From the NCBI GenBank assembly GCA_022565155.1, contig JADFKB010000003.1, positions 2,801 to 66,800 on the forward strand: DNA of 64,000 nucleotides, given 5' to 3'. The notes under the pieces are model-generated. The model was given only the letters and a program-made list of their open reading frames with translations. It had not been told where the DNA came from and ran no database searches. Shown here in pieces: positions 1-64,000 of this stretch (positions are counted from its first letter, which is position 1; every line of letters starts with the position of its first letter). Source of the DNA: Chloroflexota bacterium (GTDB lineage Bacteria > Chloroflexota > Dehalococcoidia > DSTF01 > RBG-16-68-14). The position numbers were made by a program, and so were the translations under genes.

Positions 1-762
1 GTCGACGCCGCCGTCCGTGATCTCGCGGACGCGCTTTACTAAGTCCTCGCGCTCGACATCGATCGTATGATGCGCGCCGAATTCGCGGGCGAGCTCCAGC
101 TTGTGCTCGTCGGCGCTGAGGCCGCTGACGATGATACAGTCCGCGCCGGCCTCGCGCGCGGCGATGACGCTGGCCAGCCCCCGCTGGCCGGGCCCGAGGA
201 TGAGGATGCTATCACCGATCTTCGTTCCGGGGATCTGCTGCGCCCAGCGGATGCCCGCGCCCAGCGGGTTGAAGAGCGTCGCGATCTCCGGCGCGATGTC
301 GTCCGAGAGCTTGTGCAGCATGGTGTGCGGGTCCAGGTGCATGTACTCGGCGAAGCCGCCCCAGAGGCCGGGCGGGGTATCTATGCTCTGGTAGCCGTAG
401 CCGCTCAGCCCGCGGCGGCCGCTGCAGAGCCGGTAGTTTCCGGACTGGCACGGGCGGCAGAAGCCGCAGGGCAGCAGCGTCTCGACGGCGACGCGGTCGC
501 CCGCCGCCACGCCCCAGCGCTGCGCAGCTACATCGCCGATCTCGGCGATCCTGCCGACCGGTTCGTGGCCGGGGATGAGCGGGTAGGGCAGGCCGGGCAT
601 CGCGCCCTGGTACTGCTCGTAGTCGGAGCCGCAGATGCCGCAGGCCTCCAGCCGCAGCAGCCCCGCGTCCGCTGCGATTTTCCCCGGCAGCGGCAGCTCG
701 CGCAGCTCCAAGCTCCGCTCTCCGGTCTGGACGATGGCGCGGGAAGTGGCAGGAAGGGACAT
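1..762 (-). CDS. Zn-dependent alcohol dehydrogenase (MDR) family oxidoreductase, N-terminal 254 codons; C-terminus lies beyond the window edge
   Basis: Own minus-strand translation from ATG at 762: MSLPATSRAIVQTG..EACGICGSDYEQY..GHEPVGRIAEIG..CGFCRPCQSGNYRLC..ILGPGQRGL. This gives catalytic and structural Zn Cys clusters and a Rossmann GxGxxG. Not in the ORF track because it runs off the edge. Confidence 0.8.
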   Translation of the reverse strand, partial: MSLPATSRAIVQTGERSLELRELPLPGKIAADAGLLRLEACGICGSDYEQYQGAMPGLPYPLIPGHEPVGRIAEIGDVAAQRWGVAAGDRVAVETLLPCGFCRPCQSGNYRLCSGRRGLSGYGYQSIDTPPGLWGGFAEYMHLDPHTMLHKLSDDIAPEIATLFNPLGAGIRWAQQIPGTKIGDSILILGPGQRGLASVIAAREAGADCIIVSGLSADEHKLELAREFGAHHTIDVEREDLVKRVREITDGGVD

Positions 763-771
763 CGTCACGAC

Positions 772-1926
772 CTAGCCCCGCGGCAGGCCGAGGCCGCGGC
801 TGGCGATGATGTTGCGCTGGATTTCGCTTGTGCCCGCCGCGACGGTGAGCGCGGACGCGGCGATGTAGAGCGTTTCGAAGCGGCCGGCCAGCGGCGCCCA
901 CGGCGAGCCCGGCGCGAGCTGGCCGCCCAGGCCGATGATGCGCACGCCGGCGTTGGCAAGCCGCTGCGCCAGCTCCGAGCCGTACATCTTGGAGACCGAC
1001 GCCTCGTAGTTCGGTACCAGGCCCTGGCTCTGCATCCAGGCGACGCGATACGACAGCAGCCGTCCGACCTCGAACTCGATCTTCAGGTCAGCGAGCTTGT
1101 GGCGGACGAGCGGATGCTCTGCCAACGGGCTGCCGTTGCGTTTGGTCTGGCGCGCGTAGTCTGCCAGCATGTCGTACGTGCGCATGCTGCCGATGACGCG
1201 CTGGATGCCGGAGCGCTCGAAATCGAGCGTTGTCGTGGCAATGTACCAGCCGCGGTTCATCTCGCCCAGCAGCGTGTCGCGGGAGACGCGCACGTCTTCA
1301 AAGAAGACCTCGTTGAACTGATGGCGGCCGAGCATGTCGACCAGCGGCCGGACGGTGATGCCTGGCGTGTCCATATCGACGAGGAAGTAGGAGATGCCGC
1401 GGTGCTTCGGCGCGTCCGGGTCGGTGCGGGCGAGGAGGATGATCGCGTCGGCTTTATGCGCGAAGCTGGTCCAGATCTTCGAGCCGTTGATCACGAACTC
1501 GTCGCCGTCCTCTACAGCGCGCATTTCGAGCGAGGCGAGGTCGGAGCCGGCGCCCGGTTCGGAGAAGCCCTGGCACCAGACGGCCTCGCCGGCGATGATC
1601 GGCGGCAGGTAGCGCCGCTTCTGCTCCTCCGTGCCGTAGAGCATGATCGTCGGCCCGACGCGGTCGCTGCCGATGTCGTTCGCCGGGGCTTCCTGGTAGG
1701 CGACGGCTTCGTTGTAGGCGAGCTGCATCATGTGGCTGGCGCCCTGGCCGCCCCACTCCTTCGGCCAGGCAAGCGTTAGCCAGCCCTTCGCCGCCAGCTT
1801 CTTGATGAAGGCGCGGCGAACTTCCCAGGCGTCTTCGCCCTCCGCCGGCTCCCGCAGCTCCTGCTTGAGGAACGCGCGCACCTCCTGGCGGAACGCCTCC
1901 TCCTCCGGGCTGTAGGCAAAATCCAT
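772..1926 (-). CDS. acyl-CoA dehydrogenase family protein
   Basis: 384-aa ORF with an ACAD-like layout (MDFAYSPEEEAFRQEVRAFL.., WCQGFSEPGAGSDLASL, C-terminal GTSEIQRNIIA). Confidence 0.9.
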   Translation of the reverse strand: MDFAYSPEEEAFRQEVRAFLKQELREPAEGEDAWEVRRAFIKKLAAKGWLTLAWPKEWGGQGASHMMQLAYNEAVAYQEAPANDIGSDRVGPTIMLYGTEEQKRRYLPPIIAGEAVWCQGFSEPGAGSDLASLEMRAVEDGDEFVINGSKIWTSFAHKADAIILLARTDPDAPKHRGISYFLVDMDTPGITVRPLVDMLGRHQFNEVFFEDVRVSRDTLLGEMNRGWYIATTTLDFERSGIQRVIGSMRTYDMLADYARQTKRNGSPLAEHPLVRHKLADLKIEFEVGRLLSYRVAWMQSQGLVPNYEASVSKMYGSELAQRLANAGVRIIGLGGQLAPGSPWAPLAGRFETLYIAASALTVAAGTSEIQRNIIASRGLGLPRG

Positions 1927-1966
1927 CGCTCTCCTCTAGCGGCGGCAGGGCAGCGGTATCGCCTGG

Positions 1967-2941
1967 TTACGCCGTTGTCGAGATCTGGGTCAGCTCTCGC
2001 AGCGTCTCTTCCGCCTCCCGCACGATGTCGGCGAAGACCTCGGCGGCGGGCTTCACTTCGTGGATCAGGCCCGCGCCCTGGCCTGCGGGCAGGAACGTGC
2101 GGTTCGGGTCGAAGCGGTCGCCACGGCCCATGTAGTCCATGACGCCCTCACGTGCCGACACGCCGGCCTGCATTGGGAAGTCCTGAATTTCGTTTGCTTT
2201 CGCTTCCCACTCGTCCGTGCGCGCGTTGCGGATGGAGCGGGCCGGCTTGCCGGTGTACGAGCGTGTGCGCACCGTCGAATCGTCGCCGGCGGCGACGAGC
2301 GCCTCACGATAGCCGTCGGCGGCTTGGGCTTCCGGCGTGGCGATGAAGCGGGTGCCGAAGATCGCGCCCTGCGCCCCCAGCGCCAGCGAGGCGATCAGCC
2401 CGCGGCCGCCGGTCAGGCCGCCGGCGGCGAGCACCGGAATATCGACCGCTTCCACCACCTGCGGGACGAGCGCCATGCCGCCGATCTCGCCGGTGTGGCC
2501 TCCCGCCTCGGTGCCCTGTGCGGCGACGACGTCCGCGCCGGCCGCCTCCGATTTCTGGGCATGACGCACCTTGCCGCACATGACGACGACGAGCATGCCG
2601 CGCTCGTGCATCTCATCGATGAACTCGGCGGGAACGGCGAGCCCGGCGACGAAGATGCGGATGTCCTCCTCGAAGACGATTTCGATCTGGGGCCGGATCA
2701 TATCGGGGATCGGCGCCAGCAGATCGACGGCGAACGGCTTGTCCGTCAGGTCGCGCGTCTGGTGAATCTGATCCCGCAGCATCGCGGCGTCCATCGTCGC
2801 GCCGCCGATGATGCCCAGGCCTCCAGCGTTCGAGACGGCGGCGACGACGGGCGCGGTCGAGACGCCGCCCATGCCCGCCAGGAAGATCGGGTACTCGATG
2901 TCGAAGAGATCGCAGATCGGTGTGTGTAGTGGGCTCCCCAT
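1967..2941 (-). CDS. nitronate monooxygenase / FabK-like FMN-dependent oxidoreductase (NMO family)
   Basis: 324-aa ORF. It starts ..IEYPIFLAGMGGVSTAPVVAAVSNAGGLGIIGG and contains ..VLAAGGLTGGRG, typical of 2-nitropropane dioxygenase/NMO TIM-barrel proteins. Confidence 0.85.
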   Translation of the reverse strand: MGSPLHTPICDLFDIEYPIFLAGMGGVSTAPVVAAVSNAGGLGIIGGATMDAAMLRDQIHQTRDLTDKPFAVDLLAPIPDMIRPQIEIVFEEDIRIFVAGLAVPAEFIDEMHERGMLVVVMCGKVRHAQKSEAAGADVVAAQGTEAGGHTGEIGGMALVPQVVEAVDIPVLAAGGLTGGRGLIASLALGAQGAIFGTRFIATPEAQAADGYREALVAAGDDSTVRTRSYTGKPARSIRNARTDEWEAKANEIQDFPMQAGVSAREGVMDYMGRGDRFDPNRTFLPAGQGAGLIHEVKPAAEVFADIVREAEETLRELTQISTTA

Positions 2942-3018
2942 GCAGTCCCCCTCGAATTGTCACCGTGCAGCACCACCCCGGGCGTCACACGTTCGCTTTC
3001 GCTTAAGTAGGCTTGCAA

Positions 3019-3047
3019 ATGGTAGACAAGGCCCAAAACCTTGTCAA
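3019..3047 (-). promoter_or_regulatory. sigma-70-type promoter for the NMO/ACAD/ADH operon, overlapped by an inverted repeat
   Basis: Minus strand reads TTGACA (3047..3042), a 17-nt spacer, then TACCAT (3024..3019). The palindrome GACAAGG-N7-CCTTGTC (3025..3045) overlaps the -35 and spacer and could be an operator. Confidence 0.5.
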
Positions 3048-3091
3048 GAGAAGTCAGATTCGGGTAGTGGTTGTCGGCAGTTGCTGAGCGT

Positions 3092-3170
3092 CTACCCATC
3101 GGCTGCTCTACGCAGACGATAAAGCAGTCCGCGCCGGGGAGTCGGCTTTCATAGTTCGCTTCTGGGGCGG
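3092..3170 (-). repeat. degenerate copy of the 3' end of the LarA-like gene (direct repeat of about 4653..4735)
   Basis: 3092..3152 aligns with 4653..4715 (ctaccc(c)atcggctgctcNacgcagacgataNaNcagtccgcgccg..). The minus-strand reading GADCFIVCVEQPMG matches the LarA-like C-terminus GADCSIVCVEQPMG*. Confidence 0.7.
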
Positions 3171-3312
3171 GGACTCGGCCAACCTGTTCGACGACTGATA
3201 CTCGCGTACCGTTGGGTAGTGGGGTGTGTGATCTGCACAGTCGCCAGTCAGATTCGCCTATGCCCTTCCAACCGCTATACTGGCGGCGCGTCTAACAGCG
3301 GGAGGATCCCAA

Positions 3313-4647
3313 ATGGAACCACAGATCCGCTTCTGTACGAGCGCTGACGGCACCCGCATCTCCTACGCCGTCTACGGCGATGAGCGGGCGACGCCGCTTG
3401 TGCAGGTCAACTCGTGGCTCTCCGCTCATGAGCTCATCTGGGGAGAAAGAAACTTTCAGTCTTATATCGAGAGCCTGGCTCAGGGCCGGCGGGTGATCAG
3501 TATCGACCGACGTGGCGTGGGCGCTTCAGCGCGCGACGTCGACGATCTGTCGATGGACGCCCACGTCTGTGATCTGGCGGCCGTCGTTGATCACCTCAGC
3601 CTGGAGCAGTTCGATCTAGCGGGATGGCTTGATGGCGCTGCGGTCGGTGTTGCCTACGCCGCCCAATACCCGGAACGGCTGGCACGGCTCGTGCTCCGTT
3701 CGGTGTATCCCCGAGGTGAAGACGGGTGGAGCCCGAAGTTCGTCCACAGCTTGCTAGAGCTTATCGACACGAATTGGTCGCTGGCCCGAAGGATGATGAC
3801 TGACATTGTCTATGCTAAAGCGCCTGACGAGCGCAGGCGCGCGCAGGCAACCGCCCTCCGCAACGCGGTATCACCCGCAATTGCTGCGAAGTACGTCGAT
3901 TTCATGACCGGGTTCGATATTAGGCCCTTCCTCCCCAGAGTCCAGGCGCCGACTCTTGTCTCGCACCCACATGGCTTTGGCGCTGCGGTCATCGCTGCTT
4001 GTCGGGAAGTGGCCACCCAGATTCCGGACGCCCGCTTCGTCGTTTCTGAAGGTGGCGGTCCCTTAGCCGACCACGGAGAGACAGCGCGACTGGTCAGGCA
4101 GTTTCTGGATGAAGGACGCGAGGCCCCAACCAGGGACGCTGTTCCATCGCAAGGCACCGCGGTCATCCTCTTCATCGACATCGCGGATTCCACCGCGCTA
4201 ACATCACGGCTGGGCGACGCGCCCTATCGGGAGAAGGAGCGGGAGCTAGACACCGCCCTGCGGGCTGCCATCACCGGCGCAGCCGGCACTCCGATCGAAG
4301 GCAAGGTGCTGGGCGATGGCGTCATGGCCGTGTTCACGTCGGCTCGGCAGGCGCTAGATTGCGCGCTGCGCTGCCGCACGCTCGGCAGCGAGGCCGGTCT
4401 GCCGCTCCACCTCGGCATCCACGCCGGCGATGTCGTGCGTGAGGGCGACAACGTCCATGGCGGCGCTGTCCAACTGGCGGCACGGATCGCCGGTGCGTCG
4501 GAGCCGGGTGAGATTCTCGTGTCGGACACGCTACGCGGCCTCGCCCGCACGTCGACTGATGTCGTGTTCGAAGATCGAGGCGAGCACGAGCTGAAGGGCA
4601 TTCCGGAGCCGCAGCGATTGTTCGCGGTGCGGGAACAGGAAGCCTAA
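3313..4647 (+). CDS. alpha/beta-hydrolase-fold domain fused to a class III adenylate/guanylate cyclase domain (LipJ/Rv1900c-like architecture)
   Basis: The N-terminal half is alpha/beta-hydrolase-like (..RISYAVYGD..VISIDRRGVGAS..). The C-terminal half has cyclase motifs (AVILFIDIADSTAL, GDGVMAVF, LHLGIHAGDVV..GDNVHGGAVQLAARI, EHELKGIPEPQRLFAV). Confidence 0.85.
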   Translation: MEPQIRFCTSADGTRISYAVYGDERATPLVQVNSWLSAHELIWGERNFQSYIESLAQGRRVISIDRRGVGASARDVDDLSMDAHVCDLAAVVDHLSLEQFDLAGWLDGAAVGVAYAAQYPERLARLVLRSVYPRGEDGWSPKFVHSLLELIDTNWSLARRMMTDIVYAKAPDERRRAQATALRNAVSPAIAAKYVDFMTGFDIRPFLPRVQAPTLVSHPHGFGAAVIAACREVATQIPDARFVVSEGGGPLADHGETARLVRQFLDEGREAPTRDAVPSQGTAVILFIDIADSTALTSRLGDAPYREKERELDTALRAAITGAAGTPIEGKVLGDGVMAVFTSARQALDCALRCRTLGSEAGLPLHLGIHAGDVVREGDNVHGGAVQLAARIAGASEPGEILVSDTLRGLARTSTDVVFEDRGEHELKGIPEPQRLFAVREQEA

Positions 4648-4652
4648 CCGCC

Positions 4653-6065
4653 CTACCCCATCGGCTGCTCGACGCAGACGATAGAACAGTCCGCGCCGTG
4701 GATCGCTTCGGCTTCGATGATCGCTTCTTCAACCGTCGGCATCGAGATGAAGCCGACGCGTTCCGGCACCGCGGCGTCCTCCGCGCCGGCGACGAAGACG
4801 CGCGCGGCGTGCTGTAGCCGCTTCAGCGGGTGCGTCGCCAGGATCGCGTGGACGGGGTGGAAGGCGACGCCGTCGCGGTAGCGGTCGATGTAGCCGCTGT
4901 GCGTGGCGAACTCCTCGCCGAAACGCTCCGTGATCTCGTACGGGTCGCGCGTCTCCGGCAGCACGCGCTCCCAGACCTCCTCGTAGGAGGGATGGTGCTC
5001 CCGGTCCCACTCCTCCGGGCAGGGCGTGGCGATGATCACGGAGCAGCCAGGCTTACCCAGCGCCTGGATGTAGCCGCCCATGTATCCCATCGCCGAGGAG
5101 ATCAGCGTCAGGATCGGGTTCATGCCAGCGAAGATCGCGTAGGGGCTCCAGTTCGGCACGCCGTAGATCACCACGTCGGCCGGCTCGACTTTTTGGTCGC
5201 GGCGCGGCGGGTGGCGCTGCTCCAGCACCTCCTGCGCGGCCGCGCGCGTCTCCGTGACGCCGCCGGCCCAGATGTGGCCGATCGTCGTCGCGTTGGCTAA
5301 TATCGTTTCGATCTTGAAGATGCGCTTGCCCAGCTTCTCTTCCAGGAACGCACCCTGCTCGTTGAAGACCTCATGCATGCGATTGTTGCGCACGGACATC
5401 GACATGCCGTCCGGCGTGTGCGTCCAGCGAATCGAGTTCCAGGTCGAGAGGCCGACGGCGACCGACTTCCAGCCGCCTCCGAACCCTAAGTGGCAGGCGG
5501 CGTTGACGTAGACTGTCAGGTCGCTCTCCGCGACCAGCCGGTGGATGTCGACGTTGTAGCCGCTGGCGGTCGTGCCGACGTTGACGATGTTCTCCGCGTC
5601 CTCCGCGTCGTGGCAGAAGAGGCGGGAGCCGAAGCGCTTGACTAGGCCGTCGCCGATGATCGACGCCAGCTCCTCTTTCGTGAACTTGCGGTGGAGCGCG
5701 TTGGCGCAGAGCAGCGTGACGTTCTCCTCCGCCACGCCCGCCGCGCGCAGCTCGGCCAGCACCGCCTCGATGGCGAGGCGGCGTACGGGCCCCGGTGACG
5801 TCACGGTCGGGTCGTCGAAGGCGATGAGCGCGCGGCCGTTATGCGGCACCAGGTCGCGGATCGGCGGCAGTCCGAGCGGCTGCGCGATCGCGTCGCGGAC
5901 GGCCGCCGCCTGGTCGGCGACAGGCTCGACGCGGGTGCCACGGCCGCCGCCGCCGCGAATCACGTTCGCGCGGTCGGGCAGCTTCACCTGGACGCTGCCA
6001 GCGCCGAATGCCAATGTCTGTTCGATCACGGCGTCCTCCCTATCGTGATGATGGCGCGGCGCCAT
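4653..6065 (-). CDS. lactate racemase (LarA)-like domain protein (DUF2088 family)
   Basis: 470-aa ORF. The segment ..ALIAFDDPTVTSPGP..LLCANALHRKFTKEELASIIG resembles the LarA N-terminal domain pattern. The family assignment comes from memory of that motif only. Confidence 0.55.
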   Translation of the reverse strand: MAPRHHHDREDAVIEQTLAFGAGSVQVKLPDRANVIRGGGGRGTRVEPVADQAAAVRDAIAQPLGLPPIRDLVPHNGRALIAFDDPTVTSPGPVRRLAIEAVLAELRAAGVAEENVTLLCANALHRKFTKEELASIIGDGLVKRFGSRLFCHDAEDAENIVNVGTTASGYNVDIHRLVAESDLTVYVNAACHLGFGGGWKSVAVGLSTWNSIRWTHTPDGMSMSVRNNRMHEVFNEQGAFLEEKLGKRIFKIETILANATTIGHIWAGGVTETRAAAQEVLEQRHPPRRDQKVEPADVVIYGVPNWSPYAIFAGMNPILTLISSAMGYMGGYIQALGKPGCSVIIATPCPEEWDREHHPSYEEVWERVLPETRDPYEITERFGEEFATHSGYIDRYRDGVAFHPVHAILATHPLKRLQHAARVFVAGAEDAAVPERVGFISMPTVEEAIIEAEAIHGADCSIVCVEQPMG

Positions 6066-6312
6066 TGTACTCGGCTACGCATGCCGATTCAAGATCGCCG
6101 GCTTTGCTATACTAGTGGCCGGCCTGTTGTAGGCGTCCTGGCTGGCTGCCGATAATCCACTAGTGTATGGGATCCCGCACCTATGATCGGGTTGCGTAGT
6201 AATGGTATCGAACAAGAGTGGGGAAGAGCAGGTGCGCTCGGGCTCGCGCGAGCGGCGTGATTCCGTTGGCCGGTTGATCCTGCGCGCAGCCAGCCAGTTC
6301 TTTGGGGGAGAC

Positions 6313-7047
6313 ATGGTGACGACTTCAGAACCTCAGCGACAGAGCGAGAGCTCCAACGGCCCGGCCGGCGCCGCGGCGAAGCGCTCAGCGGCGGAAGCGG
6401 CCGAGAAGCTGGAGCGCACGTTGTCGCATTTCGAAACGATGCTGCAGGCGCTGGAGGGCCAGCTACAAAGCGGCTCGCCGCCCGCTGCGGCCGTAGAGGT
6501 ACACTCTGTCGAGCCGGCCGGCTTGAATGACGGGATGGAGCGCTTCTTCGAGCGGCTGGATAGCGCGATCGAACGCCTCAACGGCCAGGCCGCGCGCCTC
6601 TCCGACGGCGCGTCGGACCTGGCGCTCGTCGCCGGGCGCGTCGAGGCGATGCTAAGCGACCTGACGCGTACGTTGGGCCGTGCAAGCAGGCTGGAGGAGA
6701 CGCGGGCCTCGCCGGCGACGGAGCCCCTCGCGCCGGCGGAGCCGCAGTTCCAGCCGGGCGATGAAGCAGTCGGCGTCGTCCTCGCCGCCGTGCCGGGGTT
6801 CCAGGGGCTGATGGACGCCCAGCGCGCCCTGAGCAAGATGCCGGAGGCGGAAGGCGCGTCCGTCGTCGCCTATAAGAACGGCGAGGCCTCTCTGGAGCTG
6901 GTGCTGCGTGAGCCGGTGACCGCCAGTCGCGTCGTCGAGGCGCTGAGCGAATCGACAAACCAACCGCTGCTGATCGAAGATTCGCGGCCGGAGGCGCTGC
7001 GGCTCCGATTGCGCTTCGTCGAGCACGAGGGCGGCGCTAGCGCGTGA
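6313..7047 (+). CDS. hypothetical protein (Ala/Glu-rich, coiled-coil-like N-terminal half)
   Basis: The ORF track gives 6202..7047. I prefer the ATG at 6313, which is preceded by GGGGGAG. I recognise no family. Confidence 0.45.
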   Translation: MVTTSEPQRQSESSNGPAGAAAKRSAAEAAEKLERTLSHFETMLQALEGQLQSGSPPAAAVEVHSVEPAGLNDGMERFFERLDSAIERLNGQAARLSDGASDLALVAGRVEAMLSDLTRTLGRASRLEETRASPATEPLAPAEPQFQPGDEAVGVVLAAVPGFQGLMDAQRALSKMPEAEGASVVAYKNGEASLELVLREPVTASRVVEALSESTNQPLLIEDSRPEALRLRLRFVEHEGGASA

Positions 7048-7090
7048 GCAGGCCGCAACCCCGGCCGCTCGGCAAGGATGGCCGTTCGGT

Positions 7091-8248
7091 ATGTGGATCC
7101 AGCGGCTAACCCTCTCCAACTTCCGCAACTACCGCGCGCAAGAGTTGACGCTGGCCAAGGGGCCGTCGCTGCTGCTGGGTGGTAACGCCCAGGGCAAGAG
7201 CAACCTGCTGGAGGCGGCCTTCCTCCTCGCCACCACGCGCTCTTCGCGCGCCCAAACAGAGGGCGAGCTGATCCACTGGGATGCCCTCAGCGACCCACAG
7301 CCCGTCGCCCGCGTCGCGGCCCAGATCGAACGCCGGGATGGCCCGCTCGAAATCGAAGTGATCATCGCCGGCCGACCGCAAGGAACGGAGCGCGCCCGCG
7401 TGCCGGCGTCCAAGCGGTTGCGCGTGAACGGCGTGCCCCGGCGCCAGGCGGATGTCGTCGGCCAGCTTACCGCCGTGCTATTCAGCACCGACGATATGGA
7501 GTTGATCAGCGGTGCGCCATCCGAGCGCCGCCGCTACCTGGATGTGATGCTGTCCCAGCTTCAGCCGGCCTACATGGTCGCGCTCCAGCGCTACGGCAAG
7601 GTGGTGAGCCAGCGCAACGCGCTGCTGCACCGCATCCAGTCCGGCGAGGCGGCCCCGGACGAGCTCGATTTCTGGGACGGGGAGCTGGCCGGCCACGGCG
7701 CGACGCTCGTCGGCGAGCGGGCGCAAGCAGTCGAGGCGCTGGCCGGCCACGCGCGCAAGGCGCATCGCCAGTTGAGCGCCAACACGGAAGAGTTGGCGAT
7801 CTCCTACTCACCGCGTTTAGAGGGCTGGACCGGCGGCGGTACAGATGAACTTGTGGCGGCGCTCCGTGAAGCGCTCGCGTCCGGACGCCAGCGCGATATC
7901 GGCGCCGGCGTCACGCTGACCGGGCCGCACCGTGATGACCTCATCATCTTGCTGAACGGTGTCGCCGCAGCATCATTCGCCTCGCGCGGGCAGGAGCGGA
8001 CGGCGGCGCTGGCGCTGCGGCTGGCGGAGGCGCGCTACATGGCCGATAGCAAGGACGATCTGCCCGTAGTCCTGCTGGACGATGTTCTGTCGGAGCTGGA
8101 CAAAGATCGCCGGCGGGCAGTCCTCTCGTCGCTGGGGGAGTGGGATCAGATTCTGATCACCTCGGCGGACGGCGACCGCTTCGACGAAGGTCTGCCCGGA
8201 TCGGCAGCCGTCTTTCGCGTTGAGGCCGGCACGATCCAGCCGGCGTGA
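7091..8248 (+). CDS. recF: DNA replication and repair protein RecF
   Basis: MWIQRLTLSNFRNYRAQEL..LLLGGNAQGKSNLLEA (Walker A) and LLDDVLSELD (Walker B/signature region). Confidence 0.95.
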   Translation: MWIQRLTLSNFRNYRAQELTLAKGPSLLLGGNAQGKSNLLEAAFLLATTRSSRAQTEGELIHWDALSDPQPVARVAAQIERRDGPLEIEVIIAGRPQGTERARVPASKRLRVNGVPRRQADVVGQLTAVLFSTDDMELISGAPSERRRYLDVMLSQLQPAYMVALQRYGKVVSQRNALLHRIQSGEAAPDELDFWDGELAGHGATLVGERAQAVEALAGHARKAHRQLSANTEELAISYSPRLEGWTGGGTDELVAALREALASGRQRDIGAGVTLTGPHRDDLIILLNGVAAASFASRGQERTAALALRLAEARYMADSKDDLPVVLLDDVLSELDKDRRRAVLSSLGEWDQILITSADGDRFDEGLPGSAAVFRVEAGTIQPA

Positions 8249-8260
8249 CGCTCGCGCCGC

Positions 8261-9205
8261 TTACGGCTCTTCGCGTGCGTCTGAAGTAAACAACGGACTG
8301 TTCAGTTCCGCCGGCACGATCACCTGCAGCGCCCGGGGCGCGACCTCGATGCGTATCGGCGTCTCCGTTAGGTACTCACCGTCCACCTGCACCGGCAGCC
8401 CAGCCGTCCGCACCTCCAGCGATTCGACCGGCCGGTACCGCACGTGTGCTCGCTGGTGGTGGCGGCGCAGCAGCACCCACGGCAGCAGCCAGGCGATGCG
8501 CGGCAGGCCGCCCTGTTCCAGCAAACAGAAGTCCAGCCGTCCGTCGTCCGCCGCCGCTTGATGCGTCAGGCTGACCAGGCCGGCGTAGCTGCGCGTGTTG
8601 CCCACCAGCAGCCAGTAGAGTGAGGCGGACAGCGGCGCGCCGTCCACCAGCAATTCCACCGCGACCGCCCGGTGGCTGAAGACGCTGCGCGCGCCCTGCA
8701 ACAGATACGCCGCCGCGCCCAGCCTGCGCTTCAGCGCGCCGGACGCCTGGCGTACTATCGACGCGTCGAAGCCGATGCCGGCCATCAGCAGGAAGTACCG
8801 TTCGCTTTCGCCGTCCGCGCCACCACCATACACGGCCCGGCCGAGATCAACGACGCGCCGCTCGCCGGTCGAGAGCAGGCGGACGGCGTCGGCGGGCTTT
8901 CGCGGCAGTTTGATTTCTTTCGACCAGACGTTGGCCGTCCCACCGCGCACGACGGCCATGGCCGTCTGCGAGCCGGCCAGACCGTTCGCCACCTCGTTCA
9001 CCGTGCCGTCGCCGCCGCACGCAACGACGGCGTCCATTCCATTAGCAGCGGCGTCGCGGGCGAGTTCGATCGCGTGGCCGGCCGATTCGGTCTGTGATAT
9101 CGTGGCCTCCCAGCCGTCGAGAGCGTCGATGCCCTCGCGAAGCCATTCGCGCGGCGGCGCGCCGCGGGCGGTAGGGTTCAGAATCAGCAGAGCTCTCTTC
9201 ACCAC
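8261..9205 (-). CDS. diacylglycerol kinase family lipid kinase (YegS/DagK-like)
   Basis: LILNPTARG.., ..VVACGGDGTVNEV.. and a C-terminal DAGK accessory region. Confidence 0.85.
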   Translation of the reverse strand: MVKRALLILNPTARGAPPREWLREGIDALDGWEATISQTESAGHAIELARDAAANGMDAVVACGGDGTVNEVANGLAGSQTAMAVVRGGTANVWSKEIKLPRKPADAVRLLSTGERRVVDLGRAVYGGGADGESERYFLLMAGIGFDASIVRQASGALKRRLGAAAYLLQGARSVFSHRAVAVELLVDGAPLSASLYWLLVGNTRSYAGLVSLTHQAAADDGRLDFCLLEQGGLPRIAWLLPWVLLRRHHQRAHVRYRPVESLEVRTAGLPVQVDGEYLTETPIRIEVAPRALQVIVPAELNSPLFTSDAREEP

Positions 9206-9266
9206 GGTGGTATAGTAGTCTCTGCTCGCTACGGCGTCGAGGTACGGCGCAACGTGAAGCTAGCTA

Positions 9267-9295
9267 TTGACAGGCTGTACTGTCTGCGATAGAAT
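9267..9295 (+). promoter_or_regulatory. sigma-70-type promoter of the sulfate assimilation operon
   Basis: TTGACA (9267..9272), 17 nt, then TAGAAT (9290..9295), about 70 nt upstream of the sir ATG. The SD AAAGGAGG lies at 9351..9358. Confidence 0.55.
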
Positions 9296-9364
9296 AGCTA
9301 TAGTTGAGAAAGTAAGTCAGGTTTATGTTCTTTCCGTCTATGACTGACTGAAAGGAGGACTGAC

Positions 9365-11143
9365 ATGGTGAAAGAGCTAACGAGCGAAGAGCGGGCGCCG
9401 GCCGTCGGCCTCGATCCGCTTGTAGCGAACGAACTCGACAACTACGAAAAGGAGGCTACCGCCTTCCTCGACGGCGGCGGCCTGGGCGACGACTTCCGCC
9501 CCTTCCGGCTGCAGCAGGGCGTCTACGGCCAGCGCCAGGACGATGCCCAGATGATCCGCATCAAGATCCCGCACGGTTCGATGACGGCCGAGCAGCTCGA
9601 TGCGATCGGCCATGTCGCGGACAAGTACACGCCGCGCAAAGTCGGCCACGTGACGACGCGCCAGGCGATCCAGTTGCACTACGTGCCGCTGAAGAACACG
9701 CCGACGGTGCTGCGCATCCTGGCGGAGGCCGGGCTGACGACGCGCGAGGCGTGCGGCAACACCGTCCGCAACGTCAGCGCCGACCCGACATCCGGCCTCT
9801 GCGAAGACACCGTCTTCGACGTGACGCCGTACGCGGAGGCGACGACGCGCTTCTTCCTGCGCAACCCCATCTGCCAGAAGCTGCCCCGGAAGTTCAAGAT
9901 CGCCTTCTCCGCCTGCCCGCACGACCGCGGCCTGGTGCCGATCCACGACCTGGGAGCGACGGCCGTGATCAAGGACGGCAAGCGCGGCTTCCGCATCACC
10001 GTCGGCGGCGGGCTGGGCGCTTCGCCCTTCATCGCCGAGCTGCTCGACGAGTTCGTGCCTGAACACGAGCTGCTGCGCGTGTCGGAGGCGGTCATCCGCA
10101 TCTTCGACCGGATGGGCAATCGCAAGAATCGCAACAAGGCGCGCATCAAGTTCGTCGTCAAGAATCTCGGCATCGAAGAGTTCCGCCGCGTCGTCAAGGA
10201 AGAGATCGCGGCGCTGCCTCCGGCGGAAGAGCAGGGTTACCTGGACCCGGACTGGTCGTTCCTGGAGGAGGAGGCGTCGCACCCATCGGCGGCCTCTCTC
10301 GGCCAGAACGGCCGCGCCCCGCAGCCCGGCTTCGAGGCCTGGAAGCGCACGAACGCTCTGCCGCAGGCGCAGTCCGGCTTCTTCATGGTCTACGTGCTGC
10401 TGCCGATCGGCGATATGACCGTCGACCAGTTCCACCAGCTCGCCGACATCTCGCGCACGTACGCCGGCGGCAAGATCCGCACGGCTGTGAACCAGAACAT
10501 GGTGCTGCGCTGGGTCCACGAGGAGGATCTGCCCAGCCTGCACGCCGACTTGATCGAGTGTGGTCTGGCTGAGGACGGCGTGCTCACTCTGACCGATGTG
10601 ATGACCTGCCCCGGCACCGACACCTGCAGCCTGGGCGTCACCTCCTCGAAAGGTTTGGGCACGGCGATCCGCGAGCGGCTGGCCGCCTCTAACGGAAACT
10701 ACAAGAGCGATCCGCTGGTGGAGCAGATCAGGATCAAGATCAGCGGCTGCCCCAACTCCTGCGGTCACCACCACGTCGCAGACATCGGCTTCTACGGCAA
10801 CGCCGTTCGCTCCGGCGAGCGGATGGTGCCGGCGTTCTCGATGCTCGTCGCGGGCAAGGCGCAGGGCGAGGACGCCCGCATCGGCAAGCACGTGATGAAG
10901 ATCGCCACCAAGCATATCCCGGAGGCGGTTACGACGCTGATCGACTACTACACGGGCGACCGCAACGACGGCGAGCCGTTCGACGAGTGGGCGCTGCGCG
11001 TCGGCACGCCGGCGATCAAGGAGATCATGGCCGATTTCAAGGACATGCCTGTCTACAACGAAGACCCAATGGCCTTCGTCGATTGGGGCGCGACCAAGCT
11101 GTTCAGCCTGGATGAAATGGGCGAAGGAGAGTGCGCAATCTAG
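9365..11143 (+). CDS. sir: assimilatory sulfite reductase (ferredoxin-type nitrite/sulfite reductase hemoprotein)
   Basis: 592 aa with two NIR/SIR repeats and a siroheme/4Fe-4S Cys cluster (..TCPGTDTCSLG.. and ..SGCPNSCGHH..). It heads a cysH-cysC-sat cluster. Confidence 0.9.
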   Translation: MVKELTSEERAPAVGLDPLVANELDNYEKEATAFLDGGGLGDDFRPFRLQQGVYGQRQDDAQMIRIKIPHGSMTAEQLDAIGHVADKYTPRKVGHVTTRQAIQLHYVPLKNTPTVLRILAEAGLTTREACGNTVRNVSADPTSGLCEDTVFDVTPYAEATTRFFLRNPICQKLPRKFKIAFSACPHDRGLVPIHDLGATAVIKDGKRGFRITVGGGLGASPFIAELLDEFVPEHELLRVSEAVIRIFDRMGNRKNRNKARIKFVVKNLGIEEFRRVVKEEIAALPPAEEQGYLDPDWSFLEEEASHPSAASLGQNGRAPQPGFEAWKRTNALPQAQSGFFMVYVLLPIGDMTVDQFHQLADISRTYAGGKIRTAVNQNMVLRWVHEEDLPSLHADLIECGLAEDGVLTLTDVMTCPGTDTCSLGVTSSKGLGTAIRERLAASNGNYKSDPLVEQIRIKISGCPNSCGHHHVADIGFYGNAVRSGERMVPAFSMLVAGKAQGEDARIGKHVMKIATKHIPEAVTTLIDYYTGDRNDGEPFDEWALRVGTPAIKEIMADFKDMPVYNEDPMAFVDWGATKLFSLDEMGEGECAI

Positions 11144-11230
11144 ACGGACGTGCCGCGCCTAGCGAGATCGTGAATATCGAGAGCCGGGCGAACGCCCGGT
11201 TCTCCGCGAGAGAAGAATGAAAGAGCTGCT

Positions 11231-11980
11231 ATGAATTCGACAACCCCATACACCGCCGAAGAGATCGCGCGCTGGAGCGCGGAGCTGGAAGACCAGTCAC
11301 CGCAGGAGATCCTGCGCTGGTCGGTCGACAGGTTCTTTCCGGACCTCACGGTCGCCTGTAGCTTCGGCGGGCCGTCCGGGATGGTGCTGCTCGATATGAT
11401 CTCCCAGATCGAGCCACGCACGGAGGTCTTCTACCTCGATACCGACTTCCTCTTTCCCGAGACGCTGGAGACCCGCGACAAAGCGATCGAACGCTACGGC
11501 ATCAAGCCGGTCGCGTACAAGAGCGAGCTGACGCCCGAACGCCAGGCGGCGGAGTACGGTGAGGAGCTCTGGCTCAGCAACCCGGACCTCTGCTGCAACC
11601 TCCGGAAGGTAGAGCCGAACGAGCGCGCGCTGGCCGGCAAGCGCGCCTGGATCACCGGCATCCGCCGCGACCAGGGCGCATCCCGCGGCGACGCGCCGGT
11701 CGTCCAGTGGGACGAGAAGTTTGGATTGGTAAAGGTGCTGCCGTTAGTCAGTTGGCTGGAGGCGGACGTCTGGGCCTACATCGTTAAGCACGACGTGCCC
11801 TACAACCCGCTGCACGATCGCAACTATCCCAGCATCGGCTGCACCCACTGCACGCTCGCCGTTAAGAAAGGCGACGACCTGCGTTCCGGACGCTGGCAGG
11901 GCATGGACAAGGTGGAGTGCGGCCTGCACACCGCCGGCGAACCTGTGCCGATCGCGGGCGCCAAGAAGTTGGCGGGATAG
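11231..11980 (+). CDS. cysH: adenylylsulfate (APS)/PAPS reductase, thioredoxin-dependent, Fe-S type
   Basis: PAPS_reduct fold, CC (..[13 protein letters not shown]..) plus CxxC (SIGCTHCT) Fe-S ligands, and the C-terminal catalytic ECGLH. Confidence 0.9.
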
Positions 11981-11991
11981 TCGCCGGTACC

Positions 11992-12582
11992 GTGTACCGC
12001 CCATCAAATTATCAGGACGAAGAAAGAGGGGGAAGAATCAGCGAACGAGGTGTGACGATCTGGTTCACCGGCCTCTCCGGCGCCGGCAAGACGACGATCG
12101 CAGAGAAGCTGGTGCAGGTGCTGCGCGACCGGGGTCGCAAGGTGGAGATTCTGGACGGCGACGTCGTTCGCACGAACCTCAGCAAGGGCCTCGGCTTCAG
12201 CAAGGAAGACCGCGATACCAACATCCGCAGGATCGGCTTCGTCTGCAACCTGCTCGCTCGTAACGGCGTCTTCGCCATCGCCTCGGCGATCTCTCCCTAC
12301 CGCTCGGTGCGCGACGAGATACGGGCGACGCACAGCGACTTCGTCGAGGTCTACATCCGCTGTTCGATCGAGAAGCTGACCGAACGTGATGTGAAGGGCC
12401 TCTACGCGAAGGCGCTGAGCGGCGAGATCAAGAACTTCACCGGCATCTCCGATCCGTACGAAGAGCCGCTCAACCCAGAGGTGCTGCTCGACTCCGAGAC
12501 GGAGACGGAGGAGGAGAGCCTGGCGAAGCTCGTCGCCAGGCTGGAGGAGTTGGGGTACGTAGCGCCCGCTGTAACCGCGTAA
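11992..12582 (+). CDS. cysC: adenylylsulfate kinase
   Basis: ..[21 protein letters not shown].. P-loop and APS kinase body. The track ORF starts at 11917 inside cysH, so I prefer the in-frame GTG at 11992. The start remains uncertain. Confidence 0.88.
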
Positions 12583-12782
12583 CAATGAAGCGAGCAATTC
12601 GGTAGCAGATGTAGGGACAGACATTTCCCGCCCCTGGCGGAAGGTCTGCCTGGCCCTTACGCTAGGATGCCCATTGGGATCTGAAGACCCCGGCCTACAA
12701 CATTGATGCGATGAAACGAAGTTGATATGTCCTTTTTCTTAGCGGAATCGACGAGGGAAAAAGGAAAACAGAAGGGACTACG

Positions 12783-13982
12783 ATGACGGAAGCACTGATC
12801 GCGCCCCACGGCGGCAAACTGATCAATCGCGAGGCGGCCGGCGACGAAGCAACCTCGCTACAGGAGAAGGCCAAGTCGCTGCCGCTGCTGCGGCTGACAT
12901 CCCGCGCGCTATCCGACCTGGAGCTGATCGCGAATGGTGGACTGAGTCCGCTGGAAGGCTTCATGACGCAGGCGCAGTACCGCTCGGTGGTAGAGGAGAT
13001 GCACCTGCCGAACGGCGATGTCTGGTCGCTGCCGGTCACCGCCGCCGCGTCGCGGGAAGACGCCGACTCGTACAAAGACGGCCAGCAGATCGCGCTCGCT
13101 GGCGAGTCGGGCGAGCCGCTCGCTCTGCTCGACTTGGAGGAGCGGTTCGATTACGACAAGCAGGCGGAGGCGGAGCAGGTCTATCGCACGACGGAAGACG
13201 CCCATCCTGGCGTCGCCGCTCTGTACGCCCAGGGCGAAGTCTTGCTGGGCGGCAAGGTGACGGTGTTTCGCCAGCCCTCTGAGGCCTTTGCCGAGTACCG
13301 GCTGACGCCTGCCCAGACCCGCGCCGCCTTCACCGAGCGCGGCTGGAGCACCGTCGTTGGTTTCCAGACACGCAACCCCGTGCATCGGGCGCACGAGTAC
13401 ATCCAGAAGACCGCGATGGAGATCGTCGACGGGCTGCTGCTCCATCCGCTCGTCGGCGATACGAAGGAAGGCGATATTCCGCCGGACGTGCGCATGAAGT
13501 GCTACCAGGTGCTGCTGGACGGCTACTACCCGAGCGACCGCGTGCTGCTCTCGGTGTTGCCGGCGGCGATGCGCTACGCCGGCCCGCGCGAGGCGATCTT
13601 CCACGCGCTGGTGCGCAAGAACTACGGCTGCTCCCACTTCATCGTCGGGCGCGACCACGCCGGCGTCGGCTCCTACTACGGCACCTACGACGCCCAGAAG
13701 ATCTTCGAGGAGTTCACTCCGGAGGAGCTGGGCATGACGCCCTTGTTCTTCGAGCACAGCTTTTTCTGCCGCTCATGCCAAGGGATGGCGAGCAGCAAGA
13801 CCTGTCCCCACGACGCCGATCAGCGCGTCTTCCTCTCCGGCACGAAGGTGCGCGAAATGCTCGCCGCCGGCGAGGCGCCGCCGCCGGAGTTCAGCCGCCC
13901 GGAAGTCGCGCAGGTGCTGATCGATTCGATGCGCGGCAACGAGGTGAAAGCGCCCGCCGGAGGGAGCGGTGGCGGCGCCTAG
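12783..13982 (+). CDS. sat: sulfate adenylyltransferase (ATP sulfurylase)
   Basis: QTRNPVHRAHEYI, HPLVGDTKEGDIP and GRDHAGVG motifs. Confidence 0.95.
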   Translation: MTEALIAPHGGKLINREAAGDEATSLQEKAKSLPLLRLTSRALSDLELIANGGLSPLEGFMTQAQYRSVVEEMHLPNGDVWSLPVTAAASREDADSYKDGQQIALAGESGEPLALLDLEERFDYDKQAEAEQVYRTTEDAHPGVAALYAQGEVLLGGKVTVFRQPSEAFAEYRLTPAQTRAAFTERGWSTVVGFQTRNPVHRAHEYIQKTAMEIVDGLLLHPLVGDTKEGDIPPDVRMKCYQVLLDGYYPSDRVLLSVLPAAMRYAGPREAIFHALVRKNYGCSHFIVGRDHAGVGSYYGTYDAQKIFEEFTPEELGMTPLFFEHSFFCRSCQGMASSKTCPHDADQRVFLSGTKVREMLAAGEAPPPEFSRPEVAQVLIDSMRGNEVKAPAGGSGGGA

Positions 13983-15108
13983 GACATCGCAGCAGGCCCT
14001 ATCCACGGCCGCGGAGCGGGCGGCGCAGTCCGCCGGTGGTGTGAAACTGGGGCTGGCGCCACGCTCTCTTACTCTCGCGGCTCTGCGGCGCGTGCCGTAT
14101 GTGTTGGCTGCGCTGGCGCTCTTCGTGCTGGCGCTGGAGCTGCTGACGGCGGGCGCGTCCGGCGCGCAATCGCTGCTCTCGAATCTCTCCGCGGACGGCC
14201 CGCTCAACCTCTTCGGCTTCGGCTGGCTGGGCGCGTACGTGATGCTCAGCGGCTCGCCTGTCGCCGCCACCTCCCTCAGCCTCTTCAGCGGCGGCGCCAT
14301 CTCCGAGTTGGAGAGCTTCGCAATGATCACCGGCTCTCGCTTCGGCGCCTCCTTCATGGTGCTCCTGGTCGGCTTCGTCTACTACCTACGCCACCAGCGG
14401 AATCCGGACGGGCTCTACATCGGCGTCGTCGCGCTGCTCACGACGTTCACGATCTACACGCCGTCGCTCATCGTCGGCTTGGTCGCCCTGGACCAGGGTT
14501 GGTTCGACGGCGTCAGCGCCGGTGCGCCACCGGGGATCGCGACGATTACGCAGGATAGCGTCGGCGCTCTCGTCGATCGCGCTGACGATCTCTTGCCGTC
14601 GCTGCTGCTATTCGGCGCTGGGGCGGGCGTCCTGCTGGTCAGCTTCCAGCTCTTCGATAAGGCGCTGCCCAATCTCAGCCCGCCCAGCCCGCGACTGGAG
14701 CGCGTGCTGGCCTTCTTCCACCGGCCGATGATGATGTTCCTCATGGGCGGCCTGGTAACGCTGGCGACGCTCTCCGTATCGATCTCGCTGACGTTGCTCG
14801 TGCCGCTCTCGATGAAGGGCGTGATCCGCCGGCAGAGCATCGTCCCGTACGTGATGGGGGCGAACATCACGACGTTCATCGATACCCTCTTCGCCGCAGT
14901 GCTGCTCGATACGCCGCTGGCGGTGACGGTGGTGGTGACGCAGATGGTGCTGACGGCGGCGGTGTCGCTCGTCGTGCTCGCGCTGCTCTTCCGGCCGTAT
15001 CAGCGGGCGGTGCTGGGCGCGGCGCACTACCTGACGGCTAACCGTCGCAGCTTCATGGCTTTTCTGGCGGCGATCTTCGCCGTACCGGCGCTGCTGCTGG
15101 CCGTGTAA
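13969..15108 (+). CDS. polytopic membrane protein of the Na/Pi-cotransporter (NptA, PF02690-like) family; candidate anion (sulfate?) transporter
   Basis: Two internal repeats resemble the Na/Pi cotransporter signature (ITGSRFGASFMVLLVG; VMGANITTFIDTLFAAVLL). The start is uncertain (ATG 13969 or GTG 14041). Confidence 0.6.
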   Translation: MAAPRTSQQALSTAAERAAQSAGGVKLGLAPRSLTLAALRRVPYVLAALALFVLALELLTAGASGAQSLLSNLSADGPLNLFGFGWLGAYVMLSGSPVAATSLSLFSGGAISELESFAMITGSRFGASFMVLLVGFVYYLRHQRNPDGLYIGVVALLTTFTIYTPSLIVGLVALDQGWFDGVSAGAPPGIATITQDSVGALVDRADDLLPSLLLFGAGAGVLLVSFQLFDKALPNLSPPSPRLERVLAFFHRPMMMFLMGGLVTLATLSVSISLTLLVPLSMKGVIRRQSIVPYVMGANITTFIDTLFAAVLLDTPLAVTVVVTQMVLTAAVSLVVLALLFRPYQRAVLGAAHYLTANRRSFMAFLAAIFAVPALLLAV

Positions 15109-15120
15109 TGTGGTGACACT

Positions 15121-15143
15121 GCGCTGCTGGCGAAGAGCAGCGC
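15121..15143 (+). terminator. GC-rich hairpin after the transporter gene
   Basis: GCGCTGCT-ggcgaag-AGCAGCGC (8-bp stem) 13 nt after the stop, with no clear U-tract. Confidence 0.4.
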
Positions 15144-15202
15144 GATTATGCTAGACTGAATTGTTGACGATTCCGGTACACTTTTGAGCGAATAGAGCGA
15201 CG

Positions 15203-15643
15203 ATGAAGGTATCTACGAAGGGCGATTACGGCGTACGAGCGCTCGTTGAGCTGGCCCACCACTACGGTGAGGGGCCGGTGCAGAGCGCCCTTATCGCCTC
15301 CCGGCAGGAAGTGCCGGAGCCGTATCTAGATCAGCTTCTGACAACCCTGCGCCGCGCGGGCTTCATTCGCAGCGTGCGCGGCCCTCAGGGCGGCCACGCG
15401 CTGATCCGCGAGCCGGACGATGTGAAGCTGAGCGACGTGATGGAGGCGCTGGAAGGCTCGCTGGCGCCGATCGCTTGTGTCGACGATCCCGAATCGTGTA
15501 CCAAGTCGGGGGGCTGCGTGCAGCGCGATGTCTGGGAACAGGTACGCGACGCGACGCGGGCGATACTGGAGAACGTAACGATCGGTGACCTAGCTGAGAA
15601 GGAGCGCGAGTTCAATCGCAATGGTGGACGCTACTACATCTGA
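15203..15643 (+). CDS. Rrf2 family transcriptional regulator (CymR/IscR-like)
   Basis: MKVSTKGDYGVRALVELA.. winged-helix N-terminus, placed directly upstream of cysK. Confidence 0.85.
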   Translation: MKVSTKGDYGVRALVELAHHYGEGPVQSALIASRQEVPEPYLDQLLTTLRRAGFIRSVRGPQGGHALIREPDDVKLSDVMEALEGSLAPIACVDDPESCTKSGGCVQRDVWEQVRDATRAILENVTIGDLAEKEREFNRNGGRYYI

Positions 15644-16586
15644 GCAACGCAGGCTGAAGGCTTCTGTCAAAGCCGGCGAGGAGATCGCCGACAGCGTGCT
15701 GGATGTCATCGGCAACACGCCGTTAGTGCGGCTGCACCGCGTCGTGCCGGAGGGCGCGGCGGAGGTGTTGGGGAAGCTGGAATCGCTTAACCCGGGCGGC
15801 AGCGTCAAAGACCGCATCGCTCTGAGCATGATCGAGGAGGCGGAGGCGAGCGGCGAGCTAAAGCCGGGCGCCACCATCGTCGAGCCGACGAGCGGCAATA
15901 CCGGCATCGGCCTTGCGATGGCGGCGGCGGTGAAAGGCTACCGGCTGATCCTGACGATGCCGGAAGACATGAGCATGGAGCGGCGCAAGCTGCTCGCCCG
16001 CTTCGGCGCGGAGCTGGTGCTGACGCCGGCGATCGAGGGGATGTCCGGCGCGGTCTACGCCGCGCAGGAGTTGGTCGATAACCACGGCTACTTTATGCCG
16101 CAGCAGTTCAACAACCTAGCCAACCCGGAGATTCACCGCCGGACGACGGGGCCGGAGATTCTCAAAGCAACAGAAGGCCGCATCGATGCCTTCGTCGCCG
16201 GCGTCGGCACGGGCGGCAGCATCACCGGCATTGGCGAAGTGCTGAAGCAGCACGACCCCAGCATCCTCGTCGTCGCCGTCGAGCCTGCCGCATCGCCGGT
16301 GCTGGCGGGGGGCAAGGCCGGCCTGACGGGCATCCAGGGCATCGGCGCCAGCTTCGTCCCCAGCGTCCTCAACAACGATATCTACGACGAGCTGATCGCC
16401 GTCACGGACGATGATGCCTATGCGATGACGCTGCGGCTGACAAGGGAAGAGGGGTTGCTCGTCGGCGTCTCGGCGGGCGCGAACGTCTTCGCGACGCTCC
16501 AGGTCGCGCAGAAGCTCGGGTCCGGCAAGCGTGTCGTCACGATGCTGCCGGACACCGGCGAGCGCTATCTGAGCGTCAATCTGTAG
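15621..16586 (+). CDS. cysK: cysteine synthase A (O-acetylserine sulfhydrylase)
   Basis: IGNTPLVRLHRV.., ESLNPGGSVKDR (PLP Lys) and GTGGSITG. Confidence 0.9.
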   Translation: MVDATTSEQRRLKASVKAGEEIADSVLDVIGNTPLVRLHRVVPEGAAEVLGKLESLNPGGSVKDRIALSMIEEAEASGELKPGATIVEPTSGNTGIGLAMAAAVKGYRLILTMPEDMSMERRKLLARFGAELVLTPAIEGMSGAVYAAQELVDNHGYFMPQQFNNLANPEIHRRTTGPEILKATEGRIDAFVAGVGTGGSITGIGEVLKQHDPSILVVAVEPAASPVLAGGKAGLTGIQGIGASFVPSVLNNDIYDELIAVTDDDAYAMTLRLTREEGLLVGVSAGANVFATLQVAQKLGSGKRVVTMLPDTGERYLSVNL

Positions 16587-16680
16587 TAGGAAACGCTGTA
16601 CGTAGACGCGGGCGGCGAGTTGCGACGAACACATCAGAAGGATAAAGATGAACCCAACACATGGAGCGGAGGACGAAGCG

Positions 16681-17832
16681 ATGAAGGTGACGGTCTATAT
16701 CCCCACGCCGTTCAGGAGAATGACCGGCAATCGAGCGAGCGTGGAGGTCGCAGGCGCTACGATCGCCGAGGTGCTCGACAACCTCGACCGCGAGTTTCCG
16801 GGCGTGCACGACCTAATCTACAGTTCGCAGCACGAGATACCAGCGCACATCAACATCTACGTCAACAACCACGAGATCACGAGCCTGAACGGCGACAAGA
16901 CGGCGCTGAGGGCGGGTGATCAGGTGGCGATCATCCCGGCTATCGCCGGCGGCTCGAGCGACGGTGGCAGTGGCAATAACGTCTCGGCGGCCGAGGGCGG
17001 CGCGCTGACGCCGGAGCAAGTGACTCGGTACTCGCGCCACATCATCATGCCACAGGTCGGCAGCACTGGACAGCGAAAGATCATCGGCTCTAAAGTGGTG
17101 ATCATCGGCGCTGGCGGGCTCGGGTCGCCTGTGGCGCTCTACCTGGCGCTGGCCGGCGTCGGCACGCTCGGTATCGTCGACTTCGACGTCGTCGATCTGA
17201 CCAACCTCCAGCGCCAGATACTGCACCACAACGATGACATCGGCCGCTCGAAGGTGCAGTCGGCGAAGGAGACGCTCCAGAGCTACAACCCGGACGTCAA
17301 CGTCGTCACGCACGAAGCGCCGCTCACCTCCGACAACGCGATAGAGATCATCTCGCAGTACGACATCGTCGTCAACGGCGCCGACAACTTCCCCGCGCGC
17401 TATCTCGTCAACGACGCCTGCGTCTTCCTGAAGAAGCCGCTCGTCGATGGCAGCATCCTCCTCTTCGAGGGCCAGGCGACGGTCTACCTGCCGGGCAAGG
17501 GCTGCTATCGCTGCCTCTTCCCCGCGCCGCCGCCGCCGGGCCTGGTGCCGAGCTGCGCGGAGGCGGGCGTGCTGGGCGCACTCTGCGGCCTCGTCGGCTC
17601 GATTCAGGCGTCCGAGACGCTGAAGCTGATCCTCGGCATCGGCGATTCGCTCAGCGGCCGGCTGCTGATCGTCGACGCGCTCGGGATGGACATGCGAACG
17701 CTGAAGATCCGCCGCGACCCGAAGTGCGTCGTCTGCGGCGAGGCGCCGACTATCACGGAGCTCATCGACTACGAGGCGTTCTGCGGAGGCGCATCGACAG
17801 GCGCTAACGCGGCCGCCCAGGTGGAAGCATAG
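16681..17832 (+). CDS. fusion of a ThiS/MoaD/CysO-like ubiquitin-fold sulfur carrier (91 aa ending AIAGG) to a MoeB/MoeZ/ThiF-type E1 adenylyltransferase; no rhodanese domain
   Basis: Residues 1-91 are MKVTVYIP..INIYVNNHEI..GDQVAIIPAIAGG, followed by a Gly/Ser linker. The E1 part has RYSRHIIMPQVG..KVVIIGAGGLGSPVALYLALAGVGTLGIVDFDVVD and Zn Cys pairs (CYRC, CVVC). I prefer the ATG at 16681 (SD GGAGCGGAGGA) to the track start 16648. Confidence 0.85.
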   Translation: MKVTVYIPTPFRRMTGNRASVEVAGATIAEVLDNLDREFPGVHDLIYSSQHEIPAHINIYVNNHEITSLNGDKTALRAGDQVAIIPAIAGGSSDGGSGNNVSAAEGGALTPEQVTRYSRHIIMPQVGSTGQRKIIGSKVVIIGAGGLGSPVALYLALAGVGTLGIVDFDVVDLTNLQRQILHHNDDIGRSKVQSAKETLQSYNPDVNVVTHEAPLTSDNAIEIISQYDIVVNGADNFPARYLVNDACVFLKKPLVDGSILLFEGQATVYLPGKGCYRCLFPAPPPPGLVPSCAEAGVLGALCGLVGSIQASETLKLILGIGDSLSGRLLIVDALGMDMRTLKIRRDPKCVVCGEAPTITELIDYEAFCGGASTGANAAAQVEA

Positions 17833-17840
17833 GAGCAACG

Positions 17841-18116
17841 ATGTCAGTAGAAGTACGAGTCACCTCGACGCTGCGTACGCTCGTCGGCGCAAAATCGGTA
17901 AACGGAGACGGCGGTACCGTCGGCGCGTTGCTGGCGGACCTGGACGCCCGCTACCCGGGCTTCAAGGCCCAGATTAGCGGCGACGACGGCGAGCTGCACC
18001 GGTTTGTCAACGTCTATGTGAACGACGAGGACATCCGCTACCTCCAGGCGCTCGATACGCCGGTGGGCGAAAACGATGTCGTGTCGATTCTCCCCGCCCT
18101 CGCCGGCGGTCGCTGA
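17841..18116 (+). CDS. cysO: CysO/MoaD/ThiS family sulfur carrier protein with a one-residue extension after the di-glycine (..ALAGGR)
   Basis: 91 aa with a beta-grasp pattern (FVNVYVNDEDI..NDVVSILPALAGG-R), directly upstream of cysM. Confidence 0.85.
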   Translation: MSVEVRVTSTLRTLVGAKSVNGDGGTVGALLADLDARYPGFKAQISGDDGELHRFVNVYVNDEDIRYLQALDTPVGENDVVSILPALAGGR

Positions 18117-18127
18117 CCTGCACCAAC

Positions 18128-19063
18128 GTGCTGTACCCCAACATCATCGAGGCGATCGGTAACACGCCGCTGGTCGAGCTCCAACGGCTCAGCCCCTCCA
18201 AAGACGTGCGCTTCTTCGCCAAGCTGGAGGGCCAAAACCCCACCGGCTCCGTCAAGGATCGCATTGCCAAGTACATGATCGAAGCGGCAGAGCGCTCCGG
18301 CGAGCTGACGCCCGACCGCACCGTCCTGGAGCCGACGAGCGGCAACACCGGCATCTCCCTGGCGATGATCTGCCAACTGAAGGGATACAAGCTTAAGGTC
18401 GTCATGCCGGAGAGCGTCAGCGAGGAGCGCACGCAGCTCCTGAAGGCGTTCGGCGCGGAGATCGTCTACTCGGACGGGCTGAAAGGCACGAACGGTTCGA
18501 TCGTCGTAGCGCAGGAGATGGCGGCGCAGGAACCGAACTACTTCATGCCTTACCAGTACGGCAACGAGGCCAACCCGCGCGCCCACTACGAGACCACCGG
18601 CCCGGAGATCCTGCGCGACCTGCCGGAGACGGACGTCTTCATCGCCGGGCTGGGCACCGGCGGCTCGCTCACCGGCGTCGGCCACTATCTCAAGGAACAG
18701 CGGCCCGGTGTGAAGATCGTCGCCTGCGTGCCGCACCCCGGCGACCTGGTGCAGGGGCTGCGCAGTCTGGACGAAGGCTTCATCCCGCCGGTGCTAGACG
18801 AATCGGTGCTGGACGGCAAGATCGTCGTCGATTCTCCGACATCCTTCGCGGCGACCAAGGAGTTGACGCAGCAGGAGGGCATCTTCGCCGGCATCTCGTC
18901 CGGCGCGGTGCTGCGCACAGCACAGCGCGTCGCGGAGCGGCTCGACCACGGCAACGTAGTGCTGCTGCTGGCGGACGGCGGCTGGAAGTACCTCTCCACC
19001 GAGCTCTGGAGCAAGGACTACGACGACATCGCGGAAGAGATCGAGGGCAAGGTCTGGTGGTAG
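18128..19063 (+). CDS. cysM: cysteine synthase B-type, CysO-thiocarboxylate-dependent (O-phosphoserine sulfhydrylase-like)
   Basis: IGNTPLVELQRL.., EGQNPTGSVKDR and GTGGSLTG. The context is cysO-cysM-mec, as in Mycobacterium tuberculosis. Confidence 0.88.
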   Translation: MLYPNIIEAIGNTPLVELQRLSPSKDVRFFAKLEGQNPTGSVKDRIAKYMIEAAERSGELTPDRTVLEPTSGNTGISLAMICQLKGYKLKVVMPESVSEERTQLLKAFGAEIVYSDGLKGTNGSIVVAQEMAAQEPNYFMPYQYGNEANPRAHYETTGPEILRDLPETDVFIAGLGTGGSLTGVGHYLKEQRPGVKIVACVPHPGDLVQGLRSLDEGFIPPVLDESVLDGKIVVDSPTSFAATKELTQQEGIFAGISSGAVLRTAQRVAERLDHGNVVLLLADGGWKYLSTELWSKDYDDIAEEIEGKVWW

Positions 19064-19080
19064 TGGGCGTTGACAACCCG

Positions 19081-19330
19081 CACGGCCCAGCATACAGAAG
19101 TAGGGAGCAATGGCGAATCCAATAGCTGAGTCGATAGGCTGGAGCCTTGCTGTTTCGTCATGCTGAGCCGTTCGGCTGGGCTCACGCCGAAGCCTGTCCG
19201 CCGGCAGGCGGGCGCAGCGAAGAAACTATCCCTCAATAGAATGAAGTTCGTGTAGGTCGAGGTCTTTAGACCTCGACGGGGCGCCTGCGCAGGTCTATAG
19301 GCCCTCGCCTACGCAAGGGTACGATGCTAG
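19081..19330. repeat. cluster of REP-like intergenic palindromic units
   Basis: A perfect 22-nt palindrome GTCGAGGTCT-TT-AGACCTCGAC (19256..19277) and CCGCCGGCAGGCGG (19198..19211). Related units are at 12611..12660, 21856..21900, 23441..23510 and 59016..59041. Confidence 0.6.
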
Positions 19331-19429
19331 ACTAGCGGTTGTCATGGCAGACAAACTCGCCCCCTACCTGAAGCAGATCGTCCGGCGGAAATTCGCCTCG
19401 CCGCATCGAGTACTGGCGGGAGTGACCGG

Positions 19430-19828
19430 ATGCTGACGCTCGATCGCTCCTACGTGGACGAGATGATCGCCCACGCGCGGGAAGACGTTCCCAACGAATG
19501 CTGCGGCATCATCGCCGCCGACGATGGCACCGCGACGAAGCTCTACCGCGCGGTCAACGCAGAGGCGAGCCCCTATCGCTACAACGTCGACCCGAAAGAC
19601 CTGCTGCGCATCTACCGCGACCTGGATGACCGCGGCTGGGATGTGATGGTCATCTACCACTCGCACACCCATACCGAGGCCTACCCCTCGCCGACGGACA
19701 CCAGCCTGGCCGCCTGGCCGGACGCCTACTACGTCATCGTCTCGCTAGAGGACGAAGCGAACCCCGTCGTCCGCGCCTTCCGTATTATGGACGGAGAGGT
19801 GACCGAGGAAGAGCTTAAGATCTCCTGA
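19430..19828 (+). CDS. mec: JAMM/MPN+ metalloprotease (Mec, CysO-cysteine peptidase family)
   Basis: ..NECCGIIA.. and the JAMM motif HSHTHTEAYPSPTD. Confidence 0.9.
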   Translation: MLTLDRSYVDEMIAHAREDVPNECCGIIAADDGTATKLYRAVNAEASPYRYNVDPKDLLRIYRDLDDRGWDVMVIYHSHTHTEAYPSPTDTSLAAWPDAYYVIVSLEDEANPVVRAFRIMDGEVTEEELKIS

Positions 19829-19836
19829 CCGCCGCC

Positions 19837-20706
19837 ATGGCCCCCACCCCTCTCACCATCGGCTCCCGAACCTTCGTCTGGGGCGAGCGGACGTACATCA
19901 TGGGCGTGATCAACGTCTCACCGGACTCCTTCTCCGGCGATGGCCTGGCCGACGTCGAGGCGGCGGTGGCGCAGGGGCGGCGCTTCGCCGAGGAGGGCGC
20001 GGACATCCTGGACGTCGGCGGCCAATCGACGCGGCCCGGCTTCGAGGAGCTGACGGTAGAAGAAGAGGCTGCCCGTGTCGTGCCGGTGATCGAACAGCTC
20101 GCCGGCGAGCTGGACGTGCCGATCAGCGTCGATACCTACAAGGCTGGCGTGGCGCGGGCGGCGCTGGCGGCGGGAGCGCACCTGCTCAACGACATCTGGG
20201 GCTTTCGCTGCGAGCCGGAGTTAGCAGCCATCGCTGCTGCAGCCGGCGTGCCCGCCGTGATCATGCACAACCAGCGCGGCCGCGAGTTTCATGATGTCAT
20301 CGGCGATGTTACGGCCGGTCTGCAGGCGAGCATCGCCATCGCGGAGGAGGCCGGTCTTGCCCGCGAGCGGCTGATTATCGACCCGGGCTTCGGCTTCGGC
20401 TGGACACCGGAGCAGAATCTCGAACTGCTGCGCCGCCTGGGCGAGCTGCGCCAGCTCAACCTGCCGATTCTCGTGGGCACCTCTCGTAAGTCGGCGATCG
20501 GCGCGGTGCTCGATGACGCGCCTGCCAGCGAGCGGCTGCTGGGCACGGCGGCGACTATCGCGCTGGCGATCGCCGCGGGCGCGGACATCGTCCGCGTCCA
20601 CGATGTCGCCGAGCAGCGGCAGGTAGCGCGGGTGGCCGACGCCATCGTGCGCGGCGTTATCAGTAGGCCGAACCGCCTCCGCGGAGAGACTGACGGCTTG
20701 TCTTGA
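19837..20706 (+). CDS. folP: dihydropteroate synthase
   Basis: IMGVINVSPDSFSGDG, DVGGQSTRPG and GTSRKS motifs. Confidence 0.95.
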   Translation: MAPTPLTIGSRTFVWGERTYIMGVINVSPDSFSGDGLADVEAAVAQGRRFAEEGADILDVGGQSTRPGFEELTVEEEAARVVPVIEQLAGELDVPISVDTYKAGVARAALAAGAHLLNDIWGFRCEPELAAIAAAAGVPAVIMHNQRGREFHDVIGDVTAGLQASIAIAEEAGLARERLIIDPGFGFGWTPEQNLELLRRLGELRQLNLPILVGTSRKSAIGAVLDDAPASERLLGTAATIALAIAAGADIVRVHDVAEQRQVARVADAIVRGVISRPNRLRGETDGLS

Positions 20707-21212
20707 GCGGTACCGATACCGTCGTCTACCTCGGCCTCGGCGCCAACCTGGGCGATAGGCGCGGCACACTAACGGCCGCGCTGCGCGGCATCGAGCCGGC
20801 GGTGCGCGTCAATGCCGTTTCGTCGCTCTACGAGACGGCGCCGGTGGGACCACAGGATCAGCCGGCCTACTACAACGCCGCCTGTCGTGGCGCTACCAGC
20901 ATGACGCCGCGCGCGCTGCTCGATCACGTCAAGGCTGTCGAACGGCAGCTGGGGCGCAGCGAAGGGCCGCGCTGGGGCCCGCGCGAGATCGATATCGATA
21001 TCCTGCTGTTCGGGATTGAAGTGGTCGAAGAAGAAGGGCTGACTGTGCCTCATCTGGAGCTGGCGAACCGAGCCTTCGTGCTCGCGCCGCTGGCGGAGAT
21101 CGCCGCACACCTACTGCATCCATTGCTGGGCAAGTCGATCGAGGAGCTAGCGGCGGCTGTAGACCAGGCGGGTGTGCGGATGGAGGCGGGGCCGGGCTGG
21201 CACCGGATCTAA
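20703..21212 (+). CDS. folK: 2-amino-4-hydroxy-6-hydroxymethyldihydropteridine diphosphokinase
   Basis: VYLGLGANLGDR.., ..WGPREIDIDILL.., ..PHLELANRAFVLAPL. The ATGA overlaps the folP stop. Confidence 0.9.
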   Translation: MSGTDTVVYLGLGANLGDRRGTLTAALRGIEPAVRVNAVSSLYETAPVGPQDQPAYYNAACRGATSMTPRALLDHVKAVERQLGRSEGPRWGPREIDIDILLFGIEVVEEEGLTVPHLELANRAFVLAPLAEIAAHLLHPLLGKSIEELAAAVDQAGVRMEAGPGWHRI

Positions 21213-21442
21213 GCGGAGACCGACTGCGGCTCCTCTTCCATGTCCAGCTCCTCCATGTCGGGCTCCATGTTGATCATGGTGTAGCCGATCCAGAAGAGCA
21301 GGCCAGAAACGGCCGTCGTTGCCGCCAGCACGGGCAGCGCGATAGCTAGGTAGCTTCTGCGCATCACACCCAGGGTAAAGATCAGCATCTGTAGGCCGGA
21401 TACCGCCATCAGGACGGCGCCGATTGTCTGTGAACGTTCCAT
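21209..21442 (-). CDS. small two-TM membrane protein with an acidic C-terminal tail, function unknown
   Basis: 77-aa ORF with two hydrophobic helices and a tail DMEELDMEEEPQ. No recognisable family. Confidence 0.45.
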   Translation of the reverse strand: MERSQTIGAVLMAVSGLQMLIFTLGVMRRSYLAIALPVLAATTAVSGLLFWIGYTMINMEPDMEELDMEEEPQSVSA

Positions 21443-21461
21443 CTTTTCGCCTCCGCGTTGC

Positions 21462-21665
21462 TCAGGAGCTCTTCGCTTCCGCCTCCCGGCGCAGGTCGGG
21501 CGGCAGAAGGTTCGGGATGCCGTCGTCGATGGGGTAGGTTTCGTTGCAGGCGGCGCAGGCGAGCGAACCGCGGATCACCTCGTCCCCCTCTTCCTCATCG
21601 ACGGTGAGCGTTAGCTCGCCCTTGCACATGGGGCAGGCCAGAATATCCATCAAGTCCTTACGCAT
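21462..21665 (-). CDS. Trm112/UPF0434 family zinc-ribbon protein
   Basis: MRKDLMDILACPMCKGEL..LACAACNETYPIDDGIPNLL. ATG at 21665 is preceded by GGAGGAG. The 219-aa track ORF is an upstream over-extension. Confidence 0.8.
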   Translation of the reverse strand: MRKDLMDILACPMCKGELTLTVDEEEGDEVIRGSLACAACNETYPIDDGIPNLLPPDLRREAEAKSS

Positions 21666-21972
21666 GGTATCTCCTCCCAGGTCTTGCGTGACCAAGGCAT
21701 TGTAGGCTTCCGGCGTCCGTCCGTCAATGCGCCGCCATGTCAATGACTCGATCCCTGTTAGTGGGCGGTTTGTACGGTACCGCAGACTGTCCGCCAAAGG
21801 CGGATCCGCCCTCGACAGGATGTCGGCGGCATGGTAGATAAATCTGGAAGTTGCGCCCGCCTGCCGGACGGCCAGGGACTTTAATCCGCGGGCAGGCGGG
21901 TTCATACATGGACGAGATGCCAGGCCGCTCTCTATAATGAGACGCCGCGACAGAAGGAGCGTGGATACGCCG

Positions 21973-22608
21973 ATGACCGCAACGACCGAGCGACATGAGA
22001 TCGACTTGCACCGCCGTGTCTGCCGCGTCCAACCGGACATCGTCGAGATCAAGCCGGCGCGCAGCGCGGCGATCGTGCCGCTGTTCGGATTCCTGCTAGG
22101 CGTATTCGCCTTCACGTCCATCGTACTCTGGAGAGACCAGCTTCCGTTTCAACTCATGCTGGCGCTGATGGGCGTTGCGCTAGTGCTCGTGCCGTTCTCC
22201 GGCATGGGCTTCGTCTACTCGGTCTACGGCTCTAACGTCATCATCGATAAGAACAAGCAGACGGCGGTCTGGCAGCAGGGGATGTTCGGTATGGGCGTCG
22301 GCACGGAGGAGCTGGTGCCCTTCGTCAAGATCGAGCGGATCGAGATCGAAGACGTGAGCCGGGAGCAGCAGGCGGACGGCGTCCAGGAACTCGCTCAGTA
22401 CGAGCTGCGGCTGCTCAAGGTCAGCGGCCGCCGGCTGACGCTGGGCCAAGTGACCGTGCCGCGCGCGATCGCCGCCAGCGGCCTGGCACGCGCCCGCGAG
22501 GTCGCTGGCGCCGTCGCGACGTTGGTGGAGAAGCCGCTGGAGGAGATCGGCATCGAACAGCCGCGCCGGCGGTTCCGCAAGCGGCCGCAAGGCTCGACGG
22601 CAGGCTGA
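21973..22608 (+). CDS. hypothetical membrane protein (two TM helices plus a cytoplasmic domain)
   Basis: ORF in the track (21937..22608). I prefer ATG 21973, which follows GAAGGAG. A TATAAT lies at 21933..21938. Confidence 0.5.
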   Translation: MTATTERHEIDLHRRVCRVQPDIVEIKPARSAAIVPLFGFLLGVFAFTSIVLWRDQLPFQLMLALMGVALVLVPFSGMGFVYSVYGSNVIIDKNKQTAVWQQGMFGMGVGTEELVPFVKIERIEIEDVSREQQADGVQELAQYELRLLKVSGRRLTLGQVTVPRAIAASGLARAREVAGAVATLVEKPLEEIGIEQPRRRFRKRPQGSTAG

Positions 22609-22617
22609 CGTTCCGCT

Positions 22618-23379
22618 ATGGCAGCCGAGCCAACGGCAGATCGCCAACCCGCCCTCAGCTTTATCGTTCCGGCCTACAACGAAGAAGCACGTTTGGGCGA
22701 TTTGCTAGCGCGGCTGATCGGCTTTAGCGCAACGCAGCCTTACGCGATCGAGATCATCGTCGTTGATGACGGCAGCGCCGACGGCACGGCCGCGCTCGTA
22801 CGCGATGCTGGTGGCCAGCCCGCTGCCAGCGTCACGCTCCGCGTTATTCAACACGAGCGGAACCGTGGCAAGGGGGCGGCGGTGCGCACCGGCGCGCTGG
22901 CGGCGGCAGGCGAGACGATCCTCTACATTGACGCCGACCTCGCGACGTCTCCGGAAGAGACGCCGAAGCTGCTAGAGGCGCTGGACGCGGGTGCCGACGT
23001 TGCGATAGGCAGCCGCGTGCGTCCCGGCGGCGGCGATATGCGCGCCTCCCAGCCCGCCTGGCGGCGCATCGGCGGGCGGCTCTTCGCGCTGGTGCGACGC
23101 CGCCTCTTGCTCGCCGATGTCGAAGATACGCAGTGCGGCTTCAAGGCGTTCCGCCGTTCGGCGGCGCAGGCGTTGTTCTCGCGCCAGCAGTTGGACGGCT
23201 GGACGTTCGATGCGGAGTTGCTCTACCTGGCCCAGCGGCTGGGCCTCTCCGTCCGGCAAGTACCTGTCGACTGGCATCACGTCGAGGGCTCGCGCTTCCA
23301 GCTCGGCGCCGGTTCGGCGTTCCGAGAGGTGCGCGACCTGCTGCGCATCCGCTGGCTGCATCGCGGGGTGAAGGCTTAG
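22618..23379 (+). CDS. family 2 glycosyltransferase (polyprenyl-phosphate glycosyltransferase-like)
   Basis: LSFIVPAYNEE.., ..VVDDGSADGT.., ..YIDADL.., ..TQCGFKAF. Confidence 0.85.
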   Translation: MAAEPTADRQPALSFIVPAYNEEARLGDLLARLIGFSATQPYAIEIIVVDDGSADGTAALVRDAGGQPAASVTLRVIQHERNRGKGAAVRTGALAAAGETILYIDADLATSPEETPKLLEALDAGADVAIGSRVRPGGGDMRASQPAWRRIGGRLFALVRRRLLLADVEDTQCGFKAFRRSAAQALFSRQQLDGWTFDAELLYLAQRLGLSVRQVPVDWHHVEGSRFQLGAGSAFREVRDLLRIRWLHRGVKA

Positions 23380-23440
23380 CCAAAGACCGGCACAGAATGA
23401 CACAGATGGCCGCGCGAGTTCATGGCTGGCTGATCTAGAC

Positions 23441-23510
23441 GAGGGTCTTTACCTGCCCGCCGGCAGGCGGGGACCCTCGCTAAGCACCGTCGGGGTCTTA
23501 AGACCCCGAC
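23441..23510. repeat. REP-like nested palindromes
   Basis: GAGGGTC..CCCGCCGGCAGGCGGG..GACCCTC (23441..23478) and the perfect 22-nt palindrome GTCGGGGTCTT-AAGACCCCGAC (23489..23510). Confidence 0.6.
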
Positions 23511-23590
23511 CTGCGCCGATCATCTTTTCTAGTGAAGCATCCGCCTGGCGCTTGCAGGTGCGAGCTCGTTGATTTTCAACCTCTGAATAG

Positions 23591-23620
23591 TTGACACTTG
23601 CGCAACTATGCAAGTATAAT
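23591..23620 (+). promoter_or_regulatory. near-consensus promoter with an operator-like palindrome in the spacer; the predicted transcript is leaderless
   Basis: TTGACA (23591..23596), 18 nt, then TATAAT (23615..23620). The spacer contains ACTTGC-N8-GCAAGT. The ATG at 23628 is 7 nt after the -10 and has no SD. Confidence 0.6.
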
Positions 23621-23627
23621 GCGCCTG

Positions 23628-24002
23628 ATGGCTCTGCAAGTGAGAGAAGCCGGCGAGGCGCGCTACGTCGATCGCGAGCGGACCGCCGCCGTCATTGCCT
23701 CGATGATCGGCCGCGCGACTGCGACCGACGTCGCCGATCTCTTCCGCGTGCTGGCCGACCCGACGCGCGTCTCGATCATCCATGCGCTCTCTGTCTCGGA
23801 GCTCTGCAACGGCGATCTCGCGGCCGTGCTCGAGATTTCGGAGTCGGCTGTCTCCCATCAGATGCGAGAGCTACGGCTGATGAAACTGGTGACTGCAGAA
23901 AAACGAGGCCGGATGGTCTACTACCGGCTGACAGATACGCACATCCGCCATATCTTCGAAGACACGTTGCGCCACGTCCAGGAAGATTCGCGCCCCAGAT
24001 GA
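23628..24002 (+). CDS. ArsR/SmtB family metal-sensing repressor (CzrA/SmtB-like)
   Basis: ..LFRVLADPTRVSIIHALSVSELCNGDLAAVLEISESAVSHQMRELR.. The start is ambiguous (TTG 23598, ATG 23619 or ATG 23628). I prefer 23628 because of the promoter geometry. Confidence 0.8.
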   Translation: MALQVREAGEARYVDRERTAAVIASMIGRATATDVADLFRVLADPTRVSIIHALSVSELCNGDLAAVLEISESAVSHQMRELRLMKLVTAEKRGRMVYYRLTDTHIRHIFEDTLRHVQEDSRPR

Positions 24003-24006
24003 CACC

Positions 24007-24981
24007 ATGATCGATGAGCTAGGGCATAATCGAGCCGCTGGAAGCAGGGCGTTGCTCATCGCGCTCGCGCTGGCCTTGGCCCTGGTCGGGGTGGAGGTCG
24101 CCGGCGGCATCCTGACGAACAGCCTGGCCCTGCTCGCCGACGCCGGACACATGGTCTCGGACGTGGTGGCCGTATCGATTGCGCTCGCCGCGATCTGGAT
24201 GGCGCGCCGCCCCGCCCGTGGCCAGCAGACGTTTGGCTACCAGCGGGCGGAGGTGCTGGCCGCCGCCGCCAACGGGGCGATCCTGCTGCTGGTAGCGGCG
24301 TTCGTCTTCTGGCAGGCGGCGCTGCGCTTCGGTGACCCGCCGGAGGTCGACAGCGGCCCGATGCTCGTCATCGGCGTTGTCGGGCTGCTGGCCAACATCG
24401 CCAGCGCGATCGTGTTGCGACGGCAGGAGGCGCTCAGCCTCAACGTTCGCGCGGCGTTCTACCACGTGTTAGGAGACATGGCGGGTTCGGTAGGCGTGAT
24501 CGTGGCGGGCGCCGTCATGCTGACAACCGGCTGGAACCTGGCCGATCCGCTGGTGAGCGTCGCGATTGGCTTGCTGATTACGTTTGGAGCTGTGCGGCTG
24601 CTGCGGGAGTCGATCGCGGTGCTGTTGGAGACGGCGCCCGCGCACATCGACCCGCAGGAGGTGGCCGGCGCGCTGACGTCGACGGCGGGCGTTACCGGCC
24701 TGCACGATCTGCATATCTGGACGGTGACTTCCGGCCTGGTCGCTCTGAGCTGCCACTGCGAGCTGTCGGGCGACCGCGCCTCCGACGACGTGCTGGCCGA
24801 GCTGTGCGACATGCTCCACGAGCGGTTCGAGATCCACCACGTCACGATCCAGCCGGAGATCGAGCGGCTGCACCGGGCGGATGGTACGCACATGCTGCCG
24901 CGCTGCACAAGCGTCATCGGCCACGAGCATCGGCCGGCGGCTGGCGCTGGCAGCGGCATTGGCATTGGGCCGGGGGCGTGA
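24007..24981 (+). CDS. cation diffusion facilitator family divalent-metal efflux transporter (CzcD/ZitB-like)
   Basis: Six TM helices with LLADAGHMVSD (TM2) and HVLGDMAGS (TM5) metal-site motifs, and a C-terminal cytoplasmic domain with a His-rich end. Confidence 0.9.
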   Translation: MIDELGHNRAAGSRALLIALALALALVGVEVAGGILTNSLALLADAGHMVSDVVAVSIALAAIWMARRPARGQQTFGYQRAEVLAAAANGAILLLVAAFVFWQAALRFGDPPEVDSGPMLVIGVVGLLANIASAIVLRRQEALSLNVRAAFYHVLGDMAGSVGVIVAGAVMLTTGWNLADPLVSVAIGLLITFGAVRLLRESIAVLLETAPAHIDPQEVAGALTSTAGVTGLHDLHIWTVTSGLVALSCHCELSGDRASDDVLAELCDMLHERFEIHHVTIQPEIERLHRADGTHMLPRCTSVIGHEHRPAAGAGSGIGIGPGA

Positions 24982-24985
24982 TCGA

Positions 24986-26848
24986 TTACGAACGCACGAT
25001 CGTCCTGCTGCGCAGGAGCCAGAAGATGGTAGCGATCGCGACGACGATAGCGGCGAGCAGCGCGCCCGCTCCGATCACGCGCAACTTCGCATTGCGGTTT
25101 GCGGCGTCGATCATCGATGCGGCATCGTCCGCGCGCTCGGTCGCGGCCGCGAAGTCGCCGTCGGCGAATGCTTCAGCGGCGGCGAACAGTACCGCGTCCG
25201 GATCCTTGCCGAACAGTCCGATCTCAGTCCAGGCGTCGCGGGGCTCCGCAACCTGGTCGCTGGCGGCCGCATAGCGGTCGAGCGCGGCGGTCATCTCCGC
25301 GATCGCCTGCGCTGCGTCGTCAAACCGCCAGGCGCGGACAAGCTGTTCGATTGCGCCTGGGAGGAGCAAGCCGGCCTCCTCGAGCTTCGGTTCGATCGCG
25401 CGCAACTGTTCGCCGACGAGCCGTCGTTGCTCCAGGATGGGCGCATAGGACGGAGCGAAGACGCGTTCTAGAAAGAGGTCGTCCAACCGTTCGCCGCTGG
25501 CCGCCTCCAGCAGGTCGAGGTAGTGTTCACTATCTATGCCCGTGGCAAGGCTGGCGGCCGCTGCGTTCGCCGCCTGAAGCGACGGCAAGCCGATGCTCGA
25601 CTCCAGCGTCTCGAAGAAGCGCGCCGATTCGAAGTAGCCGGTCGTCTCTACGGCCAGCTCTTCGCCGCTGGCGCCGATAATGAACCGGCTATCCCGCCAC
25701 TCATCGAGCTGGAGATCGACCGGGTCTTCCGGCGCATTGCGTTCCACACTGATGTTCAGGTCGTTCAACTGCTCCGCTGCTCTACGTGCGACGAACTCCG
25801 CCAGCCCTTCCGCCAGCCAGCGCGTCTGATACTGTTCCGTCCAGAGGTGGGCGAACTCGTGCAGGGCGATGCCGTCGTCCGCGACCGGCGAGAGGCCAAT
25901 CGAGCACTGGTCCGCCTGGCAGCCGAACGTGCCCCCGTAGCCGGCGATTGCCTGCTGCCCGCGCTGCGCGATCTCGATCCGGGCGGGGCCGTCGTACGGA
26001 TGGCCGAAGAGCGCCTCCATCACCGGCAGCGCGCGCGCTGCCAGCTCCTGCATCCGCGCCGCCCAGCCCTCTTCGCCGGGGAGGTGGCTGATGACGAGCG
26101 TCACATTGCGGCCCGCGAGCGCCACCGACGATTCGACGCTGGTTAGGGCGTTCACCAGCGTCAGCTCCACCTGAGCGGCGATCTGGATGTACGGGGAGCT
26201 GCCGCACTGGTACGTCCCGTGCGCCGTTCGCGGGCAGGCGAGCGGTTCGATGATCGCCGCCCAGGCCGGGTCATCCGGCGTCATGATGTGCACCGTCGCC
26301 GCGTCACCGCCGACGATCGCGGGCAGGAAGATGTACGCTGGCGTCACCAGCAGCCCTTCGGAGCGCGCCTCCGTCAGCTCGTAGCTGAGCGTGAACGAGT
26401 ATCGCTCGCCGTAGTGCAGCGGGCGGCCGAGCGCGACGGTCGCCAATTCGGCAGGCCCCTCGGATGTTCGCTCTACATCAACGACAAGCGCGCCGCCGTC
26501 CGCGTCGGTGGCTTGCAGATCGCGCGCGCCGCGCAGGACGGGCAGTGAGATCGATTCGTAAGCCAGCCCCGTGCCGAAGTCCGGCGCGAATGTCTCTGGG
26601 TCGTTGTTCTCGAGATCGACCTGCCAGGTGACGCGCACGCCGCCGTGGCCCGGCCGGAGATCGTACGTCACCTCGCTCTCGATACGGAGCAGATCCTCGT
26701 CTGTCTGCGTCGCTCCGGCGCTGCGCGCGTCCGATAGCACGAGCGCGGCCAGCACGATCGCCAGCAGAATCGATACGGAGACGAGCACGGCGAGGTAGAG
26801 GGCGACAGGTCGGCGGCGATCGGCGCGACGTACTCCGGCGGCTGCCAT
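24986..26848 (-). CDS. membrane-anchored putative zinc metallopeptidase (MA clan, Peptidase_MA_2-like)
   Basis: N- and C-terminal TM helices. LHEFAHLW..RWLAEGLAEF fits HExxH plus a downstream WLxEGxA glutamate. Confidence 0.55.
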   Translation of the reverse strand: MAAAGVRRADRRRPVALYLAVLVSVSILLAIVLAALVLSDARSAGATQTDEDLLRIESEVTYDLRPGHGGVRVTWQVDLENNDPETFAPDFGTGLAYESISLPVLRGARDLQATDADGGALVVDVERTSEGPAELATVALGRPLHYGERYSFTLSYELTEARSEGLLVTPAYIFLPAIVGGDAATVHIMTPDDPAWAAIIEPLACPRTAHGTYQCGSSPYIQIAAQVELTLVNALTSVESSVALAGRNVTLVISHLPGEEGWAARMQELAARALPVMEALFGHPYDGPARIEIAQRGQQAIAGYGGTFGCQADQCSIGLSPVADDGIALHEFAHLWTEQYQTRWLAEGLAEFVARRAAEQLNDLNISVERNAPEDPVDLQLDEWRDSRFIIGASGEELAVETTGYFESARFFETLESSIGLPSLQAANAAAASLATGIDSEHYLDLLEAASGERLDDLFLERVFAPSYAPILEQRRLVGEQLRAIEPKLEEAGLLLPGAIEQLVRAWRFDDAAQAIAEMTAALDRYAAASDQVAEPRDAWTEIGLFGKDPDAVLFAAAEAFADGDFAAATERADDAASMIDAANRNAKLRVIGAGALLAAIVVAIATIFWLLRSRTIVRS

Positions 26849-27022
26849 ACTTCTTAGAATAGCAGTCTACGCCCGTAAGATGCGGACAAACGTTTGCTAG
26901 AGCGTTGTAACACCTGTTAGACTGAACTCGCTGGGAGTTGACACGACGGAGTAGCGCTTCATCGACAGTCAAACCGGCCTCCATCTCATCGGATCGCGCG
27001 GGCCTGCCAGCCGGAGGCGCGT

Positions 27023-28483
27023 GTGAGTTCCAACCTACGCGAATCCTGCGGCGTCTTCGGCGTTGTCGCCCCCGGGGAAGAGGTCGCCAGGATCACCTTC
27101 TACGGCCTCTACGCTCTGCAACATCGAGGACAGGAGAGCGCAGGGATCGCCTCGGCCAACGACAGGCGGCTGTATCTGCGCACCGGCATGGGGCTCGTCT
27201 CCCAAGTATTCAATGAAGACGACCTCAGCTACCTGCCCGGCCAGATGGCGATCGGCCACACGCGCTACTCCACCACCGGCTACAGCGAAGCGGCGAACGC
27301 CCAGCCGTGCCTGGTCGAGGCGCCTGCCGGCAAGCTGGCGCTGGGCCACAACGGCAATATCGTCAACGCTTCCGTGCTGCGTGAAGACCTGGAAGAGCAG
27401 GGCGTCGAGTTTTCCACCGGCACCGATTCCGAGGTGATCGCGCAGACGTTGGCGCAGGCCCCAGGCGAGTCCTGGCAGCAGCGCTGGGCGTATCTGATGC
27501 GGCGGCTGAAGGGCGCCTATTCGCTCGTCGCGCTGACGCCGAACGAGCTGATGGCCGCCCGCGATCCGATGGGCAACCGGCCGCTCTGTCTGGGAACGCT
27601 GGACGGTGGCTGGGTCGTCGCGTCGGAGACGTGCGCCTTCGACCACCTGGGCGCGACGTTCGTGCGGGAGATCGAGCCGGGCGAAGTCGTCCGCATCACA
27701 GCAAAGGACGGCGTGGAGAGCTACCAGGCGGCCGAGCCTAAGAAGGCATTCTGCATCTTCGAGTACATCTACTTCGCGCGGCTTGACAGCGTTCTCGATG
27801 ACAAGCTGGTCTACCCGGTGCGTATGGCGCTGGGCGCGCAGGTGGCGCGCGAGCACCCCGTCGATGCCGACATCGTCATCGGCGTGCCGGACTCGGCGAT
27901 CGCGGCCGCCATCGGCTTCTCACAGGAGGCGGATATCCCGTTCGTAGAGGGGCTGGTCAAGAATCGCTACGTCGGCCGCACGTTCATCCAACCTGACCAG
28001 CGCCTCCGCGAAGTGGGCGTGCGTTTGAAGTTCAACCCGCTGCCGGAGCTGCTCGAAGGCCGGAGAGTCGCTGTCGTGGACGATTCGATCGTGCGCGGGA
28101 CGACCAACCGGCCGGTGGTATCGATGCTACGCAAGGCGGGCGCGAAGGAGGTGCACGTGCGCATCACCTCGCCGCCGATCATCTCGCCCTGCTTCTTTGG
28201 CATCGATATGGGATCGCGCTGGGAGCTGATCGCCGGACGGATGAGCGTCGATGAGATTCGAGAGCATATCGGCGCGGACTCGCTGGGCTACCTCAGCGTG
28301 GAAGGGCTAATCGAGGCGGTCGGCCTGCCAAAGGACAAGTTCTGCCTCGCCTGCTTCACCGGCGAGTATCCGATGCCGGTGCCGCTGCAGTTGGACAAGC
28401 TAGCGCTGGAAACGGCCGGTGGCCGCGACCGCCACGAGTTCGAGTGGATGGAAAGCGTGCCTTCTGCGCTACGTGGCCCGTGA
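27023..28483 (+). CDS. purF: amidophosphoribosyltransferase
   Basis: The processed N-terminal Cys context ..ESCGVFGV, the PRTase motif VAVVDDSIVRGTT and C-terminal Fe-S Cys residues. Confidence 0.95.
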   Translation: MSSNLRESCGVFGVVAPGEEVARITFYGLYALQHRGQESAGIASANDRRLYLRTGMGLVSQVFNEDDLSYLPGQMAIGHTRYSTTGYSEAANAQPCLVEAPAGKLALGHNGNIVNASVLREDLEEQGVEFSTGTDSEVIAQTLAQAPGESWQQRWAYLMRRLKGAYSLVALTPNELMAARDPMGNRPLCLGTLDGGWVVASETCAFDHLGATFVREIEPGEVVRITAKDGVESYQAAEPKKAFCIFEYIYFARLDSVLDDKLVYPVRMALGAQVAREHPVDADIVIGVPDSAIAAAIGFSQEADIPFVEGLVKNRYVGRTFIQPDQRLREVGVRLKFNPLPELLEGRRVAVVDDSIVRGTTNRPVVSMLRKAGAKEVHVRITSPPIISPCFFGIDMGSRWELIAGRMSVDEIREHIGADSLGYLSVEGLIEAVGLPKDKFCLACFTGEYPMPVPLQLDKLALETAGGRDRHEFEWMESVPSALRGP

Positions 28484-29529
28484 GCAGCCCCAACGGCGGC
28501 CCGCCAACGCACACCTACGCTGCCGCCGGCGTCGACCACGATGCGAGACGCCGCTTCATCGAACGCATCGCCCCGATCGCTCGGTCGACGCACCGGCCGG
28601 AGGTGCTCTCCGGCGTCGGGCCGTTCGGCGGGCTGTTCCAGCTAGGCAGCTACCGGCAGCCCGTCCTGGTATCGAGTACAGACAGCGTCGGCACGAAAGT
28701 GAAGATCGCCGCGCTGCTCGACCGCTTCGAAGGCATTGGCATCGACCTGGTGAACCAGAGCGTGAACGATATCCTCACCTCCGGGGCGGAGGCGCTCTTC
28801 TTTCTCGACTACATGGCGTCTTCCACGCTGACCCATGACCAGAAGACCGCGATGGTGGAGGGCGTCGCCGCCGCCTGCCGCGACGCCGGCTGCGCGCTCA
28901 TCGGCGGCGAGACGGCGGACATGCCGGACGTCTACGCGGAAGGCGACCTCGATTTCGTCGGCTTCGTCGTCGGCGTCGTCGAACGCGACGCGATCATCGA
29001 CGGTGCGGCGATCCGCGAGGGCGACGCGCTGCTGGCGCTGCCTTCTTCTGGGTTGCACACGAACGGCTACTCGCTGGTGCGGCGTATCTTCGGTGTCGGC
29101 ATCGGCGGCGACCGCGCGGAGGAGCGAACGAAGCTGAACCGTCACTACGACGAGTTAGACGGCACGCTGGGCGAGGCGCTGTTGGCGCCGCACCGGTCTT
29201 ACGTGACAGAGGTGCAGGCGGTGTCGTCCAAGCTGAAGGGCATAACCCACATCACCGGCGGCGGCCTGCTGGACAACGTGCCGCGCATCCTGCCGAGCGG
29301 CCTCGGCGCGCGCATCGACCGTGCGGCCTGGCAGGTGCCGCCCATCTTCGAATTGATCGCGCGCGAGGGCAACGTGGCTGAGCGCGAGATGTTCCGCACG
29401 TTCAACATGGGCCTCGGCCTCGTCCTCGCCGTCGACCCGGCGGACGTGGACGCCGTCCGCGCCGCGGTGCCGGAGGCGCTGGTGGTGGGAGAGGTGGTGG
29501 CGGATGCGGGAGAGCGGGTGACCTTTTAG
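28480..29529 (+). CDS. purM: phosphoribosylformylglycinamidine cyclo-ligase (AIR synthetase)
   Basis: YAAAGVD.., ..STDSVGTKV.., ..GGETADMP. GTG 28480 overlaps the purF TGA (GTGA). The track alternative is ATG 28444. Confidence 0.9.
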   Translation: MSSPNGGPPTHTYAAAGVDHDARRRFIERIAPIARSTHRPEVLSGVGPFGGLFQLGSYRQPVLVSSTDSVGTKVKIAALLDRFEGIGIDLVNQSVNDILTSGAEALFFLDYMASSTLTHDQKTAMVEGVAAACRDAGCALIGGETADMPDVYAEGDLDFVGFVVGVVERDAIIDGAAIREGDALLALPSSGLHTNGYSLVRRIFGVGIGGDRAEERTKLNRHYDELDGTLGEALLAPHRSYVTEVQAVSSKLKGITHITGGGLLDNVPRILPSGLGARIDRAAWQVPPIFELIAREGNVAEREMFRTFNMGLGLVLAVDPADVDAVRAAVPEALVVGEVVADAGERVTF

Positions 29530-29534
29530 CTAAC

Positions 29535-31088
29535 ATGCGCGCCATCATCGCACCGTACGATAAAACCGGCGCCGTGGAGCTGGCGCGCGGGCTGCTGAAG
29601 CTGGGGGCGGAGATCTTCGCCACCGGCGGCAGCCAGCGCCATCTGGCCGAGGCCGGGCTGGAGGCGCGCGGCATCTCGGAGCTGACCGGCTTCCCGGAGA
29701 TGCTGGACGGCCGAGTCAAGACGCTGCATCCCGCCGTCCACGGCGGCATCCTCGCCCGCCGCGACCGGCCGGAGCACCTGGCCGAGCTGGAGCAGCACGG
29801 GCTGGGGCTTATCGACCTTGTCGCAGTCAACCTCTACCCTTTCGTCGAGACCGTCGCCGACGTGAACGTGCGGCTGGAGGACGCGCTGGAGCAGATCGAC
29901 ATCGGCGGGCCGACGATGCTGCGTGCCGCCGCGAAGAACTTCCCGCACGTGCTGCCGCTCGTCGACCCGGCCGACTACGCCCCGGCGCTCGAGGCGCTGC
30001 AGGCAGGCGAGGTGCCGCTAGACCAGCGGCGGCGGCTGGCGGCGAAGGCGTTCCAGCACGTCGCGCTCTACGACACGGCGATCGCGGGGTATCTGCGCGC
30101 TGACGACGCCCAACTACCGGAAGAGATTACCGTCGGCCTGCGCCGCCTCTCCGAGCTGCGCTACGGCGAGAACCCGCACCAACAGGCGGCCTTCTACGCG
30201 GACGCCGGCAGCCCTACGCTCGTTGGGCTTGCCGCGGCGGAGCAGTTGCACGGCAAGCAGCTCTCCTACGTCAACATCCTGGACGCGGACGCCGCCTATG
30301 GCGCCGCCTGCGACTTCGATGCGCCCGCCGTGGCGATCGTCAAGCACGCCAACCCCTGCGGCCTCGCCGCGCACGATGACATCGTCGAGGCGTTTCAGCG
30401 CGCGCTGGCCGGCGATCCCATCTCCGCGTTCGGCGGCATCGTTGCCGTAAACCGGCCGGTCACAGGCGGACTGGCGAAGGCGATCCGAGCCAGCAAGCAC
30501 CCCACCAGCGGCCAGCGGCTGTTCCTGGAGATCATCATCGCGCCGGAGTTCGACGGCGAGGCGCTGGCGCTCCTACAGAAGAGCCGCGACCTGCGCATCC
30601 TGCGCGCGCCGCTGCTCGGCCAGGCCGGCGGCCCGTTCGAGCTGCGCCAGGTGGTCGGGGGGATGCTGATGCAAACGCGCGATCGCGTGGCCGACGATGA
30701 TGTGAAGCTACAGGTCGTCACGAAGCGCACGCCCAGCGACGAAGAGCTGGCCGACCTGCGATTCGCATCGAAAGCGGTGAAGCACGTGAAGTCGAACGCG
30801 ATCGTCCTAGCGAAAGACGGAGCGATCACCGGCATGGGTGCCGGGCAGCCCAACCGCGTCACCAGCGTCCACCTGGCGTTGCGCGCCGCCGGCGAACGCG
30901 CGCCCGGCAGCGCCCTGGCGTCCGATGCCCTGATCCCGTTCCCTGACAGCATCGAGGTCGCGGCCGAGGGAGGCGTTCGCGCCGTCGTCCAGCCGGGCGG
31001 CTCCGTGCGCGACGATGAGGTGATCGCCGCCTGCGACCGGCTGGGCGTGGCGATGGTGGTGACGGGCTATCGACACTTCAAGCACTAG
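29535..31088 (+). CDS. purH: bifunctional AICAR transformylase / IMP cyclohydrolase
   Basis: MRAIIAPYDKTG.. MGS-like domain, ..VKTLHPAVHGGIL.. and a C-terminal ..GYRHFKH. Confidence 0.95.
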   Translation: MRAIIAPYDKTGAVELARGLLKLGAEIFATGGSQRHLAEAGLEARGISELTGFPEMLDGRVKTLHPAVHGGILARRDRPEHLAELEQHGLGLIDLVAVNLYPFVETVADVNVRLEDALEQIDIGGPTMLRAAAKNFPHVLPLVDPADYAPALEALQAGEVPLDQRRRLAAKAFQHVALYDTAIAGYLRADDAQLPEEITVGLRRLSELRYGENPHQQAAFYADAGSPTLVGLAAAEQLHGKQLSYVNILDADAAYGAACDFDAPAVAIVKHANPCGLAAHDDIVEAFQRALAGDPISAFGGIVAVNRPVTGGLAKAIRASKHPTSGQRLFLEIIIAPEFDGEALALLQKSRDLRILRAPLLGQAGGPFELRQVVGGMLMQTRDRVADDDVKLQVVTKRTPSDEELADLRFASKAVKHVKSNAIVLAKDGAITGMGAGQPNRVTSVHLALRAAGERAPGSALASDALIPFPDSIEVAAEGGVRAVVQPGGSVRDDEVIAACDRLGVAMVVTGYRHFKH

Positions 31089-31381
31089 ACGTGAAGACCA
31101 TCCTGAGTCTGTTGGCGGATGGTGTGAAAGAGGTGACGGGTAGATGATAGTGTTGCGGCAGTTATGAGGCGAAGAGTTGACAGCGCGGAGTTGGATCTGG
31201 ACAGACTTGAAGGTCTGTCCCTACGATGTTTGTGCCCAGCTTCGGAACGCGTCTTGAGCTCTGCCGGCAGGCAGGTTGTCGCCACATTGTCGATGGATGC
31301 CGCCACGTTGCCTGGCCATAAGACTGGTGTAATACTTGGCAGGTGCAGAACGATATGATCAGCAGAAGAGAAGGAGCACAA

Positions 31382-32473
31382 ATGACGGTAGCGGCTGACC
31401 TGACGGTGATGCAGCTTGATGAGATCGTGGCGGAGCTGCCTGTCGAGGATCGCGTCGCCTTCGAGAGCGTCTTCCACGTCGCAGCGACGCGCGGCGATCT
31501 TGTGCCGCCGGAGACGATGCGCAACTGGATCGCAGAGCGCTTCGGCGAGCCGGAGCTGGTGCGCCATCAGAAGATCATCAAGGTGACCAACATCGTCACG
31601 CTGGAGGGCGTCATCTTCAACTGGCTGCGGTCGTCGAGGCCGATCTGGCGGCAAGAGCTGAACCTGGACGAGGAGTTGGAGCGCAGCAACGGCGACCCGT
31701 TCGACACGCCTTACGAGTTGACGCCGGAAGACACGTTCGGCCGCGTCGAGAGTGAGTGGTGTGTCACCGCCAGCAACATCGCGAAGTTCGACGGCTACCA
31801 CGGCCTGGTGATCTTCAAAGAGAAGAACCCACTCCGCTTCACCAGAGAACAGTTCCATGACTACCTGAACACCGGCGAACGCTGGGCGGCCCTGGCCCAC
31901 CGCAGTGATCCGTCCGCGAAGTACTACTTATTCCTCTGGAACTGCCTCTGGCGCGCAGGCGCATCGCTGCTGCACGGCCACGCCCAGGTGCTGCTCGGCC
32001 GCGAGATGCACTACGCGGCGATCGAGTCGCTGCGCCGCGCCGCGCTGCTCTTCGAGGCGACGCACCGCAAGAACTACTTCGACGCGGTCTACACCGCCCA
32101 TGAGCTGGTCGGCGCAGGGTTCCAGCGCGGCAGCGTCCGCGTGCTGGCGAACCTGGCGCCGGTGAAGGAGCACGAGGTGATCCTGGTCGCGGACGAGATG
32201 AACGACGAGTTGAAGGATCGAACCTACGAGGCGCTGGCCTGCCTCCGCGACCAGCTTGGTGTCAGCTCGTTTAACCTGGTGCTCTACCGGCCGCCGCTGG
32301 CGCCAACGAGCGAAAGCTGGGACGGTTTTCCTGTGATGATTCGCATCGTCGACCGCGGCGACCCGACGACGCGCACGAACGACATCGGCGCGATGGAGCT
32401 GTACGCGGCCAGCGTCGTCTCCAGCGATCCGCTCAAGCTGGCGCAGACGCTGCAGGCCGCGCTGCCGGCGTAA
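31382..32473 (+). CDS. hypothetical protein, possibly a GalT-branch HIT-superfamily nucleotidyltransferase
   Basis: LLHGHAQVLLG fits the HxHxQ signature of the GalT/ADP-glucose phosphorylase branch. ATG 31382 follows AAGGAG. The family call is weak. Confidence 0.45.
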   Translation: MTVAADLTVMQLDEIVAELPVEDRVAFESVFHVAATRGDLVPPETMRNWIAERFGEPELVRHQKIIKVTNIVTLEGVIFNWLRSSRPIWRQELNLDEELERSNGDPFDTPYELTPEDTFGRVESEWCVTASNIAKFDGYHGLVIFKEKNPLRFTREQFHDYLNTGERWAALAHRSDPSAKYYLFLWNCLWRAGASLLHGHAQVLLGREMHYAAIESLRRAALLFEATHRKNYFDAVYTAHELVGAGFQRGSVRVLANLAPVKEHEVILVADEMNDELKDRTYEALACLRDQLGVSSFNLVLYRPPLAPTSESWDGFPVMIRIVDRGDPTTRTNDIGAMELYAASVVSSDPLKLAQTLQAALPA

Positions 32474-32574
32474 CAGTTGTCGTTGCCGTTCGCCTCTGGG
32501 CGGGGATGCGCCGGCTGGCTTGGTAAGGCCTGCTCGCAGGCGCCCACGGGTAGAAGATCGACGGAGTCGGATTC

Positions 32575-33309
32575 GTGACCCAGCTCGATATCGTCCTCCC
32601 CGTGTATAACGAAGCGCACGTGCTCGCTGGCAGCGTCGAGCAGCTGCGAGGGTACCTGCAAGACAGCGGATTTCCGTATACCTGGCGCATCGTCATCGCC
32701 GACAACGCCTCGACGGACGGGACGCTGGCCGCCGCCCACTCGCTGGAGGACCGCTTCGATGATGTCGCGGCGCTCCACCTGCCGCAGAAGGGCCGCGGCC
32801 GCGCCCTGCGCAAAGCCTGGCTGGAGAGCGAGGCCGACGCGGCCTGCTTCATGGACGTGGACCTCTCGACAGATCTCGATGCGCTGCTTCCGCTCGCAAG
32901 GGCCGTGCTGGAAGAGGGCTACGATGTCGCGACCGGCTCTCGGATGACGCGCGGATCGCAGATTACGCGCTCGCTCAGGCGCGAGATCACCTCTCGCGGG
33001 CTGATCACACTGATCAAGCTGCTCTTCTGGTCGAAGCTCTCCGATACGCAGTGCGGCTTTAAGGCAATTACGCGCCAGGCGGCCCGGGAGCTAGTGCCGC
33101 GCATCGAGAACGAAGAGTGGTTCTTCGATACGGAGCTGCTGCTGCTGGCGGAGAAGGGCGGCTATCGCGTCAAGGACGTGCCCGTACGCTGGATCGAAGA
33201 CACCGACACACGCGTAAACGTAGTCAAGACCGTGCTGGAAGACCTAAGCGGCCTGCTGCGGATGCGCCTCCGCCGTATCCCTCGCCGGGGTGATGAACCG
33301 AGCCTGTAA
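32575..33309 (+). CDS. family 2 glycosyltransferase (polyprenyl-phosphate sugar synthase-like)
   Basis: IVLPVYNE.., ..IADNASTDGT.., ..MDVDLSTD.., ..TQCGFKAI. Confidence 0.85.
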   Translation: MTQLDIVLPVYNEAHVLAGSVEQLRGYLQDSGFPYTWRIVIADNASTDGTLAAAHSLEDRFDDVAALHLPQKGRGRALRKAWLESEADAACFMDVDLSTDLDALLPLARAVLEEGYDVATGSRMTRGSQITRSLRREITSRGLITLIKLLFWSKLSDTQCGFKAITRQAARELVPRIENEEWFFDTELLLLAEKGGYRVKDVPVRWIEDTDTRVNVVKTVLEDLSGLLRMRLRRIPRRGDEPSL

Positions 33310-33338
33310 ACGGCCTCTTATCCCTATTCGAATCCATC

Positions 33339-33367
33339 TTGACAGTAAGCTAGCTCGATGCTAGTCT
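33339..33367 (+). promoter_or_regulatory. sigma-70-type promoter of the cytochrome bc-type operon
   Basis: TTGACA (33339..33344), 17 nt, then TAGTCT (33362..33367). Confidence 0.5.
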
Positions 33368-33438
33368 GCGATTGCAACTGGCTTCACAAATGGGCCAGGC
33401 CAGCCGTTGGCTGATTCGGTCTGAACGTAGGTGAAACC

Positions 33439-33564
33439 ATGCCCTGGGATGTAGGTGACCTTGGATTTATAGCGCCTGACTTCGTCGAGTTCCTCGCCGC
33501 GTTCATCACGATGATGATCGCCTTCGCTATCCTGGTCGCACTAGGCCAATGGTGGGCGCGCTAG
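33439..33564 (+). CDS. unannotated 41-aa single-TM mini-protein, first gene of the bc-type operon
   Basis: Own translation: MPWDVGDLGFIAPDFVEFLAAFITMMIAFAILVALGQWWAR*. SD AGGTGA lies 6 nt upstream. It is below the 60-aa cut-off of the track. Confidence 0.4.
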   Translation: MPWDVGDLGFIAPDFVEFLAAFITMMIAFAILVALGQWWAR

Positions 33565-33584
33565 CCGCTCGCTGGGAGTAGTAG

Positions 33585-34340
33585 ATGGCTGTATCTGAGC
33601 AACCTCGCGGCCCTAAGCTGGCTTCGTGGCTGTACGGTAAGCTCTTCCACAACTACATCTGGCGCTCCATCTTCCGTTCCGGCTACCCCAGCACACCGCG
33701 CAACCAGATGCTGGTAGTGGCGACGAACGTCTTCCTCCATCTGCACCCGACGCGCATCCACAAGACGCACGTCAGGATCACCCACACCTACTGCCTGGGC
33801 GGGATCACGTTCTTCTTCTTCCTAGGTCTGACCGTCACCGGCGTCATGCTGATGTTCTACTACGTGCCATCGCCGGAGCGCGCGTTTAGCGATGTCGCGG
33901 CGTTAGAGACCAACATCCGCTTCGGCATGCTGATGCGCAACCTGCACCGCTGGATGGCGCACGGGATGGTGATCTCCGTCTTCCTGCACATGATGCGCGT
34001 CTTCTACACCGGCTCCTATAAGGCGCCGCGAGAATTCAACTGGTTGGTGGGCGTGATCCTGCTGACGCTGACGCTGGCGCTGAGTTTCACCGGCTATCTG
34101 CTGCCCTGGGACCAGCTCTCTATCTGGGCGGTCACGGTTGGCATGAACATGGCTGGCAGCGTACCGCTGATGGGCGAACAAAGCCGATTCATCCTGCTGG
34201 GCGGGTTCGAGGTGGGCGATGCCGCCCTCATCCGCTTCTACACGCTGCACGTGATCGGGTTACCGTTACTCGCTGCGATCTTTATGGCCGTTCACTTCTG
34301 GCGCATCCGAAGGGACGGCGGCCTGGCACGGCCTCTCTAG
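33585..34340 (+). CDS. cytochrome b6-like subunit (N-terminal, four-helix cytochrome b)
   Basis: ..NIRFGMLMRNLHRWMAHGMVISVFLHMMRVFYTGSYK..LTGYLLPWDQLSIWAVTVG.. gives the heme-ligand His pairs and the PW(D/G)Q motif. Confidence 0.9.
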   Translation: MAVSEQPRGPKLASWLYGKLFHNYIWRSIFRSGYPSTPRNQMLVVATNVFLHLHPTRIHKTHVRITHTYCLGGITFFFFLGLTVTGVMLMFYYVPSPERAFSDVAALETNIRFGMLMRNLHRWMAHGMVISVFLHMMRVFYTGSYKAPREFNWLVGVILLTLTLALSFTGYLLPWDQLSIWAVTVGMNMAGSVPLMGEQSRFILLGGFEVGDAALIRFYTLHVIGLPLLAAIFMAVHFWRIRRDGGLARPL

Positions 34341-34343
34341 CCG

Positions 34344-35330
34344 ATGGCGGCGGGCGCGCGGACAGTATCGAGCACACAGGGCGGCGCTCGCCCCCGCCGC
34401 GAGCGAGAGCAAGAGCTTCTCGTCTGGCCCGACCTCGTCTTCGTCGAGTTCATCGCCGCTGTCGTCTTCACGCTGGCGTTCATCATTCTCTCGACCATCC
34501 TGGACGCGCCGCTCCTGAACGAGGCGAACCTGGACATCACACCCAACCCATCGAAAGCGGCCTGGTACCTGGCCAGCTTCCAGGAGCTGCTGCTGCACAT
34601 GCATCCGGCGCTGGGCGGCGTGATCGCGCCGACGTTCGCGATCATCATCCTGTTCATGATCCCGTACATCGATCGCTCCAACGCAGGGCAAGGCGTCTGG
34701 TTCGGCACACCGAACGCAGTCAAGATCGCGCTCTTCTCGGCCGCGTTCGCATCGGTCTTCACGGTCGGCCTGATCCTGTATGACGCGGGCCGCCACGTCA
34801 ACGTCGTCACCAACGTCGCCCAGCGCGTCGATAAGGACTGGGAGTGGCCGGGCGCGCTTGCCCCGTTCCAGAACATGCGCGCGATCCAGACCGGCTGGGA
34901 GTGGGGAGTGCCGGTGCCGAAATCGGCCCAGCTTGGGCCCGGCGAGCACGATGGTGTGCTCAACTGGCCGGAGGACTTCTCACACGTGCCGATGCCGTTC
35001 AACGGCACCAGCGGCCCGGACTGGATGCGCTGGGATAAGCCGGATTCCTTACCGGGCTGGGTGCAGTCCTTGTACTGGTATGACCTCAATATGAATACCC
35101 CCGCATTCATCGTCGAACTTTTCATACCGATGGCCATCATGATTGGGCTGCCCGCGTTACTGATCTTCATCCTTCGGCGCTTAGGCTGGGTGGAGACGAT
35201 ACGCGACGGATCGATCGCGATCTTCACCGGCATGCTGGTTGTCTATTTCATCTTGACGATCATCGCCTCGGGCTTCCGGGGCGCCGGCCAGGACCTTGTG
35301 CTGCCCTGGGATGTGCCGCATATCGACTAA
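34344..35330 (+). CDS. cytochrome b C-terminal / subunit IV-like membrane protein (extended)
   Basis: ..[30 protein letters not shown].. is the PEWY-region equivalent. There are additional C-terminal TM helices. Confidence 0.8.
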
Positions 35331-35340
35331 CGAGGCTGCG

Positions 35341-36093
35341 ATGACTGAGCAAGAGAAGCCAGACGAAACTCCCGAAGCGGACGCAGGCGAGCAGCCGGCT
35401 GCCGAACAGCCTGCGGCTGAGCAGCCTGCTGCCGAAAAGCCCGACGCTGCAGCCGGTGAACAGCCGGCCCCACCCGCCGCGAAGCCGGCCGCGAAGGCGG
35501 CCGCGAAGAAACAGCCCGAACCGGCGAAGCCCGCCGGCCCCGCGACCGCCGTCGTCAACCCGCAGCGGGTACCCGGCACGCCGATCGTTCCGCGCCGCGC
35601 GATTCTGCAGATCGGGTTCTGGACCGGCATCGGCGCCGCTGTCGCCGGCGTAGCGGCCGGCGGCGTTGACTTCGTCTACCCGCGAGGCGTCACAGGCTTC
35701 GGCGGCACCGTCTCCGTCAGCGCCGATGCCCTGCCGGCGCCGGGAGAGAAGGTGCAGATCCCAACCGGTCGATTCTGGCTCGTCAACCTGACGGAAGAGC
35801 AGGGCGGGCCGGGGCTGCTGGCGCTCTGGTGGAAGTGCCCGCATCTCGGTTGCACTGTTCCCTGGAAACCCAACTTCTCTGACCCAGCCATCGGCGCTGA
35901 CAAGAAAGGTTGGTTTCGCTGCCCCTGCCACGGCTCCACCTATACGGATGCGGGCGTGCGCATCTTCGGCCCGGCCCCCCGTTCGATGGACACGATGGAT
36001 CTCTCAGTAGGTGCGGATGGGCGCGTCTCCGTCAACACCGGCAGTACCACGAACGGCGCGCCGGATAACGCCGACCGCGCCGTTCGCATCTAA
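35341..36093 (+). CDS. Rieske 2Fe-2S subunit with a low-complexity Ala/Pro/Glu/Lys N-terminal extension
   Basis: CPHLGC..(17)..CPCHGS Rieske boxes and a Tat-like ..[12 protein letters not shown] prefer the ATG at 35341 to the track start 35296. Confidence 0.9.
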
Positions 36094-36147
36094 CTGCATC
36101 TAGTAACTGCATCTAGCTATCGACCGCACGATCCGTAGAGGAGAGAG

Positions 36148-38226
36148 ATGAACACCGGCAAACAAGTCAACGCCATGGTGGTCGTCCTCCTCCTGACGGT
36201 GATCATGATCGGCGTCTACACGCTCTTCGACCCCTTCCGCGCCGACACAGCCGAGGACGACCAGCTCGAGATGTCTGCGGTGCGAGCGGCCACCACCTTC
36301 GCTCTCAACTGCCGCCTCTGCCACGGCGATCGCGGCGAAGGCGGCGCCAACGGCGGCCGCCTGCCCGCCGCACCTGCGCTCGACCGCGTCGGGCTGCGCG
36401 GCATCGAGAAGGGCCTGTTCAGCGCCGCCGCCTTCGACGAAGCGTTCACGCTGATCACCAACACGGTCGCGTGCGGCCGCGCCGGCACGTTTATGCCGAC
36501 GTGGGGCCGCAGCCAGGGCGGCACGCTGACCGACGAGCAGATCCGCCAACTCGCCGTCCTCATCACCGGCGGCAACCTGGGCGCAGACCCGCTGCACCAG
36601 GGCGGATTCTGGGACCTGGCCCAGGAGCACGCGGACGAGCTGGACGCGGAGGCGATGGAGCACGCAACGCTGCAGATGCCGTCCGGCGACCTGGACGCGA
36701 CCGCGACACAGATTGTCGTCAGCAACGCCGGGCCGTTCTCGCCCGAACAGTTCATCCGCATCGACGACGAGCGGATGCTGGTAGTGGATGTTCCCACCAC
36801 AGGCCGCGCGCTCGTCGATGACATTGGCCGCGAGCCAAGACAGCTCCTCGTGAGCAGCGCCGAGGGCCTGGCCATCGGCGACATCATCCGCCTCGATAGC
36901 GAACTGCTGGAGGTGACCGCGATCCGGAACGACGCCGATGCCGGCATCACGCTTGACCAAGATGCCACGCTATTCGCCAACAGGATCTCCGTCAACAACG
37001 CCGCCTTCTTCTCGGAGGGCTATGTGCTTCGTGCCGGCGGCGAGCTGATCGAAGTCATGGGCCCGGTCGATACGGAACAGACGCTCGCGGTCGCCTTCGG
37101 CCGCGCGAACACGACGATCTTCGTGAGCGGCTCTGCCGGCATCGAGCAGGGCATGGTGATCCGCATGGGTGAAGAACTGCTGCGCGTGATCAGCGTCGAG
37201 CCGGCGCGCGTTTCGATCAACCGCGGTGCGGAGGACGCCGACGGTAACGCGACGCAGCCTGCGTCGCACGCTGCCGGCGCTGCGATTCTGAAGCTCGTCG
37301 AAGAGCCGGCAGAGGGCGAAGAGCCGGAAGACCCGGATACCGGCCAGACGTTGCTCGCCACGCTCGACTCCAACGAGACGACGTTGACCGTCAGCGGCGT
37401 CACCGGGCTCTCCGTCGGCAGCACCTTCCAGATCGGCGACGAGCTGGTCGAGGTGAAGAACGTGGAGCCGGCGGTGCTGCGCGTCGAACGCGGCGTCGGC
37501 GGCACCAGCAACGACTTCCACTCCCGCCGCGTGCGGATCTTCATCGGCAACCTGCTGGAGGTAGAGCGCGGCGTTCAGGGTACCTCCGCCGCGGCGCAGA
37601 CTGCTGGCACGCCCGCGCTCTTTACGGAACTCGACGTGGAGCGCGCGGTGGGCGGATCGACCGTTGCCGACCACACCAAGAACTCCGAGGTCTTCATCGG
37701 CAGCTCGTTCTTCGTCGAGCGCGGGGTGTTGGGCACCGAAGCGGCCGGGCACGCCAACGACACTCTCGTTCTCGACTTCCCGGTGGCGCCGGACAACCCC
37801 TCGACCAACAAGGGGCCGACCTGCGGCCAACTGCCCGTGGATTTGGGAGACGGCCCTTCCCCAGACGTGACGCCCGACCCAAACGCGACGCAGGTGGCGA
37901 TCTCGTTGAGCGAGTTCAATGTCGTCCCTGACGCCGCGTCGATCTCGTCCGGCCTCACCAACTTCACCGTCGCTAACGATGGCGCGATCCCCCACAACTT
38001 CCGCCTCATCGCCACTGACCTGGCGCCGGACGCGCTGCCAGTCGTCGGCTCCGCAGTGGACGAGGAGGGCCTGACCGTCGTCGCTGAAATCGGCTTGTTC
38101 GGCCCGGGCGACTCACGCCTGACGCCCGCGACGCAACTCGACGCGGGCAGCTACGTGCTCATTTGCAACGTCGCCGGCCACTATGAGTCGGGCATGTTCG
38201 CCGGCTTCGAGGTAGTCGGGCCGTAA
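36148..38226 (+). CDS. membrane-anchored monoheme cytochrome c fused through a roughly 350-aa repeat region to a C-terminal cupredoxin domain
   Basis: N-terminal TM, CRLCH heme site with a ..FMPTW Met, and internal repeats of the type ..I(R/Q)(I/L)(D/G)xELLxVxxV....V.RG..GT.A..H. The C-terminus has IPHNF..LICNVAGHYESGM (His, Cys, His, Met type-1 Cu ligand pattern). Confidence 0.8.
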   Translation: MNTGKQVNAMVVVLLLTVIMIGVYTLFDPFRADTAEDDQLEMSAVRAATTFALNCRLCHGDRGEGGANGGRLPAAPALDRVGLRGIEKGLFSAAAFDEAFTLITNTVACGRAGTFMPTWGRSQGGTLTDEQIRQLAVLITGGNLGADPLHQGGFWDLAQEHADELDAEAMEHATLQMPSGDLDATATQIVVSNAGPFSPEQFIRIDDERMLVVDVPTTGRALVDDIGREPRQLLVSSAEGLAIGDIIRLDSELLEVTAIRNDADAGITLDQDATLFANRISVNNAAFFSEGYVLRAGGELIEVMGPVDTEQTLAVAFGRANTTIFVSGSAGIEQGMVIRMGEELLRVISVEPARVSINRGAEDADGNATQPASHAAGAAILKLVEEPAEGEEPEDPDTGQTLLATLDSNETTLTVSGVTGLSVGSTFQIGDELVEVKNVEPAVLRVERGVGGTSNDFHSRRVRIFIGNLLEVERGVQGTSAAAQTAGTPALFTELDVERAVGGSTVADHTKNSEVFIGSSFFVERGVLGTEAAGHANDTLVLDFPVAPDNPSTNKGPTCGQLPVDLGDGPSPDVTPDPNATQVAISLSEFNVVPDAASISSGLTNFTVANDGAIPHNFRLIATDLAPDALPVVGSAVDEEGLTVVAEIGLFGPGDSRLTPATQLDAGSYVLICNVAGHYESGMFAGFEVVGP

Positions 38227-38321
38227 CGCCCGCCTCTTCTCAACTGCTTGACGCCTCTGATCCTCTTAGTTAGACTCATAAGTCATTGAACCAATGCATC
38301 CTAAGCGCGCAGGAGTGAGTA

Positions 38322-38441
38322 GTGGCCAATCAGGCAGGCAAGCGGTATGAGTGCAAAAAGTGCAACACGGAGATGATCGTCACCAAGGGCGGCGATGGCA
38401 GCCTTTCGTGCTGCGGCGAGCCCATGGAGCAGAAGAAGTAA
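38322..38441 (+). CDS. unannotated desulforedoxin-like mini-protein (39 aa)
   Basis: Own translation: (GTG)MANQAGKRYECKKCNTEMIVTKGGDGSLSCCGEPMEQKK*. The pattern is CxxC-15 residues-CC, the same spacing as desulforedoxin. SD AGGAG is upstream. Confidence 0.6.
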   Translation: MANQAGKRYECKKCNTEMIVTKGGDGSLSCCGEPMEQKK

Positions 38442-38459
38442 TCGGAGCGAGGTGAGACG

Positions 38460-38603
38460 ATGGCCAACCAGCTAGGCAAGCGATTCCAGTGCGAGAAGTG
38501 CAACTCCGAGGTGCTCTGCATCAAGCCGGGCGATGGCGAGGTGGAGTGCTGCGGCGTCGCTATGGAGCTGATGCAGCCTAAAGTACTTCCCTCCGCCGAC
38601 TAG
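38460..38603 (+). CDS. unannotated desulforedoxin-like mini-protein (47 aa), tandem paralog
   Basis: Own translation: MANQLGKRFQCEKCNSEVLCIKPGDGEVECCGVAMELMQPKVLPSAD*, with the same CxxC-15-CC pattern. SD GGAGCGAGGTGA is upstream. Confidence 0.6.
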   Translation: MANQLGKRFQCEKCNSEVLCIKPGDGEVECCGVAMELMQPKVLPSAD

Positions 38604-38649
38604 CCCGCAGGCGACAACCCTCCAGACCCTATGTCAGCGGTCGCTCCAA

Positions 38650-40215
38650 ATGCCGGAGCCGGCCGTTTGCTCTCTTATGAACGCATCGCTTCTCCTCAAC
38701 GCCCGCGTGCTGACGATGGACGCCGGCCGCCCTCACGCGCAGGCGGTGGCGATCCGCGCCGGGCGCATCGTCGCTGCCGGTACCGAGGCTGACGCTGCGC
38801 GCGCGCTCGATGCCGGTGCTGATCGTATCGACTGCCAGGGCGGCCTTCTGCTGCCGGCCTTCATCGATGCCCACTGCCACCTGCTGGCCTACGCGGCGTC
38901 GTTGCGCTCTGTCGATTGCAGCGCCGCCCGCAGCATCGCGGAGATCCAGGCTGCCATACGAGATGGAGCCGATGCCACGCCCGCCGGCCAGTGGATCCGT
39001 GCCGTCGGCTACGAGGAGACGCAGCTTCAGGAGCAGCGCCACCCGAATCGGCGCGACCTGGACGCCGCCGCGCCCAGCCATCCCCTCCGCCTGATCCACC
39101 GCAGCGGGCACGCCAGCGTCCTCAACAGCGTCGCGCTGCGCCTGGCCGGCATCGACACCGCTACGGAAGAGCCGCCCGGCGGCGTCATCGATCGCGACCT
39201 CGAAGCAGGCGAGCCGAGCGGGCTGTTGATCGGCATGGAGCAGGTGATCGACCGCGCTGCCCCAGCGATGCCGTACGAGGAGCTGGCCGGCGCCGTTCGA
39301 GAGGCGGCGGAGCGATTCTTAGCCGCCGGCGTCACCTGCATTCAGGACGCCACCCATACGAACGGCCTGAGCGAGTGGCAACTATTCGAGCGGCTGATCG
39401 CGGCGGGCGCGCTGCCGCTCGATGTCGTGCTGATGGAGGGATATGAGCATCTGGGAGAGCTGCCGGAGTCCGCTGCCGGCGGCCGGCTGCGGCGCGGGCC
39501 GGTAAAGATCATGCTGCACGAGCTGAGCGAGAGCATTGAGCCAGACGAAACTGAGTTGGCCCGCCGTGTCGCCCGGGTCCACGAGGCCGGCCGGCAGGTG
39601 GCCGTCCACGCCGTTGGCGAGCGGGCGGTGGCGGCGGCCGCCTCTGCCATCGAAGCTGCGGTGCGAAGCCAGCCGCGGCCGGACCACCGCCATCGCATTG
39701 AGCACTGCGGCTTGTTGCCGGGTGGGTTGGCGGCGAAACTGGCGCAACTCGGTGTCGTCGTCGTTAGCCAGCCTTCGTTCATCGCGGAGCGTGGAGACCG
39801 CTATCTGCAGCTCGTTCCGGAGCAGCAGCAGGGCGCGCTCTACGCCTTTCGCACGCTGCGGGACGCGGGCGTGGCGCTCGCCGCCGGTTCCGACGCGCCG
39901 GTGACGCCTCCCGGCCCGCTACGCGCGATAGTGGCAGCGGTCGATAGGCGCTCGGCGTCCGGCGCAGCCGTCGCGCCAGGGCAGGCCATCGAGGTCGAGG
40001 ATGCGCTGGGCTGGTGGACAGCTGGGGCGGCGCGGGCGGCGTTTCTAGAGGAAGAGCGCGGGGCGATCCGGCCTGGCCTCCCCGCCGATCTGGTATTGCT
40101 CGCTGAGGACGGCGCGGATCGGTCGCCAGGCGGCGCTGGGAAGCTCTCGATCGCGAGGATCTGGCGGGCTGGTGAAGCTGTGGAGCAGGCCACGACCGGC
40201 AGCGCCTCAGCTTGA
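38650..40215 (+). CDS. amidohydrolase family (Amidohydro_3-like) metal-dependent hydrolase
   Basis: ..LLLPAFIDAHCHLL.. (HxH metal site) and ..AGSDAPV.. An alternative start is ATG 38677. Confidence 0.85.
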   Translation: MPEPAVCSLMNASLLLNARVLTMDAGRPHAQAVAIRAGRIVAAGTEADAARALDAGADRIDCQGGLLLPAFIDAHCHLLAYAASLRSVDCSAARSIAEIQAAIRDGADATPAGQWIRAVGYEETQLQEQRHPNRRDLDAAAPSHPLRLIHRSGHASVLNSVALRLAGIDTATEEPPGGVIDRDLEAGEPSGLLIGMEQVIDRAAPAMPYEELAGAVREAAERFLAAGVTCIQDATHTNGLSEWQLFERLIAAGALPLDVVLMEGYEHLGELPESAAGGRLRRGPVKIMLHELSESIEPDETELARRVARVHEAGRQVAVHAVGERAVAAAASAIEAAVRSQPRPDHRHRIEHCGLLPGGLAAKLAQLGVVVVSQPSFIAERGDRYLQLVPEQQQGALYAFRTLRDAGVALAAGSDAPVTPPGPLRAIVAAVDRRSASGAAVAPGQAIEVEDALGWWTAGAARAAFLEEERGAIRPGLPADLVLLAEDGADRSPGGAGKLSIARIWRAGEAVEQATTGSASA

Positions 40216-40303
40216 CTTCCATGCCTGGCGAGCCATATACTTTTCTATGTAAGCCCCGACGTGTCGGGGGCGTACTTTTGTTAGGCCTTGGACACAGGAG
40301 CGG

Positions 40304-40376
40304 GCCCGCGTAGCGCAATGGTAGCGCAGCCGATTTGTAATCGGCAGGTTAGTGGGTTCGAATCCCCTCGCGGGCT
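40304..40376 (+). tRNA. tRNA-Thr (anticodon UGU), CCA encoded downstream
   Basis: Manual cloverleaf: acceptor GCCCGCG/CGCGGGC, D arm GCGC-AATGGTA-GCGC, anticodon arm GCCGA-TTTGTAA-TCGGC, T loop TTCGAAT. There is one U-C mismatch in the T stem. Confidence 0.8.
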
Positions 40377-40390
40377 CCACCACTTCTTAT

Positions 40391-40475
40391 GGAGGGGTGG
40401 GCGAGTGGCTAAAACCGGCGGTCTGTAAAATCGCTGCCCTAACGGGCTACGCAGGTTCGAATCCTGCCCCCTCCA
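40391..40475 (+). tRNA. tRNA-Tyr (anticodon GUA), long variable arm, CCA encoded
   Basis: Acceptor GGAGGGG/CCCCTCC, anticodon loop CTGTAAA, long extra arm, T arm GCAGG-TTCGAAT-CCTGC. Confidence 0.9.
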
Positions 40476-40553
40476 CCAGCGAACATTGACGCCGGGCGTC
40501 GGAAGGGCCAAACTTTAGGAGTAATGAGGCGTCCGGCCTCTGGCGCAATACGC

Positions 40554-40625
40554 GCCCACATAGCTCAGTGGTAGAGCACGCCCTTGGTAAGGGCGAGGTC
40601 ATCGGTTCAAGTCCGATTGTGGGCT
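40554..40625 (+). tRNA. tRNA-Thr (anticodon GGU), CCA encoded
   Basis: Acceptor GCCCACA/TGTGGGC, D arm GCTC-AGTGGTA-GAGC, anticodon arm CGCCC-TTGGTAA-GGGCG, T arm ATCGG-TTCAAGT-CCGAT. Confidence 0.9.
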
Positions 40626-40729
40626 CCAGATATGACAGAGGACGTCACCATAAGAGCGGCGTCCGAATGCGCATGTAGGTGACTCACGTAGGAGTCGCAA
40701 TCGAACGAGGATAAGGAGGAATCGGAACG

Positions 40730-41932
40730 ATGGCCAAGCAGAAGTATGAGCGCACCAAGCCCCATCTCAACGTAGGTACGATCGGACACGTTGACCACGG
40801 GAAAACGACGCTCACGGCGGCCATGACGAAGGTGATGGCGATGAAGGGCTGGGCGTCCTATCGCGACTTTCTGAGCATCGACAACGCGCCGGAGGAGCGC
40901 GAACGTGGTATCACCATCGCCATCGCGCATGTGGAGTACGAGACGGAGAACCGTCACTACGCCCACGTCGACTGCCCCGGCCACGCCGACTACATCAAGA
41001 ACATGATCACCGGTGCCGCCCAGATGGACGGCGCGATTCTCGTTGTCGCCGCTCCGGACGGCCCCATGCCACAGACAAAGGAGCACATCCTGCTCGCCCG
41101 CCAGGTGGAGGTGCCGAGCATGGTCGTCTACATGAACAAGGTAGATATGATGGACGACCCGGAGTTGCTCGACCTCGTCGAGCTGGAACTGCGGGAGTTG
41201 CTCACTAAGTACGAGTTCCCCGGCGATGACATTCCGATCATCCGCGGCAGCGCGCTGAAGGCGCTGGAATCGACGAGCGAAGACCCGGACGCCGAAGAGT
41301 ACAAGAGCATCTGGGAGTTGATGAAGGCGTTGGACGAGTACATCCCGATGCCGAAGCGCGAAAAGGACAAGCCGTTCCTGATGCCCGTCGAGGACGTCTT
41401 CGGCATCAAGGGGCGCGGCACCGTCGTCACCGGCCGTATCGAGCGAGGCGTGATCAACGTCGGTGAAGAGATAGAGATCGTCGGTCTGAAGGACAGTTCC
41501 AAGACCGTCGTCACCGGCGTTGAGATGTTCAAGAAGTTGCTGGATCAGGGCGAGGCGGGCGACAACGTCGGCTGCCTGCTGCGCGGCGTCGAGCGTGACG
41601 ATATTCAGCGCGGGCAGGTGCTCGCCGCTCCCGGCTCGATCACGCCGCACACCTACAGCGAAGCCAAGGTCTATATTCTCTCCAAGGACGAGGGCGGGCG
41701 GCACACGCCGTTCTTCAGCGGCTATCGGCCCCAGTTCTACATCCGCACCACGGACGTCACCGGCGCCATCGAATTGGAAGAGGGTGTGGAGATGGTGATG
41801 CCCGGCGACGATGCCGTCAATATGAAGATCAAGCTGATCCAGCCCGTCGCGATGGAAGAGGGGCTGAAATTCGCTATCCGCGAAGGCAGCCGCACCGTCG
41901 GCGCCGGCGTGTTCACGAGCATTATCGAGTAG
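40730..41932 (+). CDS. tuf: translation elongation factor Tu
   Basis: [31 protein letters not shown].., [12 protein letters not shown]. Confidence 0.98.
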
Positions 41933-41944
41933 CGGAGAGGCGTT

Positions 41945-42109
41945 ATGGCGAAGAAGGACGATCGTTCCGTAGTGACGCTGGCCTGCCCCGATTGCAGGGG
42001 GCGTAACTACGCTACGAGCAAGAGCCGTCGAAACACCCCCGACCGGCTGGAGCTGAAGAAGTACTGTCCGCGTTGTCGCCGGCATCAGCTGCACCGAGAG
42101 GTGCGCTAA
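41945..42109 (+). CDS. rpmG: 50S ribosomal protein L33
   Basis: Own translation: [54 protein letters not shown] (C4 zinc-ribbon L33). It is below the track cut-off and in the canonical tuf-rpmG-secE-nusG position. Confidence 0.9.
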
Positions 42110-42134
42110 CGATCGCGAAAGAAGGCGAAGGTAG

Positions 42135-42458
42135 ATGAGTCGAGCGACCAGGCGTCATCCGCAGAAGGGCAAGGCCCGCAAGCAACGGCAGGCGCGCCCC
42201 GCTGCGATGAACCTGAGTACCAGCTCCATAAAGCGGCCGCCGCGGGAGCCCGCGCAAGGGCGCAGCGGGCTGGGCCGCATGCGGCCCCGATGGGCGGAGG
42301 ACATCATCAGCGAACTACGAAAAGTCACCTGGCCCAGCCGAGAAGACACCCAGTACCTCACCATCGTCGTCCTGATCGTCGCCTCCGCCTTCGGCGTCTT
42401 CCTGGGCGGCGTGGATATGTTCTTCAACTGGTTCATCGAAAACACGCTGCTGCGCTAA
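42135..42458 (+). CDS. secE: preprotein translocase subunit SecE
   Basis: ..IISELRKVTWPSREDT..TIVVLIVASAFGVFLGGVD.. single TM. The basic N-terminal extension makes the start uncertain. Confidence 0.85.
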   Translation: MSRATRRHPQKGKARKQRQARPAAMNLSTSSIKRPPREPAQGRSGLGRMRPRWAEDIISELRKVTWPSREDTQYLTIVVLIVASAFGVFLGGVDMFFNWFIENTLLR

Positions 42459-42467
42459 CCCTGACCG

Positions 42468-43124
42468 ATGATGGCGACCAAAGCTAAAAAAACTAAAGCT
42501 ACGACTCTCCTCGCCGACGAGGCGGAGGAGGAAGCGTCCAGCCGTACGCACATCCCTTCCGAGGCCGAAGCGTTTCAGGAAGGGCGCGTCTGGTACATCC
42601 TCCACACCTACTCCGGCCACGAGAACAAGGCGCAGACCAACCTTGAGCATCGCATCCCCTCGATGGATGCGGAGGACCTCATCTTCCGCGTCGTCGTGCC
42701 TACCGAAGAGGAGATCGAGATTCGGGACGGGCAGCGGCGCACGGTTTCCAAGAAGATCTTTCCTGGCTACATCCTGGTGCAGATGGTGGAGCTGAAAGAG
42801 GACGACCCGAAGTCGACACAGGCCTGGTTCGTCGTGCGCAATACGCCGGGCGTCACCGGCTTTGTCGGCTCCGGCACGCGGCCGGAACCGCTGGCCGAGG
42901 ACGAGGTGCGCCGCATCCTCCAGCAGATGCGCGTCGTCGAGCCGAAGGTCAAAGTCGGCTTCGAGGTCGGCGAGAGCGTTCGCATCATCGATGGGCCGTT
43001 CCAGGACTTCGTCGGCCAAGTGGATGATCTGAACATCGAGAAGGGCAAGGTCAAGGTGCTGGTCTCGTTCTTCGGTCGGGAGACGCCGGTGGAGTTGGAC
43101 TTCCTGCAGGTGGAGAAGCTGTAG
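42468..43124 (+). CDS. nusG: transcription termination/antitermination factor NusG
   Basis: ..[14 protein letters not shown].. NGN domain and C-terminal KOW (..[15 protein letters not shown]..). Confidence 0.95.
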
Positions 43125-43125
43125 C

Positions 43126-43548
43126 ATGGCGAAGAAAGTTCGCGCCGTCATCAAGCTCCAGATCGAAGCGGGCAAGGCCAACCCAGCGCCCCCCGTCGGC
43201 CCGGCGTTGGGCCAGCACGGCGTCAACATCATGGGCTTCTGCAAGGACTACAACGAAAAGACATCGTCCCAGGCTGGCAGCATCATCCCAGTCGAGATAC
43301 TGGTGTATGAAGACCGCTCGTTCAGCTTCACGCTGAAGACCCCGCCCGCCTCCGACCTGCTGAAGAAAGCGGCAAACATCGAACTAGGCAGCTCCGCCCA
43401 GCTTCGCGAGAAGGTGGGCGAGGTCACGCGCGATCAGGTGCGCGTGATAGCCGAGACGAAGATGCGCGACCTGAACGCCCAGGACATCGAAGGCGCGATG
43501 CTCCAGATCGAAGGGACGGCGCGCAGCATGGGGATCGAGGTAGTCTGA
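43126..43548 (+). CDS. rplK: 50S ribosomal protein L11
   Basis: [39 protein letters not shown].. Confidence 0.97.
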
Positions 43549-43553
43549 GCGGT

Positions 43554-44264
43554 ATGAAACGCGGCAAGAAGTACACGGAAAAGGCGGCGCTGGTCGATAA
43601 GGACCGCAGCTACGCGCCGGACGAAGCGGTGCGTATGGCAAAAGAGATCGCCTACGCCAACTTCGACGAGACGGTAGAACTGCACGTGCGCACGGGCCTA
43701 GACCCGCGCCACGCCGAGCAGCAGCTACGCGGCACCGCCCTGCTCCCGCACGGCCTGGGCAAGCACGTCAGCGTGCTCGTCTTCGCGGAGGGCGAAGCCG
43801 CGCGCGCCGCCGAAGAGGCCGGCGCCGACCACATCGGCGGTGAAGACCTGGTGAAGAAAGTCGAAGGTGGCTGGACCGATTTCGACGTCGCGCTCGCCCA
43901 GCGCGAGATGATGGGCCAGGTGGGCAAGCTGGGCCGGGTGCTGGGGCCGCGCGGCCTGATGCCGAACCCGCGCACCGGCACCGTCGTCGATGCCAGCGGC
44001 ATGGCGCAGGCCGTGAAGGACGCGATGCAGGGCAAAGTCGAGTTCCGGCTGGACAAGACGTCGCTGCTGCACGTGCCGATTGGCAAGGTCAGCTTCGACG
44101 AAGAGAAGCTGCTGGAGAATCTGGCGACGCTGGTGCAGGAGGTGGTGAAAGCCAAGCCTTCCGGCATTAAGGGCGTCTTCGTCCACAGCATGACGCTGAC
44201 GACGACGATGGGCCCGCCGATCAAGCTGGACATGGCCCCCACCCTGGCGCTCACCGCCAACTGA
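43554..44264 (+). CDS. rplA: 50S ribosomal protein L1
   Basis: MKRGKKY.., ..[16 protein letters not shown].., ..[13 protein letters not shown]. Confidence 0.97.
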
Positions 44265-44380
44265 GCTCGAAGCTCGAACGTTGACGTTCGGATCTCGAAC
44301 GATCGATCGCACCCTCGACCCGCGACCCCGCCAGTGCTACAATCCTTTGGCGTCCCGATTCAGACAGGAGGTAGACCCCC

Positions 44381-45217
44381 ATGGCCCTCGATCTCTCTGC
44401 CGTCGGCAAGGAGCTGCCGGCTTCCACCTACGAGTACAACGACCGCGACGTCATGCTCTACGCTCTCGGCGTGGGCGCGACGACCGATGATCTCCCCTTT
44501 GTCTACGAAAAAGAACTGAAGGTGCTGCCCACCTTCGCTGTGATTCCCGCGTTCCCGGCGCTGATGGGCATCGGCAGCGTACTGGAGTTCAACCCGGCGA
44601 TGCTCCTCCACGGCGAGCAGCGCATTGAGCTGCGCGGGCCGATCCCAACCAGCGGCAAGCTCACCACGCAGGGCAAGATCACCGGCATCTACGATAAGGG
44701 ATCGGGCGCCGTTGTCGTCATCGAGGCCGAAACGAAAGACGAGAGCGGCGGCGTCCTCTTCGCCAACACCTTCGGCGTGTTCCTGCGCGGCGAGGGCGGC
44801 TTCGGCGGCGAGCGCGGGCCGAGCGCTGCCAAGAAGAACGTGCCGCCGGAGCGCGCACCCGATCATACTATCGAGGACAAGACCCCGCCCAACCAGGCGG
44901 CGATCTATCGCCTCTCCGGTGACCGCAACCCGCTCCACATCGACCCGGAGTTCGCGAAGATGGCCAGCTTCGACCGTCCGATCCTCCACGGCCTCTGCAC
45001 GTTCGGCTACGTCGGCCGGGCCGTGCTGAACGCGACCTGCGGCGGCGACCCGGCGCGCCTCAAAGACTTCGAGGTGCGATTCGCGGGCGTCGCGTACCCG
45101 GGCGAGACGATCATCACGCAGATCTGGCAGGAGGGGTCGGACAAGGCGATCGTGCGGGCGACGACCGCCGAGCGCGGGGAGCCGGTCATCTCCAACGCCG
45201 CCGCGACGATCAGCTAG
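44381..45217 (+). CDS. MaoC-like (R)-specific enoyl-CoA hydratase, double hot-dog fold
   Basis: ..YRLSGDRNPLHIDPEFA..FDRPILHGLCTFG.. is the hydratase-2 motif. Confidence 0.85.
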   Translation: MALDLSAVGKELPASTYEYNDRDVMLYALGVGATTDDLPFVYEKELKVLPTFAVIPAFPALMGIGSVLEFNPAMLLHGEQRIELRGPIPTSGKLTTQGKITGIYDKGSGAVVVIEAETKDESGGVLFANTFGVFLRGEGGFGGERGPSAAKKNVPPERAPDHTIEDKTPPNQAAIYRLSGDRNPLHIDPEFAKMASFDRPILHGLCTFGYVGRAVLNATCGGDPARLKDFEVRFAGVAYPGETIITQIWQEGSDKAIVRATTAERGEPVISNAAATIS

Positions 45218-45246
45218 CCAGCCAGCCACCATAGGAGCACACAGCC

Positions 45247-45621
45247 ATGAGCGAAGCCGAGAACATCGAGACGATCAGGCGCTTCTGCGCCGAGTGGACG
45301 AACCCCAACATTCCCAAGATCGTCGACTACTTCACCGATGACGCGATCTACCACAACATGCCGATTCAGGCGGTACAGGGGAAGGACGCGATCAAGGGCC
45401 TGATCGAACAGTTCACGGCAGCGTTCGAGAAGGGTGACTGGGAAGTGAAGAACATCGCGGCCGCCGGTGACGTGGTGCTGACGGAGCGCATCGACCGCTT
45501 CATCGGGCAGGAGAAGAACATGTCGCTGCAGGTGATGGGCATCTTCGAGTTGTCCGGCGGCAAGATCACCGCCTGGCGCGACTACTTCGATATGGCCGAG
45601 TGGACTCGCCAGGCGTCGTAA
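45247..45621 (+). CDS. NTF2/SnoaL-fold protein, limonene-1,2-epoxide hydrolase-like
   Basis: 124 aa, ..NIETIRRFCAEW..DDAIYHNMP..I.AWRDYFD., resembling the LEH family pattern. Confidence 0.65.
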   Translation: MSEAENIETIRRFCAEWTNPNIPKIVDYFTDDAIYHNMPIQAVQGKDAIKGLIEQFTAAFEKGDWEVKNIAAAGDVVLTERIDRFIGQEKNMSLQVMGIFELSGGKITAWRDYFDMAEWTRQAS

Positions 45622-45662
45622 CGGGGCGCAACGCGGGCCGCTGCGGCTAGACGGGAGACGCT

Positions 45663-46607
45663 ATGGCGCCTAAGGTTCGCATCGGCATCCAAACGGGCCA
45701 GGATGGCCAGGAGTGGCAGCACCTGCTCGACTTCTGGCGCTTCCTCGATCGCGAGACCGTGTTCGATAGCGTTTGGACGATCGATCACTTCGTACCGCCG
45801 GGCCCCGGCCAGGACACCAGCGGGCCCTGTCTGGAAGGCTGGACCGCCCTCGCGGCTGCCGCCCAAGCCACCGAGCGGCTGCGCGTCGGCTGCCTCGTCA
45901 CCGGCGTCACCTATCGCCACCCGGCGGTGCTGGCGAAGATGGCGGTGACCGTCGATCACATCTCGAACGGCCGGCTGGAATTCGGCCTCGGCGCGGCCTG
46001 GCACGAGGGAGAGCATCGCGTCTACGGCATCCCCTTTCCGCCGATGAAGGAGCGCCAGGACCGGTTGGAGGAGGCGACGCAGCTCATCCGGCTGCTCTTC
46101 GACGCGACGGAGCCAGTCGATTTTCAGGGCACGTACTACCAGCTAGAGCAGGCGCCGTTCTCGCCGCCGTGCGTCCAGCGGCCGCACCCGCCGATCTTCA
46201 TCGGCGGCGGTGGCGAGAAGCGTACGCTGCGCACCGCCGCCCGCTACGCTGACGGCATTAACGTCATGGGCGATCTCGATACCGTGAAGCACAAGATCGA
46301 GGTGTTGGAGCGCCACTGCGCCGACGCTGGCCGCGACTCGAGCGAGATCACGAAGTCGGTCTTTGGGCCGGTGATGCTGATTGACGATGAGGAGAAGGCG
46401 AAGCAGCTACGCGCTCGCACGGCCCCCGGCCTGTCTCCTGAACGCGCGGCCGAGGCGGTGCCGATCGGCAACGCCGCGCAGGTGCGCGCCGCCATCGAGC
46501 GCTTCGCCGAGGCGGGCGTCAGCTATTTTACGATGATGAGCCGGCCGCCCTATAAGCACGACCTCTATCGCCGCATCTCGGACGAGATCGTCGCTGCCTT
46601 CGTCTGA
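45663..46607 (+). CDS. LLM-class (luciferase-like) flavin/F420-dependent oxidoreductase
   Basis: ..FDSVWTIDHF.., ..HISNGRLEFGLGAAW.., ..PPIFIGGGGEKRTLR.. Confidence 0.85.
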   Translation: MAPKVRIGIQTGQDGQEWQHLLDFWRFLDRETVFDSVWTIDHFVPPGPGQDTSGPCLEGWTALAAAAQATERLRVGCLVTGVTYRHPAVLAKMAVTVDHISNGRLEFGLGAAWHEGEHRVYGIPFPPMKERQDRLEEATQLIRLLFDATEPVDFQGTYYQLEQAPFSPPCVQRPHPPIFIGGGGEKRTLRTAARYADGINVMGDLDTVKHKIEVLERHCADAGRDSSEITKSVFGPVMLIDDEEKAKQLRARTAPGLSPERAAEAVPIGNAAQVRAAIERFAEAGVSYFTMMSRPPYKHDLYRRISDEIVAAFV

Positions 46608-46793
46608 CGATGAGCGCCATCGCCGGCCTGTTCCGCGACCTGATGAACCTGCACATCGGCCAGCGCGGCCGCCATCGCTGGCAGAAGTGGCGCGAGCGCA
46701 CCTGGTGTAGCTACTGCGGCAAAGAGATTCGATAGCCGTGGGGCTGCTCTTGATTCATATAGCGAACGATGACGGGAAGGGAGAGTATTCCCA

Positions 46794-48159
46794 ATGACGA
46801 TAGATGACGCGGTGATATTAGCGCTGGGTACCGGCTTCACTGGCGCGATTCTTTGGCCGGGTGATGATGCGTATGAAGACGCTCGTAAAGTGCATAACGG
46901 GATGATCGACCGGCGACCGGCGCTCATCGCACGCTGCCTCGGCACCGCTGATGTCGTCGCCGCAGTCAATTTCGCTCGCGAGAACGAGCTCGATGTCGCC
47001 GTCCGTGGCGGCGGCCACAACGTCGCCGGCAACGCGGTCTGCGATGACGGCCTGATGATTGATCTATCGTTGATGAAAGGCATCCATATCGACCCGGACG
47101 CGCGCACGGCGCAGGCGCAGCCGGGCCTGACCTGGGCAGAGTTCAATCGCGAGACGCAGGTACACGGGCTGGCGACGACCGGAGGCTGCTCCACTACAGG
47201 CATCGCCGGGTTGACGCTAGGAGGCGGCCTGGGCTGGTTGATGGGCAAGTACGGCATGACCGGTCGATAACCTTCGCTCGGTCGAGGTGGTGACGGCCAC
47301 AGGCGAAGTGCTGACGGCGAGCGAGCGCGAGCACGCCGATCTGTTCTGGGGCCTGCGCGGTGGCGGCGGCAACTTTGGCATCGCTACGTCGTTCGAATTC
47401 CAACTGCACCCGGTCGGCGAGGTGGTCAGCGGCATCATCGCCCACCCATTCGATAGTGCGCGCGACGTTCTGCGCTTCTATCGAGAGTTCACGGCATCGC
47501 TGCCGGACGAGCTGACGGTCTTCTGCGGGCTGCTGCATGCGCCGGATGGCTCCGGCACGCCTATCGCGGCAATTACCCTCTGTCACTGTGGCTCTCCCGC
47601 TGATGCGGAGGCGGCCGTGCGGCCCGTCAAAGAGTTCGGTTCGCCTATCGTCGATGAGATCGCCCCGAGGAGCTACGAGGTGACGAACACGTTGCTCGAC
47701 GATGGCTTTCCAAAGGGAGCGCTCAACTACTGGAAGTCGAGCTTTTTGAACGAGTTGAGCGATGAGGCGATCGATACGTTGATCGCGCGGTTCAGCACCT
47801 GCCCCTCGCCGATGAGCGCTCTGTTGTTAGAGCACTTCCACGGTAGTGCTACACGCGTGGGGCAGACGGACACTGCCTTCCCGCACCGGCAGATCGGCTA
47901 CAACCTCCTCATCGTATCGGAATGGCAGGACGCAGCAGACTCCGATGCGAACATCACGTGGGCGCGGGAGACGTACGACGCGATGCGACCGCAGATGGCC
48001 GGCGGCAGGTATGTGAACTACCTCGGCGAGGAGGAGGGCGAGGATTCGGTCGCAGCGGCCTATGGGCCGAACTACCAGCGGCTGCGTGCGCTCAAGGACA
48101 CCTACGATCCGCAGAACCTGTTCCACATGAACCAGAACATTCCTCCCAGCGCGCGGTGA
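46794..48159 (+). pseudogene. FAD-linked (FAD_binding_4 plus BBE-like) oxidase disrupted by a +1 frameshift near 47260..47264
   Basis: ORF 46794..47270 ends ..GGGLGWLMGKYGMTGR*. Shifting one frame at acc-g-gtc gives ..[42 protein letters not shown].., continuous with ORF 47287..48159 and with the family consensus G(L/M)TxDNL..VVTA.G. Confidence 0.75.
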
Positions 48160-48238
48160 CCTCGGGCGTTTGGCGCAGGCGCTGATAGCTCTTGAGAGCG
48201 GCGTTGTTAGCGCTACCCCTTTCGGGCCGCTTTGCTGC

Positions 48239-48544
48239 TCATGTCCGCGGCTTTTCTCTGGGCGATCCAGCGACCTGGTGCGCACGGCGGGGACCGTCAT
48301 CATTGGCGGTCGGCGTGAACTCGGTCTCGCACGCTGCCTCCGCACGGCGGCGCACGAAGACGGCGGCCGCTCCGGCGAACAGAAGCACGGCGAGGAACCC
48401 AGCGGCGATCGCTAGGCCGGGCTCCGAAAGCGCGGAGCCGATCACGGACAACGCGCCCGTGCCGATGCCAGCCCCGACAAGGAGCACAAGGAGGCAGGGG
48501 AGACAGATCGCCAGACCCACTATAGCTGTCACGCTGGACCGCAC
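48239..48544 (-). CDS. small two-TM membrane protein with an intramembrane CxxC (CLPC); possible thiophilic-metal (Hg) uptake protein
   Basis: (GTG)MRSSVTAIVGLAICLPCLLVLLVGAG.., SD GAGGTGA. It lies in the mer-like island. The functional call rests only on analogy to the Cys pairs in MerT/MerC/MerF TM1. Confidence 0.55.
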   Translation of the reverse strand: MRSSVTAIVGLAICLPCLLVLLVGAGIGTGALSVIGSALSEPGLAIAAGFLAVLLFAGAAAVFVRRRAEAACETEFTPTANDDGPRRAHQVAGSPREKPRT

Positions 48545-48634
48545 GGCGTCACCTCATTTCATGCACATGGCGCTACGTCGTTGTACTAGAGCCGAGCTTT
48601 TCCTCTGCATCCTTGCGGTACAGGACGCCGATGA
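48455..48634. repeat. 180-bp direct repeat, copy A (paralog of 49945..50124)
   Basis: Covers the last roughly 20 codons of a CBS-domain gene (..LIGVLYRKDAEEKLGSSTTT*), the intergenic SD region and the first 30 codons of the CLPC membrane gene. About 90% identical to copy B by eye. Confidence 0.8.
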
Positions 48635-48698
48635 GTGGTGCCAGCAAATGCTCGAACTCCCAATAGCGATTCACGTTTCCTACCAAACGAAACTTTCC

Positions 48699-49799
48699 TC
48701 ACACCCTTCGACCGTCACGCAAAACCACCGATGCGGCACCGCTTACCAAGATCACAGACCCGGCGCCGACGAGAAGCCATAGTGTCCACAACGGGATCGC
48801 GCCACCGCCGGACGAACCGCCTGTGCCGGCCGATGGAAGGTCCGGCGCAGGCTCTGGCACGCCTCGGGGAAAACCAAGGAAGCCTGCCGGGAACTCACAC
48901 ACCAGAGCTATCGGGTGTGGGATCCCCAGTGGGTTTGGCAACGGCTCTTCAAGCGTTACCGTCTCGTCTACGACGAGAATGTGCACCTGGAAGGCCGGAA
49001 TTGGCGCTCCTTCCGCGGTTGGCGCGAGAGATACGTGCGAGCTGACCGCACCGTCCGAGTCGGTGGTCACTGGATACGATGTGGAATCGAGAGTCACGGT
49101 GCCGTCGAGACCGGCCGCCATGACGTACAGCACGTAGTCGTGGTCAGGGAGCAGGTCCGTAGCGGTCACGTCCGCCTCAAAGCTGCTACCCCTGCCATCC
49201 CAAGTGAACGAGCCGCCTCCACCGTCGAACTCGGGCGCAAAGCCGAGGTTGACCAGAGCGATTTCATCGTCGTTCTCGACCGGCAGCGCGGAGCCAGGCT
49301 CTGCCACACGGAAACCGAGTGGGAACTCACAGGCTAGCGGCACCCCGAACTCGACACCGAGCGGGTTGGGCAGCGGCTCCTCGACCGGCTGGGACGTATC
49401 GACGATGAGGAAGTGCACCTGGTAGGCTGGAATACCTTCGCCCGCCGGCAACTCCAGGGTCACTTCAGTCGAACCAGCGCCGTTTGCGTCCGTCGTGATC
49501 GCGAAGCTAGTACTATCGCTCGTTGTCGTGCCGTCTACGCCGATACCCATGACCGTGACACCGTACTCGTGGTTCGGGAGCAGGTCGTCCACCTCAACAG
49601 TCGCTTCAAAGGGGTCGTTCAGCCCTTCGTAAGTGATCGAGCCACTGCCACCTTCAAAGCCCGGCGCCCAGCCAAAGTTCTGAAGCGGTACTGAACGTGC
49701 TCCTGGCCCATCCTGGGCTAATCCGGCGCCGCTCGCGAGGCCGAAGCCTATGACGGCGAGAACCATCACTATCGTGATTCGTAGACTTGTCTTGAGCAT
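48699..49799 (-). CDS. secreted protein with two tandem roughly 150-aa repeats and a C-terminal sorting-signal-like anchor
   Basis: Signal peptide MLKTSLRITIVMVLAVIGFGLASGAGLA. Repeats NFGWAPGFEGGSGSITYEG..ACEFPLGF and NLGFAPEFDGGGGSFTWDG..VCEFPAGF. C-terminus is LPSAGTGG, then a hydrophobic helix, then RDGRRV. ATG 49799 is preceded by GGAGG. The track start 49865 is probably an over-extension. Confidence 0.7.
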   Translation of the reverse strand: MLKTSLRITIVMVLAVIGFGLASGAGLAQDGPGARSVPLQNFGWAPGFEGGSGSITYEGLNDPFEATVEVDDLLPNHEYGVTVMGIGVDGTTTSDSTSFAITTDANGAGSTEVTLELPAGEGIPAYQVHFLIVDTSQPVEEPLPNPLGVEFGVPLACEFPLGFRVAEPGSALPVENDDEIALVNLGFAPEFDGGGGSFTWDGRGSSFEADVTATDLLPDHDYVLYVMAAGLDGTVTLDSTSYPVTTDSDGAVSSHVSLAPTAEGAPIPAFQVHILVVDETVTLEEPLPNPLGIPHPIALVCEFPAGFLGFPRGVPEPAPDLPSAGTGGSSGGGAIPLWTLWLLVGAGSVILVSGAASVVLRDGRRV

Positions 49800-49854
49800 G
49801 GTGCTGCCTCCTTCTCTCCGGTGAATGTCCCTCCTGCAGGGGTCTCTCCTTCGG

Positions 49855-50034
49855 CTACTCAACACAGCAGCTTATCACACTGATGTCCCTGACGACCGAC
49901 TGTGCGGCGAGCTTGATCGCTTCGCTCATCCTTGGGAAAACGTGGCCCGTGCCGATGCCGGCCCCAACAAGGAGCACGAGGAGGCAGGGGAGACAGATCG
50001 CCAGACCCACTATAGCTGTAACGCTGGACCGCAC
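49855..50034 (-). pseudogene. chimeric remnant: the first 30 codons of a CLPC membrane gene fused in frame to the last 29 codons of a merA paralog
   Basis: Own translation: MRSSVTAIVGLAICLPCLLVLLVGAGIGTG|HVFPRMSEAIKLAAQSVVRDISVISCCVE*. Compare the MerA C-terminus ..[29 protein letters not shown] at 52268. Confidence 0.6.
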
Positions 50035-50124
50035 GGCGTCACCTCATTTCTTGCACGTGGAGCTACGTTGTTGTACTAGAGCCGAGCTTTTCCTCAGCAT
50101 CCTGGCGGTACAGGATGCCGAGGA
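49945..50124. repeat. 180-bp direct repeat, copy B (paralog of 48455..48634)
   Basis: See copy A. The offset between the copies is 1490 bp. Confidence 0.8.
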
Positions 50125-50551
50125 GCCGGCCGGTGGATGTGGTGACAAGGATACTGCCCACTCGCATCGCTCGCATATGCTCCATATACTCTTTCAGAGG
50201 AATGTCTGGGCGAATCGTCGTTGGGCCCGCCTCCATCACTGATTCGACTGACATGTCGGCGTCACCTTCCAGTGCCTCGCCCCGAATGCGCCCGAGCACC
50301 ACGCCATTCTCGGTGGTAACAACGCACACGTTCTGCCCCGCTGCCCTCGCGCGTTCCTGCGCGTCGCCCAGCCGCTCTGTTAGGCGGCAGGTAGGCGTGT
50401 CCTGGCGCACCACGTCACCCGCCCGCAGGACGGATGCAAGTCTACCTTCCGTCGGCAGCCCGTTCGCCGTCCAGTCGGCAAGGCCTGCGACGTAGTCGTA
50501 GATCGGTGTGAAGCCTAGACTCTCGAGCCGGCACGCGGCTCGCGGACTCAT
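50063..50551 (-). CDS. C-terminal third of a rhodanese domain followed by a CBS pair; in frame with the ORF at 50570..50761
   Basis: MSPRAACRLESLGF..YVAGLADWTANGLP (rhodanese C-terminal part), then two CBS motifs (..VCVVTTENGVVLGRI.., ..ILVTTSTGRLLGILY..). Confidence 0.7.
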   Translation of the reverse strand: MSPRAACRLESLGFTPIYDYVAGLADWTANGLPTEGRLASVLRAGDVVRQDTPTCRLTERLGDAQERARAAGQNVCVVTTENGVVLGRIRGEALEGDADMSVESVMEAGPTTIRPDIPLKEYMEHMRAMRVGSILVTTSTGRLLGILYRQDAEEKLGSSTTT

Positions 50552-50569
50552 GTCTCATTGATTATCCGC

Positions 50570-50761
50570 TCAGTAGACGACAACGGCGCGGTTTCGGTCC
50601 AGGGTGCTGGCCGTCGCAGCCGCATCCAAGCTCTTCGGTGGGAGGAAGATCGCTCCGGCAATGTGTTGTCCCTGGAATTCCGCGTCGGGCCGAACATCGA
50701 CGAGCTGCGCTCCTTCAGCCACCAACTCCTGCACCCGTTCCCGGGAAATGTCGGTTGGCAT
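50570..50761 (-). CDS. N-terminal two-thirds of a rhodanese domain, ending at a TGA in the catalytic-Cys position
   Basis: MPTDISRERVQELVAEGAQLVDVRPDAEFQGQHIAGAIFLP..LDRNRAVVVY-TGA. SD GGAGGAG is upstream. Confidence 0.7.
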   Translation of the reverse strand: MPTDISRERVQELVAEGAQLVDVRPDAEFQGQHIAGAIFLPPKSLDAAATASTLDRNRAVVVY

Positions 50762-50817
50762 TTCTCCTCCTCTAGTTGAGATGACTCTAATTAGTCGCCA
50801 GGAGATTCTGATCAGAA

Positions 50818-51066
50818 CTAGCTGAACGAGATAGCGTCGGCTGCCGTGACCGTGGTGCCGGAGCGCATCTTCTCAGGCAGCGCTTCCTGCACGGCCTCGG
50901 CGTTCGCGGCCTCGACGACGAAATAGCCGCCGTGATCCCCGCTCGGGCAGGTGCAATAGATGGACACCTCCCGCAGTAGCGGCCCGGCGTTCTTGAGATC
51001 GTCAAAAACCGCCTGGCATTCCTCCGCTTGATGTTTGTGGACGGCGACGTAGCTCGGCATGGTCAT
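50818..51066 (-). CDS. small Cys/His-containing protein of unknown function
   Basis: 82 aa: ..YVAVHKHQAEECQAVFDDL..IYCTCPSGDHGGYFVVEA..LPEKMRSGTTV.. It recalls a small uncharacterised actinobacterial family with the pattern H.H....C ... C..G.H. It lies between arsR and the rhodanese gene. Confidence 0.6.
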   Translation of the reverse strand: MTMPSYVAVHKHQAEECQAVFDDLKNAGPLLREVSIYCTCPSGDHGGYFVVEAANAEAVQEALPEKMRSGTTVTAADAISFS

Positions 51067-51074
51067 ATTCCTCC

Positions 51075-51434
51075 TTAGATTGCAGCTGTCTCTTCGTTCA
51101 GGCGAAGACAGGAGGCAACGGCCTCCGCGTTGTCAGCCATGACCGTGCGGGCGAGATCGATAAGCTCGAACACACGATGATCGGTAATGCGGTAGTAGAT
51201 GAACTTGCCTTCCCGCCGGGTGCCAATGTAACCGCACCAGCGCAGACAGCCCAGATGGCTGCTTACTCGAGCCTGTGGTACGCCCAGGCGCTGCACCAGT
51301 TCGGAGACGTTCTTTTCCCCCTCTAGCAGCAATTCGATGATGCGAACGCGGGTGGGATCTGCCAACACTTGAAAGAATCGAGTGACAAGATCTACCTCAA
51401 GTTCGTAAGGGGTTGCAGTTGTCATAGCAATCAT
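51075..51434 (-). CDS. ArsR/SmtB family transcriptional regulator, copy 1
   Basis: ..FFQVLADPTRVRIIELLLEGEKNVSELVQRLGVPQARVSSHLGCLRWCGY.. About 95% nucleotide identity to copy 2 (53697..54050) by eye. Confidence 0.85.
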   Translation of the reverse strand: MIAMTTATPYELEVDLVTRFFQVLADPTRVRIIELLLEGEKNVSELVQRLGVPQARVSSHLGCLRWCGYIGTRREGKFIYYRITDHRVFELIDLARTVMADNAEAVASCLRLNEETAAI

Positions 51435-51445
51435 ATCTGATCGTA

Positions 51446-51474
51446 AAGATATATTGAATTTGGCACCTTGTCAA
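51446..51474 (-). promoter_or_regulatory. promoter of arsR copy 1 with an overlapping inverted repeat
   Basis: Minus strand reads TTGACA (51474..51469), 17 nt, then TATCTT (51451..51446). ATATCT-N8-AGATAT (51433..51452) spans the -10 and the start codon, leaving a very short or no leader. Confidence 0.5.
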
Positions 51475-51631
51475 GAGCGTCGTTGGTACTGAAGCGCTTT
51501 CGCGGCGGCTATCCGGTACGCGGATGAGACAAGCACCTGCGTCATGCCGTGATATAATGCCCGCGTCCCATGGAATCGGACTGGATCGCTTCGCTGCTCG
51601 CGCCTGCTGGCTCAGTGAAGAGGAGTCGCTG

Positions 51632-51902
51632 ATGACAGACCGCAAGTACGTCTATCTCTTCCCAGAAGGCGATAAGGACCAGAAGGATCTGCTGGGCGGC
51701 AAAGGCGCCAACCTGGCGGAGATGACTAACCTGGGCCTTCCCGTTCCCCCCGGCTTCACCATCACCACCCAGGCCTGCAACGACTACATCCAAGGCGGCA
51801 CGACGATGCCGGAAGGGCTGCTGGATCAGGTGCAATCGGCGCTGCGGCAGGTGGAGGAGCAGACGGGCAAGAGCCTGGGCGATCCAGAACGGCCGCTGCT
51901 CG
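51632..51902 (+). pseudogene. 5' fragment (90 codons) of a duplicated ppdK, truncated at a recombination junction
   Basis: MTDRKYVYLFPEGDKDQKDLLGGKGANLAEM..GDPERPLL is about 98% identical in nucleotides to 54248..54518. Homology stops at ..gctgctcg (51902), where rhodanese-derived sequence begins. Confidence 0.85.
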
Positions 51903-51929
51903 CGGACTCATGTCTCATTGATTATCCGC

Positions 51930-52121
51930 TCAGTAGACGACGACTGCTCTGCTTCGGTCGAGGGCGTTGTCTGTAGTAGCCGTGTCCAAGGCCTTCAGTG
52001 GGAGGCTGATCGCTCCGACGATTCGCTGTCCCTGGTACTCCGCGTCGGGCCGAACATCGACGAGTTGCGCTCCTTCTTGCACGAGGCGTTGGACGTCTTC
52101 CCTAACAATATCCGTAGGCAT
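51930..52121 (-). pseudogene. second, diverged copy of the rhodanese N-terminal part, truncated after the TGA-containing junction
   Basis: MPTDIVREDVQRLVQEGAQLVDVRPDAEYQGQRIVGAISLP..LDRSRAVVVY-TGA. Downstream only ..ADNQ-TGA-DMSPR remains before the ppdK fragment. Confidence 0.7.
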
Positions 52122-52267
52122 CACGCATTCCTTTCGTTCTGGCGGAACGTAGATTCTAGAGGCCATCGACGTGAGATATTGATGCACTGCCCGAACATTA
52201 GTAAACTCCTTCCCTGGCTAGTGAACTCTGCCCAGCAGGTCTCCCGTTCTCTGCACGAGTCGGCCCT

Positions 52268-53680
52268 CTACTCGATGCAGCAGCTCATCACGCTGATGTC
52301 GCGAACGAAGGCCTGCGCGGCGAGCTTGATACCCTCACTCATCGTCGGGAAGACGTGCACGGTGTCGATGATGTCGTCGACGGTGAGGCCGAACTTCACG
52401 GCGAGGACCGCCTCGTGAATCAGGTCCGCCGCGTCAGGCGCCACCATGTGCACGCCCAGGATTTTGCTGGACTCCGGGTGGATGACCATCTTGATCAGGC
52501 CACGCTCCTCCTTGATAGCCTTCGCCTTCGGGATGCGCGAGACTTCGACCGTCCGGCAGGCGCAAGCGTTGTAGCGTCGCATCTCCTCCTCCTCCGTCAG
52601 GCCGACGGTCGCGACCTGCGGGTTAGTAAAAACGGCAGCCGGGATCGTGTCGTAGTCGATCGTCCGCTTCGCGTTTTCGAAGGCGTTGGCGGTAGCGATC
52701 ATCCCTTCCTTGGCGGCCAGCGCCTCAAGGAACATCTTTCCGGCCACGTCCCCTGCTGCGTAGACGTTTGGCACCGATGTCTCCATGTGTTCGTTTACCT
52801 CGATGAAGCCACGCTTGTTGATGATCACGCCGGCCGCCTCCAAGCCCATGTCGTCCGAGTTGGGGACTACACCAGTGGCGAGAAGGAGCTGGTCGGCCTG
52901 AAAGATCCGCTTCTCGCCCATTACGTCTGCCTCCACGAACCTGGTCTCGCCCTGCTGCCAGACGCGCTCGATATTGCAGGCGCAATGGATCTCCATGCCC
53001 TCAGCTTCCAGTGTCCGCTGGAGCTCGTCGGCGATTTCTGGCTCGGTGCGGGGGAGGATCTGCGGGATCTTCTCCAGCACCGTCACCTTGGTGCCGAAGT
53101 GGAGGAACATCTGCCCGAGCTCGAGCCCGATAGGGCCAGCGCCGATGACGATCATCGAATCGGGCAGCGCCTCCAGATCCATCACCTCCCGATTGGTGAC
53201 GTACTGAACGCCTTCGATGCCAGTAAACGGCAGGATAGACGGGCGGGTGCCGGTGGCGACGAGGAACTTCTCAGCGGTCAGGCGCTGGCCGTTCACTTCC
53301 ACCTCTTCGGGCGAGACGAACCGTGCGCGCCCTTCGATGTATTCGACGTCGCGCAGGCTGGCGAGCACATCCGTGTAGTTGGACTCCCGAAGTGCTCCAA
53401 CCAGCCGCTGCTTCTCGTCGATGGCGGTTTTGAAGTCGAACGCTGAGTTGTGCCCGTTCTTCAAGGCATCGAAATTAGATCTTTGAGGATAGAAGTACTC
53501 GTCACCAACCGCGAGAAGGTGTTTGCTGGGAACGCAGCCGACGTTCACGCAGGTGCCGCCAACGGGAAGGCCATCGTTGATCATGGCTATGCGCAAGCCT
53601 AGCTCCGAGGCTTTGGTCGCGGCAGCGAAGGCGCCTGCCCCAGCGCCGATGATGATGAAGTCGTACTGATCCGTGGTCAT
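52268..53680 (-). CDS. merA: mercuric reductase (core MerA without the N-terminal NmerA metal-binding domain)
   Basis: FAD GxGxxG (IIIGAGAGAF), redox-active GGTCVNVGCVPSK, and C-terminal ..FPTMSEGIKLAAQAF.RDISVMSCCIE with the vicinal Cys pair that distinguishes MerA from other disulfide reductases. Confidence 0.85.
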   Translation of the reverse strand: MTTDQYDFIIIGAGAGAFAAATKASELGLRIAMINDGLPVGGTCVNVGCVPSKHLLAVGDEYFYPQRSNFDALKNGHNSAFDFKTAIDEKQRLVGALRESNYTDVLASLRDVEYIEGRARFVSPEEVEVNGQRLTAEKFLVATGTRPSILPFTGIEGVQYVTNREVMDLEALPDSMIVIGAGPIGLELGQMFLHFGTKVTVLEKIPQILPRTEPEIADELQRTLEAEGMEIHCACNIERVWQQGETRFVEADVMGEKRIFQADQLLLATGVVPNSDDMGLEAAGVIINKRGFIEVNEHMETSVPNVYAAGDVAGKMFLEALAAKEGMIATANAFENAKRTIDYDTIPAAVFTNPQVATVGLTEEEEMRRYNACACRTVEVSRIPKAKAIKEERGLIKMVIHPESSKILGVHMVAPDAADLIHEAVLAVKFGLTVDDIIDTVHVFPTMSEGIKLAAQAFVRDISVMSCCIE

Positions 53681-53696
53681 TGCGGGGACTCCCTTC

Positions 53697-54050
53697 TTAC
53701 GAGATCTCTTCGTTCAGGCGGAGGCAAGACTTCACGGCCTCCGCGTTGTCAGCCATGACCGTGCGGGCGAGATCGATGAGCTCGGACACACGACGATCGG
53801 TAATGCGGTAGTAGATGAACTTGCCTTCCCGCCGGGTGCCGATGTAGCCGCACCAGCGCAGACAGCCCAGGTGGCTGCTTACCCGAGCCTGTGGTACGCC
53901 CAGACGTTGCACCAGTTCGGAGACGTTCTTTTCCCCCTCTAGCAGCAATTCGATGATGCGAACGCGGGTGGGATCTGCCAAAACTTGAAAGAATCGAGTG
54001 ACAAGATCTACCTCAAGTTCGTACGTGGTTGCGGTCGTTATAGTAGTCAT
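53697..54050 (-). CDS. ArsR/SmtB family transcriptional regulator, copy 2 (probable mer operon repressor)
   Basis: Near-identical to copy 1. First gene of the arsR-merA-rhodanese' operon, divergent from ppdK. Confidence 0.85.
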   Translation of the reverse strand: MTTITTATTYELEVDLVTRFFQVLADPTRVRIIELLLEGEKNVSELVQRLGVPQARVSSHLGCLRWCGYIGTRREGKFIYYRITDRRVSELIDLARTVMADNAEAVKSCLRLNEEIS

Positions 54051-54061
54051 ATCTGATTTAA

Positions 54062-54090
54062 AGGATATATTAATATTGGCATCTTGTCAA
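54062..54090 (-). promoter_or_regulatory. promoter of arsR copy 2 / merA operon
   Basis: Minus strand reads TTGACA (54090..54085), 17 nt, then TATCCT (54067..54062). The inverted repeat ATATC-N10-GATAT overlaps the start region. Confidence 0.45.
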
Positions 54091-54165
54091 GAGCGCCGTT
54101 GGTGCTGAAGCGCTTTCGTAGCGGCAATCCGGTACACGGATAAGACAAGCACCCGCGTCGTGCCG

Positions 54166-54174
54166 TGATATAAT
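54166..54174 (+). promoter_or_regulatory. extended -10 promoter element for ppdK
   Basis: TGaTATAAT (TG at 54166..54167, TATAAT at 54169..54174), about 74 nt upstream of the ppdK ATG. The identical element is duplicated at 51550..51558. Confidence 0.45.
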
Positions 54175-54247
54175 GCCCGCGTCCCATGGAATCGGACTGG
54201 ATCGCTTCGCTGCTCGCGCCTGCTGGCTCAGTGAAGAGGAGTCGCTG

Positions 54248-57200
54248 ATGACAGACCGCAAGTACGTCTATCTCTTCCCAGAGGGGGATAGAGACCAGAA
54301 GGATCTGCTGGGCGGTAAGGGCGCCAACCTGGCGGAGATGACTAACCTGGGCCTTCCCGTTCCCCCCGGCTTCACCATCACCACCCAGGCCTGCAACGAC
54401 TACATCCAAGGCGGCACGACGATGCCGGAAGGGCTGCTGGATCAGGTGCAATCGGCGCTGCGGCAGGTGGAGGAGCAGACGGGCAAGAGCCTGGGCGATC
54501 CAGAACGGCCGCTGCTCGTCTCCGTCCGCTCCGGCGCGAAGTTCTCCATGCCCGGCATGATGGACACGATCTTGGACCTGGGCCTGAACGACGCGACGTT
54601 GCAAGGGCTGATCGCGGCGACAGGCGACGCCCGCTTCGGCTACGACTCGCTCCGTCGCTTCATCATGATGTACGGCGACATCGTCCTCTCCATCGACCGG
54701 CGCAAGTTCGATGCGATCTTCGAGGAAGCGAAAGAGAAGGCGGGCGTCGATGACGACGCTGATCTGCCCGCGGATGCGCTGCAGAAGGTCGTCACGCAGT
54801 TCCGCGCGCTCGTGCGGCAGGAACGGGGCTCCGATTTCCCGGACGACCCGATGCAGCAGTTGGAGCTGGCGATCCGCGCGGTGTTCGATTCCTGGAACAA
54901 CGAGCGCGCTGTCCACTACCGCAAGATCGAGAACATCCCGGACGACCTCGGTACCGCCGTCAACGTCCAGGCGATGGTCTTCGGTAACATGGGCGGCGAT
55001 TCCGGCTCCGGCGTCGCCTTCACGCGCGATCCGGTATCCGGCGAGCGCACCATCTGGGGCGAGTACATGGCGAACGCCCAGGGCGAGGACGTCGTCTCCG
55101 GCATCCGCACGCCGATGCCGATCGCCGCGCTGAAAGAGGAGAACCGCGCCCTCTACGACGAGTTCGCCGCCGTCGCGGAGAAGCTTGACCTGCACTATCG
55201 CGACGCCATGGACATCGAGTTCACCGTGGAGCAAGGGAAGCTCTACATGCTCCAGTGCCGCGTCGGCAAGCGAACGACGCGCGCCGCCGTCACCATCGCC
55301 GTCGATATGGTGCACGAAGGGCTGATTAGTAAAGAGGAGGCCGTGCTGCGCGTCGCGCCGAACCGGCTCGATGAGCTGCTCCACCCCCAGCTCGACCCGG
55401 GCGTCCAGACTGTGCCGCTGGCGGAGATCGGATCCCAGGCGGCGCAGGCGGCGCGAGGCCGGGCGGAGATGATCTTCACCATCCCCGAGCGGGGCGTCGA
55501 GCGGCTGCGCAAGGTCGGTGCGCTGCCGACGGCGGCGCTGCTCAGCTTCGCCGGCGCGCGCGCGCTCGGCACGCTGCGCGTCGCGGACTGGCGCGATATG
55601 GACGAAGAGCAGCGCGCAGCGTTCCTGCAGGAGGCGCGCTTCCTGGAGATGGCGCAAGGACTGGCCGCATCGCCCGGCGCGGCCGCTGGCGCGTCCGTCT
55701 TCGATCCGGACACAGCGGCCAAGCTCGGCCACGAAGGCAAGGACGTGATCCTCGTGAGAAAGGAGACGTCGCCGGACGATATCCACGGGATGCAAGCCTC
55801 CCGCGGCGTGCTGACGCAGCGCGGCGGCATGTCCAGCCACGCGGCCCTGGTCGCGCGCGGCTTCGGCATCCCCTGTGTCAGCGGCTGCGAGGCGATCGAC
55901 GTCGACGAGAGCCGCCGCTCCATGCGCGTCGGCGAGCTTGACGTCTCCGAAGGCCAGCTGATCACCATCGATGGCTCCAGCGGCCGCGTGCTGCTTGGCC
56001 TGATCCCGTCGGTTGAAGCGGAGCTGTTCCCGAAGTTTACCGAGTTCCTCTCCTGGGCCGACGACATTCGCCGCTTGGGCGTCCGCACGAACGCCGACAC
56101 GCCGCAGGACGCCGCCAAGGCCGTCGAGTTCGGCGCGGAGGGCATAGGCCTCTGCCGGACGGAGCACATGTTCCTGGAGAAAGACCGGCTGCCCGTCGTG
56201 CGCGAGATGATCCTCGCCGCCGCCCAGGCGAAGGCGCTGGAGGCCGATGTGCTGGCGCTCGACAAGGAGCACGCCGCTGCGGAAGGCGAGCAGCGGCAGC
56301 GGCTGGAGGAGCGGCTTTCGGAGCTGCGCGGCCGGTTGGAAGGCCCGATGGGCAAGTACCGCGGCTCGCTCGACCGCCTCGAGCCGATGCAGCAGAGCGA
56401 CTTCGAGGCGATCTTCCGGGTGCTGGGCGGCCGTCCGGTCACCATCCGCCTGATCGACCCGCCGATGCACGAGTTTCTGCCGGACCACGACGAGCTGCTC
56501 GAATCGGTCGCTCGCCTGCGCGTCTCCGCGCCGCAGTCGCCGGAGCTGCGGGAGAAGGAGACGTTGCTGCGCCAGGTAGACGCCCTGCGCGAGGTGAACC
56601 CGATGCTCGGTCTGCGCGGCTGCCGGCTGGGCATCCTCTACCCGGAAGTGAACGAGATGCAGGTGCGCGCCATCTTCCGCGCCGCGGCGACGGTAACGAG
56701 AGACGGTGTGCAGGTGCAGCCAGAGGTGATGATTCCGCTCGTCGGCTTTGCGAGCGAGTTGAAGCGGCTGCGGTCGCTGCTGGAGCGCGTCGCAAGGGAC
56801 ACCATGCAGGAGGAAGACGTGGAGGTGCCGTACCTGTTCGGCACGATGATCGAGCTGCCGCGCGCCGCACTGACCGCGGGCGAGATCGCCGGCGAAGCGG
56901 AGTTCTTCTCGTTCGGCACGAACGATCTGACGCAGACAACGCTGGGCTTCAGCCGCGATGACGCCGAGGCGAGCTTCCTCAGCCACTACCTGGACGAGGG
57001 GATATTGGCCGACAACCCGTTCGAGACGATCGACCAGGCCGGCGTCGGCGCGCTCGTGCGGCAGGCGGTGAAAGAGGGGCGTAAAGCGCGCCCGAACCTG
57101 AAACTCGGTATCTGCGGCGAACACGGCGGCGACCCGCGCTCGATCGAGTTTTTTCACCAGGCTGGCCTCGACTACGTGAGCTGCTCGCCCTACCGCGTGC

Positions 57201-57265
57201 CGATCGCCCGCCTCGCCGCCGCCCACGCCACACTGGCGGACGGTGCGCGGGACGGGGACAAGTAG
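54248..57265 (+). CDS. ppdK: pyruvate, phosphate dikinase
   Basis: MTDRKYVYLF..GGKGANLAEM.., the phospho-His region ..RGGMSSHAALVARG.., and the C-terminal PEP-utiliser TIM barrel ..GICGEHGGDP. ATG 54248 is preceded by GAGGAG. The track start 54173 is an over-extension. Confidence 0.95.
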   Translation: MTDRKYVYLFPEGDRDQKDLLGGKGANLAEMTNLGLPVPPGFTITTQACNDYIQGGTTMPEGLLDQVQSALRQVEEQTGKSLGDPERPLLVSVRSGAKFSMPGMMDTILDLGLNDATLQGLIAATGDARFGYDSLRRFIMMYGDIVLSIDRRKFDAIFEEAKEKAGVDDDADLPADALQKVVTQFRALVRQERGSDFPDDPMQQLELAIRAVFDSWNNERAVHYRKIENIPDDLGTAVNVQAMVFGNMGGDSGSGVAFTRDPVSGERTIWGEYMANAQGEDVVSGIRTPMPIAALKEENRALYDEFAAVAEKLDLHYRDAMDIEFTVEQGKLYMLQCRVGKRTTRAAVTIAVDMVHEGLISKEEAVLRVAPNRLDELLHPQLDPGVQTVPLAEIGSQAAQAARGRAEMIFTIPERGVERLRKVGALPTAALLSFAGARALGTLRVADWRDMDEEQRAAFLQEARFLEMAQGLAASPGAAAGASVFDPDTAAKLGHEGKDVILVRKETSPDDIHGMQASRGVLTQRGGMSSHAALVARGFGIPCVSGCEAIDVDESRRSMRVGELDVSEGQLITIDGSSGRVLLGLIPSVEAELFPKFTEFLSWADDIRRLGVRTNADTPQDAAKAVEFGAEGIGLCRTEHMFLEKDRLPVVREMILAAAQAKALEADVLALDKEHAAAEGEQRQRLEERLSELRGRLEGPMGKYRGSLDRLEPMQQSDFEAIFRVLGGRPVTIRLIDPPMHEFLPDHDELLESVARLRVSAPQSPELREKETLLRQVDALREVNPMLGLRGCRLGILYPEVNEMQVRAIFRAAATVTRDGVQVQPEVMIPLVGFASELKRLRSLLERVARDTMQEEDVEVPYLFGTMIELPRAALTAGEIAGEAEFFSFGTNDLTQTTLGFSRDDAEASFLSHYLDEGILADNPFETIDQAGVGALVRQAVKEGRKARPNLKLGICGEHGGDPRSIEFFHQAGLDYVSCSPYRVPIARLAAAHATLADGARDGDK

Positions 57266-57308
57266 GGGCGGTTCGCGACCCGCCCCTGCCCTTGCGGACA
57301 TCTCGACC

Positions 57309-58124
57309 ATGACCGAACTAGAGAAGATCGCCGAAGGCCGCGAGGCGGAGATCTTTGCCTGGCAGAACGGCAGCGTATTGAGGCTGATGCGCAGCCGGGA
57401 CGCCGGGCAGGCCGTTGCGTCGCAGGCGATCGCGATGAAGGCCGCGCTTGCGGCCGGCGTCGACGTGCCGGAGGTGCGCGGCACGGAGACCGTCGACGGG
57501 CGGCCCGGCCTGATCATGGAGCGCATCGATGGACCGGACATGCTGACGCTCATCGGCAAGAAGCCGTGGCTGATCTTCTCCGGCGCGCGCATCTTTGGCA
57601 GGCTGCACGCTCAGATGCACCAGACGGAGGCGCCGGCCGATCTCCCCAATCTGCGCGAGCGGATGCGGCGGCGGATCGAAGGCTCCAAGCGTGTGCCGCC
57701 GGAGCTGGCCGAGTTCGCCTGCTCTCATCTCGATACGCTGCCCGACGCCGGCCGGCTCTGCCACGGCGACTTCCACCCCGCCAACATCATCTGGAACGAA
57801 GATCGGCAGTCGATCATCGACTGGTCGAACGTGGCGCGTGGCGACCCTGCCGCCGACTACGCCCGCACGATGCTGATGCTCCGCCTGGCCGACCCGCCGC
57901 CGGGCTCGCCGCTGCCGCTGCGTTTGCTTGCGCTCGTCGGCCGCCGGCTGCTGATCCGCTTCTACCAGCGCGAGTATCGCAGGAAGCGCACGCTGGACGG
58001 CGCGCTGGTCGAACGCTGGGACGTGCCGGTGATGGCGAACCGGCTGGAGGATGGTATCGAAGAGGAGCAGCCGAAGATACTGAAACTGCTGGAAGAGCGG
58101 CTGACGGCCTCACAACGATCGTAA
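57309..58124 (+). CDS. phosphotransferase (APH/choline kinase-like) family protein
   Basis: ..LCHGDFHPANIIWNEDRQSIIDWSNV.. (Brenner motif plus DxD-like region). The start is uncertain (ATG 57309 against the track start 57243). Confidence 0.7.
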   Translation: MTELEKIAEGREAEIFAWQNGSVLRLMRSRDAGQAVASQAIAMKAALAAGVDVPEVRGTETVDGRPGLIMERIDGPDMLTLIGKKPWLIFSGARIFGRLHAQMHQTEAPADLPNLRERMRRRIEGSKRVPPELAEFACSHLDTLPDAGRLCHGDFHPANIIWNEDRQSIIDWSNVARGDPAADYARTMLMLRLADPPPGSPLPLRLLALVGRRLLIRFYQREYRRKRTLDGALVERWDVPVMANRLEDGIEEEQPKILKLLEERLTASQRS

Positions 58125-58166
58125 GGGCGATTCGCGAAGGCGACTATATGGAGGAAAGGAACGACG

Positions 58167-58979
58167 ATGACTGACAGCGTGCTGATCTACGAAAAGCGCG
58201 GCCACATCGCCTACATCACGATGAACCGGCCGGAGGCGCGGAACGCGATCAACCCCGAGATGATGGTGCGGCTGGCCGACGCCTGGCTGGACTACGCCGG
58301 CGACGACGAGCTGCGCGTCGCGATCATCACCGGCGCGGGCGACAAGGCGTTCTGCGCCGGCGCCGACCTGAAACGCCTCATTCCGCTGATGACCGGCGCT
58401 CGCCAGCCTGAGGACGAGTGGGATAACAAACTCCGGAGCGACCCGTCGATAGGGCGGACGGCTCTCCTGCACGGCTACAACCTCTACAAGCCGGTGGTCA
58501 GCGCGGTCCAGGGCCATTGCCTCGCGGCTGGCACGGAGCTGATGCAGGCGACCGATATTCGCATCGCCGCTGATACCGCGCAGATCGGCCTGCAGGAGGT
58601 GAAGCGCGGCATCGTGCCCGCGGGCGGCGGGCTCGCCCGGCTGCCGCGCCAGATACCGTTCGCCAAGGCGATGGAGATACTCCTCGTCGGCGACAGCATC
58701 TCGGCCGAGGAGGCGCGGCTGTGCGGCCTGGTTAACTACGTCGTGCCTGCGTCCGAGCTGACGGCGAAGGCGGAAGAGTTTGCCCAGAAGATCGCCGCCA
58801 ACGGCCCGCTGGCGGTGCGTAAGGCCAAGGAAGCGGTGCTACGCACGTCCGGCCTGTCGCTGGAGGAGGCCTGGGCGGTGGAGAATGAGATCATCCCTGA
58901 AGTCATGCGCAGCGAGGACGCCCGCGAAGGCCCGCTCGCCTTCATGGAGAAGCGCCCGCCGCAGTGGAAAGGGCGGTAG
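58167..58979 (+). CDS. enoyl-CoA hydratase/isomerase (crotonase) family protein
   Basis: ..ITMNRPEARNAI.., ..ITGAGDKAFCAGADLK.., ..GHCLAAGTELMQATD.. Confidence 0.9.
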   Translation: MTDSVLIYEKRGHIAYITMNRPEARNAINPEMMVRLADAWLDYAGDDELRVAIITGAGDKAFCAGADLKRLIPLMTGARQPEDEWDNKLRSDPSIGRTALLHGYNLYKPVVSAVQGHCLAAGTELMQATDIRIAADTAQIGLQEVKRGIVPAGGGLARLPRQIPFAKAMEILLVGDSISAEEARLCGLVNYVVPASELTAKAEEFAQKIAANGPLAVRKAKEAVLRTSGLSLEEAWAVENEIIPEVMRSEDAREGPLAFMEKRPPQWKGR

Positions 58980-59015
58980 GCTCCCCTCACCCCCCGCCTG
59001 CGGCTGACAGGCCGG

Positions 59016-59041
59016 CCCCTCTCCCTCGCGAGGGAGAGGGG
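59016..59041. terminator. perfect 26-nt GC-rich palindrome between convergent genes (bidirectional terminator / REP-like unit)
   Basis: CCCCTCTCCCTCG|CGAGGGAGAGGGG, located between the crotonase stop (58979) and the SIR2-like stop (59073). Confidence 0.5.
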
Positions 59042-59072
59042 TGAACGGTAGGCTCAAGACGAAAGCTAAGAC

Positions 59073-60017
59073 TCAGGTGCGGACGCAAGCATTCTGCCAG
59101 TTGTAAATCGTGGAGTCTCCAGCCGGAGGCGGCTTGGCCCAAGAGATCGTCGCATGAGGCCAAACAACATGAGCTGCCTGTGTATTGTCTTGAATGTCAA
59201 TTAGGAGAACCAATTCAATGTCCTTCGCCACCCGGAGCAGGCTTAGCAGTGCCTCATCGTAAGGGTTGAAGGCGAAGCCAAAAACTACCAGACCTTTCGC
59301 ATTCAGGAGAATGCGTTCTGCTAAGTTCCAGACATCTTTGAGAGAATGCGGTACTGCCTTTTCCGGTGTCGGGGCGACAATCAGAGCGTTGCCAGTCAAC
59401 CCGCGCCTCCCGTCCGTATAGCGCTCACTCTCATCCCATGAAATACTGCCGTGAATCTTTGCTAATGGGGTAGGGCCTGTCAGCCTAACCGGGTTTCTCC
59501 ATGTGGACACTGGATAGGGACCTCGCCCTGTCAGCCGCTGTCCTGGGACTCCATAGTGGAAGCCCTTTGTTCCAAGTGCGTATTCGATCACCATGTCGTA
59601 GTTCGGGGTTATGATTCCCTGCATTAGGGATTGAGGGAAGCGGCGCAGAAAGTCTCTCGCACTGACAACACCAGGCTGGGAAGTCGCGCGCTTCTCGTCA
59701 ATCATCAGGACGTGTCTTCTCCAGCGACCCGCATGGAACTCTTCCCAAATGAATGGCTCAGACAGTCTCCGAGCGAGATACCATAGAAGGAGTTGACGGT
59801 CTTGAGTCGAGGAATCAAGCAGGTCGGCGGCAAACTGCTCAGCTAAACCGCCCGGGCGAGACCTATCCCATTGCTGTTTGAGCGAACGAAGGGTGCTCAA
59901 CCTCTGATTTTCTCGGACACCCCAGGGCTTTACCTCGAAGTCGAAAAGCTGCGGAGCAACCGGTAGATCGACTGACCACTTCGAAAAGCCAGCGCCAAGT
60001 AGTAGGGCTAATTCCAT
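59073..60017 (-). CDS. SIR2_2-type (SIR2-like, PF13289-like) protein, stand-alone 314 aa
   Basis: LLLGAGFSKW (GAGxS), IITPNYDMVIEYAL (TxNYD) and LAKIHGSISW (KxHGS) motifs. Visibly lower G+C than its neighbours. ATG 60017 (or TTG 60020) lies 5-8 nt after the glmS stop. Confidence 0.8.
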   Translation of the reverse strand: MELALLLGAGFSKWSVDLPVAPQLFDFEVKPWGVRENQRLSTLRSLKQQWDRSRPGGLAEQFAADLLDSSTQDRQLLLWYLARRLSEPFIWEEFHAGRWRRHVLMIDEKRATSQPGVVSARDFLRRFPQSLMQGIITPNYDMVIEYALGTKGFHYGVPGQRLTGRGPYPVSTWRNPVRLTGPTPLAKIHGSISWDESERYTDGRRGLTGNALIVAPTPEKAVPHSLKDVWNLAERILLNAKGLVVFGFAFNPYDEALLSLLRVAKDIELVLLIDIQDNTQAAHVVWPHATISWAKPPPAGDSTIYNWQNACVRT

Positions 60018-60025
60018 CAAGGTTC

Positions 60026-61870
60026 CTACTCCACCGTCACGGTCTTCGCCAGGTTGCGGGGCTGGTCCACGTCGCAGCCGCGCCAGACGGCGATGTGGTA
60101 GGCCAGCAACTGTAGCGGCACGACCGTGAGCAGCGGCAGCAGCAGCCGCGACGTCTCCGGCACCTCGATCACGTGGTCAACCGTCTTCGCCAGCTCCGTA
60201 TCGCCTTCGCTGACGACGGCGATCACGATGCCGTCGCGCGCCTTCACCTGCTCGATGTTCGAGCGCATCTTCTCGCGCATGCCGTCGCGGACGGCGATCG
60301 CCACCACCGGCATCGTCTCGTCGATTAGCGCGATCGGCCCGTGCTTCATCTCGCCCGCCGGATAGCCCTCGGCGTGGATGTAGCTCAACTCCTTCAGCTT
60401 CAGCGCCCCCTCCATCGCCACCGGGTACTGGAGGCCGCGGCCGAGGAAGAGGAAGTGGCGGTAGCGGTGAAACTCGTGGGCGAGCTGATCCAGCGCGTCC
60501 GATTTCTGCAGGACGCGGCCGAGCAGGTCCGGTATGTGGGCCAACGGCTCGATCAGCTCCGCCAGCTTCGTATCGTCCAGGCGGCCGCGTAGCTGGCCTA
60601 GTCGGCAAGCGAGCAGGTAGAGCGCGGTGATCGATGCCGTCAGCGTCTTGCTGCTCGCCACGCCGATCTCCGGCCCGCAGCGCGTGTAGAGCGTCCCCTC
60701 CGCGATGCGCGTCGACTGCGCGCCCGGCGTGTTGCAGATGGTGATCTGGGGCGAACCGGCGCGCTGCGCCTCGTGCATCGCCTCCAGCGTATCGACCGTC
60801 TCGCCCGACTGCGCGACCGAGATGACGAGCGTCTCCGGCCCGACCAGCGCGCGCCGGTAGCGAAACTCGGAGGCGTTATCGACCTCGGCCGGCAACCCGG
60901 CCAGCTCCTCGAAGTAGTGGCGGCCGACCATCGCGGCGTGGAGGCTGGTGCCCATCGCCACGAGCACGACGCGTTCTATTGATTGCAGCGTCGCGTCCGG
61001 GATTTCCAGGTCGGCCAGATCGATGGTGTCGGAATCGAATAGCACGCGGCCGCGGAATGTATCCAGCACGCACTCCGGCTGCTCCATGATCTCTTTGAGC
61101 ATGAAGTGCTTGTACGTGCCCTTCGCCGCCGCGACGGGGTCGAGCGGCACGGTCTGGGGCGACTTGTCTATCGACTGACCGTCCGCGTCCCAGTAGCGTA
61201 CGCCCTCGCGGTTCAACTCGACGATCTCGCCGTCGGCGAGGAAGGCGACGTCGCGCGTCTCAGGCAGCAACGCCGGCAGGTCGCTGGCGAGGAAGTGCTC
61301 GTTCCGGCCGTAGCCGATGACGATGCCGCCGGCGTTGCCGACGCGCGCGGCGACGATGCGGTCCGGCTGGCTTCGGGAGAAGACGACGATCGCCTGCGAG
61401 CCATCCAGGCGCTTGATCGTCCGGCGCAGCGCCTCGTGCAGATCCTCGGTCTCCTGCAGGTACATCTCGATCAGGTGGGCCAACACCTCGGTGTCTGTCT
61501 CCGAGGAGAGGCCGTGGCCCTGGGCCATCAGCTCCTGGCCCAGCTCCAGGTAGTTCTCGATGATGCCGTTATGCACCACGGCTACGTCCCCGGTGCAGTC
61601 CAGGTGCGGGTGGGCGTTCTCGTCGGAGGGCTTGCCGTGGGTGGCCCAGCGCGTGTGGGCGACGCCCACGGTGCCGGGCGGGTAGACGCCCTCCAGGCTG
61701 GCCATCAGGTTGGCCAGTTTGCCGGTGTGCTTCTTCAGGTGCAGGTTGCCGTCGCTATCGCCGACGGCGATGCCGGCGCTATCGTAGCCCCGGTACTCCA
61801 GCCGTTGCAGCCCTTCTATCAGTAGGGGCGCGGCCTCCCGCGTGCCTACGTAGCCGATGATGCCGCACAT
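60026..61870 (-). CDS. glmS: glutamine--fructose-6-phosphate aminotransferase (isomerising)
   Basis: MCGIIGYVG.. Ntn amidotransferase N-terminus, two SIS domains, C-terminal ..LAKTVTVE. Confidence 0.97.
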   Translation of the reverse strand: MCGIIGYVGTREAAPLLIEGLQRLEYRGYDSAGIAVGDSDGNLHLKKHTGKLANLMASLEGVYPPGTVGVAHTRWATHGKPSDENAHPHLDCTGDVAVVHNGIIENYLELGQELMAQGHGLSSETDTEVLAHLIEMYLQETEDLHEALRRTIKRLDGSQAIVVFSRSQPDRIVAARVGNAGGIVIGYGRNEHFLASDLPALLPETRDVAFLADGEIVELNREGVRYWDADGQSIDKSPQTVPLDPVAAAKGTYKHFMLKEIMEQPECVLDTFRGRVLFDSDTIDLADLEIPDATLQSIERVVLVAMGTSLHAAMVGRHYFEELAGLPAEVDNASEFRYRRALVGPETLVISVAQSGETVDTLEAMHEAQRAGSPQITICNTPGAQSTRIAEGTLYTRCGPEIGVASSKTLTASITALYLLACRLGQLRGRLDDTKLAELIEPLAHIPDLLGRVLQKSDALDQLAHEFHRYRHFLFLGRGLQYPVAMEGALKLKELSYIHAEGYPAGEMKHGPIALIDETMPVVAIAVRDGMREKMRSNIEQVKARDGIVIAVVSEGDTELAKTVDHVIEVPETSRLLLPLLTVVPLQLLAYHIAVWRGCDVDQPRNLAKTVTVE

Positions 61871-61984
61871 GCAGCGCTCCTTTCAGATGCCCGCAGCTAC
61901 GGCGCGCGTGTGCTGCCGCGCCACGGATGGCTGTGAAGTTAGAAGACGGTGTGTTAGTTCGCTGCCGCGGTGTAGTGGGGCAGG

Positions 61985-62138
61985 GGCGTTCCCCTGGCAC
62001 GCTGGACGGATTTTGTCAGGGACTCGCATCCCAGATTTGTACCGCCCATGACGACTGTACAGCCGGGAGGCCACCCGCCGAATGGTTCGATCGACCTCCT
62101 CCTCGTCATCCTTCCCGTATGGGAAGGACCTGGCGCTT
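61985..62138 (-). ncRNA. glmS ribozyme (GlcN6P-dependent self-cleaving riboswitch) in the glmS 5' leader
   Basis: Minus strand: A|GCGCCAGG-UCCUUCCC-AUAC-GGGAAGGA-UGACGAGGAGGAGGUCGAUCGAACCAUUCGGCGGGUGGCCUCCCGGCUG.. This matches the conserved glmS core as I recall it (AGCGCC cleavage site, GACGAGGA.GGAGGU.AUCGAA..UUCGGCGG.UG.CUCCCGGCUG). The 3' boundary is approximate. Confidence 0.85.
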
Positions 62139-62146
62139 AGGTTGCT

Positions 62147-63034
62147 CTATTGCTCCGCGGCGTCGTTCGTATCACCTCCTTGCGGCGCGAGCTTCTCTAG
62201 TCGCGCTACCACCGCGTCGATCGCGGCGTCCGGCGTCGAGGCGCCGGCCGTGACGCCGACGCGCTCTCGTCCCTCTAGCCACTCTCGCTCGATTTCATCC
62301 GCTGACTCAATCTGGTGCGCCTCTACGCCTTCTTCGCGCGCCACCGCCGCCAGATGCCTGGTATTGGCGCTCTCCCGCCCGCCGATGACGATCATTAGGT
62401 CGACCTTGTTCGCCAATTCCTGCGCTGCCGCCTGCTGGCTGGTGGTAGCGTTGCAGAGCGTGTTGATCACCCGCAGCTCGCTGATGCGGTCCATGCGCCG
62501 CTCCAAGAGCGCTCGCACAAACTCAGCGAAGTGCGCCTCCGTCTCAGTGGTCTGCGACAGCACGCCCAGCCGCGTCGGTAGTTCGTCGGGCAGTGTATCG
62601 ATCTCGGCGATGCTGGGAATGGCGTAGGCTTTGCCATCGGCCCAGCCGAGCACGCCACGCGTCTCCTTGTGGTTTGGGTCACCAAAAACGATGACCGCAA
62701 AGCCCTCTTCAGTGAGCCGCTTCGCCCACTGCTGGGAGCGCGTGACGATGGGACAGGTGGTATCGAGGACGGAGACGCCGCGGTCCTCCAGCTCCCGCAC
62801 GACCGATTCGCTGACGCCGTGCGCCGTGATGGCGACGGGCCGGTCGGTTACCTGCTCCAGCGAGGCGATGACGTCCAGTCCCTTCTCCTTCAGTTGCGCT
62901 ACCACCTGCGGGTTGTGGACAACGGAGCCGAGGCTATCGATCTCGCCCGTCTGATCCGTGGCGTCCTCCATCATCTCGACGGCGCGGCGCACGCCGAAGC
63001 AGAAGCCCATCTCGCTGGCGAGAAGAATCTCCAT
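62147..63034 (-). CDS. ispH: 4-hydroxy-3-methylbut-2-enyl diphosphate reductase
   Basis: MEILLASEMGFCFGVRRAV.., ..VHNP.V.., ..TCP.V.., ..NTLCNAT.. (three Fe-S Cys). Confidence 0.95.
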   Translation of the reverse strand: MEILLASEMGFCFGVRRAVEMMEDATDQTGEIDSLGSVVHNPQVVAQLKEKGLDVIASLEQVTDRPVAITAHGVSESVVRELEDRGVSVLDTTCPIVTRSQQWAKRLTEEGFAVIVFGDPNHKETRGVLGWADGKAYAIPSIAEIDTLPDELPTRLGVLSQTTETEAHFAEFVRALLERRMDRISELRVINTLCNATTSQQAAAQELANKVDLMIVIGGRESANTRHLAAVAREEGVEAHQIESADEIEREWLEGRERVGVTAGASTPDAAIDAVVARLEKLAPQGGDTNDAAEQ

Positions 63035-63041
63035 GACTGCT

Positions 63042-63734
63042 TTAGTATACCTTGTCTGTCTCTGCGGGCGTTGTTTCGCCTTCGAGACCGGCGTAGACGC
63101 CGCGATGCTGCGGCGGCAGCAATGCGGCGATGCGGCGCATAATCACGTCGGTCGCTGCGGCCGCGGCGTCGCCGTCGATCCGTTCGGCGGGCGGCAGGCG
63201 GAACGGCTCGCCGATTGTCAACTTCACATGCCGGATGCTGAGCGGCTTGATGAAGAGCCAGGGCCAGACGATCGTCTCGGTGCCGGTGACAGCGACCGGC
63301 AGGATCGGCGCGCCCGTCCGCAGCGCGATGAGCGCCGTGCCGGGGTGGCCTTTCGTCAGGCCGCCGGTGCGGCTGCGCGTGCCTTCCGGAAACATCACCA
63401 GCATCTTGCCCTCGTTCACCATCTCGCTCGCCGCGCGGATGGCCGAGAGGTCGGCTCCGCTCCGGCGCACAGGGAACGCTCCGAATATGCGGAACGCCGG
63501 GCCCAAGATCGGCCAGGTGATCATCTCCTGCTTGGCCATGAACATCGGGTAGCGGGGGACGCCGAGCGAGATCACCGGCGCGTCAACGTTGTTCGCGTGG
63601 TTGCTGGCCAGGATCAGCGGGCCTTCGAGCGGCACGTGCTCGCGACCGACGACCTCGAACCTGCGGATGTAGATAGTGAATAAGAACCTGGCCAGCAGGA
63701 CGATGAATCGGCGGTACGCCCGTATCAGCGACAC
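63042..63734 (-). CDS. plsC: 1-acyl-sn-glycerol-3-phosphate acyltransferase
   Basis: ..LASNHANNVDAPV.. (HxxxxD) and ..MFPEGTRS.. Confidence 0.85.
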   Translation of the reverse strand: MSLIRAYRRFIVLLARFLFTIYIRRFEVVGREHVPLEGPLILASNHANNVDAPVISLGVPRYPMFMAKQEMITWPILGPAFRIFGAFPVRRSGADLSAIRAASEMVNEGKMLVMFPEGTRSRTGGLTKGHPGTALIALRTGAPILPVAVTGTETIVWPWLFIKPLSIRHVKLTIGEPFRLPPAERIDGDAAAAATDVIMRRIAALLPPQHRGVYAGLEGETTPAETDKVY

Positions 63735-64000
63735 GGCATCGCCTCCATGATCCGCTCAACGACGTCATCGAGCGTGAGCTGATCCGTAACGATGACGACG
63801 GCATCGTCCGCCGGTCGCAGCGGCGAGGCTGCGCGCCCGCTGTCGATCTCGTCTCGTAGCGCCAACTCCTTCCGCACCTCCTCCAGCGTCTCGTCTCTGC
63901 CCACGGCCAGCAGCTCCTGGCGGCGGCGGCGCACTCGCTCCTCCGACGATGCGTCCAGGTAGATCTTCAGCGGCGCGTCCGGCAGCACGACCGTGCCGAT
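63725..64000 (-). CDS. cmk: cytidylate kinase, C-terminal part (N-terminus beyond the window end)
   Basis: ..LPDAPLKIYLDASSEERVRRR..EEVRKELALRDEIDSGRAASPLRPADDAVVI.. The frame stays open to position 64000. Confidence 0.85.
   Translation of the reverse strand: MGTVVLPDAPLKIYLDASSEERVRRRRQELLAVGRDETLEEVRKELALRDEIDSGRAASPLRPADDAVVIVTDQLTLDDVVERIMEAMPCR

Follow-up and report, generated by a model that had tools for sequence, protein, structure and literature searches.

A predicted rhodanese–CBS selenoprotein gene with two in-frame UGA codons near mercury-resistance genes of a Chloroflexota bacterium

A single reading frame across two TGA codons

The minus-strand ORFs 50570..50761 and 50063..50551 of the analysed stretch of DNA (64,000 nucleotides from a Chloroflexota bacterium, hereafter the window) raise the question whether the two TGA triplets between them are stop codons or are translated, possibly as selenocysteine (Sec). 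That the ORFs are in the same frame and parted only by these TGAs, as claimed in a preliminary description of the locus, was borne out by the sequence: from ATG 50761 to TAG 50063 the minus strand forms a single frame, whose sole interruptions are TGA 50570-50572 and TGA 50555-50557. The minus-strand text around them is GTC GTC TAC TGA (50572-50570) GCG GAT AAT CAA TGA (50557-50555) GAC ATG (50551-50549) AGT CCG. Read through, the frame (50063..50761, minus strand) is a predicted complete gene for a rhodanese–CBS-pair selenoprotein with 232 codons followed by TAG, which can now be called only as two ORFs of 63 and 162 aa. A Shine-Dalgarno-like GGAGG can be read on the same strand at 50766..50770, 4 nt 5' of the ATG. 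On comparative sequence evidence we consider it likely that 50063-50761 is one gene encoding a 232-residue protein with a rhodanese domain and a CBS pair, that both UGAs specify Sec, and that their decoding is directed by a hairpin at 50524-50542.

Residues 8-99 matched Pfam Rhodanese (PF00581; 59.4 bits, gathering threshold 22.2) and residues 172-221 matched CBS (PF00571; 37.8 bits, threshold 24). The first TGA (50570..50572, minus strand; proposed Sec64) aligns to the catalytic Cys of solved rhodaneses such as 6mxv, in agreement with its earlier assignment to the active-site Cys position. Alignment with homologues, a check that had been suggested, placed Cys at both columns (C-x4-C) in the full-length proteins P0037 (Y-C-YDYQ-C) and P0100 (Y-C-WDAL-C); of the two Cys, P0059 has the first, with Trp in the second column, and P0065 has just the second. 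In the AlphaFold model of P0037 (pLDDT 86.6) both columns fall within one rhodanese domain, in its active-site cradle of strand, loop and helix; the CBS pair comes next, and this part superposes on CBS pairs, e.g. that of 6uof (target-normalised TM-score 0.85, rmsd 1.7 Å). The rhodanese fold runs on across both TGAs.

The gene (copy A) was compared within a set of 81 genes, consisting of the two copies present in the window and of genes from 79 genomic loci, at which residues 1-226 were covered in one frame by tblastn. The second TGA (50555..50557, minus strand; proposed Sec69) is TGA in all 81 genes, and TAA or TAG in none. At the first position TGC was found in 52 genes, TGT in 10 and TGA in 19; thus about 77% of the members have Cys in this column and about 23%, the window copy among them, have TGA. 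The preliminary description had proposed Sec at the catalytic-Cys TGA: a TGA does occupy that column here, but the family-wide Sec position would be the second TGA, the first being mostly Cys. A degenerate pattern scan yielded 74 metagenome loci with TGY at the second column, and TGA at the first position occurred only alongside TGA at the second (19/81 vs 0/74, p=1.6e-6); it is kept throughout a 14-member clade. No more than a loose Sec/Cys pair is formed by L079 (U..U) and L087/L109 (C..C), which have the HDGL spacer in common and are too diverged for blastn.

The spacer between the two TGAs (50558..50569, minus strand; GCG GAT AAT CAA, Ala-Asp-Asn-Gln) has a length of four codons in every one of the 81 genes, and within the ADNQ clade all spacer differences are synonymous, which argues that the spacer is translated. 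Conservation along the protein is highest at residues 64-80, which span the TGAs. Compared with solved rhodaneses, the active-site loop has two additional residues, which had been thought to weaken the Sec reading; this was not borne out, because the longer loop is a constant trait of the family (C/U-x4-U/C-D-[ML]-S). In the product of the window gene, one Sec would take the catalytic position of the rhodanese and another would follow five residues on, in the loop Y-U-ADNQ-U-DMSPRAA.

The hairpin 3' of the TGA codons

The perfect 7-bp GC hairpin that had been noticed 12 nt 3' of the second TGA was confirmed. It is located at 50524..50542 (minus strand; CGAGCCG-CGUGC-CGGCUCG), has a 5-nt loop, CGUGC, starting with C followed by G then U, and has an MFE of -11.0 kcal/mol. 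From the first UGA to the start of the loop the distance is 34 nt, and from the second it is 19 nt, so that one element can serve both codons. In the bSECIS model (bSECISearch; Zhang and Gladyshev 2005, as given in PMC13188914) a stem of 4-16 bp and a loop of 3-9 nt with G then U in its first positions are required, at a distance of 16-37 nt and with an MFE of at most -7.5 kcal/mol; the hairpin agrees with all four criteria of PMC13188914 for both UGAs. As to the SECIS nature of the region, the published geometry was thus found, whereas an Rfam search at gathering and permissive thresholds gave no match to a SECIS family. Since the window, with 65% GC, contains 1546 TGA trinucleotides, of which 6-10% also pass the bSECIS criteria, a match in a single sequence is weak, and the weight comes from the comparison with other genes. 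Folding of the 96-nt region was no better than that of shuffled sequences (z = -0.06); in such GC-rich DNA, single-sequence folding is therefore uninformative.

The inner 6-bp stem is intact in 78 of 80 TGA genes vs 22 of 58 Cys-form genes encoding the same amino acids (Fisher 1e-15), and G occupies loop position 2 in 77/80 and 35/58, respectively; because the sequences are phylogenetically related, such p-values overstate independence, and the flanking codons provide an internal control. In TGA genes the hairpin codons are nearly fixed (GCC 80/80, GCG 77/80, CGG 79/80, CTC 75/79; Arg only as CGR/AGR), while flanking four-fold codons of the same genes vary freely (entropy H 1.5-2.2) and Cys genes encode the same hairpin residues by mixed codons (H 1.2-2.1). 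Retrieval bias was considered as a cause of the frozen codons and rejected, as all codon classes of Arg, Ser and Leu occur at neighbouring positions in these loci. That the stem is still kept in 22 of the Cys genes is partly due to the GC-richness of preferred codons. The changes seen in the hairpin are all of the compatible type (A-U to G·U, G-C to G·U), with no double compensatory change. This pattern of codon use indicates that selection maintains the hairpin in TGA genes only.

The hairpin would act as a bacterial SECIS bound by SelB·GTP·Sec-tRNASec. It resembles known bSECIS elements in being a stem-loop within the coding region just 3' of a UGA. It differs from them in that one hairpin, by predicted binding of SelB, would serve two UGAs 15 nt apart, and in that its sequence is almost invariant over four phyla, which is unusual for bSECIS and suggests horizontal spread. 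A second, weaker hairpin, in which GCGGAU pairs with GUCCGC (50542..50569, minus strand), starts immediately 3' of the first UGA, with the second UGA lying inside it. Its mean stability is -9.05 kcal/mol in U-x4-U genes, compared with -5.35 in C-x4-U and -5.73 in C-x4-C genes, and in the MDGL/HDGL clade GGGCUC/GAGCCC and GGACUC/GAGUCC covary at synonymous sites. This upstream helix may assist decoding in double-UGA genes.

Decoding, the second copy and alternative explanations

Neither selA, selB nor tRNA-Sec was found within the 64-kb window or in any fetched flank: ARAGORN detected no tRNA-Sec in the window or in 93 loci, and E. coli SelA, SelB and SelD, as tblastn queries against the window and 1.45 Mb of loci, gave only the matches described next. 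The window match at 40772-41782 is 27.6% identical to the GTPase part of SelB and lies just after a tRNA-Thr/Tyr/Thr cluster; from this identity and location it is probably EF-Tu rather than SelB. A weak SelB match (119 residues, E 7e-6) was obtained in L153, and L070 has, 1.5 kb away from the family gene, a SelD gene whose own catalytic Cys column holds TGA. No sel genes are present on L159-L161, extra contigs of near-identical organisms. Sec is presumably inserted in this organism, whose genome is metagenome-assembled.

Reassignment of TGA throughout the genome, which had been called unlikely, was rejected, because TGA is the ordinary terminator of up to 7 of 33 long open frames with high GC3 in the window and the genetic code is therefore standard. 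One of these TGA-ended frames, ending at 54049, is antisense to ppdK and probably not a gene.

The second copy (copy B, 51898..52121, minus strand) is a truncated paralogue, a remnant that retains the N-terminal part of the rhodanese, its two TGAs lying at 51930-51932 and 51915-51917. It is cut at 51897/51898 by a duplicated 5' fragment of ppdK, a rearrangement junction, and the plus-strand ORF 51524-51976 consists of ppdK residues up to ..PERPLL followed by the antisense of the rhodanese block. The reported 100% identity of the 44-nt blocks 50538-50581 and 51898-51941 was confirmed, the surrounding 250 nt being 77% identical. The identical block stops at 51898 because the junction cuts copy B there, and the identity is mostly accounted for by extreme conservation of the segment together with truncation of copy B at its 3' edge. 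Three synonymous variants shared by the copies (GAT, AAT and CAA) suggest common descent or gene conversion.

All comparative tests that were run support the Sec reading of the preliminary description, namely conservation of TGA alone among the stop codons, Cys/TGA pairs at both columns and a hairpin that fits the bSECIS model and is selected only in TGA genes; further support comes from the translated spacer and from the Sec-SelD neighbour in one host. Judged from sequence, the rhodanese–CBS family is large, is found in four bacterial phyla (Chloroflexota, Actinomycetota, Dormiibacterota and Methylomirabilota), often beside mercury-resistance genes, and its members are routinely split into two ORFs by gene callers. 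Taken at face value, such annotation describes two separate genes, here one for a rhodanese fragment of 63 residues, terminated by the first TGA, and one for a CBS protein of 162 residues, initiated at ATG 50551 and possibly coupled to the fragment in translation. Among the best 120 database matches 115 are proteins of 138-175 aa, the aligned ones starting at MSPRAA, so pipelines call the gene in this way everywhere; L156 is annotated exactly as the two-ORF split, and the codon two after the second TGA is ATG in 58 of 81 genes. In ten genes, however, that codon is CTC, CTA, CTT or ATC, thus the downstream half cannot always start there. The split would also break a single rhodanese domain within its active-site loop, Cys homologues are single polypeptides, and an untranslated gap would need neither a fixed length of four codons nor conserved amino acids and synonymous-only changes. 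As the absence of TAA and TAG and the TGA-linked hairpin would be left unexplained too, we consider two genes extremely unlikely. Translation through the UGAs with an amino acid other than Sec (by near-cognate Trp or Cys or a local suppressor), or a mainly regulated stop with a pausing or attenuation hairpin, would be compatible with the lack of an Rfam match and with an upstream helix that could be a pausing structure around the second UGA. This explanation is nevertheless very improbable, given that Cys at both columns in homologues is the classical Sec/Cys signature, that the hairpin has the geometry and loop motif of a bSECIS, that one gene is carried by a host with Sec-SelD, and that TGA stops translation normally elsewhere in the window.

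It is also conceivable, though improbable, that the family encodes selenoproteins but the window copy is non-functional, either because it arrived horizontally with a mosaic mer island in a Sec-less host or because it is some other relic. The mer region is a recombined mosaic, so that copy A could be a recent, unexpressed arrival: copy B is truncated, the ORF 49855-50034 is chimeric, the ArsR/ppdK 5' end is duplicated, the same window possibly holds a frameshifted BBE oxidase, and the Sec genes and tRNA-Sec were not found within it. Against this, all 232 codons of copy A are intact, without frameshift or extra stop and with the putative Shine-Dalgarno sequence in front; its N-terminal part is 71% and its CBS part 69% identical to L001, its hairpin has a perfect 7-bp stem, and near-identical C-terminal ORFs (the P0001 cluster, 32 members) are found again in many assemblies.

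Mercury-resistance neighbourhood, related selenoproteins and significance

Copy A belongs to a string of minus-strand genes headed by an ArsR/SmtB metalloregulator (51075..51434; NF033788, 90 bits vs cutoff 55), with an 82-aa ORF between regulator and selenoprotein gene (50818..51066, minus strand) that contains a CTCPSGDHG motif and matched no Pfam or NCBIfam model. A second ArsR/SmtB gene (53697..54050, minus strand), 94% identical to 51089-51388, heads the string ArsR–MerA–copy B, in which the gene for a 470-aa MerA mercury(II) reductase (52268..53680, minus strand; TIGR02053, 548 bits vs cutoff 454) is immediately upstream of copy B; an N-terminal HMA domain was absent among the Pfam matches of this MerA. 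The order ArsR–MerA–rhodanese-CBS occurs again in L032, L045, L054 and L075, and on the short contig L007 only MerA is visible, immediately upstream. Within 7 kb of the family gene an ArsR gene was found at 18 of 79 loci and a MerA-like gene at 14, most loci being either without mer genes or on short contigs.

From this gene neighbourhood (ArsR or MerA-like genes at about 29% of loci) and from selenol chemistry, we infer that the Cys/Sec–Sec pair may handle Hg or other metalloids. The pair could form a selenenylsulfide or diselenide, or could bind a soft metal(loid), candidate ligands in ArsR-controlled resistance operons being Hg(II) or As/Se species; the CBS pair could be a nucleotide-sensing module. 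A more elaborate proposal, which we offer tentatively and regard as rather doubtful as a whole, is that of an unrecognised, widespread selenoprotein family working in ArsR-regulated mer operons of Chloroflexota, Actinomycetota and related phyla. Its loop Cys/Sec–Sec pair (here Sec–Sec) would capture Hg(II) as S–Hg–Se or Se–Hg–Se and pass it to MerA or make inert HgSe, the CBS pair would gate this by binding adenine nucleotides, and one SECIS hairpin would serve two UGAs 15 nt apart, aided by the second, clade-specific helix.

Five forms of rhodanese selenoproteins are listed in a 2026 review (PMC13188914): UxxS, UxxG, CxU (NF041203), UxxG and TsoB, UxxxxU (NF045694), as forms 1 to 5. A C/U-x4-U rhodanese–CBS form is absent among these, and no curated NCBIfam selenoprotein model matches the window protein. 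Like the window protein, all five contain a rhodanese domain whose active-site region bears Sec, which in forms 2 and 4 occupies the column of the catalytic Cys, as the first TGA does here. Neither a CBS pair nor a CxxxxU motif is part of their descriptions, on which the comparison with form 1 (UxxS, WP_010941598.1) is based. The UxU variant of the CxU form in Olavius symbionts (PMC1976440) is a precedent for a second Sec evolving beside a first. The window protein scored 38.1 bits with the CxU model (rhodanese_LYCAU, NF041203; cutoff 115), its motif being C/U-x4-U. TsoB, too, contains two Sec residues, spaced as UxxxxU, but it is a 572-position rhodanese/DsbD fusion, whereas the window protein has a CBS pair and no DsbD-like region; with NF045694 it reached 43.3 bits, far below the cutoff of 805, by its rhodanese part only (residues 17-112). 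TsoB was reportedly defined by Haft and Tolstoy in 2025. The fold, and a catalytic Cys column after the central beta-strand, are common to the window protein, to ChrE (NF033833), GlpE, PspE and YgaP, which belong to operons for stress and metal resistance, and to the solved 6mxv and 3ilm. These single-domain rhodaneses differ by a loop two residues shorter (C-x4-R-S type), with no Cys or Sec at +5 and no CBS pair, and the window protein scored below all their family cutoffs (ChrE, 46 vs 120). Predicted selenoproteins dealing with mercury or metals include a MerT-like transporter, a UxxU metal-binding 'putative mercuric reductase', MerB-like proteins of the SaoL type, HgcA/HgcB and MbdU (PMC13188914; bioRxiv 10.1101/2022.07.06.499078). 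They are similar in having Sec in a soft-metal ligand pair and in their metal(loid)-resistance neighbourhoods, but they belong to other folds and other lineages, the partners here being a canonical MerA and an ArsR-type regulator.

If the Sec reading is correct, one selenoprotein has been cut in two in the databases, its halves standing as hundreds of 'CBS domain-containing protein' entries (158-171 aa) and as tiny 63-aa 'rhodanese' ORFs, and annotation pipelines need a model for this family. It would be a sixth form of rhodanese-type selenoprotein and would extend predicted selenoproteins to metagenome-assembled genomes (MAGs) of Chloroflexota, Dormiibacterota and Methylomirabilota. The near-invariant SECIS in four phyla would then offer a clean natural system for studying how one hairpin recodes two close UGAs. 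Antagonism between Hg and Se has long been known; a Cys/Sec–Sec pair beside MerA would tie selenium use to mercury resistance at the gene level and provide a testable way into this antagonism. Should the mer-operon reading hold as well, the classical MerA detoxification pathway would gain its first selenoprotein.

The interrupted gene and its homologues

On re-reading of the sequence, the frame from ATG 50761 (preceded by GGAGG) to TAG 50063 on the minus strand was found to be broken only by two TGA codons, at 50572-50570 and 50557-50555, with GCG GAT AAT CAA between them. A perfect hairpin, CGAGCCG-CGTGC-CGGCTCG (50542-50524, minus strand), follows the second TGA at a distance of 12 nt. The 44 nt at 50538-50581 recur without differences at 51898-51941 in the second copy of the gene, while the flanks of the two copies are only ~72-77% identical. 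The preliminary description of the frame, the hairpin and the 44-nt identity was accurate. The second copy, which abuts a duplicated ppdK 5' fragment at 51897/51898, is a remnant.

The mer region is a mosaic with duplicated ArsR, merA 3' end and small-membrane-protein pieces, and spans 48239-54550. ArsR and the ppdK 5' end are duplicated (51089-51388 and 53705-54004, 94%), with a ppdK' fragment at 51524-51897. An ORF at 49855-50034 (minus strand) joins the N-terminus of the CLPC membrane protein to a merA 3' end, and a segment at 48545-48635, 93% identical to 49945-50125, resembles a rhodanese-CBS 3' end, which would make a third copy.

Pfam assigned residues 8-99 of the window protein to Rhodanese and residues 172-221 to CBS. 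The catalytic Cys of solved rhodaneses aligned with the first TGA and left a two-residue gap in their loop, as anticipated in the preliminary description, which had placed this TGA at the active-site Cys and noted a loop two residues longer than usual. In the AlphaFold model of P0037, a Cys-containing homologue (pLDDT 86.6), the predicted strand (60-63), loop (64-71) and helix (72-81) form the classical rhodanese active-site cradle, and the CBS pair that follows superposes on many solved CBS pairs. Splitting the protein at the TGAs would sever one modeled domain through its active site. In the CBS part, every sequence of the two protein alignments (12 and 28 sequences) has Thr124-Cys125, and Cys146 is invariant in the smaller and nearly so in the larger. 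Cys125 and Cys146 add conserved thiols to those of the rhodanese loop and could be resolving or metal-binding residues.

The fused ORF, used as query in a protein search, had 1503 matches. Among the best 120, 115 were 'CBS' proteins of 138-175 aa spanning about two-thirds of the query, and all seven of those aligned start at MSPRAA, immediately past the second TGA. Alignment at the TGA columns, proposed earlier as a check, revealed Cys there in a few full-length homologues (e.g. Y-C-YDYQ-C-VMSPRAA and Y-C-WDAL-C-DMSPRAA). The best 120 of the 1503 matches contained no full-length entry with U; annotation sources therefore do not treat the family as a selenoprotein. At one genomic locus (L156:9791-10510) and in matches P0001-P0120, public gene calls regularly cut the family genes in two, a 'Rhodanese' ORF of 63 aa and a 'CBS' ORF of ~160-170 aa.

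When one genome per species was scanned, 79 loci were obtained in which tblastn covered residues 1-226 in a single frame. Their hosts belong to Chloroflexota (Dehalococcoidia, Anaerolineae, Thermomicrobiales, Chloroflexia), Actinomycetota, Dormiibacterota and Methylomirabilota/Rokubacteria. With the two window copies, 81 genes were compared. The second position was TGA in 81/81, never TAA or TAG, whereas the first, the rhodanese catalytic Cys column, was TGC in 52, TGT in 10 and TGA in 19; the spacer was four codons long in every gene. Two codons past the second TGA, 58 genes have ATG and 10 have CTC, CTA, CTT or ATC; in general, the downstream half can therefore not be a separately initiated protein.

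The hairpin and the two TGA codons

For comparison, 74 metagenome loci (58 distinct) with Cys at the second position were collected with a fully degenerate pattern. In 80 TGA genes the hairpin codons were nearly fixed (Ala GCC 80/80, Ala GCG 77/80, Arg CGG 79/80, Leu CTC 75/79), and for the Arg before them only CGR or AGR was used, which places a purine opposite the U of CUC. Four-fold codons flanking the hairpin in the same genes, which served as internal control for relatedness and codon bias, had entropies of 1.5-2.2 bits. The Cys genes used mixed codons for the same amino acids (H 1.2-2.1; CGC and CGT among them). The 6-bp inner stem was whole in 78/80 TGA genes versus 22/58 Cys genes (Fisher 1e-15), and G occupied loop position 2 in 77/80 versus 35/58. 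These values indicate that the hairpin is bound up with the TGA and not just with the encoded amino acids. No double compensatory changes in the stem were seen among the compared family genes, and an Rfam search found no family matching the hairpin.

The published bacterial SECIS model has a stem of 4-16 bp, a loop of 3-9 nt with G and then G/U at its first positions, a distance to UGA of 16-37 nt and an MFE of at most -7.5 kcal/mol (PMC13188914). The window hairpin, whose loop begins 19 nt past the second and 34 nt past the first UGA (MFE -11.0 kcal/mol), falls within these limits, in agreement with its earlier designation as SECIS-like; this match is weak by itself because 6-10% of all window TGAs also pass.

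The case for the first TGA appears slightly weaker than that for the second, yet coherent. In TGA-form genes this position swaps only with Cys codons, and TGA occurs there solely in genes having the second TGA and the hairpin (19/81 versus 0/74, p=1.6e-6). In a neighbour-joining tree these genes fall into three groups, one of which comprises 14 sequences 40-72% identical to the window protein across the regions compared; the first TGA has therefore been long retained. Spacer codons in the clade with the spacer ADNQ differ only synonymously (GCG/GCT, GAC/GAT, AAC/AAT, CAG/CAA), and conservation in the protein peaks at residues 64-80, which span both TGAs (94-100% identity versus 55-84% elsewhere). 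Translation of the spacer requires that the first UGA be decoded.

In double-TGA genes the spacer and the Ser-Pro codons form a more stable helix that encloses the second UGA (window 50542-50569, minus strand). Its mean energy was -9.05 kcal/mol, significantly more stable than -5.35 in genes with Cys followed by TGA and -5.73 in those with two Cys codons. The register differs between clades, with GCGGAY/GUCCGC pairing in the ADNQ clade and GGGCUC/GAGCCC or GGACUC/GAGUCC in the MDGL/HDGL clade, where synonymous sites covary (GGG..AGC to GGA..AGU). Besides the window, the helix was found at L011, L012, L025, L028, L029, L042 and L049. It is suggestive only.

Probable selenocysteine decoding and known rhodanese selenoproteins

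The TGA/Cys columns, the TGA-tied hairpin and the conserved stretch across the TGAs support the selenocysteine interpretation put forward in the preliminary description. The second UGA is very probably a Sec codon family-wide, and the first is likely to be one. For the window gene we hold the selenoprotein reading as a whole with good confidence, the remaining doubt concerning the Sec machinery of this host and expression. Genes for tRNA-Sec, selA, selB and selD were not found within the 64-kb window, where the sole match to E. coli SelB (27.6% identity, 40772-41782) is a translational GTPase, probably EF-Tu. L070, an Actinomycetota MAG, contains a selD homologue (7435-8484, minus strand) that shares 42.6% identity with E. 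coli SelD and is located 1.5 kb upstream of the family gene. Its catalytic Cys17 column carries an in-frame TGA (SHGAG-TGA-ACK), as in the known Sec-containing form of SelD; at least this host therefore decodes Sec.

TGA was earlier said to be a normal stop elsewhere in the window, and indeed it ends up to seven long ORFs, one of them antisense to ppdK. ORFs of at least 300 codons end in TAG (17), TAA (9) and TGA (7); at 65% GC, TGA is thus the least used stop in the window, contrary to the usual pattern in high-GC bacteria.

The window protein passed no model of NCBIfam release 20. The best scores were 49.5 (MoeB rhodanese domain) and 45.9 (ChrE, cutoff 120), and the selenoprotein models TsoB and rhodanese_LYCAU gave 43 (cutoff 805) and 38 (cutoff 115). 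A 2026 review lists five rhodanese selenoprotein forms (UxxS, UxxG, CxU, UxxG and TsoB UxxxxU) and contains neither a CBS fusion nor a CxxxxU motif (PMC13188914); the family is also absent from earlier selenoprotein surveys and from the Haft preprint. Evolution of a second Sec in a rhodanese has a precedent in the change from CxU to UxU (PMC1976440). The loop of the family may share its origin with those of TsoB and WP_010941598.1 (UxxS) or may have converged on them. Judged from sequence, the family is apparently a new, uncurated bacterial rhodanese-type selenoprotein.

Genomic neighbourhood and possible role

A glmS ribozyme (61993-62148, minus strand, 91 bits) lies upstream of glmS (60026-61870), and a tRNA-Thr/Tyr/Thr cluster (40304-40628, plus strand) just precedes the GTPase gene; with these housekeeping features, the mer island sits in the chromosome. 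A BBE/FAD-linked oxidase (46794-48159, plus strand) appears to be divided between ORFs 46794-47270 and 47287-48159, whose frames differ; a frameshift or an assembly error could account for this, or the gene could be a pseudogene.

Two ORFs of the island, both on the minus strand and without Pfam or NCBIfam match, are candidate mer accessory genes. One (48239-48544) encodes a membrane protein of 101 aa that contains the motif CLPCLL, the other (50818-51066) an 82-aa protein with a CTCPSGDHG motif. CLPCLL ORFs, which cluster together, adjoin the family gene in six other loci; tblastn with the 101-aa protein matched none of these ORFs.

The MerA of the window scores above the TIGR02053 cutoff, and its two regulators belong to the ArsR/SmtB metalloregulators. 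Of the 79 loci, 18 have ArsR and 14 have a MerA-like gene no more than 7 kb from the family gene. ArsR, MerA and the family gene follow one another in this order in four loci (L032, L045, L054 and L075), in L007 MerA is immediately upstream of the family gene, and in 7/17 double-TGA loci ArsR lies ~0.3-0.7 kb upstream of the gene start. Further neighbours include MerB and ArsM-like and TPMT/TehB-type methyltransferases. From this we infer that the protein may act in metal(loid) resistance through a Cys/Sec–Sec pair that is redox-active or binds soft metals, and that the CBS pair may be its regulatory module.
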